Below, one piece after another: positions 1 through 64,000 of a stretch of DNA of 64,000 bases; position 1 is the stretch's first letter; the number at the start of each line of letters is the position of its first letter. Made by a program: the position numbers and the translations under genes. The notes beneath the pieces were generated by a model, which searched no databases, was not told where the DNA came from, and saw only the letters and a program-made list of their open reading frames with translations. Source of the stretch: Folioceros fuciformis (lineage: Eukaryota); contig JBNGIO010006239.1 in NCBI GenBank assembly GCA_049999805.1, positions 175,412 through 239,411 on the forward strand. The letters run 5' to 3'.

Positions 1-1
1 G

Positions 2-3525
<3,524 letters not shown>

Positions 3526-4319
3526 AGAAAGCAAGAAACGTGCAGGTGTGCCCAGGGTCCAGTTTCTGATGCTGAGTGGATCACCTTTATCGATTATCAA
3601 ATGGTTGAAGTTGTGGTGTTGATTTGCACATCTGGATTCGGGTTGTTGCAGGCTGGCCGAGGAGATCTGTACATAAAGCCCCGCTCCTTCGCAGCTGGCC
3701 TTAATTCTGTGATGGTAAACTTTGGCCTATATTCTTTCAAGCTTCTGTTTACGCCTCTCTCGGAGGCTCAAGGGGGAGCCCAAAAAATTTGTCGGAAAGT
3801 CTTTCCTGTGGAGGATGTACACTACTAGATTGTTTTCTGTGTATTGACACATGGCTAGCTAGTTACATAGATATATCTAGCTCACGCCAGTTCAGACTGA
3901 ATTCTGGCTGTGCTAGCCATGGTTTTCGCCTGGGCAAAGGCTAATTTACCAGTATTCAAGTACGCCGTATTATTCNNNNNNNNNNNNNNNNNNNNNNNNN
4001 NNNNNNNNNNNNNNNNNNNNNNNNNNNNNNNNNNNNNNNNNNNNNNNNNNNNNNNNNNNNNNNNNNNNNNNNNNNATTCGAATAGCCTTGGCTGCGTCGC
4101 GTTTCATACGTCCCAGTCAATGAACACCATGCGATCAGGAGCAGCCCCGAGCAGCCTCACGCTCCGTCGGGCAGCGCGTCCAGCTCCGACAGCCCCGGGG
4201 CTAGGCTTGCAGGTGATGAAAGCCGCATTGCCCTGCTGTCTCGCCATTTCTTTGTCACGCACGCCCTCCCTCGCTCTCGCTTGTCGCACTCTCTGCGTTT
4301 CTACGTGCGAGACTGCAAG

Positions 4320-6937
4320 ATGGCACTCCTTTCGGTGCTCGTTTTTCTTGTCTTCGGATGGTTCGGTGTCCTGCCCTGTGCACGGGCGCAGGGGCCGCAA
4401 AATTACACGGATCCAAGGGTTCCTCTCGAGCAACGTGTGCTCGACTTGCTCGGCAGAATGAATCTAAGCGAGAAGGTTGGCCAAATGACACAGATCGACA
4501 TGAGAATCTGCTCCCAGTCCGTGATGCATGATTACCTCATCGGTAAGGCGGGATTCTTTCTTGCAGATCGGCCGAAGTGTAATCGGCTGCGGGGATTCCA
4601 CTGCGTTCAGATTGAGGCTGCCTGCATTGTCTCACAGCTTGACGGAGTGCATGATGCAGGGAGCGTGATCAATGGTGGAGGGGAGGTACCACGTCAAAAT
4701 GCTTCGGCGCGAGTCTGGGCCCAAATGATAGACGCCTACCAAGATGGCGCTCTGAGCACGAGGCTGCGAATCCCTTTGATATACGGCACTGACGCTATCC
4801 ATGGCAACAACAATATCTACGGCGCGACTATTTTCCCGCACAACGTTGGTTTGGGAGCCGCGGGGTACGTAGACCCCGACGTCTGACTGTGTGATGAAGT
4901 CCAGATTCTCATGGCGTGAAGTCGAGCTGGTTTGTCTGTACCGTGCTTTTGAATTGTGGCAGCGATCCGGAGCTGGTATACCGTATTTCTCTTGCTACAG
5001 CTCTGGAGATGAGGGCAGGTGGAATGCACTGGGCCTTCGCTCCCTGTGTAGCTGTTTGCCGCGATCCTCGATGGGGCCGCTGTTATGAGAGTTTCAGTGA
5101 GGATACAGACAGAGTGGCGAACATGACGACTGCTGTGAGCGGTCTGCAAGGCAATGTCTACGCAAGCAGTGGCTACTCAGAGAGTGCCGACCGTGGAACT
5201 CCGCTTTTCGGCAACCAAACTTACAACGGGCTTAGGTGAGAACCGCATTTCTGTGGACCGTACACCTAACTTGTGGGGCTTTCGTTTTCTCTCTTGTAAC
5301 CTGTCAGCGATCACCGGGATGGGTTGAATTGGCTTTGTGGAAGCAGCGTTGCATCCTGCGCCAAGCATTTCGTTGGAGACGGCGGCACGACGCAGGGCAT
5401 CAATGCGGGTAACACCACGATGAGCTATAGGGATCTGGTCAGGATCCACGCGAAGCCTTACATGGAAGCCGTTAATCGAGGAGTGGCCACAGTTATGCTC
5501 TCCTACAACAGCTGGCATGGCCAGAAAATGCACGCCAACCGATACCTCATTAGTCACTTCTTGAAGGAGGAGCTCCAATTCAAGGTGAGCTGCTTGCACG
5601 GGCAATCAGATTGCAGGGGATCAGGATTCAAATAGAAGTCGCCAGCCGTAACGAAAGTCCTGGGTCTAATTCGTGTGGAGCCCTTGGGTTTGCTTCGCAG
5701 GGATTTACAGTCTCCGACTGGCAGGGGATTGACAGGATTACTTCTCCTCCATTTTCGAACTACAATCTCTCAGTTCTAATGAGTATTAATGCCGGACTTG
5801 ACATGGTCAGTTACGTAAAATCTCTGGCAGGATCCCTGAGATTGTCTGTCATTGAGCGGGCCTTCCTCATGTACACTCTTCGCAATCTTTCTGCCAGGTC
5901 ATGGTTCCCGACGACTATCCTACATTCATCAGAACTTTGATGGACCTGGTTGAAAGCGGCGCAATTAGCATACAGAGAATTAATGATGCCGTTACCCGGA
6001 TCTTGCGAGTGAAATTCATGTTGGGCTTGTTTGAACATCCTTACTCGAGTCCGGAGCTTGCTGAGGCTATTGGTCAAGAGGTAGCTATCTTGTTCTCAGC
6101 ACAACAGCCACTTTCAATCAGAAATTAACTCGCAACATGTACAACTATTCTTGCAGTCTCACAGAGAATTGGCAAGAGAAGCAGTCCGCAAGTCCATGGT
6201 TCTGCTTCAAAACAGGGACGTCAATGGGACTGCTCTTTTGCCTCTTTCGAAGAACGCGTCAAGGATCTTGGTTGCAGGCACCCACGCAAACGACGTCGGC
6301 TTGCAATGTGGAGGGTGGACAATTACCTGGCAAGGAGCTCGGGGCAACAACTGGACCATCGGTACTCTCACTGGCTAGCCTTACACCCTTCATGAGTGTG
6401 GTTTTGGTGTGTTGTATCTGTGCCGGGCTCTGACCATCGATCACCTGTATAACAGGCGCCACGACCATTCTTCAGGGAATCCAGAATGCTGTGTCAGCAT
6501 CTACAGAGGTGGTGTACGACGCCCACCCAGACCAGGCGTCTGTAGCCAGCATGGGACCGTTTGATTACGCTATTGTTGCGGTTGGGGAGCAGCCCTATGC
6601 TGAGTCCGTCGGCGACAACATGAACAACCTGACGATTCCAGGCCCAGGCCGCCACATCATCAGAAACGTGTGCAATTCTGTTCCTTGCGTTGTGGTGCTC
6701 ATTTCCGGCAGACCGCTGGTTGTAAAGCCTTTCCTTTCCATCATCAAAAGCCTGGTTGCGGCGTGGTTACCAGGTTCTGAAGCGGGCTCAGGCATAGCAG
6801 ACGTCCTCTTCGGAGACTACAACTTCGTTGGCAGAACGCCTTTCACCTGGTTTCATAACGTTACCGACCTGCCAATGCCCTTTGAAACAAACAACTACAA
6901 GCCCCTGTATCCGTACTTGCATGGACTTAGTTATTAA
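4320..6937 (+). CDS. Glycoside hydrolase family 3 beta-glucosidase / exo-beta-glucanase, likely secreted; multi-exon
   Basis: Hydrophobic signal peptide [23 protein letters not shown], then [45 protein letters not shown], nucleophile motif SDW and GEQPYAE. Stop TAA at 6935-6937. Confidence 0.95.
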
Positions 6938-7221
6938 GCTCGGGGTGGATACATGGGGACATTGTCCAGGATTTTCTTCGAAATAAATATTGATAACGAT
7001 TGCAATTTTACGTTCGGCACGCATGTAGTGTAATTCGTTCGTTAATTTAAAATATTATATATTTGAAGTAAATATCTTAAATAACTAATTTATAAAGTGA
7101 GTGGGATCTGGAAAAATTGGAGACTTTACTGTAACACATAAGCTAGAACCAATCCATCTATCCTAAGATAGAGGTAAGGATACAAGGGATGAAAACTAAC
7201 ATGGACTTAATTTTTTTTACA

Positions 7222-7366
7222 CCAAGAACAATGGAAAGAATCTACATCATCTTCCCTAAAAACAACAATGGGAAGAATCTACATCATCTTTCCTAAGAAT
7301 AATATCGGGAAAAATCTACATCATCTTTCCTAAGAACAATAACGGGAAGAATATATATCTTCCCTA
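7222..7366. repeat. 37-bp tandem repeat, about 3.7 copies, in an AT-rich intergenic patch
   Basis: Core tctacatcatctt(c/t)cctaa recurs at 7241, 7278 and 7315, with a degenerate fourth copy near 7352. Confidence 0.85.
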
Positions 7367-8115
7367 CGATTAAGGAGAAAATAACAAAGTAGGATGGATC
7401 TATGTACCCAAGACAGAGGGAGTAACCTTTGCAAAAATCACAACATCATGACGGACTAACCTCTATTATTCCCTATAATCAAGATCATATTACCCGATCC
7501 TGGATTTGAGAAGCCAAGCTATAGCTCTAGGAACAGGACTTGGACTTCATTTGTGTGCTTTATTTTATACTAACCTTAAAATTCAGCTTGGCTTTTTGCC
7601 CAAGAGTTTTCATCATGCATAGATAGTTAGAGGAGAGTGTTAAGTGTGTATGTACATATTGAGGTGATTGATCGAAATTTAATGTTATGATCCGAGTGTC
7701 TTGCCGTAGGCGCGCGACGAGCAAAGCTGCGCCAAATGCGTTCAATTTCAAACACCTTGGAAGATCGCATCTCTCTACGTGTTGTCCCTTCTTTCCCGCC
7801 AGGCAACCAGCAACATCAAGTGGTCCGACCAGCCATTGCATGTAGCTGGTGCTCAAATTCTGGTCTACGTCACACACACAGTAGGGACGAGTGTGGTGTT
7901 GCGGGAGGTTGGAGTATGCGGTGTCTGCTGGTGTGCATTGGACTTGGTTTGTCACCAGATTTCAGTTCGGAAGGGCGGACAATGCTTTGCGCTGTAGACC
8001 ATCCAATTCCAACACGCATCGCCTTGTTCAGCTTGTGTATGGGCCTCAATGATTGCCCGTCGCTGAAAATTTGTTTATCTGCTCTACAGAATTAGTACAG
8101 GTTGCACAGTGTCGG

Positions 8116-8150
8116 AAGGCAAGGCACGGCAAGGCAAGGCAAGGCAAGGC
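8116..8150 (+). repeat. (AAGGC)n microsatellite just upstream of the CHD start codon
   Basis: Seven pentamers (one is ACGGC), ending 11 nt before the ATG at 8162. Confidence 0.85.
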
Positions 8151-8161
8151 TGCATACCAGT

Positions 8162-11100
8162 ATGAAGCTCCGTGAGAGGAAGGTTGTTGTGGAAGCTTCT
8201 GGCCATGTTGACAAGAGCGCCGGTGTTGAAAAGTATTGCGAAGGTGAAAATGCAGACGATGATGTGGACGAGATCGAGGACGCGGCGACGGACGGCACGG
8301 CTAGAGCTGATGACATCTCTGCGGACTCGTCCGACCGAGGCGGTGGGATGGGCGTGGCCACCTCCGGGGGGAAGGTGAAGCGCTCACGGAAGGCCAAGCT
8401 GGTTAGAGGCGCGTCCGGCAAGAAGGCGGACGCCAATTCGCGAGGTCAGTCCATACTTAAGTATGTGAAGCCTAAAATCAACAATCCGGGNNNNNNNNNN
8501 NNNNNNNNNNNNNNNNNNNNNNNNNNNNNNNNNNNNNNNNNNNNNNNNNNNNNNNNNNNNNNNNNNNNNNNNNNNNNNNNNNNNNNNNNNCGATGGCCCC
8601 TGCGAAGCTCAGGAGAGTGATAGCGACGACGGGGTATTCGTCGTATCCCACCGCAAGTCCGTCTTGATCAGCAGGAAACGGAAGGTCCTCGCGCAGCCTG
8701 GGGAGGAGAAGAAGCTGCGGGAGGGCTTACGGGACGCTAGGGTAATTCGGTACAGAGACATGTCCTCCGCTGATGAATTGGAGGAGGAGAAAGAAGAGGA
8801 AGGCCAGGCGGCCTATATGCAACAAGAGCAGCCTACGCCCAGCAGGAGTGCAGGACAGGTGTGCTACAGCCGCAGGAAGAAAGACGCCGTTACTCCTGAC
8901 GGGGTGGGGAACGCCATGCCCCCGGACGAACATTGTCAGGATAACCCCAGGCCTGAGCCCGTGAAGCAGTACAAGAGGTTGCGGAAGAGGGTCGGCAGCC
9001 CCACATCCCCGGGTCTGGACGATTTCTCTGCGGTCGTGCATTCGCACGATAGGAAAGTGAGGCAGCGCAAGAAAATTGGAGACCCACAGCCTCGCTCGTT
9101 TGAAGGGCGACAGAGCAGTCCTGTGAGGAAGCAGCCGTCCAGATCTTGCGCACGGAAGCAAAATCTGGATGAGTCTGCAGACGAGGAGGCTTACTATGCG
9201 TCAGAGGACGAGGAGCCATATCATCGGCCCTCAAAGCACAGCAAGGGTGAGGCAACGGATATGAGCATCCCATATCAGGGTGAGGAGACTGTGGAATTGG
9301 AAACCTTCCCTTACAAAGTTGACCAGTATGGTTTGTGTTCCTTTCACGGTGATTATACGCCACCTAAGAAGAGGTTTGTCGGGTCTGTGGAGAAGATCCT
9401 GTCAGCAAGGACCACGTCTGAGCATGGGCGCGTCTTCTGTGTGAAGGAGCACCAGAAGAGCTACAGATCTGTGAGCTATGTTACGGAGAAGCAGTTGCAG
9501 CAGCAAAGTGCCCAGCTACTTAGAAATTTTTTGAAACGCCTGGACTCTCTTGGCCGTACTCAGGGACATGCCGGGGATGACGGGGAGAGTCCTGCATTCG
9601 ATCCTCACTTCATCCAGGTCGACAGGATAATTAGCTTCAAGAACAAGTTTTCCAAGAAGTGCTATTTAGTGAAGTGGAAAAATCTACCTTACACTGATTG
9701 CACGTGGGAGGAGGAAATTGCATTACGCTTTGATCGCCATGCGATCGACCGTTTTTTGCTCACCAGCAAGCCTGGCACACATTTTGAATCCTGGAAACTC
9801 AAGTCTCCTTTCAAAGATGGCAGGACCTTGCGAAGCTATCAGGAGGAAGGAGTGTCCTGGTTGGATCATGAATATGAAAGCAAGATGAATTGCATTCTCG
9901 CGGACGAAATGGGATTAGGAAAAACTATTCAGGTCAGTCATCTGCGTGCATAGCTTTGTCTCTTGTTTGCCCTTGCACGCAGATAATCGTGCAGGCTCTG
10001 ACTGAAAGGCCTCCGTTTTCTACTGTATTCAGTCTGTTGCCATGATTGAGAACCTGCGGTCCAAGCGAAAAAAGCAGGGTCCATTTTTGGTGGTGGCACC
10101 AGTCTCAACGATGGGGCACTGGCAAAGGGAAGTGCAATCTCTGACCACCATGAACTGTGTGGTGTATGGAGGGAACCAAGAGGATAGAGAGATGATCAGG
10201 AAGTTTGAATTTTTTTACGACAACAGCACACGGCCAAAATTTCATGTATGAAGAATTTGTGTGAAAGAAAGTATTGTGACGTTTTTCGATTTCTCGACAA
10301 GATGTGAAGGTTGTGTCCAACTGTCTTGGGATTGTACTTGCTTTATCTTTTGGCAGGTTCTACTGACAAGCTTTGAGATACTCATGAAGGACCAAACATG
10401 GCTCTCAAAGCACAACTGGGAGTATGTAATTATTGATGAGGCTCACCGGTAGGGAGTAGTGCTTCAGTTTGGCTCATAAACTTGTGCCCGTGCTTTGTTT
10501 GAGACTTTCTTCAAATGTTTTTGACAGTAGTGGGCTGTATGGTTATGGTGGTTCAGATTGAAAGCTAAGGATTCCAAAACAACTTCTGCTGTGAGGCTGG
10601 TTGTCAAACATGTTGTGCCAGGAGGACTGCTTTTGCTGACTGGAACTCCGGTTCAGAACAACATGAAAGAAATCTTGTAATACTTCTGTACAAGTGTGCG
10701 GTGCCTCTATTCGTGTGACTAGCTTGTCTGCAAAGCTTATGGACTGATTTTGAGTTCTTGTTTTGTGTTCACAGTGGACTATTGAATCTCTTGGATCCTG
10801 TGACATTTGGCTCTGAGGAAGTATTTTTGTCCAAGTATGGAGATTTGAAGGATGCAGGACAGGTGGCTGCTTCAAAGTGCTTGGATTGTATACAAGGCTT
10901 GTATGCTAAGACTTGTGCTGCGCCTTTATGTTTCTCTTTCCAACTGTGGTGCCCATCTCCCGTAGGTGAATGAGCTTCAGGAGCAAGTTCTCAGACCCAG
11001 ACTTCTGCGGCGTCTCAAAGAAGATGTTGAGAAAAGCATCCCACAGAAGGAGGAGGTATACTCACGGATCTCGGATGAATGGCATTTAAAATGATTTTTA

Positions 11101-14100
11101 CTTTACTTTGTAATCCCAAGTGGTGCCTGTGTTGAAAAAGCTCTGTCGTCTAGCCGACGTAATGAACAAGTAAAGAGCTCCTTGAAATGCAGTCAACTCC
11201 AGAGCTTGGGTGCATTTGCTGAACATGTCAGAAGTGTGCACAACATCTGTGTGGGCATTCAGTTACCCAATCCCTCTCATGACCGGTGTTGTAACTTCAG
11301 ACAATCATTTGGGTAGAGCTTACTAAAGACCAGCGAGTTTATTACAAGGCCATTTATGAAAATGCTGTACCCCAATTGTTGAAAGGGTCTCAGAGTGGCA
11401 ACATGTCTAGTCTTCGTAATGTGGTAAGTTTGTGTATGTAGGTTACTTGAAACGCACAATGGTCTTGAGTTTTAGTTCCTAAACGGGTGATAGTGTGGAA
11501 TATGCTGACTCGTGCACTTCCGTGCTACAGGCCATGGAGCTCAGGAAGGTCTGCAATCATCCTTTTTTGTGCAATGGACTCGAGAATGATCTAGTTCTGA
11601 AGCATAAGAAGAAAGCGGATAACATGCAAAAGCTGCTCAGAGAGTCTTCAGGGAAAATGATTTTAGTGGATAAGCTGCTGCCAAGTCTTAAAGATGCTGG
11701 TCGGCGTGTTCTCATTTTTTCCCAGGTGCGTGAATGGCTGTAAATGAGGTTTTACTTTCGCCATCAGGATGAAGAATGTCAACCCATGGTGGTCGATGGC
11801 AGTTTACAATCATGCTGGATTTGTTGGAGGATTATCTTGTGTCAAAGCAGTACTCCTATGAGAGGATCGATGGAAAGATCAGAGGCACAGATAGACAGGT
11901 TTGTGGTTCTCAACATTTTTTCCTGTTTATTATCGGCCATTAACAAGTTTTCTGGTCTATTACTGCTTGGTGCATTCAGTCGCTACTGTTGCCTTGCTAA
12001 TCAGTAACTTTGAAAACAATGTGCAGGCTGCAATTGATCGATATTCTGCAAAGGGGAGTGACATTTTTGTTTTCCTACTCAGTACTCGAGCAGGTGGCTT
12101 AGGCATTACATTGACTGCAGTAAGTACCCACATCCATTGCTTCTCTTCTCAAAGAAAGCACTCACTTTTCCGTCCCACGGGATGATTGCGCCTGACATCT
12201 CTAATTTGATCTGGATTCTATGCTGCAGGCAGATACATGCATCATTTATGATTCGGATTGGAACCCACAAAATGATCTCCAAGCTATGGCTCGTTGTCAC
12301 CGGTCAGTCAAAGCTTTGCAGTTGCTTTTGATGCAAAACGTGGCATTAAACTCGATTCAGATAATTCATTGGATTCATGATGCATCTTTTGTCGTTGTTC
12401 AGGATCGGCCAAACGAAGGACGTTCGTATTTACCGACTGATAACCAGGAGAACTTATGAGCAGCAGCTGTTTGAATGCTCATCCAAGAAGTATGGACTTG
12501 ATGAGGCCATTCTTGGGAATAGATTAGGTGCAGACGCTGTTAATGATGAGCACATGAAAAATATTGAGAACCTTCTAAAAAATGGTGCTTATGACATCTT
12601 GAAGGTAATCACTCCACTGTATGAAAAACCAGTTTGCTTTATTTGTTTTCGGTCCAAAGCTATAGGGCTCACCTGTAATTGCTCTGGACAGGATGATGGT
12701 GAAGCAGATGCATTTAGTGCTCAGAATATCGACCAGATCCTTGAGCAGCGAACTCAGAAGCGATTAATTGGAGGGTAATTGCATTAACCGTCTTCCATTT
12801 CCAATTTGTCTTACTTTTTATGTGTTATACAAGACGTAAGGCTGACTTCAATTGTAATCACCACCTATTTCTATCATCAGGAGTGGCTGCAACACCTTTT
12901 CCGTTGCAACCTTTGCTGCTAATGAAGAAGCTGAAGATGCTGACCCTGAGCCCACTCCGGTTGGGCAAAGTACAGAGGAGTTTTGGAAAGATCTATTTCC
13001 TGAAGCTTATGAGGTCCATAAAGCAACCAAAGCGTCAAAGAGACTTAAAGCATCAAATGCTGTGCAGCAACAAGATGCTTGCATCGGTCGACGTCGAAGA
13101 GCCCGAATAGACTACACTGAAATTCGGCAGGCGTCAGATGATGAGGCAGCAGATGGGCAAAAGAAAGCAGATCTCAAGAAACCAGCCGGTGGTACCGATG
13201 CTAACACACCTGGTGATAAGTCCTCAGAATCCTCGTCCGAAGAGGATGAACCATGGTCTGAGTTGGAGTTGAAGCGTCTTGAGGAGCGTATGATGAGTTT
13301 TGGGAGGAATCAAATAGGTAATTTGAGTCAGCCACAGTACATGACGCCTTTCACATCAGTTGACGTCCGTTGTTGTTGAATTGGTTTGCCGGATTCAGCC
13401 CGCACACTATGCCCACAAAGGTTTTGACCCCATTTGTACTTTCCAACAGAGCAAATACGAGCGGATGCTCGCCTCCAGGATCGTAGCATGGAAGAAGTGG
13501 AAGAAGTGATGGAGGCACTGGTTACATTTTGCCAGAATGTGCAAACTGAATCAGAGTCCAGTAAGGAGAAGACTGAGAATAAGCAAGATGGACAAAGTAA
13601 CAGTTCCCCATCTCCAAGCGTGGACCTGGAAAATGAGGCGCAAAAATATATCAAGCTAATGCCGGCATTGCCTTCATGCGTTGAAACTGCTATGAAAGCA
13701 TCAGCCAGCATTGAGCGGTTGAAAAAGAATGCAACAAGGCAAGCCAATTCTTTAGCTGACTATTTGTTTGATGTAATTTCCAGAGCAAGCCTTCTGCTGT
13801 TGGTTGGTTGACAGCAGTGCAAACTGACTACGAGTTGTTTGTTTGCCAGGTTGTTACACCGGCTTCATGAACGCAAAGTCCTTGCTGACTTTTTGAATTC
13901 GGGTGCTGAAGTTCCATGTCTGGCAAACAGGTCAGTTGCAATGCTTTCGTGTACGTTCGTCTATCTGAGCTACTGAGATGCTTCTTTAAGTTGTAAGGTG
14001 ACATGGAATGAGGGTCAATTTTTTTGTTGCAGGCAAAACAAGCTACCAAATTGGTGGGGGGAAGGAAAGGAGGACTTGGATCTACTTAGGGGAGCATTTC

Positions 14101-15876
14101 ATCATGGTCACCACAAGTTCAAGAAAATAAAGTGAGCTGATCCCCTCGATCCTGCTTTAGTTATTGTTTGTTGATAAGAAGGTTCACTGTCACAACCGTA
14201 CACAATTCATGTGGAGGTACTCAATTAGGTGCATGTTTTGCACAGGGAGGATACAACCTTGGTTTTCCACCGAAGGGTGGCACAATTTGGTGCTGAGACT
14301 TGGCCCTCAGATGCGGTCTTAACCTCTAGGCTTAGGAAAGTTATACAGGCATTGTCAACTGGGAATCCTGACACAGGTGGTAAGAGAAAAGCTGCAGAAA
14401 TGGAGGCCAAGGCTGACGTGATGAACCAAAAAGCGTTACCAAGTGCTGATGTCCCAACTGAAAAGAATGTGGTCAGGGTTGGGGCTCAGAATGATGCGGA
14501 GGCTAAGGTTGTCACGTGTGATGACTCTGATGAAGAGGCATTCGTAGTTCTTTTGACCCCTGGTAAAGCTCAGGCTAAGAAAGAGAACAGAACGAGTGCT
14601 TTGAAACTGGAGTTGCCGCTGGAACCAGAGAGAATGGACGCCATGGATGATGAGGAAGAGAAGATTGCTGTAAAGAAAGCTAAGGCAGAGGAGTCAAGAC
14701 ATAAGAGGCAAATGCAGCTCAAGAGTGTTCAATGGCACAACCAAATCAAAGCTGCTAGTGCTAAGGCCCATGCCATGTTGGGTACAAGGCAAGTATATCT
14801 TAAGACTTTGATATCACATTTCTGTCCAAGGAAAGGGATCAGTAGAGGGTGGCCTATCAATCTCTTCAACTATCATTTGTCCAACTTCGAGAATCTTTTG
14901 GCGTACGCTGTATCTGGCAAATTGTTGCTAGATTCTATAAGGTACCATCTGTACTCATACCGGATTTGGATGCAGCATGGTGGACGTGACTCAAGCAAGC
15001 AAAGCCACGTTTGCTCTTTCCTCTGAGGATGACTTCCTGCGAACACAGGATGCAGCTTCACACTTTGATGAGTGTGAGGCTGCCACAAGAAAAGCGATAC
15101 TCTCCAGGTATGGGAGACGCTCCTTATGAGGAAGTTCTGCGGTTCGTTTCCATATGTTCAGTACACTGTTTTGCCGATTAGTCCTACTTTATGGACGTGG
15201 AACTTGACATTATTTTGCAGTGGCTATGTGGACAAGCGACGGCAGCACGGCAAGGTGTTTCCAGATTTGACGCAAGTTAAACAGTCAGCGCCTTTAATGG
15301 GTATGAAGCAGCTGGTTCGCCATATCTCACCAAGTTCTTATGTGAAAGAGCATGAAGATATGGCAATTGCAGCTCTGCCACTGGAGAAACCAGTGTCCAA
15401 GGTCAACTAGCTTGAACCTTAGATGAAGTAACTTTGAAGACTCTAGATTGAATTCACCTAATCTCAGAGCATAAGAACATGACAGAACTACTGATTCGGA
15501 TTCTGACCTTGAAGGTCCATCATCTCATGACAATGGTGTCATGCAGCTGTTCAGCATGAAGTATCTTGCACTCTTCTTACGCTGAGATTTTATTTTGCAG
15601 GTGGAAAGTCTGCACAGGAGCCAGACATCATCATCCTCGATGATGATTGACAGTAGTAACAAGGTATGATTATACTGAGTCCTTGGGTTTTGTTTGGACC
15701 TTGTGCCTTTAGCAGACGCTGTTTCCCTCACTTTTCTCTCTTCTTTTGACAAGGAGAATGAGCTGCCACAGCTGAAGAAAATGCCCCGGAATCCTGATTT
15801 CACTTCCAGGATTTCAAAACCCAATCACAAACAGCAGACCTTGCTTCCATTTTTGACGAAGCAGCCGCCACTTTAA
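8162..15876 (+). CDS. Chromodomain-helicase-DNA-binding SNF2 remodeler, CHD6-9/Kismet-like; multi-exon, spans N gap 8491-8590
   Basis: Tandem chromodomains (VEKIL..., [16 protein letters not shown]), [111 protein letters not shown] and [15 protein letters not shown]. Stop TAA at 15874-15876. The start and the part across the gap are less certain. Confidence 0.88.
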
Positions 15877-16488
15877 AAGGAAGCCAAGTCGTCGAGCAGG
15901 CTTCGTCCTGTCCGCGGTGTATATGCACTCTGAATATTCCTCCAGGAATTGGACTTGCAACAGGTTAACACCTCCAGACTGGGGATGTTTGCAACTAATT
16001 ATATGACCTGATCAGCTTGTCACAAAGCATCGAGCTAATTCAGAACCCGGCCCTAGGCCACAATTTGTTGCCGCGTCCGCTATTATGTGAGCACAAGCTC
16101 AAGTGAAAGGTCTCTTGACTTGGTTGTACATGACGAAGGCCAGTGTAGTTTGTCAACTAGGACTGAAACAATTATCTTTAGTGCATTGTACATTATTGAC
16201 CACGTGTACAGTTCACGGGCTTTATCACCAGTGAAATGATGAGGGGACTTTTTTTCGGTGACAAATGATCGATAGTGGAACTTACCTAGATAAATGCCAG
16301 TGCATTTGTGTATCTCTGTGCAGATAAAAGAGAAACATAAGTATATCGCGCAAGGCTTCAATTTCAGTCGGAGTCGAAATTGGTTTGAGATATATATGCA
16401 TCTAGATTGGAAGGGATGCTGCTTTTGCTGACGAGGTCGTCCTTAATTTCCTCCACACTTGAGATGAGGAGCTGCAAAGGACGTTTGT

Positions 16489-19400
16489 CTAAACTTCATG
16501 ACCATCGATTGACGGGCGGACCCTCAATGCCTATAAGATGCTCTATACCACAAGAAGCCTGTAGTAAACTGTCACCTGAAAATCCGTCTCGACAGCTTTA
16601 CGGGAAGCCTCACTTGAAGCAAGATCTTTCTTCAATCGATCACATTCAGTCTGGAGCAAACAACAGTGGACATTACAATACAGCGAAAGAGACTTCTTGA
16701 CAAGGAGGTGCAAACAAACGTACATAACCCTAGCAACACCTGTAGGAGCTTTAACTCTGGGTTATTTATCTTCTTCTCTCTACTTGAAGGAGCGTCCCGG
16801 CTTCTGATTAATTCAGTCCTTTCAACTCCAACAGTACGTTCCAGGTTTATCCGCTGCAGGTGTGCTCTGTCCTCCTCAACCTACACAGGATTCTCATTAC
16901 TTGAGGCGCTCAAAATGCAAATGAATTCAGGGAAAGTGTGGCAAACCCACCTTGGCCATGAGAGCCAGGACACGTTCGTACTCCTTTTTCAGTTCGAAAG
17001 AACTGATCAGAGAGTACAAAGTTTGTGAATTACTAATAGACAATGGCTACCAAGGGAAGATAAATGCAACCTTTGACTTGCTGCAATGCTACTTACTGAG
17101 TTTCTGCACGCTGCAACCTCTCGTAACAATCATTATACAGAGAGGAGGTTTTCGACAAGTCAGCAGTCAAGGACATTATCCTCGTTTCCAGGTCTCTCAC
17201 CTACAGCTCAGATCACAGACAGCTTCAGGATGCTCCTAGTGACAAACTTCCTTTGAAGATGACGACTGTTCAAGAGCCGTGCGTACCTTTGAGCCTGATT
17301 CCCCAGAAGAATGGAGATACTGACTCTCGACTGAACGTGACGACAAGGGTGAAGCAGGAATCCCACCACTGCATCTCCTGCTTTCTTCAAACTCGCTCTG
17401 TGGGGCCAAAGGAATGATAACACGATACATGTGATGAAGTTCCGCTGAACGGGCCAACTCACTGGCGACAGCTTATATAATTTCTCCCACCTTGGCTTGA
17501 AGCCGTAAGATTTCTTGGTTCTGAGCATCCCTTGTTATTTGCAGGGTACGAACCTGTGCAGGATGCAGGTGAGGATTGAGCAGCAAGCATTAAGCAACCA
17601 CAGGCAGAATTCTGGCTTGTCTCTGATGGAAAGATCGGCTTCAGCAGAGAGCAGTATACCTACCTGTTCCTCCAAGGAGAAGAGTTGCTCCCTTAGCATC
17701 ACACTCTTTGCATTCGAATCCTAGACACACAGTAGAAACTCATCAAAGTGTGCCATTTGGGATTCGCAGGTTTAGTAAATGAGTACAGGATGCAAAACTT
17801 CCCGAAGCACACATGATACAAGCTATTCGTTTCAGACCTTTTGCTCTAACTCGAGCTGGTGCTCCTGTGCACGAAGACAAGCAAGCAGCTGTTCCAGCTC
17901 TCTAACACGCTCATGCTCCAGCCGGTAACGTGTTGACAGTGCGTCTATTTCCTGCTTTGTCATACGTAACACATCAAGCTGCAAGTTTTGGCGCGAAATG
18001 AAGGTGAAGGTGAACGTTTTACACTAAGATTACTTGCTGTGCTTCCTGTAAGTGACCACTGATACACTGGTTTCTCGTTTCGAGTGCCTTCATTTCCCTC
18101 ATGGAATTGGCCCGGCTTTGATCTAACTCCATTGCAAACTGCATTTCAAGAGGTGTGAGATCTCATCAGGTAGAAGTGGATTTCTCAATGCTATGATGAG
18201 CAGCTAGACGCCTGGAAATGACTAAATCCTGTGAAATAATTAAAGGGGCTCGGAGAACTGATACTGCACCATCCAGAACACATGATGCAAAGAATAGGTT
18301 CATAAGAATAGTGGTGATAAAACTGCCTCATTAGTCAGATCATGGAGTCACCTGTTTAGATGTTGACAACTGATTCACAAGCACTGCCTTTTCTTTCTGG
18401 TAGTCATCGAGAAGTGCTGACTGCTGAGCCAGGGACCGGGACATTATATCAGCTTGTCTCTGTAATCCCTGTGGGCATATCTTGTACAGATTAATTACAT
18501 TAACTGAAGGAAGATAAATTTAACGACTGCGAAAAAAGTACTTGCAGGCAACAACGGGACAAAATCCACCTGAAATCCTGCAACATGCTGATGAATCTCC
18601 TCTTGAAGTGTGCTCACTTGATCCTCAGATCGGTGAAGTAGATCTTCCACCGTCTGAAGCTGGAAGGATTGCTGTTGTAACTGTTCCAGGGCGGAGACAT
18701 TTCTTGTCAGTACGTCCAACATCAAAGTGAGCACAAGTACCTGTCAGCAGCCCACAGAACAGGCAAATGGCTATTGAACCTGATTTTCCATCTCAATTGC
18801 TGCAAGTTTGAGTTGCTGATTGTCTTCATAAAGTCGTTCATAAGTTTTCAAAATGCCCTCCTCTTCTTTCTCCTTTGCACAAATCACCTGCGTGACATGA
18901 AGGTTGGAAAGAAGTTAAGGACGACCTTTCCGATTCCTTACCTTCCATGTCACTACCCTACTTGAAAACACTGTTCCGACTGAATCGTCGGTCTTCTCCT
19001 GCCCTGTCACCTGGTCTGAAAACTCCAGCTTTGATGTGGCGTTCTTCAGCTCAGTCATGAGATGGTCACGATCTGTTGTTGTTCTTGCTAGCTCATTTTT
19101 CACTCGCTGTTTCAGTCAGCAAGTGAGATGTAAGATGCTATCCCTTCAACATTTCGTTGGCCGCAACAAGCAACTGCAAAGCAAGATGATCTAACCTGGT
19201 ATTCACAAGTCAAATTGGTAACATCCTCTGTCATCGTTTGGAGTTCACCCACCTGCAATTGAGAAGCTCGTTTGAGAAAAGTGAACTCATATTCAGGCTC
19301 TATTTTGTAACCATATGTGGAGCATTACCTTAGATGCACACCGTGCCTCGGCAGCCTTTCTGTGCGTTTCTTCCACAGCAAGTTGGTCTTTCAAAGTTGC

Positions 19401-22400
19401 AACCTGTGTGGATGCAACACACTCTAAAATTTGCTCCCAACACAGTTTCAACAACGGAAGTTTGGAGTTGCATGTGGTTCCTATGCTTCGAACATTGCAA
19501 ACATGACGACCTGTGATTCAGCCTGCTGGCGTAAAGAGTGTTCTGTGTTCAGTTTCTGTTCGGTGCTCTGTAGCGTTCTTTTCAGAAACCTAGCTTCTGC
19601 TTGCAACCTGCTGTTCTCCTCACTGATGTGTGCAACTTTCTCTGAAAGAAGCTCCATCTGCACCATGAAAACAGAGAAGAGGAGATGACGAAGAACATGA
19701 ATAGTCCGGCAACCAAGTAACAAGCAATGTGAAAGTGGACAAGCAAACAGGCACCTCAGAAAGAAGATGATCCCGCTCCTTTCCTAATGCTTCTAATACT
19801 TTGTGAAAATGTGCCACTTCTCCAGAATGTGTCTCTGCCTGTTCGACAAACCTGCGTAACTCTAGTTCTAGTGCAGCCCGACGATTTTCAGCCAGCTGTT
19901 GGTCTGCGATGGAGGATTTGAGTTTTGCAACCTTCAATAGCAAACAGAAGCTTAGCCAGCAGTTTCACTGACTGGACCAAAGTCCTTGGTCACGGACAAT
20001 AACCAACTAGGCAATAATACCACGCTGAGGTTGTGCTCAATCAGATGCTATCACAATGAGGCGACTGGATGAAAGATACGAGGGCTTGGATGACCAACAA
20101 GGCAATAATATCAAGCGAAAATTGTGTTCAATCAGATACATCATAATTTGCTCAATGGAAAGACAACATAAGACGGTGTGGGTGCTACTTGTTCTTTCTA
20201 TAATGCAACAAACTGCCCCAGAGCAAAAAGTTTGGAAGTTATTGTTGGTAACAACCAGTTCTTCCCTTGTTGAATCTAGCTGAGTGATCAGAGTCTTAAG
20301 CTGATCAACGTCCTTTTCTGCTTGCTCTGCTTGTTTTCTGAAGAAAGCACCACCTCTAATGTAAGATTTTTGCAAGGTGGTTGCATTTAGAAGCCACTAG
20401 TGATAGTGGAAAGCACCACTCACCGTGCCTCTGCGAGGTGGAACCGGTCTTCTTCTCGCTGTATCTTTGACCGGTCATGCTCAGATTGAACTCGAGCCAC
20501 ATCTGCTTGAGCTGCTTCCAATTCAGAACTGTCCACCCGATTTTGTCCTCAATTAAAGCCATCGCAAAGGTGCATGGAAAGGACTTTTGTATGTCACGTT
20601 CAACTCACATCAGGTTACTCTGGTTTCTGGTTAATTCATCAATTGCTGTTGTCCGCGATTGTGCCTCCTGTAGAAAGTTTCCATACACTCTGCGTTAAGG
20701 TGGACGTCATTCTGCTTACTTTGAGGACCAATAGCCTTTCACATCGGTCCTCGTGTGGAGCTTTGATTGACAGCCATGTGGTAATAGAGCCAATCTGCAT
20801 TGTGAAGGAGGGTAATCTTTTGAGTTAACACAAACCCTCTTCTCAGCAGCAACTGCATAATCGCGTTCCATGGTCCTGGCAGTAAGTGCAGAGGTCAATT
20901 GAGTCATACTGCCATCAAGCTCCTGCAAGACATAAACACTTGAAGGATCACGTGCGAATTCCTCAAATTCACATCGATCGGTGTTTGAAGGCATGCAGGC
21001 CACGAACTTTAATCAAGGACTCCAGCTGGCTGCATTCCTTCTGGCTTGCCGTCAAGGCCTCTTCAGCGGCCACCTGCACCATCCTTGGTCATTGTATTAC
21101 TTGAGGCTAGTATGTGAAGCCAGTCAAATATGGCACTCGTGACAAACACTTTTGGCAAATGCGTTGATAAGAGGAAGGCTTCACACCTTTTCATCACTAA
21201 CAAAGCTGAGTTGCTCGCTCTTTTGCAAAACCTCCGATTGTAACTTAGATATGGTGCTTTCGTGCTCAAGCATCACATACCGTATACTTTCGAGCACTGT
21301 TTGCAAAGTCTCCACCTATAATGCACACCTGCTTTTTTAGACGGATTCACATGCTCTTCCAGATGTTTTTGACCTGTCTTTGCAAGTTATTGCAACGATG
21401 TCGGTCAGCAACCTCCAATAATACCTTGGACATACTCCGGTACAGAATAATCTTTCCTCGGATCAACTTTAGCTCGGCAAGAATCTGGCAATCACAGCAT
21501 GAAGGTTGCAGATCCCTTGTTACAGATCACCAAGTTCAAAATGAAAAGAAACGTATGAAATAGGGAATGTCCTGGACCCTTACAACAGCAGTACGCAGGC
21601 AGCCGGTATCACAATTATGCATCGTACCTTTGAAGTATCAAGTTCACGCATGTGCTCTTCGGCATTAAATGTGTCAACTTTGCTCTCCTCCAGACTGGCG
21701 CATTTTAACTGAAAAACAGACAAAACAAGTTATGTCTGATGTGTCAAGTGACGCTAAGCATATCTGAATAGGAATGTTTGACGGTTAATTTACAAAACTT
21801 TAACCATAAACTACAGGCGAAAACCAGATTACTACTCTTTCTAGAGTATAAGCAGTACCTTCTCTGTGGATAAAGCTAATCCTTTGATTGTTTCACAGCT
21901 TTGATATTGGAGATCATCCTGTAAGGCCACCGGACAAATCCTTGGCTCAAGAACAATTGTTTAAAATACTAGACAAGACCAGATTATACCTTTCTGGCTT
22001 CTAGCTCTGAAATGACTGCCTCCAGCCTCCGGAGCTTATGCTCTATAATCTGAGTTCCTTCCTGCATTGCTCTGTCATTACCGCCCTGCCCTTTCCGTAG
22101 CAGCTTGTAAGTAGCGTCAACTTCTTGCCTGCAACTCATGCTCTATCAGTCCTTTGTTAGTAAAATGGTAGAGAACAAGTGACAACGAAGCAACAGCAAG
22201 GCATTTGCTCAAGCTTAGGAGGAACCCAAGGTACTGCCTGGTCTTTCGATCAAGCATAAACGATGGACAGGAGAACATAACTGCCGTCAAACTCCAACCT
22301 TAGTATGTCCACAGCTGACTGTCGTCCTAGAGAATGGTCATTTAGCTCACTATCCATCAGCAACTCATCAAAGGCCTATCACCACGAGGAGTAGCAGTGT

Positions 22401-23843
22401 TCATACAAATCCCACGGAGAAATATCGCAAGGCCCATCTTTCAGCAAGTCCAAATGAGGGTTCACCTTTTTGAGAGAGACAAGTTCCTTCCTAAGCGACT
22501 CAACCTCAGAGACTGAAATAATACCATCCTGTGCTGCGTCTCCAGTCCCTGCAGTAGGTGACATAAATTCATTTCTCTTCCAAACCAGAGGAAAGAGACA
22601 ACAAGATCCGCTACTTTCAGACACTCACGCCTTGCTTGAGATGAACCATAGAGCTGCTGAATGCGTCTATCCTTAGCAGCAACATCGGCCTGCAAGGGAA
22701 CAAGGGGTCACCTCAGCCAGAGAAGTTCTGTGATGACAATTTCTGCTCTGTAAAAGCTGTGTGTCAGGGTTTAGCTCGATCGTCCTATTGCTCATCTAAC
22801 TTGCATCATTGGAAGCGTACCTGTGACATCTCAAGCTTATTTGTCAGGATGCAGACTTTGTCTTGCAGTTCTTTCTCCATTTGCACTCTGCGTTATCATG
22901 CATAGACTTAGGGACAGACAAACTGAATGATAACTTGATACAGAGTCTCTTGTCAATATTCTGTGAAATCTTGGAAAAAGCTGCTCGTTCTTACCGAGAA
23001 CAGACCAACTCCGGTTGATTCCCGCTTGGAGAAGGCAGCGAAGGAGCTGCCAAGGGAGCGAAAACCCAAAACATCAATACTGCTGAGAGTGAGTGGTGAG
23101 GCTGTAAACGGTATGCCGATCAGGCAAAAGGAAACAGGACAGGAACAGGGCGTCTTTGACTCACAGAGTTTTTGGGATACCACAATCTGAGCGACGCTGT
23201 CAGATTTGCTTGCCTTGCACTCTGCATACACCAACCGGTTTTGTTTTATGAATCATTCCAGAGAGTCGCAACTAATTCCTGCTTAAACTGAGCACCCAGC
23301 AGCAGCACCAGCAGCGTTACGGTCACCTGTGGAGGGGCCCGGGGAGAGCTTGCTCAGGGTTGCTCGCAGTGCTTCGTTCGCGCTCTCCAGCTCCTGAATT
23401 CTCTGCATGCTGACGGTCCGCCATTGCCGTAAGGTCCCTTGCGAGTCCGCAACCTCCTCCTCATTGCTGGAAAGAGGACTATTCTGCTCGATAGCTGTGC
23501 AAGACGATTCCTCTTTCAATATGGGTGATCCGGCTTTCAGTTGCATTTCCGCGCTGTCCTTGGCAAGCCGTTCGTTGAGCAATCGCAAGCTCTCAGCCCT
23601 CAACCTCTCCTTGTGAAGATTGTCGGACGTACTGGTGAGCTGCGTCCTCAAATTGTGGCACGTCTCATTCATAGACGTCAGGTCGTGAGTGAGCTTTTCC
23701 ATGATTGCCATTGCAGCCGTGTCCAGCTTCTCCACCACGGCTGCCAGAGGAAGGGGTGCATGGGCGTACAAAGAGTCGTACCCCCAAGATTGCAGCTTCG
23801 CTATCAACGGAGCGTGCAATGCAGGCATGCTTGCTTGAACCAT
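16489..23843 (-). CDS. CEP135: Centriolar long coiled-coil protein CEP135/Bld10-like; many exons
   Basis: N-terminus LIAKLQSWGY...MAIMEKLTHDLTSMNETCHNLR resembles the recalled CEP135 N-terminal motif (KRLDQLGY...LPLVEKLFSDLVHTTESLR). It is followed by ~7 kb of minus-strand heptad-rich exons (e.g. LKTLITQLDSTREELV, LEALGKERDHLLSE). Last exon ALRVRPSIDGHEV* with stop at 16489-16491. Confidence 0.75.
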
Positions 23844-24910
23844 CCTGCCCTCCCCTTCAAGCTCGTCCTCGAGAAGAACAAGACTGAAAACGAGCAGGAT
23901 ACAAGAAGTAAATTCGGAGAGAGTCCGTGCAGGCAAATTTGAGAGGAATTGGCACTGAGGACAGTCCTGGAAACGTCGCCGTAACCGCTTCTGAGAGAGG
24001 CTGCGTTCGGAACTTCGGAATCCGGTCACAGCCAAAGCTTAGTAGGATGATCAGAGCTCCAAGAACCCAAAAACTGTAGTCGGCCCGGGAACTCAGGCTG
24101 TCTTGCAACAAAAGGATCCTCATGCGTCATGTGGGAGTTTTGAATCAGCCCGGCGGGCTCCATTTCTGTTAGCAGGGATCGAAATCGCAGTGCCAACCAG
24201 ATAGAAGGCTGCAACACTCTGCCGAGAAGCAATCCGATTGGGAGCTCCAACCACGATCTTTCAAGAAGACACGGCACTTGCGTTAGAAGCGCATCAAGAC
24301 ATGTGGGTCGGGTCGGGCTGTGAGTTCAAATGCTGCACTGTCTTGGTGGGCGCCTCCTTCAAGATGAGACGGATGATCGAATTATAGCGACTGCCCGAAA
24401 TCCAGAGCGTTCCCAGGAACGTCCCCCGCATTCGAGAGGCAGAGCGGCGAAGCGAGGAGGGCACCGGCCAGAAACCGGCTGCAGGCGGTCGGGCGACGAG
24501 GTCATGCCGAGCGAGGACGCGAGGATCTCTGCAAGTGCGGAAGGCCGGACTCCTACTCGTGCAAGCGCCGTCTCTGTGCATACATACCATACATATCTAG
24601 ATTAGGTCTTGCACATCCTTCCATGCTGGCTGCCGGGCTGGAACTGAAGCTTACTTACCCTGGTGGCTGACAGTAGGCGTCTCAGTAGGCGTCTGTTGTG
24701 AAATGGGAAGGGCCGCCCAGCCTGGTCCAGGAACAAGAGACTTGTAGTGGCCTCCAGCTGGTGGAGCAGGTGAGGTGAGAGGCCAGGAGCGGCAAATGCA
24801 CAATGTGGAGGGAGAGCCTCGTTGACAGATAGCAGCATGGAAGTGTTTCTAACTTGCCTGGATGCCAGGCTTTTTCTCCATTTGCCGGGCCGCAGGAGTG
24901 AGCAAGAGGG

Positions 24911-26328
24911 ATGGATGTAGATCCTCAGCAGTACGAGCATGTGGTAAGATGCTGGTTGCTGTTGGATGGGAGGCATTGCAGTGCATCGCAGTCATTGGGT
25001 GTCTGCAATCGGCACCATCAAAGAGCCCTGGGGATCATCTGGTTTCACTCAATGTGTGACTCAAAGCAGAGCATCAGCGACAAGGATGTGCAAAAGATTG
25101 TGTTATCGTATCTGGTGCACAATTGCTTCAAGGACACAGCGGAAGCCTTCGTTGCCGGCACGGAAATTGAATGCAGTTTGAACGCCCTTGCGGAAATGGA
25201 GACACGGAAGCGTACGTGCCATCACTACTTGAAAATCATGCCATTTTCCTTCTCGTGTCACTCGTCAGTCGGACCGCTTATGCCGTACCATGGATCGAAG
25301 GTGCTCGTTCCTGGCTTGTAAACGAGAAGAAAGCACGGGGGAAGGTAGCTCTGCATTACGCACTCTTGGTGCGGTCATGCTGCAGGAATCTATAACTCTG
25401 TACTGGAGGGCCAAGTGTTGAAAGCCATCAATCTCACCAACCGTTTTGCTGGAGACCTGTTAGCCACTAGCAAGGACATCCATTTCAAGCTTCTCAGGCT
25501 CCACTTCCTGGAATTGGTGCGGTCCAACGACTGGTACAATCCCTCCACCACCAGCTGAGTACCGCCATGACTGAACATTTTCCGCACTTACTTGAGGCCT
25601 AACTCAGGGCTGTGGCTCAGCAACGGAGCACTCGACTTCGCACAGAGGGAGCTTCAGCAGTATGGAGGTCAGGAGAAGTATGTTGACATGTTTCAGGTAA
25701 GCAAAAGCTGCGAGCAGATATCCTGTTTCGTAGCCCTATGCAGATATCTGCATTGATGGAACCAGTTTAAATCCTTGACGAAGTGGTACGTGGAGTTGCC
25801 ACAGGATTGCATGGCTCTGTTAGCGTACAGCGAGCCACAGATGTCTCCACTGCAGCATCTGCTCAGCGTGGAACACCGCCACAGCGTGGCAGATGTGCTC
25901 AACTGTGCCCTACTACGTGAGTAGCACCTGTTCCCGATTCAGAGTTCAGCCAGTGAAATGCTGTTTCTTTCGTAACACTCTACTCTAACAGTCTTCGTCC
26001 CTTTCTAATTTCCAGGGCGTGCCAACCTTCCACCCCACGCCGCGCTTGAAACGCTTCTGAAGCAGCTCACCGTGGTCACGCAACTGCAAGGGATTCACCT
26101 TCCGTGTATGTTTCCATCTTCCACGCTGCTCTCCACACGGTCTCGTGGACATGGCACTTGTTGCCGTCGGACTTATCCGACAGGAACTGTCGCGCCCCAC
26201 TGATCCGTCGACTCTCCATGCTCTTGTCTGTCAGGAACGTTCTTTACCAGCAATGGCAGGATGCGGTTGGTCGGCATCATGACACAAGAGGCCGTTCCTC
26301 CCATGAATCATCCACGCCACTGCCGTGA
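24911..26328 (+). CDS. GID8/TWA1-like LisH-CTLH-CRA protein (CTLH E3 ligase subunit); 3' end uncertain (~26100-26328)
   Basis: MDVDPQQYEHV, LisH motif DVQKIVLSYLVHNCFKDTAEAF, CTLH motif IHFKLLRLHFLELVR, and CRA motif DCMALLAYSEPQMSPLQHLLS..HRHSVADVLN, all on GT-AG-flanked exons. Confidence 0.88.
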
Positions 26329-26778
26329 GCAGCGGAGTGAATTTCGCTAGCACTCCCATCAGAGCCCCAGTCAGATACGTTATGGTCCATAATTTACAAG
26401 ACCCGTTGCCGCTATTGAACCAGCTTGTGACCTGTATGGCCACTCACCAGCCGGACTGGTCCTTCTCTTGATCTGGCTCGGAACTCGATTGTGGTTTGGC
26501 ACCTGATCGATGCATAGAGGAGGCAAGCACGGCTGGCGTGGACGCTGCAGGTGCGCGACGGAGGACCAAGTTGTCTCCTGTCGTTGTGATCTTTTCCTTA
26601 AATGTTTTTCCCGTCGGTGTCTTATGGTGTGAAACATGGGGTTGGTTATACAGGCCAGTCGTCGCTCGAAAGGGCACCCTTGTTATCTTACTGGGACCCG
26701 AGACGCTATCCCACAGCTTTCAGGGACGTAGCTTGTCCTCCTTCCGTCAGTCTCCTCGGGCAGGGCGGCGGGGCGAAG

Positions 26779-28122
26779 ATGGAGCTGCAGCTGAAGCTGA
26801 AGCCGCTGCTCGTGACCAAGCCGGAGATCCAGTTCGTGCTGCTGAGCTTCACGGATCTCCTGGGAGTGGCTCGCTCCAAGCTCGTGCCGCGGGACGCGGC
26901 CCTGGAGATGCTACAATCTGGAGAAGGCGCCGGCTTCGCGGGCTACGCGGCGCACCTCGATCTCAGCCCGGCGGACCCGGACGTGATGGCCATACCGGAC
27001 CCGGGTGCGATCGCATTCCAGCTGCCATGGAACCGCGAGCTGGCGTGGGTGCCGTGCGACCTCTTCCTGCGTGGCCAGCCATTGTCACAGTCACCGCGGC
27101 AGGTGCTGAAGGCGCAGGCGGCGCGGGCAGCTCAGCGCGGGCTCATGGTAAGGACGGGCGTGGAGGCGGAGTTCTACCTCCTGCACGCCTCCCAGCTCCA
27201 GCCAGGGGACCCGCGCGACCAGTCCGCCAAGCCCTGCTACGACCAGTCGGCCCTGACCCGTCCGGGCGCGGCCACTCTCCGGGTGGTGACCGCGCTCTGC
27301 GACCACATGCGTGAGCTGGGGTGGGGGCCGTACCAGGCGGACCACGAGGACGGGAACGGGCAGCTTGAGATCAACTGGGGGTACGCGGACTGCGTGGTGA
27401 CGGCCGACCGGCACGCCTTCTTCAAGTTCATGTGCAAAGCGGTGGCGGAATCCGTGGGAATGCGGGCCAGCTTCATGCCTAAGCCGTTCCTGGAGCGGAC
27501 AGGCAACGGTGCTCACTGCCACGTGTCCGTGTGGGGGGAGCATGGACGCAACCTCTTCCTGGACGACACGGACGAGCTGGGGCTGTCGCCCGCGGGCTAC
27601 GGCTTCATGGGCGGGGTGCTGGCGCATGCAAAGGGTTTGGCCGGGCTCACCAACCCGACCGTGAACAGCTACAAGCGGATCAACAACACCGGCGGCGGGA
27701 GTTCGTCGGGGTCCTCTTGGGCGCCTTGTTCCATTTCGTGGACGGGGAACAATCGCACGCACATGATCCGTGTCCCGGGCCCGGGAAGATTCGAGCTGCG
27801 TCTCCCCGACGGCGCCGCCAACCCATACCTCCTGCAGGCGGGGATTGTGGCGTGCGGGCTGGAGGGCATGGAGAAGGGGCTGGACCCTGGCCCGCGCTGC
27901 GACTGGAATGGGCACGGCCCGGCTCCTCCGGAGCATCCGTTTCTGGAGCAGCTGCCCACCAGCCTTTTGGACGCACTGCGGGAGCTGGAGGAATCTATTG
28001 TGCTCTCCGACACCTTGGGGGACCAGTTGGTGGGCGCCTACGTCAAGCTGCAGAGGCAGCAATGGAATTCGTATGCCGCACACTTGAGCTCCTGGGAATT
28101 GGACAACACCTTAGACTGCTGA
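26779..28122 (+). CDS. gmaS: Intronless glutamine-synthetase-family ligase of bacterial GlnT/GmaS type (gamma-glutamylmethylamide synthetase-like), 447 aa
   Basis: Single ORF with SFTDLLGVARSKLVP, GAGFAGYA, QLPW, TGVEAEF, KPCYDQSAL, LGWGPYQADHEDGNGQLEINW, TADRHAFFKFM, FMPKPF, TGNGAHCHVS, NPTVNSYKRIN, WAP..ISWTGNNRTHMIRVPGPGRFELRLPDGAANPYLLQA and a WELDNTLDC terminus. This is colinear with the recalled proteobacterial GmaS consensus. Confidence 0.88.
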   Translation: MELQLKLKPLLVTKPEIQFVLLSFTDLLGVARSKLVPRDAALEMLQSGEGAGFAGYAAHLDLSPADPDVMAIPDPGAIAFQLPWNRELAWVPCDLFLRGQPLSQSPRQVLKAQAARAAQRGLMVRTGVEAEFYLLHASQLQPGDPRDQSAKPCYDQSALTRPGAATLRVVTALCDHMRELGWGPYQADHEDGNGQLEINWGYADCVVTADRHAFFKFMCKAVAESVGMRASFMPKPFLERTGNGAHCHVSVWGEHGRNLFLDDTDELGLSPAGYGFMGGVLAHAKGLAGLTNPTVNSYKRINNTGGGSSSGSSWAPCSISWTGNNRTHMIRVPGPGRFELRLPDGAANPYLLQAGIVACGLEGMEKGLDPGPRCDWNGHGPAPPEHPFLEQLPTSLLDALRELEESIVLSDTLGDQLVGAYVKLQRQQWNSYAAHLSSWELDNTLDC

Positions 28123-28418
28123 CGGAGAGGTATCCCCCCTTGTATATATTTTGATCAAAGCTGTTCAATTTTCTCAAGATCTATCCCTAATCAATCTGGA
28201 AACACTAGCCCTGCCCTAATCATTAGACCAGCATCCTCCCCTCAAAACAGCCCAAAAAAAAAAACTGTTAGATATTCCACCCACAGGTCTCTGCAGAAAT
28301 GACACTGATCTCCCGACACCTTGTCTTCTGCGATTCAAACTAGTCTAGGTGTCAAAGTCAAAATTTACTGCTTCCCACACTTCTTTCCGGAACAACCGGA
28401 TAAAGGAGGACAAATAAC

Positions 28419-31052
28419 TCAGATGAGCAAAGACTCTCTCCTGTGTTCGCGCAGAATCACGGGAACACTGGTCGGAGGAACCTGGGACATTGCCACTGCG
28501 TTGTTAGCACAACGCCCTCGACATGAGGCGACAAGGAAAAAAGAGAAAAGAATGAGAGCTGGGAGGATTACCATGCCAAGCTCTGTAATGATCATTGCAA
28601 CGTAATCTGCTGGTGTAGCATCGTACCTGCAGGTTGTTAACCGACACCACACAATTAAACGACGGTCCACAGTCCAAACAACCACTTTCCCCTGTCTTCG
28701 CTGATGCTTTCGGTGGCAAAAAGCGGCAACTTGAAACAAGACACTTACGTTAGATTCAACAACTGGAGGTGCTCCAAATCTTCCCAGCCTTCCAAGGGCG
28801 TCAAGTCCTGTCTTCCTGCGACCTTGACTAGAACATCAGGGTCCCCTGCCACCGTTGCCCCAATCAGCCCTCATCTCCCACATGACAAGGACGAAAAGAG
28901 AAGGACTGGAGCAGCAAACTGGAGAATGAGGCTTCTTTGCTTGGCGAGGCAGGTAACTCACCTAACTCATTAGCGCAGATAGAATCCAATTGCACTCTTT
29001 CATGGAACTTGTACGTTTCGCAGCAGATCATTACCGGAATGTGGAACGAATGAGCCACCATGGCAACACACGCAGTGCCCACCCTCGAGTATACAGTCCC
29101 ATTTGCAAGGACGGATGCCGCTCCAAGAAAAACTCTAGTGACTTCGTGCATAATGTATGATATTGAGTTTATCTGGCAGTAGGTGCACTGCAGCCCCTTC
29201 TCCAGCAGTCTGCGTATCAGGTGGCGTCCTTCAAGCTTAGGCCTGGAATCCACCACCACCACCCTAAACTTCCGGCCAATTTCATGAGCCCTTAGAAGAA
29301 TCATCTCCACGACAGACGAGAAGCCATGTGTCAATAGCACATCTCCATCCCTAATCTTCGTCACAGCATGCTTGACTATCTCTGTATCAGCGAACACAAT
29401 CTTTTCTTGCAGGAATCGGTCAATCTCAGCAATGAGAGACGCCTTGGCCTCTGCCTCCTCTACATTGGAGAGCCTCACAATCCTCGTCTTCAAAAACTTG
29501 ATAACATTACCCATGCCTATAGACAGAGGCCTGCACTCTATGAGAAACGACACTTGACTGTTGATCCTCGCAGCTAAATCTCTCACCCAAGCCTTCTCAG
29601 GAGGTGTGCTGTAATCTTGAATCATTTCCCTGAAGGCGCTCAGCAACGCCACACACCGGGCATTTCCTCCAACAACATCTCCTGTCAAATATTGAAGCCC
29701 AATCTGCGTGAACAACAACATGGGAGGTAGGTATCGCACAGCATGGCAGACACAAACCGAACCTTGTCCAAAATCAACATGCCAGGAAAACGCATACCTT
29801 GTACACAGCAGGATGAGGGTGCATGAAATCCTCGTGGAAGTACTTGGCCTCAATCAGAGCCAACCTGTCCCCGTGAACAAACTGTGGCAGGTGTCTAAAC
29901 AGCTCCACCCTGTTCTTGGCCTCCGTCTGCTCCGTAAAAGCTCTCTTCCTGGCCTTAGCCACCCGCTGTGGGTCATCAAACTGCATCCTGGACGGCAACT
30001 TCTTATCCGCCACCTTCTTGTCTCCACCATCTTTTTTCTGGGCAGCAACAGGCTTCCCGACCTTGGGCTCTCTGAGTTCCTTCTGAGCAGGTGGCACGGA
30101 CACGCTGGCACTGTCCTGCCCACCACCAGTCCCCTTCCCACCACCTGCCGCCAGCCCACATCATCAATTCTTGCACACAGCGGCCAGCACCAACACATCC
30201 GTAACCGTAACCGTAACCGTAACCTAGCCACACCACATCAAACGCTGCCCAGGGTGCGCAAGTACCAACATCCGACCGCGAAGCCTTGACAGCCCGCTGC
30301 GCATTCTGAAGCGCGCGCCGCTCCGCCTTCGATGTCCGCTCCTTCAACGTCTTGGTCGTGTCTGCAGCAGGCGATGTGCAGCGGGCGGTCATGCCAACTG
30401 ATCACCCAACAATCCCAATCCTGCCAAAAAATTTAAACACCATCAAACGCAAGGTTGCAGGTTCCTGGTCCGTACTCCCGGCAGGCGGCACGCCTTCTTT
30501 CCCCGCCTTGGGCGCCGCACCCGCACCAGAGCCCGGGGCGGGACCCGGTGCCGCCGGCCCGGAGGCTCCCACACCCTCCGCACCCCTGAGCAGCATCGCC
30601 GTGTCTGTATACCCATCAGCGCCTTCCCCGGCCCGGATGGAAAGCCGCTCCGCAAATCCTCCCAACAGACCAAGACCCTTGCCCTTCTCCTTCCCCGCGC
30701 TGGCAGGCGACATCTCTCCCGCAGCCTCCAGCTGCAGGCTGTCGGTCCGGCTCAGGCTAACCCCGTTGCTAGACGGGGAGAGGGAGCTGACCAGGAGCGC
30801 ATCTGATGGGTTGTAGCTCCCGGCCACGAGGCCCCCCGGCTCCCCGGGAATCCGCTTCGGGGAGGGCACGGCCATGGGGATGGCCTTGGTCTGCGGGGGG
30901 CCGATCATGACGGGGGAAGGCGAATTAGCCGCGGCGATGGACGGGGGCGCCGCCGCCTCCGACGCCGCCCGCTGAGCCTCGGAGCCGGGAGTCACAAACC
31001 CCACCTGGCGCACGATAGGATCGATGACCATGCGGCCCCGTCGCGGGTCCAT
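28419..31052 (-). CDS. Translation initiation factor eIF2B subunit delta; multi-exon
   Basis: MDPRRGRMVIDPIVRQVGF, TSKAERRALQ, VELFRHLPQF, HPAVYKIGLQY, GGNARC, ECRPLS, DSRPKLEG, SRVGTA, CETYKFHERVQLDSI, YDATP, PPTSVPVILRE. Stop at 28419-28421. Confidence 0.95.
30199..30224. repeat. (CCGTAA)4 microsatellite in an eIF2B-delta intron
   Basis: ccgtaaccgtaaccgtaaccgtaacc read directly. Confidence 0.8.
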
Positions 31053-31680
31053 CCTGCTCCTCTCCCACTTCCACTTCCTGCTGCTGCTGCTGCTGCCGGG
31101 CTAGTTCCGAAGACGCAGAAGGAGACGATGCCTGACTGCCTGCATGTGGCGGGAGCCCTGCTGCCCGGTTCCACTCCGCTTGCGTGCATCACACTCCTCG
31201 CCGTGCGCTGTGCGCCGTGCTCCGTTCTCCGAGCTGGACGCGGAGGCAAACCTTGGAAAAGCAATGCGTATGGTCTGAGCCGTGCCGGGGCTGGACGACG
31301 CTCGTACTCCTCTCACTTATGCGTCGTCCGGTCCAAGTGTCCTCGCCACCTCCGTTTTGCTTTCGTCATCTACATATATAGACCTCCCGGCCGGATGCGG
31401 ATGCCCGCCTACGCCTATGCCACCTATATTGTCCATATTAGCATATTCCAACTTCTGCAAAACTTTGTTTGAGGGAAACCACTCTGGTATTGTCTGCCAT
31501 TCTCTTCAAGGAAGCACTGTGAAGGCCAGTTGATTACTCTGTGCACTTGGGCAGGCCAGTACTGTCTTCTCAGATCTTGTTGTGGACGGGAGGACAGGAC
31601 TGGTTGAGGGTATCGTTCTCTTGGACCAGCTTGGTTGGTGATCTGCCTAAGCAGTGGATGGTGAGCTTGCTGGTGTGGGG

Positions 31681-34617
31681 ATGGAGGTGGGTCGTTGTGC
31701 CTCCACCTCCAACTGGAGCTTGCAGATTGATCCTGACTCTCGCAGAGGCGGAGGAGGGCAAGTGGGCGTAGCTGCTGAGACCGTGGGCCAGCTTTGTGAG
31801 CGGGGCCATGTGGCTGAGGCTGTTGAGGGATTGGGAGTGTTGGTGCAGCGGGACTGTCCTATTTCCACAGCTCTTTTTTACGGTGTGCTCAAGAGCTGCA
31901 TGGTGAAGAAGGATCTTGTGCTGGGTCGCCGGGTGCATGCTGCCACGGTGAGGCATGGGTACCAGTCGGATAGGTTCCTGGGCAATCATATCCTGCGAAT
32001 GTATGCTTCTCATGGTAGGTTGGAGGAAGCGATGGATGTGTTCACCGTGGTTCGCAAACCTGATGCCTTCATGTGGTCTTCTATAATCACTGCGCATGTG
32101 AAACACGGAGAGGCTGAGCATGCCGTACAGTTGTATCGTCAGATGCGCAGGTCGAAGGTGAAGCCAGATGGCCATGTGTTTGTGGCAGCCCTCCAGGCTT
32201 GTGCAAGGGGAGCAGACTTGAAGGCTGGGGAGGAGGTGCATGCTGATGTGTTGGCCAGTGGGGTTGAGCCTGATGCGTTCGTTTGCAGTTGCTTGGTGGA
32301 CATGTATGCAAAGTGTGGAAGTCTGGAAGACGCTCAACGATTGTTTGATTGGCTTCCCAAGAAATCTGTGGTGACGTGGAATACCATGATCACAGGGTAC
32401 TCTGCGCAGGGCATGGGTGAGGAAGCCCTTCGTCTTTACAGCGCTATGCAACGAGAAGGCAGTACTGCACCTAATTCTGTGACATTTGTGTGCCTGCTGC
32501 AGGCGTGTGCGAGTGTTGGTGTTCCAGCTCTAGAGAAGGGGAAGCAGCTTCACACACAGATTAAGGAGCAAGGAATTCAGGTTGATGTGGTGGTGGGTTG
32601 CAGCCTGGTAAACATGTATGCAAAGTGTGGCAGCCTCCAGGATGCACGGAGCGTGTTTGACACTCTTTCTCACAGGAATGTAGTGACTTGGACTGCTCTC
32701 ATAGCAGGGTACTCTCAGCATGGCATGGGTCAGGAGGCGCTCAATCTGTACACTGCTCTGCAAGACGACGGCTTCACCGCACCTGACCCTGTGACATTTG
32801 TCTGCCTGCTGCAGGCATGCGCAACTGTGGGCTCTCCAGCTTTGGACACGGGCAAGCAACTTCATGCACAGATTGGAGAACAAGGACTGCAAGCAGATTT
32901 GACTATAGGCAACAACTTGGTGAACATGTATGCAAAGTGTGGCAGCTTGGAGGATGCTCGGAGTGTGTTTGATAGACTTGGTCGAAAGGATGCAGTGACA
33001 TGGACCGCCTTAATTGCAGGGTACTCCCGACAGGGCATGGGTAAGGAAGCTCTCGCTGTTTACAGTGCCATGCAAGAAGAAGGAGTTGCTGCACCAGATT
33101 CTGTGACATTCCTGTGCCTCCTGCAGGCATGTGCAAGTGAGGGGACGTCTGCTTTGGAGAAGGGGAAGCTGCTTCATGCCGAGATTGGAGAACGACAACT
33201 TCAGCTTGATGTCGCTGTAGGATGCAGCCTGGTAAACATGTATGCAAAGTGTGGCAGCTTGAAGGATGCTCAGAGCGTATTTGACAAGCTCCCTGAAAAA
33301 AATGAAGCAACTTGGACTGCGCTCATACAAGGCTACTCCCAGCACGGCTTGGGCCAGGAGGCCCTTCATAGGTACCGCGCTATGGAGGAAGAGGGCCTTG
33401 CTGCACATTCCGGCACATTCTTGCGCCTCCTGCAGGCATGTGCAAGCATGGGCGCCTCGGCTTTGGAGGACGGGAAGGAGCTTCATGCACGCATTGAACG
33501 GCAGGGCCTTCAGTCCGATGTGTCACTAAGTTGCAGCCTCATAAACATGTATGCAAAATGCGGCAGCCTGGAGGATGCACAACGTGTTTTCGACGGACTC
33601 GGCAAGAAGGATGTGGTGATATTCAATGCCATGATAGCAGGCTACTCCCAGCAGGGCATGGGGGAGGAAGCCCTCCGTCTCTACAGCACTATGCCAAAAG
33701 AAGGCATCGGTCCACCCGACTCTGTCACCTTTCTTTCCCTCTTGCAAGCATGTGCGAGTTTGGGAGCACTGTATGCTGGAAGGCACCTTCATGCACAGAT
33801 CAGGGAACAAGGGCTTGAATCTGATCAGTTTGTCGCCATCAGTTTGATCAACATGTACGCCAAGTCCGGGAGCATGGTGGACGCACAGGAGGTGTTCGAT
33901 GCATTGCCGCAGCGAGACGTCATCGCCTGGAATGCCCTGATTGCAGGCTACACCCGCCAGGGAGACAGCGGAGTGGTCTTCCACCTGGTCCGCAAAATGC
34001 AAGAGGAGGATGGCCTACTTCCAGATGCCATCATCCTCCTCAGCGTACTAACAGTGTGCAGTCATGCCGGTCTGGTCGACAAAGGCCGGGAGCTCTTCGA
34101 GTCCATGAACAGAGAGTCCGGCATCACTCCAACCGCAGAGCACTACTCATGCATGGTAGACCTCCTGGGTCGTGCAGGCCAACTGGACGAGGCCCTAGCC
34201 CTAGTCAAGACCATGCCTGTTCCGCCTCACGGTGCACTCTGGCTCAGTCTCTTAGGCTCTTCCCGGAAGTGGGGCAATGTGGATGTAGGACGCTGTGCCT
34301 TCGATGAAGCCGTGAAGCTGGACGAGAAAGACGCCGCTCCGTACGTGCTGATGGCCAACATTTACACCGGCGTCCAGATGCTGGAGCAGGCCCAGGAGAT
34401 GCACGCCAGGAGAAAGCTAATGGGAGCCTGGAAGCTCCCGGGCCAGAGCTGGTGGACAGACATGGACGGCCTGGCTCACAGCTTCGTGGTTGGCGATAGG
34501 AAGCATCCTGAGAGTGACGATATCTACGCAAAACTCGATCAGCTAGTACTCCGAATGAAGGAAGAAGAATGTGTGCCGAAAGATCTAAACGGCCGTCTGA
34601 ACAACGTGAACACTTAA
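31681..34617 (+). CDS. PLS-class pentatricopeptide repeat protein with E/E+ extension, ending before the DYW deaminase core; probable organellar RNA-editing specificity factor
   Basis: Long uninterrupted ORF of P-L-S triplets (NMYAKCGSLEDA; VTWTALIAGYSQ.GMG.EAL; DSVTFVCLLQACAS), then HYSCMVDLLGRAG, an E domain, and KLPGQSWWTDMDGLAHSFVVGDRKHP. The stop comes before any HxE/CxxC/DYW. First in-frame ATG is 31681; an upstream exon is possible (AG at 31653-31654). Confidence 0.93.
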   Translation: MEVGRCASTSNWSLQIDPDSRRGGGGQVGVAAETVGQLCERGHVAEAVEGLGVLVQRDCPISTALFYGVLKSCMVKKDLVLGRRVHAATVRHGYQSDRFLGNHILRMYASHGRLEEAMDVFTVVRKPDAFMWSSIITAHVKHGEAEHAVQLYRQMRRSKVKPDGHVFVAALQACARGADLKAGEEVHADVLASGVEPDAFVCSCLVDMYAKCGSLEDAQRLFDWLPKKSVVTWNTMITGYSAQGMGEEALRLYSAMQREGSTAPNSVTFVCLLQACASVGVPALEKGKQLHTQIKEQGIQVDVVVGCSLVNMYAKCGSLQDARSVFDTLSHRNVVTWTALIAGYSQHGMGQEALNLYTALQDDGFTAPDPVTFVCLLQACATVGSPALDTGKQLHAQIGEQGLQADLTIGNNLVNMYAKCGSLEDARSVFDRLGRKDAVTWTALIAGYSRQGMGKEALAVYSAMQEEGVAAPDSVTFLCLLQACASEGTSALEKGKLLHAEIGERQLQLDVAVGCSLVNMYAKCGSLKDAQSVFDKLPEKNEATWTALIQGYSQHGLGQEALHRYRAMEEEGLAAHSGTFLRLLQACASMGASALEDGKELHARIERQGLQSDVSLSCSLINMYAKCGSLEDAQRVFDGLGKKDVVIFNAMIAGYSQQGMGEEALRLYSTMPKEGIGPPDSVTFLSLLQACASLGALYAGRHLHAQIREQGLESDQFVAISLINMYAKSGSMVDAQEVFDALPQRDVIAWNALIAGYTRQGDSGVVFHLVRKMQEEDGLLPDAIILLSVLTVCSHAGLVDKGRELFESMNRESGITPTAEHYSCMVDLLGRAGQLDEALALVKTMPVPPHGALWLSLLGSSRKWGNVDVGRCAFDEAVKLDEKDAAPYVLMANIYTGVQMLEQAQEMHARRKLMGAWKLPGQSWWTDMDGLAHSFVVGDRKHPESDDIYAKLDQLVLRMKEEECVPKDLNGRLNNVNT

Positions 34618-34923
34618 ATGATGCTGTGACTTAAGAGATTATATTTAGTTTAATGGTTTGCAGTTAACTTATTCCCCGCTGCCGGGCCCTCGCAGGTGGC
34701 ACGGCGTGCACCAGTGCATACATGAACTAAACGGCCTGGCAAACGAATCGGCGTTTTCTGAATGGGTTGTGTGTGCGCGCAACCGGAGGCCTGTGATTAA
34801 AGACGAGTGATGTGAGGCGTTTGATTCAAGACATTTGAGCCGCGGAGTTGCAGCTGCAAAGGCGGCGTCAGAATTCATAACCCACAGCCTGTGAGAGATC
34901 ATCGGGAGGGGCGACACAGCAGG

Positions 34924-36354
34924 ATGAAGGCCATAGTGATCAGGACTCCGGGAGGGCCGGAGGTGTTGGAGCTCAAAGATGTGCCGGATCCTGTGCTGAA
35001 GGAAGGAGAGGTTTTGATCAAAATCACGGCCACCGCAGTGAACAGGGCTGACACCCTGCAGCGGCGGGGGAGCCACCCGCCCCCTGCGGGCTCGCCGCAG
35101 TATCCTGGCTTGGAGTGCTCTGGGGTGATTGAGGAAGTGGCACCCGGGGTGCCGGAGGAATGGGAGGCTGGGACTGAGGTGTGGTGGAAACGTGGTCTTC
35201 TGGATGGTGTAATGTAGCTGGACAGTTGCGGGTCTGTGGTTATGTGCTTGACATGTGCTTTGATGCAGGTGTGCGCGTTGCTCGGAGGCGGGGGGTACGC
35301 TGACAAGGTCGCAGTGCCAGCTACTCAATTGCTCCCCATTCCCAAGGGTGTGTCTGTGAAGGATGCTGCCGGATTGCCTGAAGTTGCGTGCACTGTGTGG
35401 TCCACGGTGTTCATGACTTCCAACTTGCAGCCTGGGGAGTCACTCTTGGTATGTCGAGGTTTGCCGGCCGGGGTTGTGTGTGGATCGGTGTTGCCGTGTG
35501 TGGTAGAATCGTCAATCTGTGTTCGGTTTATGATGTCAAGGTGCATGGAGGGTCCAGTGGAATTGGGACCTTTGCCATACAGATGGCGAAGTACATTGGT
35601 GCCACGGTTTTCACCACTGCCGGTGAGCTTTCATTTTGAGCAATTCCTCGGAAAACCTTTGAAGCCTTTGTGTTTCTGTCGGTAGAGCGTAAAGTTGGCT
35701 TCCACCGTCTTACAGGAACGGATTTGAAGCTGAAGAAGTGCAAAGAGCTTGGAGCCGATTTTGCGATTAACTACAAGACACAGGATTTTGTACAGCGTGT
35801 CAAGGAAGAGACAAAGGGGAAAGGTAATAATATCTGCCTGAAGCCTGCATGGCTGTTTGACAAAATGTGCTCGCCCAACATGTGGTTCGTCTGTATTGCC
35901 AGGTGTGGATGTTATTTTGGACAACATGGGGGCTATCTATTTCCAGCGGAACCTTGATGCCCTCGCACTCGGAGGGAGGCTTTTTATCATCGGATTTCAA
36001 GGAGGCACGGTCGGGGAATTCAGCCTGGGCCCAATTGTTGCTAAACGCTTGACTGTCCAAGGTGCTTAACCTCTGAACAAGCCATTTTTATACATCTTGT
36101 CTCCTGCATCATAATCATGTAACTAATTGGAGGAGGTTGATTTTGCAGGGGCCGGTTTGAGGGCTCGCACGCCTGAAAATAAAGCTCAGATTGTGGCTGA
36201 GGTGAAAAAGCATGTGTGGCCGGCCATAGATGAAGGGAAAGTGGTGCCAGTAATAGACACGGCCCTTCCCTTGGGCAAGGCTGCAGAGGCCCATCGAATT
36301 TTGGAGTCTAGCACCCACATAGGAAAAATATTGCTTCTACCCTGCCATTGTTGA
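34924..36354 (+). CDS. NADPH:quinone oxidoreductase, PIG3/zeta-crystallin family; multi-exon
   Basis: [78 protein letters not shown]. Stop at 36352-36354. Confidence 0.95.
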
Positions 36355-36877
36355 ACACAGAAGCACATCTTGAGCCCGGCGATGTCCCCACTGTTGTCCG
36401 GAGAGGCCTCTACCCTCGTCTACAGTTAAGGGTTCTGCGCCACCTTAGTAAGAGAGAAGGACCAGTTTTCAGCAAAGGTCAAATGGCCAGTCGAGAGAAC
36501 CATGAGCTAAAATCCTTATGAACTCGGCATCAACAGTGCCGACCCTCAGGACCGGCCCTTGTACAAAATATAGTGGAAGAAGTACGCAGATGCAAGCTTC
36601 AAACAGGCCTATGTATCGATATTTACTCGTGACCGGCTCTTACATAGAGTGGACCGCCTCAAGCACGGTGTAAATCCTCAGCGAAAGTTTCTCCGAGACA
36701 GGAATCCCACCTAGTCCCAGCTGTGGAGAGTGATGACCACTCAAGTAATTCAATTTCTGAAATGCCTTCCAGAGGAATCCTCGCTCTCTTCATGAACATG
36801 TAGTCTCACTGACGAGCTGTAGACATCCAAAGCAATGTAGCCTCCAGACGTGTGCGTGTAGGCATTGGACGATGCTT

Positions 36878-36946
36878 CCCAAAGCATTTGGAAGGGGCTC
36901 TCCATAGCATTTGAAAGGGACTCTCCATGGCATTGGGAAGGGACTC
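36878..36946. repeat. 23-bp tandem repeat x3, just 3' of PAM16
   Basis: cccaaagcatttggaaggggctc / tccatagcatttgaaagggactc / tccatggcattgggaagggactc. Confidence 0.85.
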
Positions 36947-36973
36947 AAACTGAATTTAACCTGCAAACATGAA

Positions 36974-37905
36974 CTATCCCCTTGCCCTTTCTCCTCCTAT
37001 TTTGGCTGCTTCTAAACATTCTTTGGCCCGTTGCACCTTTGACTGAATATAGAAACTTCCTGACAAACCGTTTCTTTCAAATAGATGATCATATCTCTGC
37101 ATTCAGAACAAACCGCAATCAATAAAGCTAAACGCCACACCTCCAAACAAATCGATCATCTGGAACCACAAACAGCAATACTCCGATAACGCAGTACCAA
37201 ACTCACCTTGAGAACTTCCTCCCATGTTGCCTGCTTATCGACTCCAAGTATAAGCCTTGCCTCGGCTTCTGTCATAGTTTTGGAAACCTTGTGAGCCAAA
37301 TTCTCCATAGTTTCTTGAGCTACTCCAGTTTTCCCAGCATCTAAAAGGCGGAACAATCTCCCCAGAATTCAGAAACCAGTGTATCCACAGATGCAGCATG
37401 CCCCGTGTGAAACCCTAGTCACAACGGAGGTCCAAGGAGCGCATTCAGTGTGAAAATTCAAGGATACTTACTGACGATGGCCTTCCTATAAGCCTGCGAG
37501 ACCGCCCTAAGCAGAACACCGGAACCGATGACAATTGTATTTGCTATGATCTTCGCAGCCTGGAACAATAGCATGGAAACACTGTAAAACACAGCCTCTA
37601 CCCCGTCCTCCCACGCGCGTGCACGCAATGAATTCTATAATTCATACATCGGCACCAACCAAACCAGGACGGAGCAACCAGCACAACGATGAGCTGAACA
37701 CGCACCATCCTGATTCCCGTATCACAGCAGCAGCTTGCGCGTGAAGGATCCGACGGCGTGGTGAAATCACCGATCATAGAAGGAAGAGTTTGATGGCACC
37801 TGAGCGAGGCCCAGAGTTTGTGAGGCTGCCAAGTGGGATATGATATATGCCACATAGGTCTGTAAAAATGTAAAAAGAAAAGAAAAGAAAAATAAACGTC
37901 ACCAT
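36974..37905 (-). CDS. PAM16: Mitochondrial import motor subunit PAM16/TIM16; 4 coding exons
   Basis: M|AAKIIANTIVIGSGVLLRAVSQAYRKAI, J-like MTEAEARLILGV and RYDHLFERNGLSGSFYIQSKVQRAKECL. Stop at 36974-36976. Confidence 0.9.
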
Positions 37906-38388
37906 ACCGCGCTCAAGCTCACCCTTTCCATCAGGGCTGCCGCTTCACCCTCTTCCCTATGATCAAGCGTAGTGGAAATCGGCCGCTTAGAAATTGTATG
38001 TGCAACACAACGCTGTGCAATTAGTGACAATGACAGTCGACTATGAAGGACAGTTCCCACGGTTTTTGTGTGCACTCCTTTTAAAGGTCCCGAGTCTTCC
38101 CAAGTTCCCCTGTCTTGGCGTAGATGTAACGTTCAACAACGAGGGTGAGTATCCACCCTTTTTTTTTTGGTGCCCTCCTCAGGTTCCGAACGTCTTGGCG
38201 AGTAATAAACGGAAGGCCGGAAGTGAAGAAGCCAGACAAGAGAGGCCGGAAGTGTAGGAGGCAGGTCTCTCCGTCTGTGACGTCCCCGAGCACTGCAAGA
38301 GCAGCCAGCCAGGAGGCAGGGATTGCAGTCTTTGATGTCCTCATGCGCAGCGATTTGGCCAGCAACAAGCAGCAAGGAAGTAGGCTTT

Positions 38389-41300
38389 TCATTCTTTAAC
38401 GTCCTCGAGCAACGCGAGAGCGGCATTTCGGCCAGCACCGCCCATGACTCCACCACCGGGATGAGCACCAGCACCGCAGAGATAGAGTCCCTTCACGGGT
38501 GTCCTGTAAGATGACCTGCAACCACATCGCAGCAAGATTTAAGCGAGGGTGGACGAACTGTGGTGTCCTGGCACATAACTCAAAGGAGGTGCCTACCATC
38601 CCTTCACCGGTCGAAGCAGGAACACCGCATCCAGTCCCATAGCCCCATGGAATATGTTGCCTCCTGGTGAGGTGCAACAGGGTCAACATGACGTAGGGTA
38701 GAAGAAACCTTTGGGGGTGTGGAATGACCAAGTGTTGCACCTGTGAGACCGAAGATTCTCTCAAGATCTGGCGGTGCCAGCATTTCGTAGCCGATGATTG
38801 AGGACTTGAACCCTGGAGCGTATTCCTCAACTAAATCGAAACATCGGTTTGCGAAACTCTCCTGCAAAAATGTGCACCTTCAGTACCTCTGGATATGGAA
38901 AAGGACTTCCAGGACCAGGTCCGGAAACAGCTATGGCACTCACCCTTGTGGCTTCTTCTTTCCAACTACCTTCCTTGAGCTGGTATGGGGTGTACTGTAC
39001 GAACATGTTAATGACATGCTGCCCTGCAGCACAGTGGCTCGTTATCTACTGATGGTGTTCAGGAGTTCGTGTGGTGTGATTTACCTGGAGGACTGATTGT
39101 CTTGTCCAGAACGGAGGGGATGGTCATTTCAATCAAGGGCCTAGTTGAAGGCTGCCCTTTTAGTGCATCCTTGTACGCTTCTTCGATGTGCTCCATACTG
39201 AATACATTCATCACCAACCAAAGAAAACTAAGGCAACAAAGTACGAGCAATGAGAAACTGAAAACTACTGCAGAACCTTGTTTTGTGCCTTTTCAAGTCG
39301 TTCACGACAGCATGACATACCAGTCAGCTCCCAAGTGTATGGTTCCAAAATGCTCAGGCCCAGGCTCATTATTAGAACGTCCGCAGGCTCTGAATCTTGG
39401 TAGAGCATCCACCGCCAGATTAAACTTCGTGGTTCCCTACTCCACACAAACACAACACCTTCGAGAATAACCTACTCACTTCTCGAAGACTGCCTTCCCA
39501 GAAATTTCCACAGCAGTATCTAAAACGGCAGCATAACCCGTCCTATGAATCCGTGAGCGACACACTTTTCAGGCCTTACTGATTTATAATCGATTTCTTT
39601 CAGGTCGATCTGAAACTGCTTGGGAAGAACATCGTCTCGGATAAGTTCCTGCAAAATTGTGCAGATACGTCATGGCACAGCTAGTCCCCCCTCTAACATG
39701 TAGCTGCAAAAATAATGCTGCGACGACAGCGTGTGAAGCGTCGTTTTCAAGCTCTACTCACCAAAAAAGTGACAGTAGGCGTGGCATTAGAGAGCACATG
39801 TTTCGCCCTGATTGGTGTACCATCCTCCAACAGGAGCTGACCGAGACATGAGGCAAGTACTTCACATTCGATAGCCATTCATGGAGGCATCCTCCTCGGG
39901 CACTCATGCCTGCAAGTTCTGGCAAGAGTAGAACAAAGAAAACTTACCCCGGAAACGAAATGGGTGCTTCCATCGGTCCCTCTTGCTTCCTCTGTCTGCA
40001 AGCTCTTGACCTGCAACGGACAGGACTTCAGGACACATTTGCCATCAACCTGACAATGCAGATTTCTGGAAGGTTAGGATAGCCACATACCTTTGCATTA
40101 GTGACCAAAACTGCTCCAGCCCTGTATGCAGACTTAGCTATTGCCGTAGACACAGCCCCCATCCCACCTTCCACAAACCTGGGTAACGGAATGTGCACAC
40201 TTCAGCAAGCTGATCCTGCCTATACTCTACTAACAATCAAATCCACATCATGGAGCCTCCAGGGAGCTCGATCCCCGCTCCACTGAACCCCTATTCATGG
40301 TGAAATGGATTGACTTACGACCATATCCCGCGATCCCCATTTGTCTCACCCATGACATGATGCAACAACACATACCCACTGCCTGGGGTATCAACACCTC
40401 CCTGAAGCCAAACCCATCTGTGGCATTACTCTACCCACACCCATCAAGACGAAGGGCTACACCATCATGCTACACGCTATTGAGCAAGTCACTACATCAT
40501 ACCATGGCCCCAATAACAGCATCTGTTGCAATCGTCGCTTTCAGCACGTCTGACTGCAGATACCACAAGGTAGTTGGCCTCCGTTAGTAGATGTACCAAG
40601 CTTTTAGTGCTACCATCATTATAACGAGTGCTATGCAATTGCAGGTTACCTCAAACCAACGATTGAGCACTTTAGAAGCTGGGGCCAGAAGAAGCTCCAG
40701 AAAGGCACTGCACAACATTGAGCAACTATAACTGCATGTCGCTACACTTGCGCGCGTGAATAGAGCTCTCAGGAGCAGTTGGTGGTGACTGTACGGGGAA
40801 GACACATTTGTACAGGAAGATTACCAAGGATGTTTTGTGGTGAAAATGCACGTACGCTATGTCTTTCTGAGGTAAGGCTGACACACGTCGAAGCAGAAGG
40901 GCGAACATCTTCAGCTTGGACCACCCATGGCGCAGTGATTGCCTCCAAGCGGTGCTCCTGTCTCTGAACTCTGGGGGAATGACATCCAAAAGAGGTTCTA
41001 CTACTGTGCAAAATCTTTCCAGCTGCTCTGCATACCTGCAAAATAAGTACGTCATCAGTAGAATGATAAACGAGAAACCGGCATATGTGCATTTTGCTTC
41101 CCCAAGGACACAGAAGGCCTACAGGGGATAGGCTGCAGCATCCCGTTCAGAAAACTTGGATATCTGTGCATGATTTAATTCTGGGTCAGGACCCATGAAC
41201 AGATACTGTCCATCCACTGTGGGGGTAAAAGACGATGGATTCCTAGGCAATAGCTTCAGGCCATTGGCAGTAAGGTCCAGATCCCTGCAGAAGGAAAGTG

Positions 41301-41936
41301 TGCATGTCAATGGTTCACGCAACCCTGAAAAATATAAGGCATCATGATCCAATCATAACTCCTTGCAACTTTGACCGTCACCTGACAACCTGAGGTCGAA
41401 GAAGGCTTTGCAGATAACTGGCTCTAGAGAACTTGAAGCCTGGGACTATTTCTTCTGTCACAGCTGCACCGCCCAGTACATGCCGCCTCTCCAGGACCAG
41501 AACTTGCAGTCCTGCTCGAGCCAAATAGGCTGCGGCTGTCAGCCCATTGTGCCCACCACCAACCACCACAGCATCCCATGTTCTGCAGGCACCCTGTGGG
41601 TGAGTACACAATCTGCAAGGTATTGCGCTCTACTACTCACAAGGCCTTCACACACAGTTTCCTGCTAAATCTCAGCTGCCCAGCTTCTCCCACTGTACCA
41701 AGGACAGGCCAGCATTTCTAACCAGCGTCCACATGGCATGCAAACTCACAAAAAACGGTTACAACCAAGTAAACAAAAATAGGCTACGGCAACCGCAGTC
41801 CTTGACACCACAGCTGGAGGCGAGCCTTTTACCTCTCACGGAGGAATTGTGTTCCATGAACCTTGGCATCGGTAAAGAGATAACGGGAGCCCCGGTTTGC
41901 TGGGCACACAGCCCTCCTGCTAGCCCGTAAAAGCAT
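38389..41936 (-). CDS. FAD-dependent oxidoreductase, PYROXD2/phytoene-dehydrogenase-like; multi-exon, 5' end uncertain
   Basis: [23 protein letters not shown]...[101 protein letters not shown]. Candidate start [12 protein letters not shown] at 41936 looks like a presequence. Confidence 0.9.
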
Positions 41937-44900
41937 CACTAGTATTCTGCGGCCTGGCTCCTCAAATCCGGGCTAAGAGCACAGCACGAGACACGTACAA
42001 ACGTTGGTTTCCTTATTTCTGCTATTTCCTGTAACTACTTCCATATGGCGATGGACGAGCTATGCACAAAATGGACGAAAAAGAAGCAGAATCATGAAAC
42101 CATGAATGTCTCTGGATGCTGTTGGTGTACTCGGTACCGACCGTCGTGGGACCGTGGTTCGTTGAGCAGGGTATCAACAAAACCATTCATTATTTATAAA
42201 AACAATTATTGTTTAATATCCATCACAAAGATAAAGACAAGTATTTGATGCCATCAGAGCTTGCATCTTATAGCCTTTCTGGCGATGCAGGTAAGCTGGT
42301 TGTCGGGCTTCTGGCAGTCGGGTGGGAGAACATGGCAACGTTCAGAACTCAATGGAGGAGGGAGGAGAGGATGATAAGAGGAGACGTGATACGGCTCCGT
42401 ATGTATTTGCCTGTCAGCTCATCACTGTGACCCTCTCGGAATGCGGCCCATCCACTCCCAGAGCATTTCCGTGAATCCTGTCCGCTCTGCTGCGGAAGTT
42501 CAGAGTGGAATGATGTCCCGGCCTGTGCGTGTCTGGCGTTACAGGACCCCCGTCAGGCCGATGAAGTGTGTGAGCCCTAGGTTCTGGTTCAGGCTTGTCA
42601 TGACGTATGTACCAGAGTCGGTGTGCAGATCCCGGCGGTGTGAATGGAGTCTGAAAGCTAGGAGGCTGGTTAGTGTAGAGCTGGCGGAGGTAGCCGACTC
42701 CTGCAGGCTGTCACGCCTCCGCCACTACCGAGCTGTCAGCAAAACTTGCAGGCTCGGTCTTGGTGCGTTGTTGTGTGGTGTGCAATGTGCGTGATTCTCT
42801 TTCTGTAGTACACCCGCAATTCCGTGTCCGAGCTGGAAGAATAAAATGCGGAATCGACTTGCTGTGAAACAGAGCCGAGCTATGTGCTACCTCGGCAACT
42901 GCACGTAAGCCATCCGATCCGTTCGCATTAGCGAGCTCTTAATTGACATCGAGCCTGCACATTTCTGTGTCGGAGGAGGTTGAGAAACCAAATAGTGTTG
43001 GATGTCGGCCAAAAGTTGGCATCTGCCTCTGGCTGGCATCAGCCTTTGGCACCACCACAAGGTACTGAAGGCAGAAATGACATCATCAGTCATCAGGGTT
43101 CCGAGAGGGCTGCACAGACGAGAGCATTCGGCTGCAGAGTGAACAGCATTTGCAGTACGAAGTAGTCAGTAGCGAGTAAATCAATTACTTTGGTCCGGAT
43201 GATTCACTTGATCTCGTCTTCCATCGCACGCCAGTGTGGAAAAAGTCCACACAGAGATTGAAGGTACAACGCAAGGGCAAGCCCAAGGTGCGTAGGTGGA
43301 AGTGAAGCCAGAGAAGGTTCAGCCTGATGCGAAGGGGCGGGGCAGAACCAGCTTGGTGTGGTTCCAGCCTCACCATGCGTGCTTTGATGCGGACAAAGCC
43401 AGTTACAGTCCTTGCACACGTGGTCGTATGATCGTGCCTCCCGCTTTCCACCATATTCTCCGATTCCAGCCCCGGGCTGCAGGCTGTCCGGAGTGCCTGC
43501 ATGCCCCTCGACCTGTCGACCATGTGCCGATCTCGCCCGCCACACACCTTAATGCAGATCACCTGGGCCTCGTTGCCAACCAACACATCGCAATTTACAT
43601 ATGTGTACAAAGCTCTTCTTGCTGTATGAATTATCTGCATTAAAAAACTCTCGCTCTGTCCATGAACAGAAGCCCTCCTCCATTGGTCGGATCCACGATG
43701 CTTGTGGTCACAAAGCCTCGGCTGTACGGGGGGAGTGGGCTCCACGGAAACTCCTCCCCGCTCTTCTCGACACGCCTGTTCGCTGTTTCCTGCGGCCAAC
43801 AGGAAGGTTCTGAACTGCGAACGTGCGTGGCAGCGACTTCCCTACCAAAGTCTATGTGACCTGCGTTCTCGGAGCAAGACTGTAGGATAGATAAAAGCAC
43901 GGATTTACACATACTACATGCACATACGTACCCCACCTATTAAGGTGTAGATAGAGGCGCCGGTCGCGGAGCCCTAGAATGAACAGCAGGAGCCGTCCAG
44001 CTACCCCAGTGGGACAATAATTGGGGGCCGTGTAGCGTCTCTCCCCCGACTCTCCGGTGGTACGCTGTATCCAATTCCGTTTCTCCTCCGACCTTGCTAC
44101 ACAATGGACGCGTTGTCACTTTGTCGAGGTTCCAGGCCTTGCAGAAATCGCGTACCCGGAGCCCCTATTACGTACTGCTGTAGCAGGCCGGCTGATCAAT
44201 ATCCACGGGAGATCTTGCTCTCAAACAGGACTTGTCGCGATCAAACTCAACTTGCCGTGTTCAAATTCTAAGAGCATTTGCCGTCCATACATGCATGCCT
44301 ACCTACCTACAGGCAGGTGCCCATTGTGTACAGCACGCCGGTCACGCAATAACCGCATGGGAAAAGAAAGACGCAAGATATCAACGTGTATCCAATTCCA
44401 AGATGTGAAGGTCGCAAGCGTAAGTGAAATGTGTGAGAAGGCAAAGCACGCCTAATCGAGCTCCCACGACAACGCAAAGAAGGTTAAGAGCAAATGTAGG
44501 TACACGAACATGCAGGTTCGGCTGGTACAGATCGGGCTCGGGGATGGCTTGGTGGAAAAGGAGACGGGGACAGCCGATGGATGACGCTTGCAGCTGGAGG
44601 ACAACTCTTTGGCTTAAAGGAAGCGTAGGCGTTTGTACACATGGACACTCCACACGGTGCACTTCACAGGGTGCCTCTGTCCCCGCCACTGCCTTTGCTT
44701 GATGACGCTGAGGAACGACAGGGGAAAGGCGAAGGGGATGATTCTGACAGGCGGGACGGTGGGGACGTGGGAACGGCTCCTCCGTTTCTTGGAGCAGGGA
44801 CAGAGAGACAGGCCTGCAGGCGGGGCAGCATGCGCTTCCCTTCATCTCAGGCTTCCTTCCTCACCTGGACAACGCAGCATCCCTTCGTCCTCACAAGCGC

Positions 44901-45148
44901 GGCGTGGCCCGCGGTGACGAATGCCACACACGTGAGGCCGTCGGAGACTCAGCAAACGAGGCACGAAACCCTAGGAATCTGGCAAGGGCAGAGGCAGGGC
45001 GAGCCGCCGTCAGTGGCAATGATTTTGACCAGGCTGGGCCCGGCGAAGGCGTTTGTTTCCATTAATGGCCCGGCCCGGCCTGTCGTTGGACGTGGGCAGA
45101 GCTGGGCCACCGAGTGGCCAGGGCCGGTCAAAGCAGCGCTGTGGCTTA

Positions 45149-45342
45149 GTTAGGTGTGCCAACCGGGACTCTCGGCTCCGAGCCAGCCAGGCTGTGGCAA
45201 ATTATTGATGCCCCGGCCGGGCACTCAACGGGACCAGCACCCCGCGCCCGACCCGGGCAACGGAAAGGCGCCCCGCCCGGTCTGGGCAATGAATGAGCCA
45301 CCCGGCCCTGGACTCCTCCTGATTGCAGCGCCGAGCTTATAA
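45149..45342 (+). promoter_or_regulatory. Putative PAL proximal promoter with AC (R2R3-MYB) elements and a TATA-like box
   Basis: GTTAGGT at 45149-45155 (ACCTAAC on the minus strand), CCAACC at 45159-45164, and TTATAA at 45337-45342, ~190 nt upstream of the ATG. Confidence 0.5.
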
Positions 45343-45530
45343 GCTCCCTGTGCCCCGCCCTCTCACCATCTCCCCGAGAGCAGCTCCCTCGGGTTGCGGC
45401 AGCGGACCTCTCCCCGACGCTTTCGTCGCCGTTCCGACTCCCTCACCATTCCGCCGGCTGCCTCGCAGGATCTCGCTCCTCACCACAAAACCCGAGGGGA
45501 GCAGCCACAAGAGTCGAGGCGTGAGGCAAT

Positions 45531-48097
45531 ATGGTGGCCAACAAGCGCGTCAAGGTGGTGGTGGAGAATGGCAGTGGTCTCGGCAGTCGGAAGGAGGATA
45601 TCCTCCTCCAGCAGCACGACCCTAGCGTCAACGGATCCGGGCAGGACCATCACATGGATACCGCGGCCGTTATCCCCAAGTTCTGCTTCGAGCGCGCCGG
45701 GGGTGAGATCGTGCACGATCCGCTCAACTGGGTGCGCACTTCTGAGACCCTGGAGGGCAGCCATCTGGACGAGGTGAAGCAGATGGTGGAGTTGTTCTAT
45801 GGCTCCGACGAGGTGGCCATCGAGGGGGTCAATTTGACTGTCGCCCAGGTGACCGCCGTCGCCCGCCGCCCCAGCGTGAAGGTCCGCCTCGATGTTGAGG
45901 CCGCCAAACAGCGGGTTGACGAGAGTTCCAGCTGGGTGCTCTCTAACATGGCGAAGGGCACTGACACCTACGGTGTTACTACGGGTGCGTTGCAATGCCA
46001 CTATCGTTCAGTTTTTGCCGCCCTGGTGTTGGTGCTTTCGGAGGTGCTGCAATCAGGGTGCTAAGGATTTGGGAAGCGGTGCTGTCGACGCAGTCAATTC
46101 TGCTCTGATTGCCTGGCTTGGTTGACGGGTGGTGTGTGTGTTCGCTGTTTCAGGATTCGGGGCCACCTCGCACAGGAGGACGTCGCAGGGGGCAGAGCTG
46201 CAAAAGGAGCTCATCCGGTTTCTGAACGCAGGGGTTTTTGGGAAGGGAGACGGTAACACGCTGCCAAGTACGGCGGCTCGCGCAGCGATGCTAGTGCGGA
46301 CCAACACGCTGCTGCAGGGGTTTTCGGGCATCCGGTGGGACATTCTGTGTGCCCTGGAGAAGCTTTTGAACGCTCACGTGACGCCGAAGCTGCCTCTGCG
46401 GGGGACCATCACGGCGTCGGGGGATCTGGTGCCGCTGAGCTACATTGCGGGGTTGATTACGGCCCGTCCTAATTCCCGCTGCTTCACGGCCGAGGGGAAG
46501 GAGGTGACTGCGGAGGAGGGGTTGCGCATTGCCGGGGTAACTGAGCCTTTTGTGCTGCAGCCCAAGGAAGGGTTGGCCATCGTGAATGGCACGGCCGTGG
46601 GGGCCGCCATGGCCTCCATGGTCTGCTTCGACGCAAACATCCTGGCTGTCATGGCGGAGGTTATGTCGGCTTTCTTTTGTGAGGTCATGAACGGTAAGCC
46701 TGAGTTTACCGATCCCCTCACCCACAAGCTGAAGCACCATCCAGGCCAGATGGAGGCTGCCGCCATCATGGAGGTGAGCATTGGTGCAATGCACTCGCAC
46801 TATTTGGTTGAGACATTCTCTGAGATGTGGCGAAATTCGAAAGATTTTCCAGTCTTTCTTGCTCGTCGGTTTTATGTTCCTGAATGTGTCCGTGTCTCTG
46901 CAGTGGGTGTTGGATGGAAGTTCCTACATGAAGCTGGCAGCAAAATTGCATGAGACGGACCCTCTCAAGAAGCCAAAGCAGGACAGGTATGCTCTGCGGA
47001 CCTCCCCGCAGTGGCTCGGGCCGCAAATTGAGGTGATCCGGAACGCGACCCACAGTATTGAGAGGGAAATTAACTCCGTCAACGACAACCCGATCATCGA
47101 CGCAGCCCGGTCCATCGCTTTGCACGGAGGAAACTTCCAGGGGACTCCCATCGGAGTGTCTATGGACAACATGAGGCTGGCGCTGGCGGCCATCGGGAAG
47201 CTCATGTTTGCGCAGTTCTCTGAGCTGGTGAACGACTATTATAATGGGGGTCTGCCGAGCAATCTGTCGGGTGGGCCAAACCCGAGTTTGGACTACGGAT
47301 TTAAAGGGGCTGAAATCGCCATGGCCTCCTACACGTCGGAGCTGCAGTTCCTGGCTAATCCGGTGACGAACCATGTGCAGAGTGCGGAGCAACATAACCA
47401 GGATGTGAATTCGCTGGGACTGGTGTCCGCCAGGAAGACGGCCGAGTCTGTGGAGATTCTCAAGCTGATGACAGCCACTTACCTCGTCGCTCTGTGCCAG
47501 GCTGTGGATCTGAGGCATTTGGAGGAGAACATGGTCGCCGCGGTGAAGAAGACGGTGTCGTTGGTTTCTAAGAAGGTGCTTTCCACTGGCAGCAATGGAA
47601 CTTTGCTGCAGTCCAGATTTTACGAGAAGGAGCTGCTGTATGTGGTGGAGAACCAGCCTCCTTTCACCTACGTGGACGATGCTTCCAGCCCAGCTTACCC
47701 CCTGATGCAGAAGCTGCGGCAGGTGTTAGTGGAGAAAGCTTTGAAACCTCCCAAGGAGCTGGAGGCTGACGAGAGGCTGACTTTGTTTCAGAGAATTCCT
47801 CTGTTTGAAGAGGAATTGGTGGCAGCCCTGGACGTTGATGTACCGGCTGCCAGGGCGGCCTATGACAAGGGGCTGGCTACCTTGCCTAACAGGATACAAG
47901 AATGCAGGACGTACCCGCTCTATCAGTTCGTGCGGTCAGAGCTGAACACCGAGCTGCTTTGTGGCCTCATCAAGAACGGCTCTCCAGGCTCTGACTTCGA
48001 GAAGGTGTTCGATGCAATTAGCGATGGCAAGCACATCGCCCCCCTGCTGAAGGTGTTGGAAGGATGGCAGGGAACTCCTGGCCCATTCGAGGAATGA
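45531..48097 (+). CDS. PAL: Phenylalanine ammonia-lyase; exons 45531-45984, 46154-46773, 46904-48097
   Basis: [22 protein letters not shown] (Phe at the specificity site, i.e. PAL rather than TAL), MIO motif [50 protein letters not shown]. Confidence 0.97.
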
Positions 48098-49404
48098 GAT
48101 GATCCGTCTGTTCTGCTGTTCTTCCGTCCACACAGTGACAGAATAGAAGGTGAGGATTGTCTAGGACGTGCAGCAAGGGATTGATTCAGATGGTGAGATG
48201 GTCGGAGCGATGGACGAGAGGAGTGGTGGGTCTGCCTTCCTCCCATTGTATATCCTGTAAAGTAGCAGAAACCTACCACACAGTTCGAAATGGGCTGTCA
48301 GCAACATGAATGGATGTCGCAAATTTGAGGCGTAGCAATGAAGAGGAGGAGCAGAATGGTAGTAATCGCCAAACATGATTGTTGCAATGATTTTTTATAA
48401 TAGACCGGGAGGTAGGTAGTTACAATTTATAGTACGCAGGACCAGTAATTCTTGACATAACCCTCTTCCAGTTAATGCTTCCAATTTTGTTCCCAACATC
48501 GTGTTGGTGGTCTTGTCCATTCGTTGAAACGTTTGTGACGACAAGTAAAACTTTCTTTCACTGCAGAGCAAACAGGTCAGCACACTGGTAAGCTACAACT
48601 GAAATGAAAGATAAACAGACGGAGAATGTATACCTCACGCCGATACGAATACAAAAACGAACAATGTTGGGCAAATTCTACACCACAATCATACAAGCAT
48701 AAGAACAAAAGTGCACTGATAGAAGATAAAAGCTAAAATTTGATCACCTCGTTCTCAAAAACCTTTCACAGTAGGAGCACTTGTCCATTCCGTTCTTATA
48801 ACAGTCTTTTATCATATCAGCCCTGGAATGTCTGTTTTTTTTTATCATTTGATGAGTTCACTCATAATGTTGTGAGGGCATCTGATGAATTCACTTATCA
48901 CTTCCTGTTCCTATCAGCTGTGACGACTTATCGTGTAAAACGAGAGGCAGGCAGAGGAATGTCCGAAGTACGGTAAGGAGACAACCGACCCTCTGATGTC
49001 CCTGAAAGTTTACAATTGAAAAAGCAGTGGTGACATGCGCTTTGCAAATTGCACTTTCACCAACAACAATCAAACACGATGCTTGAGTCGGAGACGTCCT
49101 TAAGCAGAGGCTTTTGGAATCCCAAGAAATTTGTTGTCCTCCTCTTTCCAGAGATGCCGGATGCAGCTCCCTTGGCCACATTGCTGGCTACAGTCATGGC
49201 CACACGGCCAGGTGTTGCAACAGCGAAGGGGTGAAAATCCTTATGAAACAAGGTGGAATGCAAGGGGACTGAACGAGACGCTCTCTCGGGGGGGCTGGGC
49301 TGGCATGGCTACGCTTGGGCTGTGATGTGATGTGATGTCTGACATCTTCATGATACAAAGCTCCAACAGCTCGCCATAGCTGGGAGACGGGCAATCTCCA
49401 ACAT

Positions 49405-49944
49405 TCACAGATTCCTGTGCTGCTGCCCAGCAGCATCACCCGATTGAGCACGATGCTCCAACACATTCCCATTTGGTTTGTCGCAGCAGCGGCGCCCGTT
49501 GCTGGCGCGGTGGAATTCAGGGTTCTGCTTCCACGCCGACCCCTCCTCGTAGATTTCCTTCTTCCAGATGGGCGCCGATGCCTTGAGCTGGTCGATGACG
49601 AACTGGCAGGCCTCCAGCGCATCCTTCCGGTGCACCGACGACACAGCGATGAAGACGCTCTCCTCCCCGACTGGCACGACCCCGATTCGGTGCGCCACCG
49701 CCACGCCCACCAGAGCCCACGCCTTCCGAGCCTGCCGGCAGATGCTATGCAGCTGCCGCGCCGCCATGGGCGCGTACGCCTCGTACTGCAGCTCCACCAC
49801 CTTCTGGTTCTCAAACGTGTCCCGCGTCGTGCCGTGGAACGTCACCAAGGCCCCGGCTCCGGGATCCCGCACCGCGTCCACGTACTTCCCGCAGTCCAGC
49901 CGCCCCTCCACAATTTCCACCAAATCCGCCCGCTCCGACGGCAT
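49405..49944 (-). CDS. CNX6: Molybdopterin synthase catalytic (large) subunit MoaE/MOCS2B, 179 aa, single coding exon
   Basis: GALVTFHGTTRDTF, LQYEAYAPMA, HRIGVVPVGEESVFIAVSSVHR, IDQLKASAPIWKKEIY. Confidence 0.93.
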   Translation of the reverse strand: MPSERADLVEIVEGRLDCGKYVDAVRDPGAGALVTFHGTTRDTFENQKVVELQYEAYAPMAARQLHSICRQARKAWALVGVAVAHRIGVVPVGEESVFIAVSSVHRKDALEACQFVIDQLKASAPIWKKEIYEEGSAWKQNPEFHRASNGRRCCDKPNGNVLEHRAQSGDAAGQQHRNL

Positions 49945-50549
49945 CTCTGTCGCTGTGCTCTGCGCAGCAACCACAAATTCCCACCATCCAACATCAGAAC
50001 CAGCCCCAGCCCCGCGCCCTCCTCTATCACCATCTCCGACTTTCCCCGGGCAAGGGCGGCAGGAGAAAAACAAACCGCACACCGCACAACGCACCTGCGG
50101 CTCGACAACTGCAGCTCTCACCAACACTATCCACGGCCGATGGATCTACAGCGCCCAGTCCCGGGCGCGAGAAGAAGGAACAGTCGATGCTCAGCCAGTG
50201 CTTTCTCTTCCCTGGCCGGCCGGTCAAATTTGTCTCCCGGTTTAGCCTGGCGCGAAGAGCCGCGAGCACAGTCCAGCCCCCCGGGCGAAGCTTGTGGAGC
50301 ACGGAAGCGCCAGATCTCGGGATGCGGCGCCTCGCTCCCGCCCGCCCGCACGGCTTGGCTTGGCTTGGCTTTTCCCAGGTTCACGCACCGCGTGTGAAAG
50401 GTCCTACAGGGACACTCACAGTCACCTGTGGTTGGAAGGAAGGAACCGGGAAGGGGATGCGGCAAGAAGGATTTTGGAAACTCCTGCCGCTGTTGCGGGT
50501 GGACTGAGCCTCATCGAGCGCATCAAACCTCTCGTGCTGGGACGAGAGG

Positions 50550-51818
50550 ATGCAGGCTGCAGTGGGCCGCGGCGGTGGCGGTCTGAGGTCTCTTCCGCGA
50601 TGGAGCCCACCCGCTGCGGCCCGAATCGGGCGGCTGCGAGTGCGGGAGCTCCGGGCGGCTCAGGGCTCGCCTCCCGAGCTCCAAGTCTCCGTCTTCCGGT
50701 TTACTCTAGGTCGATGCCGGGCGGGTTGTTGGAGCCTGCAGGTGATGCAGCTGCGGCTCACCCGATGCGGTTGCGACTGCAGGGATCCCGGGGTTCGATG
50801 ACTCCAATCTGCCGGCCCTCGCGGGGCTGCTCTTCGGGGGCCTGCTGGTGGCCAACCATGTGGCCTCGGCGGACTTCGTGTCGGATGCGCAATGGGTGAG
50901 GGGTTTGGGCTGGATTTCGAGTTCTTGCAGGAATGACCGGGGATGTTTTGTGTTGGGCTTGTCTCACGCCAATCGGGGGTGGGGAGTGTTTGGCAGAGGA
51001 CGGAAGTTGTGGGGTTGGGTTTAGCTGGCGTAGCCGTTGCTCTGCCGTCTCTCGGGCGACGGCTGGATGGACCGGTTTGGCACCCGCTGCTGCTTTGTTT
51101 CTTCTGTTTTGGAGGATTTGGCGAGGTTATGGTCAGGGAGGTCTCTCGGACGATTTTGATGCTGGTGACGGTGCAGGAAGCGGCATCTGGGAAGGGTGCC
51201 ACGTCCGGGCAGCGGCAGCTTTTCGTCCTTGCTGGCACCCTCTCCGACGAGCAGAAGCTGGAGCTTGCTTGGGGTTCCTATGCCTTGTTGCAGAATTCTC
51301 GAACAGCTGCACTTGTATGTGTCTTTCATGCGTTCTTTCCGTAGAACCCTTGTGGATTCCGAGTCTGACAGTCCTGGTGGTTGGAAAATACTGCCCAGTT
51401 TGTGTTTGCGGGTGGGAAAGTCGTCTGTGCTCGGGGCTGCTGGGACATTCCTGATTCCGTGCAAGGTGAAGAGGTGCTGCTGCTACTGGATAAAACCGTC
51501 AAGCAGTCTTCGATTCCCAGTGTCACTGCCCCTGTGTGCATCTCCGACAGGCCAGGTGGCTTCTTATCTTCCTTTCACATCCGCCAAGTGTTGTTGCTTG
51601 TCCTCACGCCAGGCTCGTTGCCATGGAATGCAGAGACGCAGGAATGGGGGAAGCTCTCCACTCCCTGCAGAACCCTCCTCGTGGAGCCCTTCCACGATGG
51701 CAGCGGAGGATTCCTTGTTGCCCTCTCACATAGTTTTCGTGCATACTCCGGCAAGGACAGAGCGTGGATTGCAGCCCTCGGTCGCAAGATATGTGACGGT
51801 CTTGCAAGAAATGCTTGA
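50550..51818 (+). CDS. CCB2: Cofactor assembly of complex C subunit B CCB2/HCF208 (cytochrome b6f heme ci assembly); multi-exon
   Basis: Transit-peptide-like start, then spliced VSVFRFTL|GIPGFDDSNLP, LVANH, QW|RTEVVGLGLA, ELAWGSYALLQNS, CARGCW and AYSGKDRAWIAALGRK, matching recalled plant CCB2. Possible 57-nt in-frame intron at 51556-51612. Confidence 0.85.
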
Positions 51819-53640
51819 CTCCAAGCCAGCCAGGTGGTATTGTATCCTTCGCAGCACCTCTCGCGAGATGTATCTGTCTCCGATCCCTCACTTAATCACG
51901 AGCCCTTCCCACGGGGAACTTGAGTGTCCTCTGCCGCAGTCATATTTGCACGTCCTATTGGGACAGGACAAACCTCAAAGTAAGCAACGCGCATACTGCC
52001 GACCACGGTGCACAGGACAGAGGAAGATCTGGACAGCGAGCCCGCTTCGCCACTACGTCCCGGGTAGTAGACTCGATGGGCCTCCCAAACGGTGAATCGA
52101 AATGCCAGGGTAATACTAGGCTCGACCCGCGCTGCCCTTTGGTCCAGTTTCATTTCTTTGTCTTTTCTTCTTTGTCTCGTTGGGGTTGCTCATATGTTTG
52201 TGCGCACTTCTTCTCCTCTCTCCAAATTTTTTAGCTTTTTTTTCTTTTCTTTAAATATGTTTATCGTTCACCTACAACATTCAACCTTCCCTAGTGCATA
52301 CTTTCAACATGTCCAGTCAGTAGTCAGTAGGAAGGTATTATTCCTTCACTTGGAAGGGCTTCCCCTACCGACTTCCAACTACCTACACCCAACACCTTTC
52401 CCCAAGTCTCCNNNNNNNNNNACCTTTCCCCAAGTCTCCTCACAACACCTTCCCTACAATCCAACTTCGCGCTTCCCTATGTTCAACACTCTCAACCAAA
52501 CATCACAAGAACCTTTGCGATCGGCATCAGAAAGGGCACTCGCAGCTCCCCCTTCTGTTAGGATGTCCACGCTCACTATTCGTCACGAAACACTTACAAT
52601 CCAAAAAACAGGCTGTCTGCTCAAGTCCTTCGTTCTACTCATATAGGATGGCAGACGGCTTCCCACCTATTACTAGCCGCCGCCAACTATAACTACGCAC
52701 ACCTACCAAGAGGCTAAGACCTACCAATAATTGCAAGGGCATTGCCCACTAATGAAGATTAGGATTGTCGATGCCACCATGGAAGATTCGTTGACCCCCT
52801 TTTCAAAAACGTGTGGCTAGGATGGTTCCTGAAGAGAGGCAGAGTCTGAAGGCTGAGCCACTGGGCCCCCCTCCATTATTGGGATTCGTCTTCTCTTGGA
52901 TCCACAAACTTCCACCGTACCTTCCTTTGTATGGATCTCTTGGGACATCCCTTCACCACCACCTATTGGTTCAATAGGGAAGGGATCCACTTGTTCTTTT
53001 GCTTGAGGTTCCTTCCCTACGTAGGGTGAGGATGTCCCCTTCGTAGGTAGGGTCCTTGTTGCTTCCTTCATAGGTAGGTTCCCTACCCCTCTTCTTATAG
53101 GTAGGTTCCCTACCATTCCCACCCACTGTCGTAGGTAAACTGCCTACCTCATTGCCGTAAGTGGGGTGTCTATCATATAAGTACCTTCCCTACCTACGTA
53201 GGTATCTTCCATTTTCCCCACGTAGGTACTCTCTCTCCGTATGTAGGTAGACATCCTACTATGTAGATACTTCTTATCCTAACCTACTAGAATAGAACTA
53301 AAAAAATCCATAAAATTAATCCCAAGGTCGTTGTAGGCTTCCCCGGAATCGCTCCCCTCTAAGCCTGGTCAGCTACGTCTATCGTTCCTTTACAATAGTC
53401 AACCCTCCCAACCACGTACCTACCAATCCTACAACACATCCAGTCAGTAGCTAGGCACCATTCCTTCACTTGGAAGGGCCCCAGTACTTCACCAGCCGCT
53501 CACTACCTACTATGGGCACTTGCCCAGAAAACCTACCTTCCACATGCCTCCCTTCGAACAGTTCTGAACAAAAAGAAACCAAGTTAGACTTTCCTCGACC
53601 AACTTTTCCATTTCACACTAGGATTAGGTAGAAAGCACCT

Positions 53641-53852
53641 AGTCGGCAAGGTCTTTGAAAAAGACTGCATATGCAAGCAAGGCAAATGCTATCAACCCTA
53701 GTGCAAGATGAGAAGTCAGCAAGGTCTTTGGAAGAGATTGCATATGCAAGCATGGCAAATGCTATCACCTTTAGTGCAAGATGAGAAGTGGAGGAAGAGA
53801 TTGCATATACAAGCTTGGCAAATGCTATCACCTTCAGTGTGAGATGAGAAGT
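53641..53852. repeat. ~73-bp tandem repeat, 3 copies (third shortened to ~63 bp)
   Basis: Core tgcatat(g/a)caagc..ggcaaatgctatca...agtg..agatgagaagt, with ggcaaatgct at 53681, 53754 and 53817. Confidence 0.85.
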
Positions 53853-56337
53853 AGAGACGGCAATATAGTACAACTTTTATGGTTTTGGTTGAGCAACTTC
53901 GTCCGTTTCTTATTCTTAGTTCTCCAAGAACTTCAATTCAACTTGAGAAAGTTGTTGTAATGGTGTTGTGTGGACTGGGAAGGGGGTTGCTCCATATAAA
54001 GTGAGCGTGAAATATGATGAAGGTCCCACATTACATATAGTATAGTAAAGTTTGTTCATAACTTATAGTAAAGTTAAAATATTATTTCAAGAGATAAACA
54101 ATCCATTAAAGACACCACTAGTGAAAGTCTCTATCGGTGGTTATAGCTGACGAACCTCCCTTCATTTAGAGCCCCCAAACTTTACGCTGCTTACGAAAGG
54201 GTCTCTAGGTTTATTATGAGCAGCACTTGAGGCCCTAGATGGAGCCATGCACGGAGGTTTAGGCTATGGATGGAGCCCTCACGCAAGCTCCAACCTTTGC
54301 ACGTAATCCTCAGCCTAACCCAAACCCATCCTAAACCCCCTCCAACCTTAAATCCTCAAAACCGATCACACGTCTATAGATTCTATCCTCCAAACCTACG
54401 TCTAAACCCGAAAAGCAAAAAGGCCTCCCAACTAGCAAGATAATGGCTAGTCAAAGCGGAAGAAGGTCTCTCTTTCTTTCTAAGCTTTAAAATCTTCATC
54501 TTAAGGGGTTGATGGAGTGTCGTGATTAAGTTGAGACGAAGTTTAAAAAGATGTTGACAATCCTCAATGCACCACCATTCATTCACGACAACAACATACA
54601 TGTAGCCTTCAAAACATGCCATTTTAATAACCTAGACCTTTGAGACATGCAATTTTGGAAAAGAGCACTTGCATTTCTAAATAAGAACTCTTCTCTTATG
54701 AAGTTCTAATGGATATACCAAAGCTTTCTCTCGGCTTTGCTTTTCTTTTACTTGTCCAAAGCCATGTTTTATGTTTCTTGTAGTACTACTGCTATATGAA
54801 GTGCTCTCAACCTTCAAATTCACACAACTTCTTAAATGTTGTCCATTATTCCCTAAGTTTTCAGTACAATGTCAACTGCTTAACCCACTTATTTAAATAG
54901 AACCTTATTCCAATAACTAAGAACCGTTCAACCATTTTTACAATAAATGCATCAAGATGATGTATTTTCCACAAGGGGTGTGTATGAGGGTGGAGGAAAG
55001 AGCAATGGTTGTCCAACACCTTTGACTCAACCCTCACCTTGACTCCCCTTTGATGCTCTTGAGTTATAGGCTTAGCATGCTTATAGATTTTTTTTTTGTA
55101 GTTATAATGGTATAAAGCATGGGTCTATATCAAGCATTTTACAAAGCGGCCATGATGAACCACACTATAAGTTTTTCAAAATACTATATAAAATTCAAAA
55201 TCATATTATGTGGGATGCTGCAAATGGGTCCTCAAAATTAAATATAATGCTGACAGAACCATAGAATGCTACAAAGCGTAATCAGCTGCCAAAAACTATT
55301 CGTAGGTTGAAGTTATTAATTATAAATAGAATTTTTCACCAGTTCATAAACTTCTGAATGTTCAGTTTTTTCTTGCTCTTGCTACATATTAGAATCTTAA
55401 TATGTGTTAAATAGGTGTTAAGACTTACTTTCTAAATAGGATTTGGATAAAGAAATCTATATATGGAGCAAACTCTAATGTTTAATAATACTATGCAATA
55501 TAGTCTTCACAACTATATTTAATTTGTTCTTTCAAGTCATTTTTCCATAAACTACTATAACAATGTTTTCTAAATGTTGTTACATCTCGTTCATCTAGGT
55601 CTAGTAGCATTGGAATAAAAAGGCATAATATATTTGTTTTTAAATTATGAGCTTAAATTACGCATAGATAATATGCATTTAGACCAATTCAAACTCAATT
55701 GTGACCATTTTCTTTTCTAAAAGAGGTTAATGTTCTCCTTACAACACAAGAAACATAGCACTGTGTAGCAACAATATTAAAAAAGAGAACTTCCCATCTT
55801 TGCTAAAGCTAAGAGCTTAACCCTCTCCAATAGTTTTTCTCCTTAGCTACTCTCCTACAACTTACATCTTTAAGCGTTCACAAACGATGCCTTCTCAGTA
55901 CTTGGAATCTAAGCGTATCCTTTGCCCTAAGCTAAGCTATTCTCATTTTATTCCAAGGCTCAAAAAGAAACCATCAACTTTAGGCTATGAACCAAATCTT
56001 CATTACTACTTTCCTCAATAAAGCTTTGTTATTATATTAAATTTGATTTACTATACTTTTATTAATTACCATATCAAAATTTTGTGAAACTAATACCTAA
56101 GGCGTATTGTGCGAAGCATTTATAAGCTATAATTAACGATGGAGAGATAATATTTGATGGAATTTGAAATACTTAATTCTCCATCACCCTTGGATGGTAA
56201 TGTTGACAAAGTTCTTCAAAGCCCATGAGTACAATCAACGCCAACTGTTGCTCTTGATTGAGTTTGGTGTTCTTACAACTTGAGATGTCCACAATGTGTT
56301 TATATGCCTTCTCACAATGTAAATTGCTCAAGATATA

Positions 56338-56609
56338 TCTCCAATTCTTGCCATGGTGTAGATACAAGGCAAAGACCATTATACTTCTAATTCTTGCCAT
56401 GGTGTGGATACAAGGCAAAGACCATTATATTTCTAATTCTTGCGATGGTGTGGATATAAGACAAAAACGATTATACATCTAATTCTTGCCATAGTGTAGA
56501 TACAAGCAAACACCATTATATCTCCAATTTTTGTTATGGTGTGGATATAACGCGAAGACCATTATACCTCCAATTCTTACCATGGTGTAAATACAAGGGA
56601 AAGACCATT
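56338..56609. repeat. 46-bp minisatellite, about 6 copies
   Basis: Unit aattcttgccatggtgt(a/g)gatacaaggcaaagaccattata... starts at 56343, 56389, 56435, 56481, 56526 and 56572. Confidence 0.9.
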
Positions 56610-57889
56610 TTTGGAATGGCATATAGCTTGTCACGAAGAAAAAAAATTATTTGTATTAATATTATATAATTATTATTTAAATATTAATATTATTAATATT
56701 ATTTAAATAATCACAAGAACATTACTTATCCTCAATGCTCCAAATCTACAAGACTCTCTCTCTTAGTCATGATAGAAGAACATAGAATAGTGCTTATGAG
56801 GGATAAAGGTAGTGTTTTTAGTTTAGATTGAGGTTTCCTATCTATTTCTGGTTGGCATGAGAGTTAGGCACTAAATTATTAGTAGCTTGTTAAGTTTCTT
56901 TAGTTCTAGCTTCTTCTTTTTTTGTGAAAAATTTTGTATATCTTGTGAATATTATTACGTATGTTATTAGAACTGCCACTTAGGCAAGGGCACACCTCCT
57001 ATAATTCACTATTATACAAGTTCCAAATCGAATGCAGAGAAATATTTGATATGTTCTACCCTCTCCACAACACGAGTGGTTCTAGTGAATTCATTTTCTA
57101 GGAGTGAGGAAGCCCGTAAACAAGCACTCCTTTTTAGACTTTTGCGGGGCTATCATTTGTGCTTCCTTTGCAAATATTAAAAGATACTTCTATATGCACC
57201 ACAACAAAGTCTTAACCAGGGTTGGCTCCCTACTCCCATAGACAATCGACATCCAGTTGAGCCACAAAATTAGATAGGTAAGACTTCTACAACGAGTCCC
57301 ATCTTTGTTGTTGAAGTACTGGCTCTAAACCAAAGAGGGCTGATTGCTATGTGATCTCAAAATGATCCATCTAGAAGAGGCATTTTGACTCATTACCAAC
57401 CTTCCTCCAAATCGTTTAAGCATAATCATACTGGAAGAAGAGGTTTGAACTTTTTGTTTGGTGTGCCCACACTATATAACTTGCAAAATTCTCCTACCAC
57501 CTCTAACAGACAATCCCACTCCTCACCCATTAGAAGGTAGGCTTAGAAGCAGCACCAAGTCAAGAGCCTGACTTTTGGAGAGATACCCATGGTCGACCAC
57601 AAAAGGTGTATAGCAACTCTCTGGCGTTGCCTAGATAATTTTAATTTGGGAGCCATCAACTTTCGCTTACTAATTAAATCCTAAGCTCTCTACAACCAAA
57701 CCAACTAAATGGTATTCCTCTATTGTACAATAGTTGAAGAAAGACCGAAAGCACTCAAGATTGTGTCCTAGGCGATTAGGCTGTCAAAATAGGTTCGACT
57801 GCATGGTAAGCTCCGAGAGGACTGTCTCTAAACATCACTAAACATGGTATTAGAACACATATGAACAAATAGACTATTTGGTTATGTGC

Positions 57890-58520
57890 AGTACTTGATC
57901 AATATTGGCCCTTTATACTTGGACCAATATTGGCAAAAAGGCTAAAGTGGATGAGCCATTGATATTACTCTTTGTGATTCACCAATATTGGTATAGAGTT
58001 AAAATGGACGAGCCACCAATATTGGCCCTTTGTATTTGACGAATATTGACAAATGGCTAAAGTGGATGAGCCATCAATATTGGCCCTTTGTATTTGACGA
58101 ATATTGGCAAAAGGGCTAAAGTGGACGAGCCACCGATGTTGGCCCTTTGTGATTGACCATATTGTTAAAGGGCTAAAGTGGACGAGCCACCAATATTGGC
58201 CCTTTGTACTTGACCAATCTTGGCAAAGGGCTGAAGTGGACGAAGGCCCTTTGTACTTGACAAATATTGTTAGAGGGCTAAAGTGGACGAGCCACCCATA
58301 TTGGACCTTTGTACTTGAGCAATATTGGCAAAGGGTTAAAGTGGACGAGCCACCAATATTGACCATTTGTACTTCACCAACATTGGCAAAGGGCTAAAGT
58401 GGACAAACCAACAATAGTGGCAATGGGCTAAAGTGAGCGAGTCACCAATATTGGCCCTTTATACTTGACCAGTATTGGCCCTTTACACTTGACCAGTATT
58501 GGCAATGGGCTGAAGTGAAA
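57890..58520. repeat. ~58-bp minisatellite, about 11 copies, some truncated
   Basis: Anchor g(c/t)taaagtgga at 57941, 57998, 58056, 58115, 58172, 58230, 58277, 58335 and 58393. Consensus is approximately ccaatattggccctttgtacttgaccaatattggcaaagggctaaagtggacgagcca. Confidence 0.92.
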
Positions 58521-59371
58521 GTCTGCTTCAGTTTGAGTAAAATAAGAGAGTACTTATAAAATTTGATAGATATTCAGCCAGATTCGTAACACATAACAAC
58601 AACTCCACCGCACTTGTGTGTCCAGTATGGTATTCCATGCCCCCGGAAAAAGAGGGTAAAAATGACACCCCCTTCAATTACCCCTCATTTCGTGTATCCA
58701 GCCACTCGAGAGAGTTTCATCAAGTATGTCCGCTGTGAGCGGTACGTACGATGTGTTCAGAATAACATCTAACAGCCCCCCTATTCTCTCTTTGGGTACG
58801 GGGCTGTGCCGCTTGAAGAACTGTTTCATACTCTGCACGCTCGACCCAGTCCCCGATTATTTAACGCGTTGAGAAATTTGAATGCCCAGCTTCTGTCAGC
58901 CGTGGTCTTTGTTAATTTCATTAACAGACACATTATTATACGTAATCAATGTAGTACAATCAACAATCATTGAACATATGTTAATTAACCCTCATACCTG
59001 ATTGAGATTGCTTTATGCTTCCTCCGGACAGGGAGTAGCTGTCAGGCACCCTGTGACGCCAGAGTTTTGATCTCCACAGTTTGCATCGCAACTCAGGAGC
59101 AAGGAGCATGCTGCGCAACAGTAGTGCGTCCAAACCTCTTGGACTTTTTGGTTCACTGGAGAGGATGAAGCCCAGTGTGGAGCCGTGACCTCCATGGAGA
59201 AGCCCTGACACAACTTGGGAACTGGGAACGAGGACTTCATGGACCAAGAAAATGAATAGCATCGTCCAGACGCGAATTACATAACAAGGCCAAAAAATTG
59301 AAGAAACACTGAGTACACCAATGGAGTGCCGAAGTCCAGAGGACGGAGATGAGGTCTCCAGGAACAGCCGG

Positions 59372-62114
59372 TTAAGCAGTCCTCCACACAGGACGCCGGA
59401 GCCAACCCCAAAGCTGTCCGGCCTTCCTTCCCCACAACCATCTGGCAACACTGTAGTCTTCTCGGACCCGCCTTGTGCTAGCTCTCCAGTCAAACTTCTC
59501 CACTTCTTCCCTGGCAGCTGTCGCCATCTTCTGTCTGAGCTCATGTGAGTGGATGAGCTGGTTCACTTTCGTGACACAGTCATCCAAGTCGCCAGGGGTG
59601 AAGAGGTAGCCGGTCTCGCCTTCTCTGGTGACAATGTCAGGGATTCCACCTGCGCGAGCTGCTACAACCGCCACCCCAGAGGCCATCGCTTCAAGAACTA
59701 CGAAACCCAACGTCTCCGTCACGGAAGGAGTGATGAAGATGTCACCACTTGCATAAGCTTGTGACAGGGGCTCTCCAGACAGCATTCCAGCGAAGGTCAC
59801 GGGCATGCCCTGGAACATCCGCTCCAGCTCTTTCCTGTGGGTGAGAGTGAATTAGTTCATCAAATCGATACTGCAATATATGATGAACGAAGAGGCTATA
59901 AGTCACAGCCCTGCATAAACCGAGAGTAGAACAGCCAGACATAATACCTGTAGGGTCCATCACCGACAAATGCAAGACGGGCATTGGGGATTCTTTCCAA
60001 CATCCTGCAAAACAGCCGGCCAACTGATCAGAGGACTGTCTCTACACTCACAAGAGGCCTCTGTCCAAGTACTTTAGTCATTACCCTTTCAAAAAGTCCA
60101 AATTTTTCTCCGCTCCAAGGCGACCAACATGGACGATGAGAGGTTTCTCTGGTTCACCACCACTGACAAGAAACATCCAGACGATGAATCACGAGATCAT
60201 TGTGCTTTGGTTGATGAAGTCACATTAATTTGGCAGACACTACACCCGCTCTAACCTGAGCTGTCGTCTCATTTCCTGGCTCTTGAACCTTGGATTGAAA
60301 CTTTCCGAGTCAACGCCTTTCTGCCATACTTTTATCCTCTCAGCTGCAACGCCCAATATATACGTATTGTTGGGAATGAAACTGACCATTCAGGACGAAA
60401 CGAAACCTTATTACGACCAATACCTACCAGCAGCAGCACCGGCAGCCTTGAGTTCCCTCCCCAGAGCGTGGGAAGTCACAAGTGTAAGGTCTGCCGCTCT
60501 GTGCAACAGCTCTGCAAACAAATGTGAGTCTAGCGTGTCAGCCGGCGTACACACTACCAGAAGTACGAATTCGTTCAATCACATGCTGGAACTTTTAATT
60601 CTTCGAAGGAAGGACCTAGGTGGGACTTGGGCTTACTGATCACTAGCCACATGGGCTTTACAAGCCAGCTGAATGTATATTTGGGGATATATCTGCACAA
60701 GTGTGAGACACGAAAGACCATCAAAGAGACGCACACACACTAAAAGCGGAACGAATTGAGCAACAGATATGCAACCACAAGCACTGGTGACCAAGGAACT
60801 TGAAACTTACAAAGGGACGTGGGTGTGATAAGACATTACAAGTGGGACACGCAAGAGCTTGGCAATAACAAGAGCTCCAAAGACCTGCACACACAGTTCG
60901 GCATCGGTTAAATTTCCTGGACCCATATCCACTGTCTTAGGCAGACCAGAAGCTGCATGTTAGTAAGATATGAGGATTCATACCATGATTCCTGGAGATG
61001 TACAGTGAATGATATCAGGCTTGAAATCTGCAACCTGGCGGAAGATGCGAGGGCTAAGTGCTAGAGAGAGGAAGAGGACGTTGTACCAAGGGCACGGAAA
61101 ACTGCATATCACAACCAACCGCGAGTGATCAAGATAACTTGCAATCTTGTCTATCCACTTGCACACAATACAATCTGGAAGCACCCTTCATACCTCCAGG
61201 AGCCGACAACTTTTGCACCGTGAAAGTCTTGAGGAACACCTTTGTCAGTTGTCACTATCAGAACCTAAATCCAAGTTTTGACATCAGCAGAGAGATTTCA
61301 GAACTTCTGTAAAAACTCAAGGAAGGCAGGGACTGGCACAAACAATAAACCTGAAGCCTCAGCTACGGTATTGGCAGCAGTCATGGCTACTCACCTCGTC
61401 TCCCAACTCCCTGAGGCCCTTGATCAAGTTTTGAAAACGGTTTTTGTATCCGGACACATATCTGAACAAAATGGATAACACTCTCGTCACAATCGGGGTC
61501 TGAAATAGGAAACAGGGGTGAGCTCTAACCTCCTGATCCACTCAGCCTATACATCAATCTGCGACCCATCGGTATAACATACATGGTCTGAAGTTTGCAC
61601 GGTGGACAGACTCATCAACTGAGAGAGACACTCACGCAAAAGGAGACGGCTCCACAAACAGCGCAATACGATGCGGTTTATTTCCCCATTCCTGGACATA
61701 CTCCTGCTGAGAGAGGACCAAAGCCGAATCGGCGCCACTAGCTCCAGGAGCGCCAGCTCCTCGTCCTGTTGAGTCAGGCTGTGCATTCCCGAAGGGAGAT
61801 TTGGCACCCAAGAGAGGTGTGAACGGTTGGAACCAGCCTCCACTTGGAGAAGGGGACCTGCCCGGCCGTGGTTGAGAAGAATTGAAAACTCCCAGTTGTT
61901 TTGACCCTCCGATGTGACTCCCATACATCTGGGGTCGGCCCAGAGATTTGCTAAGGGAGTCCAATTCTCTGGCACCCAAGAACTCACACACTTGTAGACT
62001 CCCCTTATCAGGAAATCGTGCTACACTGTGTGCAGCCACACAGCTCTGGCAAGGCGCCTGATATCCCAGGGAACTAGAGCAGGTAGCACACGCAGGCTTT
62101 ACAATGCAACTCAT
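59372..62114 (-). CDS. SQD2: Sulfoquinovosyltransferase SQD2 (GT4 sulfolipid synthase); multi-exon
   Basis: RIALFVEPSPFA|YVSGYKNRFQN, FPCPWY, SLALSPRI, KPDIIHCTSPGIM, SYHTHVP, LSQAYASGDIFITPSVTETLGFVVLEAMASG, EKFDWRAST. Stop at 59372-59374; start at 62114 is tentative. Confidence 0.93.
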
Positions 62115-62970
62115 GGTCACTCCACAGCAGCAACACACACTTCCAAACCAAAACTCCCCGGATCGCTCAGAAAATACGTCGATGCTCCTGAGCTGCAGCA
62201 GCTTGAATTCTCGCTACTGCTCGCCCTCTGATACTGCGAATCCGAGGTCTTCAGAACAAACCCCCAGAGTGAGGTTGGCGAAGGTGGGAAGGCGATGAAC
62301 AGCATCCGCGATTCATCTGAGTAGATATTCGAAAACGGCATTGGCATCCTGGATATGCTTGGTTTTTTTTTTGCCAGTCCTGGCCAAAGGGATATGTGAC
62401 GAATATAACTGCACGGTCTGGTGTCCCCTTCTGTCCGTGCACGCTCTGTGTAGCCCAATTGGCGTAGACCAGATTCAGCTTCTGGGCTCTTCCCCTCAAT
62501 TGGCTAAAGTTATCTTAGGTGATAGCCAATGGGACAAGTCCACGCTTCCATATAGAAAACCCGCTGTACCGCATCGTCCACAAGTAAAAGGTCTCCTCAA
62601 CCACAACAGAGTGTGGAAGTGCTTACACGAATGCCTAGTAAAATGGACTCTAATAGAATTCTTCTAGAGTCAAGTGATGGAGATCAATTTCCAGACATTA
62701 GAAAGGGTAATCTGGCTGTATGTTTCATCACGTTACGAAGGTGACACTAGGCGAGACAGTGATACACAGGGAGAGATTGAACATTCCTGTCTGGATTCCT
62801 TGGAAGCCCTTTCGAACTGTGGCCGGACATGACATGATCAAGGATGAAAATGCAGAATGAAAACTGACCAACACCTGTGGTCATCAGAGAGACACACACG
62901 AAACATCATGATCATCACTTAACACGTTCCTATAGGAATGAAGACGAACTATACCTGTAAAAGTACAGGC

Positions 62971-64000
62971 TTAAGATGTGTTTTTATGAAGGAAAGCTAT
63001 GGCAAGGGCTACATGCAAGGCAGCACCTATTGGCAGGGCATCCTCGTCTATTCGAAAATAGGGTGAGTGGGGGAAGAAGGTGGACCCGAGTTCTTCGTTC
63101 CTGATGCCAAGCACAGTGAAAGCCCCTGGTATCCTTTGCAAATAGTACGAGAAGTCCTCAGATGCCATCACTTCCTTGCATGGGAGCACATTGCTCGCAC
63201 CCAACAGCTTCGTACCCACGTTAACAACATGATTGTACGAATGCATCTCGTTGATAACGGCCGGTGTCGGATCATAGGTGTCTTCGTGAAAATTTACTTT
63301 CGCTTTGCATCCAGACACAGCAGCTTGGCCCACAAAGACCTGCAAGAAAGCGGATTACTACAGAAAGGCCATAGTCCGTAGAGAGGTTGAGGTCAATGTT
63401 GCAACGCAAGTGGGAGGTACCTCCTCGATTCTCCGTTTCATTCTCGCGTATCCTTCATTGGAGAAGGTTCGCCAGCATCCCTTCACGATAGCGGAGTTAG
63501 GTATCACATTGAAAGCAGACCCAGCGTGGACGCTGGTTACAGATAGCACCTGTGGTGACAGCCAATTTCGTGAGAGGGGGTTACGGTACTGTTGGCGACC
63601 AATACCACAGGTGCTGAAAAGAGCCACTGTACCTCACTTTCAAGAGGATTCGTTTCTCTGGAGATAATATGTTGCAGATTTAGGATGGCGAGAGACGTCG
63701 CAAGAATGGCATCCTTGCTCTCATGAGGAAGAGCAGCATGCCCGCCTTTTCCTTCGATTTCAACCTCAAAGATACCACATGCTGCTAACATTGGCCCTGA
63801 CTTGATGGCAATCGAACCAGTGGGATAGTCGTTGCTGACATGGATCCCAAAGATGCCGTGTACTTTGTCTAGTACACCAGATTCCATGATAAGCTTAGCT
63901 CCAGCCCCACCTTCCTCGGCTGGCTGAAATACCAGAAGCACAGTGCCCTGCAACGCAGCAGAAGCGTCAGTGCATTCCTTGGTATACACCACATGGCAAA
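62971..64000 (-). CDS. M20 amidohydrolase, IAA-amino acid hydrolase ILR1/ILL-like; 3' part only
   Basis: GTVLLVFQPAEEGGAGA, IFGIHV, GKGGHAALPH, SRETNPLES, AFNVIP, MASEDFSYY, HSPYFRIDEDALPIGAALH. Stop at 62971-62973. Confidence 0.93.

What the first reader, a model, noticed from the sequence alone, without database searches (positions are those of the whole stretch)
26779..28122. Bacterial methylamine-pathway enzyme (GmaS/GlnT) embedded in a plant chromosome: candidate horizontal gene transfer
Seen: an intact, intronless, GC-rich 447-aa ORF with no N gap on either side, within ~450-700 bp of the intron-containing GID8-like gene and 296 bp from the convergent eIF2B-delta stop. Established: its motif string (GAGFAG, KPCYDQ, WGPYQxDHEDxNGQ, TADRHxFFKFM, WTGNNRTHMxRVPGPGRFELRLPDGAANPYLLQA, C-terminal TLD) is that of bacterial gamma-glutamylmethylamide synthetase from the N-methylglutamate pathway. 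It is not that of plant GSII or the NodGS/GSI-like fusion proteins. Inference: a domesticated bacterial gene that lets a seed-free plant glutamylate methylamine or other alkylamines. I cannot tell whether this has already been reported.
Basis: partly seen in the sequence, partly recalled or inferred. Interest (0 to 1): 0.92.

Follow-up and report, generated by a model that had tools for sequence, protein, structure and literature searches.

The report
Bacterial-type methylamine ligase gene in plant
A land-plant chromosome carries an intact, apparently expressed gene for a bacterial-type glutamate-methylamine ligase, but the gene is shared with mosses, liverworts, a lycophyte and a close algal relative, so it is an old inherited acquisition and not a recent transfer.

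Summary
Window 26779-28122 (+) is an uninterrupted 447-aa ORF, GC 0.66, with no N nearby, between a LisH/CTLH (GID8-like) gene and a convergent eIF2B-delta gene.

The protein passes the NCBIfam equivalog TIGR03105 (554 bits, cut-off 469.6) and fails GlnA and PuuA. It keeps 20 of 20 catalytic and substrate residues of crystallised Rhodovulum GmaS, including the two that separate GmaS from glutamine synthetase.

Contamination is excluded. DNA contigs bridge both junctions. In a second study, an intron-skipping (RNA-derived) contig joins the spliced upstream plant gene, a 103-nt GT..AG intron and the whole ORF.

It is not lineage-specific. Homologues occur in Calypogeia, Riccia, Sphagnum, Ceratodon, Diphasiastrum and the alga Spirogloea. 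All 13 plant/algal rows form one clade (bootstrap 100 / SH-aLRT 100) nested among bacterial sequences. The window shares 11 of 11 clade-diagnostic residues.

Best reading: one ancient bacterium-to-streptophyte transfer, then vertical descent. Activity as a cytosolic glutamate-alkylamine ligase is inferred, not shown. I found no paper on it, but HGT catalogue supplements were not visible.

The parts
26779..28122 (+). Coding sequence of the GmaS-type (TIGR03105) glutamate-alkylamine ligase, 447 aa plus stop, no intron. The start context is gaagATGg (A at -3, G at +4).
   Evidence: X3 record 17 covers 26651-28264 with 0 differences.
26551..26653 (+). 103-nt GT..AG intron in the transcribed leader (GTGCGCGA...TTATACAG). 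It removes the alternative upstream ATG at 26602. It may belong to the GS 5'UTR or to a 3'UTR/read-through of the upstream gene.
   Evidence: Inferred from the coordinates of X3 record 17: the pieces sum to exactly 2996 nt only if 26548-26650 (equivalently 26551-26653) is skipped. The joint itself was among the 3 the tool did not list.
26654..26778 (+). Last leader exon, 125 nt, with no upstream ATG. The stretch before the intron (26237-26550) holds 7 upstream ATGs.
28123..28264 (+). 3' untranslated region, GC 0.41. The RNA-derived contig ends at a genomic A11 run (28254-28264). The convergent eIF2B-delta contig begins about 20 nt further on.
   Evidence: The start of record 18 near 28284 was worked out from its piece coordinates.
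24911..26236 (+). Context: upstream LisH/CTLH (GID8-like) gene, 200-aa spliced ORF. Seven GT..AG introns lie between 24770 and 26234; the first is upstream of the ATG. Its frame ends at 26236, so it is not fused to the GS ORF.
   Evidence: Joints; reconstruction. Pfam CTLH 34.6 and 21.3 bits, LisH 20.1 bits (below cut-off), on single exons.
28284..31333 (-). Context: convergent eIF2B-delta gene with CT..AC (minus-strand GT..AG) introns.
   Evidence: Pfam IF-2B 218 bits. Spliced X3 record 18. 70-78% identity to land-plant eIF2B-delta.

Best explanation
The ORF is the host plant's own nuclear copy of a gamma-glutamylmethylamide-synthetase-type enzyme (GmaS, the NCBIfam TIGR03105 'type III glutamate--ammonia ligase' family). 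Shown or strongly supported: it is integrated between ordinary plant genes, it lies on an RNA-derived contig, it is intact, and it belongs to a single clade of homologues from a zygnematophyte alga, liverworts, mosses and a lycophyte, which nests among bacterial (named rows mostly alphaproteobacterial) sequences. The simplest history is one bacterium-to-streptophyte transfer before the split of Zygnematophyceae and land plants, then vertical descent, with no seed-plant copy seen in the searches. Inferred: the protein works like bacterial GmaS. ATP phosphorylates the gamma-carboxylate of glutamate, and a deprotonated short primary amine (methylamine, ethylamine) attacks to give an N5-alkylglutamine. 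It probably acts in the cytosol, because it has no N-terminal extension over the bacterial proteins. Without the downstream N-methylglutamate pathway genes, which were not seen in the 22 stretches scanned here, its role would be capture or detoxification of alkylamines, or synthesis of gamma-glutamyl amides, and not growth on methylamine.
For: Family: TIGR03105 554.4 bits (cut-off 469.6), against GlnA 247 (cut-off 429) and PuuA-type 230 (cut-off 650). All 10 rows of the plant-like alignment match TIGR03105. The closest solved structure is 7cql, E 7.6e-145, covering residues 15-447.

Residues: mapped through the alignment onto the residues named in PMC7948447 (passages), 20 of 20 are identical. 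These include A54 (GS Asp50' position), W314 (GS Glu-flap Glu position), and the amine pocket Y154, Q186, D188, E190, E197, N199, K34. All 20 are invariant in the 10 plant-like rows. The window keeps 79 of 79 columns invariant in the other 229 ingroup rows.

Integration: X1 contigs 24449-27413 and 27511-30425 bridge both junctions with 0 differences. X3, from a different sample and study, has record 17, which joins spliced LisH/CTLH exons, the leader and the whole ORF.

Phylogeny: in the careful IQ-TREE of 64 rows, the plant-like 13 form a clade at 100/100 and in 100% of 200 bootstrap trees. Land plants including the window have 100/97. The bacterial rows are one group in 0% of bootstrap trees. 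Keeping the window out of the other 12 costs 15.1 lnL, p-AU 0.045. The window shares 3/3, 8/8, 11/11 and 12/15 plant-diagnostic residues, while the bacterial maximum is 1, 1, 3 and 3.

Biochemistry of the family: RhGmaS has Km 27 uM for methylamine, 58 uM for ethylamine and 8.7 mM for NH4Cl (PMC7948447 Table 1).
Against: No enzyme assay exists for any plant member, so substrate preference is extrapolated from a bacterial protein that is about 53-57% identical.

Several plant-diagnostic residues sit next to catalytic elements: S312/S313 beside W314 in the gating loop, A245 beside H246, and Y56/H59 in the loop equivalent to GS Asp50'. Specificity may therefore have shifted (positions mapped by me).

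The bacterial sister group of the plant clade is weakly supported (66/74), and the outgroup root has 68/86. The donor is unresolved, and 'nested' depends on that root.

The window's branch is about three times longer than its relatives' (0.94 against a median of 0.25). A first quick-tree AU test did not reject placing it outside the other 12 (p 0.762; the constrained tree was 18.8 lnL better than the poorly searched free tree).

Transcription of the ORF rests on continuity of an assembled contig. The tool warns that a contig across two genes does not show a single transcript, and X3 has some depth in all 30 bins, so it may also hold unspliced RNA or DNA. No run is on record as RNA.

Absence from seed plants and ferns rests on the 120 best rows of two capped searches.
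Confidence: 0.7

Rival explanations
1. A recent transfer from a bacterium into this plant lineage alone, independent of the copies in other seed-free plants. This is the reading the first reader implied.
For: GC3 of 0.85 is the highest of the coding stretches measured locally. There is no intron in the CDS. Identity to bacteria (up to 57%) is almost as high as to other plants (54-60%). The quick-tree AU test did not reject the window lying outside the other 12.
Against: The 13-row plant clade has 100/100 support and the window lies inside the land-plant subclade at 100/97. The careful-tree AU test gives p 0.045 against excluding it. The window shares 11 of 11 plant-diagnostic residues, against at most 3 in any of 217 bacterial rows. 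A native neighbouring exon has GC3 0.80. The start context is eukaryotic and a spliced leader lies upstream.
Confidence: 0.05
2. Bacterial contamination or a chimeric assembly: the ORF is not part of the plant chromosome.
For: The ORF is a GC-rich island of bacterial family type. The DNA sample does contain another organism's related gene: an X2 contig at depth 95.7 matches only 27229-27256 and 27399-27432 and has unlike flanks.
Against: Two X1 DNA contigs each contain half of the ORF plus plant neighbour sequence, with 0 differences. A contig from a different study joins spliced plant exons to the complete ORF. There are no N runs nearby. The protein belongs to a plant-only clade. X1 may be the sample the window was assembled from, so only X3 counts as independent.
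Confidence: 0.02
3. The protein is a working enzyme, but its main substrate in the plant is not methylamine. It could be a low-affinity ammonium-assimilating GS (the historical GlnT reading) or a ligase for another amine such as ethanolamine, hydroxylamine or a polyamine.
For: RhGmaS accepts seven amines, including NH4Cl. The abstract of PMC13740247 reports that GS-family paralogues in mycobacteria use ethanolamine and polyamines (listing). Plant-specific substitutions flank the gating loop and a metal-binding His. No N-methylglutamate-pathway partner genes were seen among the 22 ORFs and exons scanned in this window.
Against: The GS ammonium-handling Asp50' and the Glu-flap Glu are replaced by Ala and Trp, as in GmaS. 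All seven residues of the proposed methylamine pocket are identical. The GlnA and PuuA models score far below their cut-offs.
Confidence: 0.2
4. Not a horizontal transfer: an ancestral eukaryotic or mitochondrion-derived GSI-like gene retained only in streptophytes after wide loss.
For: The nearest named bacterial rows are mostly alphaproteobacteria, the group from which mitochondria derive (the link to mitochondria is recalled knowledge). The gene tree inside the clade roughly follows the species order of alga, then land plants.
Against: No other eukaryotic group appears among the best 120 rows of either search. 55-65% identity to present-day bacteria is high for a gene of that age (the judgement on age is inference). 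The plant clade sits inside, not beside, the sampled bacterial TIGR03105 diversity in all bootstrap trees.
Confidence: 0.05

Closest known systems
GmaS of Rhodovulum sp. 12E13 (RhGmaS; PDB 7cql and five related entries; PMC7948447)
   Same: Full-length alignment, E 7.6e-145. 20 of 20 ATP, Mg, glutamate and amine-pocket residues are identical, as are both GmaS-versus-GS discriminators. The length class is the same, with no extra domain.
   Different: About half of the residues differ. The window has small insertions of its own (SGE near 47-49, PGAA near 161-164, two residues near 303-305). It carries the plant-clade signatures SGSSW, DWNGH and AHCHVS. It lies in a eukaryotic nuclear setting with a spliced leader. 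No N-methylglutamate pathway genes were seen beside it.
NCBIfam TIGR03105 'type III glutamate--ammonia ligase' (the GlnT/GmaS family of the bacterial N-methylglutamate pathway)
   Same: Scores 554 bits, above the 469.6 equivalog cut-off, matching model positions 6-435 of 435.
   Different: The model is built for bacteria and archaea. 'Type III' here is the Rhizobium GlnT naming and not the large GSIII/GlnN class (recalled, not tested). In bacteria the gene usually sits with mgsABC/mgdABCD (earlier scan notes; not tested here); here it stands alone.
Unnamed or 'hypothetical' homologues in seed-free streptophytes: Calypogeia fissa, Riccia fluitans and R. sorocarpa, Sphagnum spp., Ceratodon purpureus, Diphasiastrum complanatum, Spirogloea muscicola SM000008S22208
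   Same: One clade at 100/100, shared diagnostic residues, and the same catalytic set.
   Different: Only 54-60% identical to the window protein, which has the longest branch. The Spirogloea record spans 3.8 kb for a 441-aa product, which suggests introns; the window CDS has none (locus line). The Diphasiastrum model lacks a block that includes the WxxYQxDHE residues.
Plant GSI-like/NodGS fusion proteins and plant GSII (GLN1/GS1, GS2, GLN2)
   Same: They share the Gln-synt_C catalytic domain superfamily.
   Different: There is no amidohydrolase-type N-terminal domain: Pfam finds only Gln-synt_C in the 447 aa. No GSII or NodGS row appears among the best 120 hits. PMC9310647 (passages) treats only GSII in plants.
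'Glutamine synthetase' listed as acquired from CFB bacteria in Physcomitrella (Yue et al. 2012, PMC3493653, Table 1)
   Same: Another GS-superfamily gene proposed as a bacterial acquisition in a moss (passages).
   Different: The stated donor is CFB bacteria and the stated role is glutamine biosynthesis. Its Figure S8 was not visible, so whether it is the same gene could not be checked. Physcomitrium did not appear among the hits.

Membership tests
GmaS / TIGR03105 (gamma-glutamylmethylamide synthetase type) | Score above the curated equivalog cut-off of the family model over its full length | tested here: met
   554.4 bits against 469.6, model positions 6-435 of 435.
GmaS / TIGR03105 (gamma-glutamylmethylamide synthetase type) | GS Asp50' replaced (Ala48' in RhGmaS) and GS Glu-flap Glu replaced (Trp300 in RhGmaS) | tested here: met
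   A54 and W314, mapped through the alignment. The residue roles come from PMC7948447.
GmaS / TIGR03105 (gamma-glutamylmethylamide synthetase type) | Amine pocket and catalytic bases (Tyr147, Gln175, Asp177, Glu179, Glu186, Asn188, Lys30') | tested here: met
   Y154, Q186, D188, E190, E197, N199 and K34: 7 of 7 identical.
GmaS / TIGR03105 (gamma-glutamylmethylamide synthetase type) | ATP, Mg and glutamate ligands of the GS fold. The named set is 15 residues, of which Gln175, Glu179 and Glu186 are already counted in the amine-pocket row, leaving 11 further ligands. With Ala48' and Trp300 this gives the total of 20. | tested here: met
   The 11 further ligands E129, E131, Y185, W200, Y202, H246, H248, S250, R326, R331 and E339 are all identical. 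The three shared with the amine pocket (Q186, E190, E197) are identical too.
GmaS / TIGR03105 (gamma-glutamylmethylamide synthetase type) | Genomic company of N-methylglutamate synthase/dehydrogenase genes (mgsABC, mgdABCD) | tested here: not met
   None among the 22 ORFs and exons of the window scanned with Pfam. The neighbours are plant genes. The rest of the genome could not be searched.
GmaS / TIGR03105 (gamma-glutamylmethylamide synthetase type) | Preference for methylamine over ammonium in vitro; dodecameric assembly | not testable with these tools
   Needs recombinant protein.
Type I glutamine synthetase (GlnA) | Score above the TIGR00653 cut-off; Asp50' and Glu-flap Glu present | tested here: not met
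   247.4 bits against 429.15. Ala and Trp occupy the two positions.
Gamma-glutamylputrescine synthetase (PuuA type) | Score above the NF045547 cut-off | tested here: not met
   230.2 bits against 650.
Plant NodGS / GSI-like fusion | N-terminal amidohydrolase-like domain fused to a GSI-like domain | tested here: not met
   The protein is 447 aa and Pfam finds only Gln-synt_C, residues 104-442. In the spliced form the nearest in-frame upstream stop is at 26469 and there is no upstream in-frame ATG.
Bacterium-derived nuclear gene of streptophytes (ancient HGT class) | The eukaryotic sequences form one clade nested among bacterial sequences | tested here: met
   Clade at 100/100. Bacteria are one group in 0% of 200 bootstrap trees. 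The outgroup root has only 68/86 and the sister group 66/74.
Bacterium-derived nuclear gene of streptophytes (ancient HGT class) | Physical integration and eukaryotic expression features | tested here: met
   Bridging DNA contigs; an RNA-derived contig with a spliced leader; A at -3 and G at +4 around the ATG.
Bacterium-derived nuclear gene of streptophytes (ancient HGT class) | Restricted distribution among eukaryotes | tested here: inconclusive
   Only streptophytes appear among the best 120 rows of two searches, and no seed plant or fern is named. The lists are capped, and hornwort, fern and other algal proteomes may be missing.

The most novel reading that the evidence does not exclude
Seed-free streptophytes (zygnematophyte algae, bryophytes, lycophytes) keep a dedicated glutamate-alkylamine ligase of bacterial origin. 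This would give them an unrecognised branch of nitrogen metabolism: capture or detoxification of methylamine and ethylamine, for example from microbial partners or decaying matter, as N5-alkylglutamines (theanine-like amides). Seed plants would have lost this route. The plant-specific changes beside the gating loop may have retuned the amine preference.
Probability: 0.3. Interest if true: 0.7.

Novelty: new member of a known kind. Interest (0 to 1): 0.5.

Why it matters
If the enzyme is active, non-seed plants have a high-affinity way to ligate methylamine or ethylamine to glutamate that is not part of textbook plant nitrogen metabolism. That would bear on three things:
- methylammonium toxicity and uptake studies;
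- the origin of gamma-glutamyl amides such as theanine;
- which bacterial genes were recruited around the time plants moved onto land and later lost in seed plants.

It is also a clean, testable case. One gene is conserved across about six lineages, with a solved bacterial structure and known kinetics to compare against. As evidence of horizontal transfer as such, it adds one more family to a class that already holds many reported families.

Tried and rejected
- **Whole-genome search:** no genome is held for the window. Paralogues and N-methylglutamate pathway genes elsewhere in the host could not be sought.
- **Earlier scan notes by place:** nothing found.
- **Sequencing runs:** no RNA holder is listed. 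X3 is only guessed to be RNA. I treat it as RNA-derived because only its contigs skip GT..AG introns.
- **Quick IQ-TREE of 74 rows:** superseded. Its AU test found a constrained tree 18.8 lnL better than the free tree, which showed the quick search was poor. I rebuilt with a careful search after dropping 10 of the 18 outgroup rows. These were the longest branches, and they included out_P0262, which had fallen inside the ingroup.
- **Host identification:** the eIF2B-delta exon gave 70-78% identity to liverworts, Ginkgo, lycophytes, mosses and angiosperms alike, so the lineage is not pinned down. Short introns (87-174 nt), tight gene spacing, about 50% GC and an E/E+ PPR gene would fit a hornwort. 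That is recalled knowledge and not shown.
- **Protein atlas:** only bacterial 'type III glutamate--ammonia ligase' clusters.
- **Literature:** nine searches in all. Searches looked for a plant report, and none of the listed papers links GmaS or TIGR03105 to plants. In the listing, 0 of the 10 papers shown contain 'GmaS'. Ma et al. 2022 (Mol Plant) is not held, and supplements are closed. The gene may therefore sit in an HGT catalogue table I could not see.
- **Not run:** structure prediction and complex prediction, because the sequence match to a solved structure is already full-length.
Full report
**1. The observation**

Window 26779-28122 (+) is an uninterrupted 447-codon frame ending in TGA. 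The region has GC 0.66-0.69 against 0.498 for the window, and GC3 is 0.85. The only N runs are at 3976-4075, 8491-8590 and 52412-52421.

The neighbours are plant genes:
- an IF-2B family exon at 28864-29853 (-);
- a 988-aa PPR protein with E and E+ motifs at 31651-34617 (+);
- aromatic amino acid lyase (PAL-type) exons at 46126-48097 (+);
- a chromo/SNF2 exon at 8469-9953 (+).

The upstream gene has LisH and CTLH/CRA matches on single exons, so the 'GID8-like' label holds. High GC is not unique to this ORF. The native 5' exon of eIF2B-delta has GC 0.71 and GC3 0.80. Other local coding stretches have GC3 0.54-0.69.

**2. Is it really part of the plant chromosome, and is it expressed?**

Three public runs of one organism label hold the stretch. 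X1 and X2 (one sample, 2025) may be the source of the assembly. X3 (2017) comes from another sample and study.

Laid on 23000-32000, the X1 contigs 24449-27413 and 27511-30425 each join half of the ORF to a plant neighbour with no differences.

Only the X3 contigs skip introns, and they do so at GT..AG or CT..AC boundaries (15 joints listed, 3 more not shown), so they derive from RNA. X3 record 17 (2996 nt) contains the spliced LisH/CTLH exons, then 26235-26547, then 26651-28264, which is the whole ORF with 0 differences. It ends at a genomic A11 run.

The piece lengths add up to exactly 2996 only if 103 nt are skipped. That places a canonical intron at 26551-26653 (GTGCGCGA...TTATACAG), 125 nt before the ATG. 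This joint is inferred from coordinates, because it was among those not listed.

The upstream ORF stops at 26236, so there is no fusion protein. In the spliced form no in-frame ATG lies upstream of 26779, and the alternative ATG at 26602 lies inside the intron. The last leader exon has no upstream ATG, while the 314 nt before the intron have seven. The GS mRNA may therefore start late, and the intron could belong to read-through from the upstream gene. The start context is gaagATGg.

Caveats:
- The tool warns that a contig across two genes does not show one transcript.
- X3 has some depth in all 30 bins, so it may also hold unspliced RNA or DNA.
- No run is on record as RNA.

A separate X2 contig at depth 95.7 matches only two stretches of about 30 nt in the ORF and has unlike flanks. 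This shows that another organism's related gene is present in that DNA sample. It is not the window's sequence.

**3. What the protein is**

NCBIfam gives TIGR03105 ('type III glutamate--ammonia ligase', equivalog) 554.4 bits against a cut-off of 469.6. GlnA (247 against 429), the PuuA type (230 against 650) and PRK09469 fail. Pfam finds only Gln-synt_C.

The closest solved structure is 7cql (E 7.6e-145, residues 15-447). Next is 9qur, deposited as glutamate--methylamine ligase (328 bits). Ordinary GS I chains score about 219 bits or less.

7cql is RhGmaS of PMC7948447. I read passages of that paper. It names:
- the ATP, Mg and glutamate ligands;
- a negatively charged amine pocket (Tyr147, Gln175, Asp177, Glu179, Glu186, Asn188, Lys30');
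- the catalytic bases Asp177 and Glu186;
- two differences from GS: the Glu-flap glutamate is Trp300, and Asp50' is Ala48'.

I mapped these by hand through the alignment. Chain numbering equals native numbering plus 20, and that offset gives the right residue type at all 20 positions. The window protein has the same residue at 20 of 20 positions: K34, A54, E129, E131, Y154, Y185, Q186, D188, E190, E197, N199, W200, Y202, H246, H248, S250, W314, R326, R331 and E339. All 20 are invariant in the 10-row plant-like alignment.

The window protein also keeps 79 of 79 columns that are invariant in the other 229 ingroup sequences. Its long branch is therefore not decay of the core.

RhGmaS has Km 27 uM for methylamine, 58 uM for ethylamine, 211 uM for hydroxylamine and 8.7 mM for NH4Cl, and it is a dodecamer.

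**4. Where it came from**

The word-index search listed 120 of 8000 scored hits. The top rows were Calypogeia fissa, Sphagnum compactum and S. balticum, Riccia fluitans, a EukProt record SM000008S22208, and four unnamed rows, all at 55-59% identity. Named bacterial rows, mostly alphaproteobacteria, followed closely at 53-57%.

A profile of the ten plant-like rows ranked these first. It added Riccia sorocarpa, Ceratodon purpureus and Diphasiastrum complanatum. That makes 12 of the 120 listed rows plant-like. No seed plant or fern is named, although the same database returned many angiosperm and gymnosperm eIF2B-delta proteins. The SM000... identifier format belongs to Spirogloea muscicola (figure legend of PMC12290401).

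For trees I used:
- all 13 plant-like rows;
- 43 of the 217 full-length bacterial rows, picked greedily at under 78% identity;
- outgroup representatives from the exhaustive search.

The quick tree of 74 rows gave the plant clade SH-aLRT 100. However, an AU test exposed a poor search: the constrained tree was 18.8 lnL better, p 0.762.

The careful tree used 64 rows, keeping the 8 shortest of the 18 outgroup rows, under LG+C20+F+G4 PMSF. It gives:
- the 13 plant-like rows as one clade at 100/100, present in 100% of 200 bootstrap trees;
- the ten land-plant rows including the window at 100/97;
- the three alga-like rows at the base;
- the window sister to the other land-plant rows;
- the bacterial rows as a single group in 0% of bootstrap trees.

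On this tree, holding the other 12 together without the window costs 15.1 lnL (p-AU 0.045). This is a marginal rejection.

Independent of the tree, I counted residues fixed in the other 12 plant rows and rare in the 217 bacterial rows. The window carries 3/3, 8/8, 11/11 and 12/15 of them at four thresholds. No bacterial row carries more than 1, 1, 3 and 3.

Weak points:
- the bacterial sister group has only 66/74 support;
- the outgroup root has only 68/86;
- the bacterial sample was drawn from the best hits to plants.

The donor therefore cannot be named beyond the TIGR03105 family, whose named close members here are mostly alphaproteobacteria.

**5. Reading**

The gene is neither a contaminant nor a private acquisition of this plant. 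It is the host's orthologue of a gene present in a zygnematophyte alga, liverworts, mosses and a lycophyte. The simplest history is one bacterial acquisition before Zygnematophyceae and land plants diverged, followed by vertical descent. Seed-plant copies were not seen within the limits of capped lists.

The host is a land plant with no close relative named in the database: eIF2B-delta is 70-78% identical to all major groups alike. A hornwort would fit the short introns, tight spacing, GC and E/E+ PPR gene. That is recalled knowledge, not a result.

The mechanism is inferred from RhGmaS. ATP and Mg phosphorylate the gamma-carboxylate of glutamate. D188 deprotonates the amine, which attacks the acyl phosphate. 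E197 then resolves the tetrahedral intermediate, giving an N5-alkylglutamine.

There is no N-terminal extension relative to the bacterial proteins, which suggests the cytosol. No N-methylglutamate pathway partner was seen among the 22 ORFs and exons scanned. A role in capture, detoxification or amide synthesis is therefore more likely than methylotrophy.

Several plant-diagnostic residues lie beside catalytic elements (S312/S313 next to W314, A245 next to H246, Y56/H59 in the loop equivalent to Asp50'). A shift in amine preference is possible.

**6. Known or new**

The enzyme family and the phenomenon of bacterial genes entering early streptophytes are both known. Yue et al. 2012 list a moss 'glutamine synthetase' from CFB bacteria (PMC3493653, passages). 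Whether it is this gene could not be checked, because its figure is supplementary. A review of plant GS evolution treats only GSII (PMC9310647, passages).

The literature searches listed no paper that links GmaS or this family to plants. Ma et al. 2022 is not held, and supplements are closed. Database names for the plant proteins are 'unnamed protein product', 'hypothetical protein' or 'Glutamine synthetase'.

Earlier notes of this scan concern bacterial gmaS loci only, not plant DNA.

I file it as a new member of a known kind, of moderate interest: a testable candidate for an unrecognised alkylamine-ligating step in seed-free plants.

Noticed in passing
window 27229-27256 and 27399-27432 (run X2): A contig at depth 95.7 in the DNA sample matches only these two short stretches of the ORF and runs on into unlike sequence on both sides. 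It is probably a GS/GmaS-family gene of an associated organism in the sample. It is distinct from the window's gene.
   Followed up: partly
window 24259-24659: The same RNA-derived contig (X3 record 17) also carries a CT..AC joint (24573 to 24659). So a minus-strand transcript upstream is merged with the LisH/CTLH and GS transcripts. Contigs in this compact region chain neighbouring genes together. The 251-aa ORF at 23283-24038 (-) has no Pfam match.
   Followed up: no
window 31651-34617 (+): An intronless 988-aa PLS-class PPR protein with E and E+ motifs, the type linked to organellar RNA editing in land plants (recalled).
   Followed up: no
window 46126-48097 (+): Two adjacent open frames both match aromatic amino acid lyase, at profile positions 48-249 and 247-460. 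This is a PAL-type gene, split either by a frame change or by a short intron.
   Followed up: no
window 49194-52646: A cluster of long overlapping open frames on both strands with no Pfam match. A 10-N gap lies at 52412-52421.
   Followed up: no
protein P0126 (Diphasiastrum complanatum): The lycophyte homologue (425 aa) lacks a block holding seven otherwise invariant residues, including the WxxYQxDHE active-site stretch. This could be a gene-model error or a degenerate copy.
   Followed up: no
protein P0231: The top row of the exhaustive representative search is a 4424-aa protein with seven GS-like stretches (32% identity). It is an unusual multi-GS-domain giant of unknown source.
   Followed up: no
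window 28253-28264: One X3 contig has an extra A in the A11 run where the GS contig ends (table 4). This is either a homopolymer length difference or a trace of a poly(A) tail.
   Followed up: no

What the first reader, a model, noticed from the sequence alone, without database searches (positions are those of the whole stretch)
26925..27730. Active-site signature points to an amine gamma-glutamyl ligase rather than an ammonia glutamine synthetase
Seen: metal, ATP and glutamate ligands appear intact (GVEAEF, DHE..NGQLE, GNGAHCH, NSYKR, NNR, ELR). However, the catalytic-flap position reads SWAP (Trp at 27718-27720) instead of the canonical GS YEAP, and the N-terminal DGSS ammonium-site loop is replaced by FAGYA. 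Established: loss of these residues is typical of GS-like enzymes acting on organic amines, and bacterial GmaS also accepts ethylamine to make L-theanine. Inference: local differences from my recalled GmaS consensus (GYAAHL for GFATWL, QADHEDG for QNDHEDA) may have shifted amine specificity.
Basis: partly seen in the sequence, partly recalled or inferred. Interest (0 to 1): 0.7.

Follow-up and report, generated by a model that had tools for sequence, protein, structure and literature searches.

The report
Bacterial methylamine ligase in seedless plants
This plant gene is a copy of the bacterial enzyme that attaches methylamine or ethylamine to glutamate; it entered plant ancestors long ago and is kept in mosses, liverworts and clubmosses, which suggests an unstudied way for early land plants to capture small amines.

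Summary
The motifs are real: Trp flap (27718-27720), FAGYA instead of DGSS, intact metal/ATP/Glu ligands. The 447-aa protein (26779-28122) is a GmaS (gamma-glutamylmethylamide synthetase) orthologue: TIGR03105 above cut-off, and all 23 positions named in the RhGmaS structure paper are identical. This is land-plant nuclear DNA, probably a hornwort. The gene is bridged to intron-bearing neighbours at equal depth and lies on a spliced RNA contig. Orthologues in Spirogloea, Netrium, Marchantia, Riccia, Calypogeia, Sphagnum, Ceratodon, Physcomitrium, Selaginella and Diphasiastrum form one clade that roughly follows the plant tree. This points to one ancient bacterial transfer; the donor is unresolved. 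The downstream mgsABC genes were not found in the genome, and a canonical GSII is present. The 'specificity' changes (Y56, H59, A187) are not private: they are shared across land plants and lie outside the published amine pocket, so a shift is possible but unshown. Ten literature searches found no description of a plant GmaS; two large HGT catalogues' tables could not be seen. The scan had noted Trp-flap GmaS before, in other genomes whose notes describe prokaryotes; no plant note was found.

The parts
26779..28122 (+). GmaS-type CDS, 447 aa, no intron in the coding part, no transit peptide evident, GC3 0.85
   Evidence: TIGR03105 554 bits, cut-off 469.6; 7CQL 486 bits; the start matches the bacterial and plant N-termini
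26551..26653 (+). Inferred 103-nt GT-AG intron upstream of the start codon. It removes the upstream ATG at 26602 that ORF callers use.
   Evidence: RNA contig piece begins at 26651; the exon model sums to the 959 nt needed between listed pieces. The joint itself was not among the 15 joints shown.
26654..26778 (+). Spliced leader before the ATG; A at -3 and G at +4
28123..28264 (+). 3' untranslated part covered by the RNA contig; it ends at a genomic A run, so the true end is unknown
26878..26880 (+). K34 = RhGmaS K30', the neighbour-subunit residue of the methylamine pocket
26935..26958 (+). FAGYAAHL loop replacing the GS Asp50' loop; A54 = RhGmaS A48'; Y56 and H59 are land-plant states (bacterial F, W)
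27157..27174 (+). GVEAEF: metal ligands E129, E131 (Rh E122, E124)
27238..27240 (+). Y154 = Rh Y147, amine pocket
27331..27384 (+). Y185-Y202: Q186, catalytic D188 and E197 (Rh D177, E186), E190, N199, W200, Y202; A187 is the embryophyte state
27502..27528 (+). GNGAHCHVS: G242, H246, H248, S250 (Rh G231, H235, H237, S239)
27676..27726 (+). Gate loop R300 to SWAP, with Trp314 in place of the GS catalytic flap Glu
27748..27801 (+). NNR...ELR: R326 (Rh R312, catalytic), R331, E339, R341
27901..27915 (+). DWNGH, a streptophyte signature; H379 replaces a Tyr found in 297 of 297 non-plant rows
24911..26236 (+). Upstream neighbour: spliced LisH/CTLH-domain gene (about 200 aa; 'GID8-like' is a recalled label) on the same RNA contig
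28479..31052 (-). Downstream neighbour: spliced IF-2B-family gene (eIF2B-delta-like, recalled label); boundaries approximate

Best explanation
A functional, single-copy nuclear gene of a seedless land plant (probably a hornwort) encoding a cytosolic GmaS orthologue. It was inherited vertically from one bacterial acquisition made no later than the common ancestor of Zygnematophyceae and land plants. Inferred chemistry, by identity with RhGmaS: ATP binds and orders the Trp gate loop; Mg2+ and R326 drive gamma-glutamyl phosphate formation; D188 deprotonates a small primary amine; E197 resolves the tetrahedral intermediate. The product is gamma-glutamylmethylamide from methylamine, or theanine from ethylamine, with ammonia a poor substrate. 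Because mgsABC was not found, the likeliest role is trapping a diffusible, ammonium-mimicking amine as a stable amide for storage or detoxification, later released by host hydrolases, not the bacterial N-methylglutamate route. Shown: sequence, family, locus, splicing context, clade. Inferred: activity, substrate, location, physiological role.
For: TIGR03105 above cut-off for the query and for 13 of 13 eukaryotic relatives tested; none reaches the GlnA cut-off. Best solved relatives are RhGmaS by sequence and by fold (Z 51.0, rmsd 1.9 A, 420 aligned). 23 of 23 positions named in PMC7948447 are identical in the query and in 12 of 12 embryophyte rows. RhGmaS Km: methylamine 27 uM, ethylamine 58 uM, NH4Cl 8.7 mM. 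Plant rows form one clade in three trees: SH 99 with 13 rows, 94/94 with 10 rows, 94/99 with 16 rows. In one search embryophytes (97/89), mosses (98/99) and lycophytes (99/97) are recovered. DNA contigs bridge the gene to both spliced neighbours at the same depth of 11.9, and an RNA contig from another study carries it. One close copy in G000. A canonical GSII exists elsewhere in the genome.
Against: No assay of any plant member was found. Second-shell positions that are nearly fixed in the sampled bacteria changed in land plants (Y56, H59, F60 in others, A187, H379). The query has the longest plant branch (1.04) and private insertions. The downstream fate of the product is unknown: MgsA, MgsB, MgsC and soxB-family searches gave only PurF-like, GOGAT-like, weak or no hits, though in a fragmented assembly searched exon by exon. 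Whether these plants meet methylamine in useful amounts was not established.
Confidence: 0.68

Rival explanations
1. Same origin and chemistry, but the land-plant enzyme has been retuned to another amine, such as ethanolamine, a larger alkylamine or a diamine.
For: A187 in 12 of 12 embryophyte rows against 0 of 5 algal-position rows and 0 of 297 non-plant rows; H59 in 12 of 12; Y56 in 11 of 12; loss of a Tyr invariant in the non-plant rows. In NpaA1 the equivalent N-terminal loop lines the amine tunnel and decides substrate range (PMC11335346 passages). No mgsABC was found to use the methyl product.
Against: All seven published pocket residues are unchanged. PMC7948447 finds no residue of the 47'-61' loop binding methylamine. 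M. mays GmaS tolerates G and I at the F50 and N176 positions. Physcomitrium keeps F at the Y56 position.
Confidence: 0.2
2. It serves as a low-affinity back-up ammonia glutamine synthetase, or as a non-catalytic or regulatory GS-fold protein.
For: RhGmaS turns over ammonia with the same kcat, only at millimolar Km. Databases label the Marchantia orthologue 'glutamine synthetase'.
Against: Both GS ammonia residues are absent. The GlnA cut-off is not met. A canonical GSII is present. Full retention of the catalytic set across mosses, liverworts and lycophytes argues against a dead enzyme.
Confidence: 0.08
3. On origin only: the gene came from the cyanobacterial plastid ancestor rather than by later horizontal transfer.
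For: Cyanobacteria carry a GmaS clade near the base of the group. The AU test does not reject plants + cyanobacteria (p 0.274). Like the plant gene, 7 of 7 cyanobacterial loci lack mgsABC in the fetched flanks.
Against: No tree nests plants inside cyanobacteria; one search places them with proteobacteria (93/83). No named chlorophyte, red alga or glaucophyte appears in the 120 rows listed by each. No transit peptide is evident.
Confidence: 0.12
4. Bacterial contamination in the assembly, or a recent transfer into this one lineage.
For: The CDS is intronless with GC3 0.85, higher than any neighbouring exon measured in frame (0.55-0.79). One DNA run holds a short piece of a separate, bacterial-looking gmaS.
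Against: Contigs 24449-27413 and 27511-30425 bridge the gene to plant genes at equal depth, and a spliced RNA contig from another study carries it. The best hits are bryophytes, and it nests among embryophytes.
Confidence: 0.01

Closest known systems
GmaS of Rhodovulum sp. 12E13 (RhGmaS, PDB 7CQL/7CQN; PMC7948447), TIGR03105 'type III glutamate--ammonia ligase'
   Same: Fold (Z 51.0, rmsd 1.9 A, 420 aligned, 51% identity). All 23 named ligand, pocket and catalytic positions, including the Trp flap and Ala for Asp50'.
   Different: Plant nuclear gene with an inferred upstream intron. No mgsABC beside it or found in the genome, whereas 61 of 80 bacterial loci have all three genes in the fetched flanks. 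Y/H/A/H for F50/W53/N176 and the Tyr aligned to H379.
GmaS of Methylovorus mays (PDB 9QUR)
   Same: Trp flap, DHED motif, GAGFA loop; Z 45.9.
   Different: 40% structural identity; a different GmaS branch; G and I where the query has Y56 and A187.
Type I glutamine synthetase (B. subtilis 4LNI, P. polymyxa 7TDP)
   Same: Fold, metal and ATP ligands.
   Different: Has the catalytic flap Glu and Asp50', both absent here; about 30% identity; GlnA cut-off not met.
Horizontally acquired glutamine synthetase of Physcomitrella (Yue et al. 2012, PMC3493653)
   Same: A bacterial-origin GS-family gene in a bryophyte.
   Different: That gene is 59-61% identical to Runella, Dyadobacter and Meiothermus proteins and is listed as moss-only with a CFB donor. 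The closest named bacterial relatives here are proteobacterial and cyanobacterial GmaS, so I take it to be a different gene; I did not fetch its sequence.
Tea theanine synthetase (recalled, no call)
   Same: Could make the same product, theanine, from ethylamine.
   Different: Recalled as derived from plant GSII, a different family from GmaS.

Membership tests
GmaS (TIGR03105) | Score above the curated family cut-off | tested here: met
   554.4 bits against 469.6
GmaS (TIGR03105) | Trp in place of the Glu flap and Ala in place of Asp50' | tested here: met
   W314 and A54
GmaS (TIGR03105) | Catalytic R312, D177, E186 and pocket Y147, Q175, E179, N188, K30' | tested here: met
   All identical
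GmaS (TIGR03105) | Branches within the GmaS clade, apart from GSI | tested here: met
   Joined to proteobacterial and cyanobacterial GmaS at SH 97; same grouping
GmaS (TIGR03105) | Kinetic preference for methylamine over ammonia | not testable with these tools
   Needs an assay
GmaS (TIGR03105) | Dodecamer with inter-subunit active sites | not tested
   Only a monomer was modelled
N-methylglutamate pathway (gmaS + mgsABC + mgdABCD) | mgsABC next to gmaS | tested here: not met
   No hit in the 64-kb window
N-methylglutamate pathway (gmaS + mgsABC + mgdABCD) | mgsABC and mgd genes elsewhere in the genome | tested here: inconclusive
   Not found with single-protein queries or TIGR01373. MgsA hits were 31-32% (L086 reads as PurF-like), MgsC hits 34-35% (L085 reads as GOGAT-like), MgsB none, soxB far below cut-off. 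The assembly has 7240 contigs and is searched exon by exon.
Type I ammonia glutamine synthetase (TIGR00653) | Flap Glu, Asp50' and score above cut-off | tested here: not met
   247 bits against 429; W and A at the two positions
Gamma-glutamylputrescine synthetase (NF045547) | Score above cut-off | tested here: not met
   230 bits against 650
Ancient bacterial transfer into streptophytes | Plant copies monophyletic, among bacterial relatives, integrated among host genes | tested here: met
Ancient bacterial transfer into streptophytes | Non-cyanobacterial donor | tested here: inconclusive
   AU p 0.274 for plants + cyanobacteria; placement differs among

The most novel reading that the evidence does not exclude
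Zygnematophyte algae and seedless land plants share a dedicated, bacterially derived enzyme for capturing small amines as gamma-glutamyl amides (gamma-glutamylmethylamide or theanine). It was retuned in the land-plant ancestor, works without the bacterial N-methylglutamate genes through a plant-specific route, and was lost in ferns and seed plants, so that tea had to reinvent theanine synthesis from ordinary GS. It would be an unrecognised nitrogen or one-carbon pathway of early land plants.
Probability: 0.3. Interest if true: 0.82.

Novelty: new variant of a known kind. Interest (0 to 1): 0.62.

Why it matters
GmaS is used as a marker for methylamine-using bacteria (PMC7948447). Here it is a conserved gene of bryophytes, lycophytes and their algal sisters, annotated only as 'glutamine synthetase' or 'hypothetical'. 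If active, seedless plants have their own high-affinity trap for methylamine or ethylamine. That bears on nitrogen use in peat and soil crusts, on how gmaS reads in moss-rich metagenomes are interpreted, and on where theanine can be made. It is directly testable: Marchantia (MARPO_0140s0025) and Physcomitrium (LOC112278114) each gave one gene in these searches and both are knockout models. The active-site signature alone is published and ordinary; the host range is what counts.

Tried and rejected
Longer 506-aa ORF from the ATG at 26602: rejected, because that ATG lies in the inferred intron. In-frame fusion with the upstream LisH/CTLH gene: rejected; that ORF stops at the 26105/26235 junction, 439 spliced nt before the GmaS ATG. 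Co-transfer of the cyanobacterial neighbours: the hydrolase was not found and the desaturase gave one 29% fragment. PF03951 found nothing in G000 although a GSII gene is present, which shows that negative own-genome searches can miss intron-split genes. No run was on record as RNA; X2 was judged RNA from its splice joints. Contig depth was not used to rank expression. The AlphaFold model (pLDDT 83.7; gate loop 301-313 below 50) gave no coordinates, so distances of Y56, H59 and A187 to the pocket were not measured. The ESM Atlas only repeated the family label. The 50%-cluster search added Paulinella but no further named plant among the 10 clusters looked up. In the GC3 table the MOCS2B row and two eIF2B rows were in the wrong frame and were dropped. 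Absence from ferns and seed plants rests only on the top-120 lists, each scoring 8000 candidates, and is a hint. PMC13447667 (passages) held nothing on specificity. Look-ups of earlier scan notes by place and by plant words were empty.

Full report
Observation. The flagged stretch lies in a + strand ORF, M26779 to stop 28122, 447 aa. TGG at 27718-27720 encodes W314.

Family. The protein passes the TIGR03105 cut-off (554 against 470 bits) and fails those of GlnA and of the putrescine ligase. Its best solved relative is RhGmaS, 7CQL, at 486 bits against 219 for the best true GS. An AlphaFold model aligns best with RhGmaS (Z 51.0, rmsd 1.9 A, 420 aligned). I read parts 1-4 of 6 of PMC7948447. It names W300 and A48' as the replacements of the GS flap Glu and Asp50'; D177, E186 and R312 as catalytic; and Y147, Q175, D177, E179, E186, N188 and K30' as the methylamine pocket. 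Its Km values are 27 uM for methylamine, 58 uM for ethylamine and 8.7 mM for ammonium. I mapped its numbering by hand through the alignment printed (chain number minus 20). All 23 named positions are identical in the query, and in 12 of 12 embryophyte rows.

Host. The neighbours are eukaryotic: a PPR protein with E and E+ motifs and an IF-2B-family gene, and a LisH/CTLH gene. G000 has 87 Mb in 7240 contigs and one close copy of the gene. In one search, DNA run X1 has contigs 24449-27413 and 27511-30425 that join the gene to both neighbours at depth 11.9, like the flanks; X1 may be the source of the assembly. Run X2, from another study, shows canonical intron ends at 12 of the 15 joints listed (42 more were not shown), none seen in the DNA runs, so I treat it as RNA. 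One X2 contig covers 26651-28264 plus upstream pieces. A nine-exon model with eight GT-AG introns gives exactly the 959 nt needed between the listed pieces. This implies an intron at 26551-26653, just before the start codon; that joint is inferred, not listed. GC3 is 0.85 against 0.55-0.79 in neighbouring exons: high, but not out of range by much.

Relatives. The best hits are Calypogeia and Sphagnum, ahead of bacteria. A plant profile added Riccia sorocarpa, Ceratodon and Diphasiastrum. A C-terminal region chosen to separate plants from bacteria added two Marchantia species, Selaginella and Physcomitrium. Cluster look-ups named Spirogloea and Netrium. All 13 of 13 eukaryotic relatives tested pass TIGR03105. 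The plant rows form one clade in three trees. In one search the algal-position rows branch first, embryophytes are 97/89, and mosses, lycophytes and marchantioid liverworts are each recovered; Calypogeia is unresolved. The query is a long branch inside embryophytes but outside all of these groups. With the small genome and short introns this suggests a hornwort (inference). The donor is open: plants are sister to cyanobacteria + proteobacteria, unresolved (where the long Paulinella branch joins them at 92/75), and with proteobacteria. Plants + cyanobacteria is not rejected (p 0.274). No fern, seed plant or chlorophyte is named in the 120 rows of each of the three searches, which is a hint of the range, not proof.

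The specificity idea. The compared set is 297 non-plant rows: 217 proteins, many unnamed and partly redundant, plus 80 loci preselected by a pattern that allows only N or A at position 187. Y56 and A187 occur in 0 of them and H59 in 8; H379 replaces a Tyr present in all 297. These changes are shared: A187 and H59 in 12 of 12 and Y56 in 11 of 12 embryophyte rows; A187 in 0 of 5 algal-position rows. For a shift: in NpaA1 the matching loop lines the amine tunnel (PMC11335346, passages). Against it: the pocket is unchanged, the RhGmaS paper finds that loop not binding methylamine, and M. mays GmaS has G and I at those positions. Verdict: possible, unshown, and if real an ancestral land-plant event.

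Pathway context. 61 of 80 bacterial loci carry mgsA, mgsB and mgsC in the fetched flanks; the window carries none. Genome searches with the three Labrys proteins and the soxB family found only PurF-like, GOGAT-like, weak or no hits. These negatives are soft, since PF03951 missed the GSII gene that a pattern then found on C1543. With GSII present, ammonia assimilation does not need this gene. Seven of 7 cyanobacterial loci also lack mgsABC in their flanks, some of them short, so a stand-alone GmaS has a precedent.

Mechanism, committed (0.68): a cytosolic GmaS that converts methylamine or ethylamine plus glutamate and ATP into the gamma-glutamyl amide, trapping the amine for storage or detoxification. 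The chemistry is inferred from residue identity; the physiological role is inference only. Rivals: another amine (0.20); back-up GS or non-catalytic (0.08); contamination or recent transfer (0.01). On origin, separately: plastid-derived (0.12).

Literature. Ten full-text searches (listings and abstract starts only) showed no paper describing a plant GmaS, and six gene identifiers gave 0 papers. The moss GS of Yue et al. 2012 appears to be another gene (PMC3493653, passages and supplement passages); PMC9667741 lists the same Runella-linked GS (passages). Passages searched in PMC9310647, PMC7027989, PMC12448838 and PMC12513842 had no occurrence of 'methylamine'. The one supplement held for PMC12513842 had no hit and, at 22,685 characters, cannot be its HGT tables. 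The cut supplement of PMC11228847 showed FluG-type entries in the two rows displayed. Ma et al. 2022 is not held. The family may therefore already stand in an HGT table as 'glutamine synthetase'; I could not check. The library lacks most subscription papers.

Verdict. Observation confirmed; interpretation partly supported. The Trp-flap signature is published and ordinary. A GmaS clade conserved from zygnematophyte algae to lycophytes, apparently unrecognised and testable in two model plants, is the finding. New variant of a known kind; interest 0.62.

Noticed in passing
window 24259-28264: One RNA contig joins the spliced LisH/CTLH gene and the GmaS ORF, 439 spliced nt apart with seven ATGs between. 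Overlapping UTRs merged by the assembler are likelier than a two-gene transcript, since the same contig also absorbs a minus-strand intron.
   Followed up: partly
G000 C2947, L090 1255-3014 (-): A second GS-like gene, split by introns, with a GSWAP flap. One exon is closest to Brucella 11ZS and Chromohalobacter Csal_0679 (5DM3); 5DM3 is recalled as an ethanolamine gamma-glutamylase. Possibly another bacterial-type amine ligase in this plant.
   Followed up: partly
G000 C6002 (L089) and C2846 (L095): GS-like exons resembling plant NodGS/FluG (label recalled); the C2846 copy has stops and may be a decayed duplicate.
   Followed up: no
L023, L026, L027, L029, upstream of gmaS: In 4 of 7 cyanobacterial loci gmaS follows a fatty-acid-desaturase-family gene and a PRK07581 hydrolase instead of mgsABC (families tested for L026 and L027 only). 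An apparently conserved three-gene module of unknown substrate.
   Followed up: partly
protein P0123 (Paulinella chromatophora): A GmaS-family protein with an N-terminal extension of about 70 aa in a photosynthetic amoeba; it also has H at the H59 position. Its place in the trees is unstable.
   Followed up: partly
window 27229-27432, run X3: A contig at depth 95.7 matches short stretches of the gene and continues into a different, bacterial-looking gmaS sequence: a likely gmaS-bearing microbe in the sample.
   Followed up: no
proteins P0122 and P0144: Candidatus Auribacter proteins of 4424 and 2757 aa with several GS-like stretches in one chain.
   Followed up: no
window 31654-34617: Intronless PPR gene with E and E+ motifs and no DYW hit; summed contig depth over it reaches about 2800 against 12 in the flanks, indicating a very large family.
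   Followed up: no
window 46126-48097: Two long exons that read like phenylalanine ammonia-lyase (label recalled).
   Followed up: no
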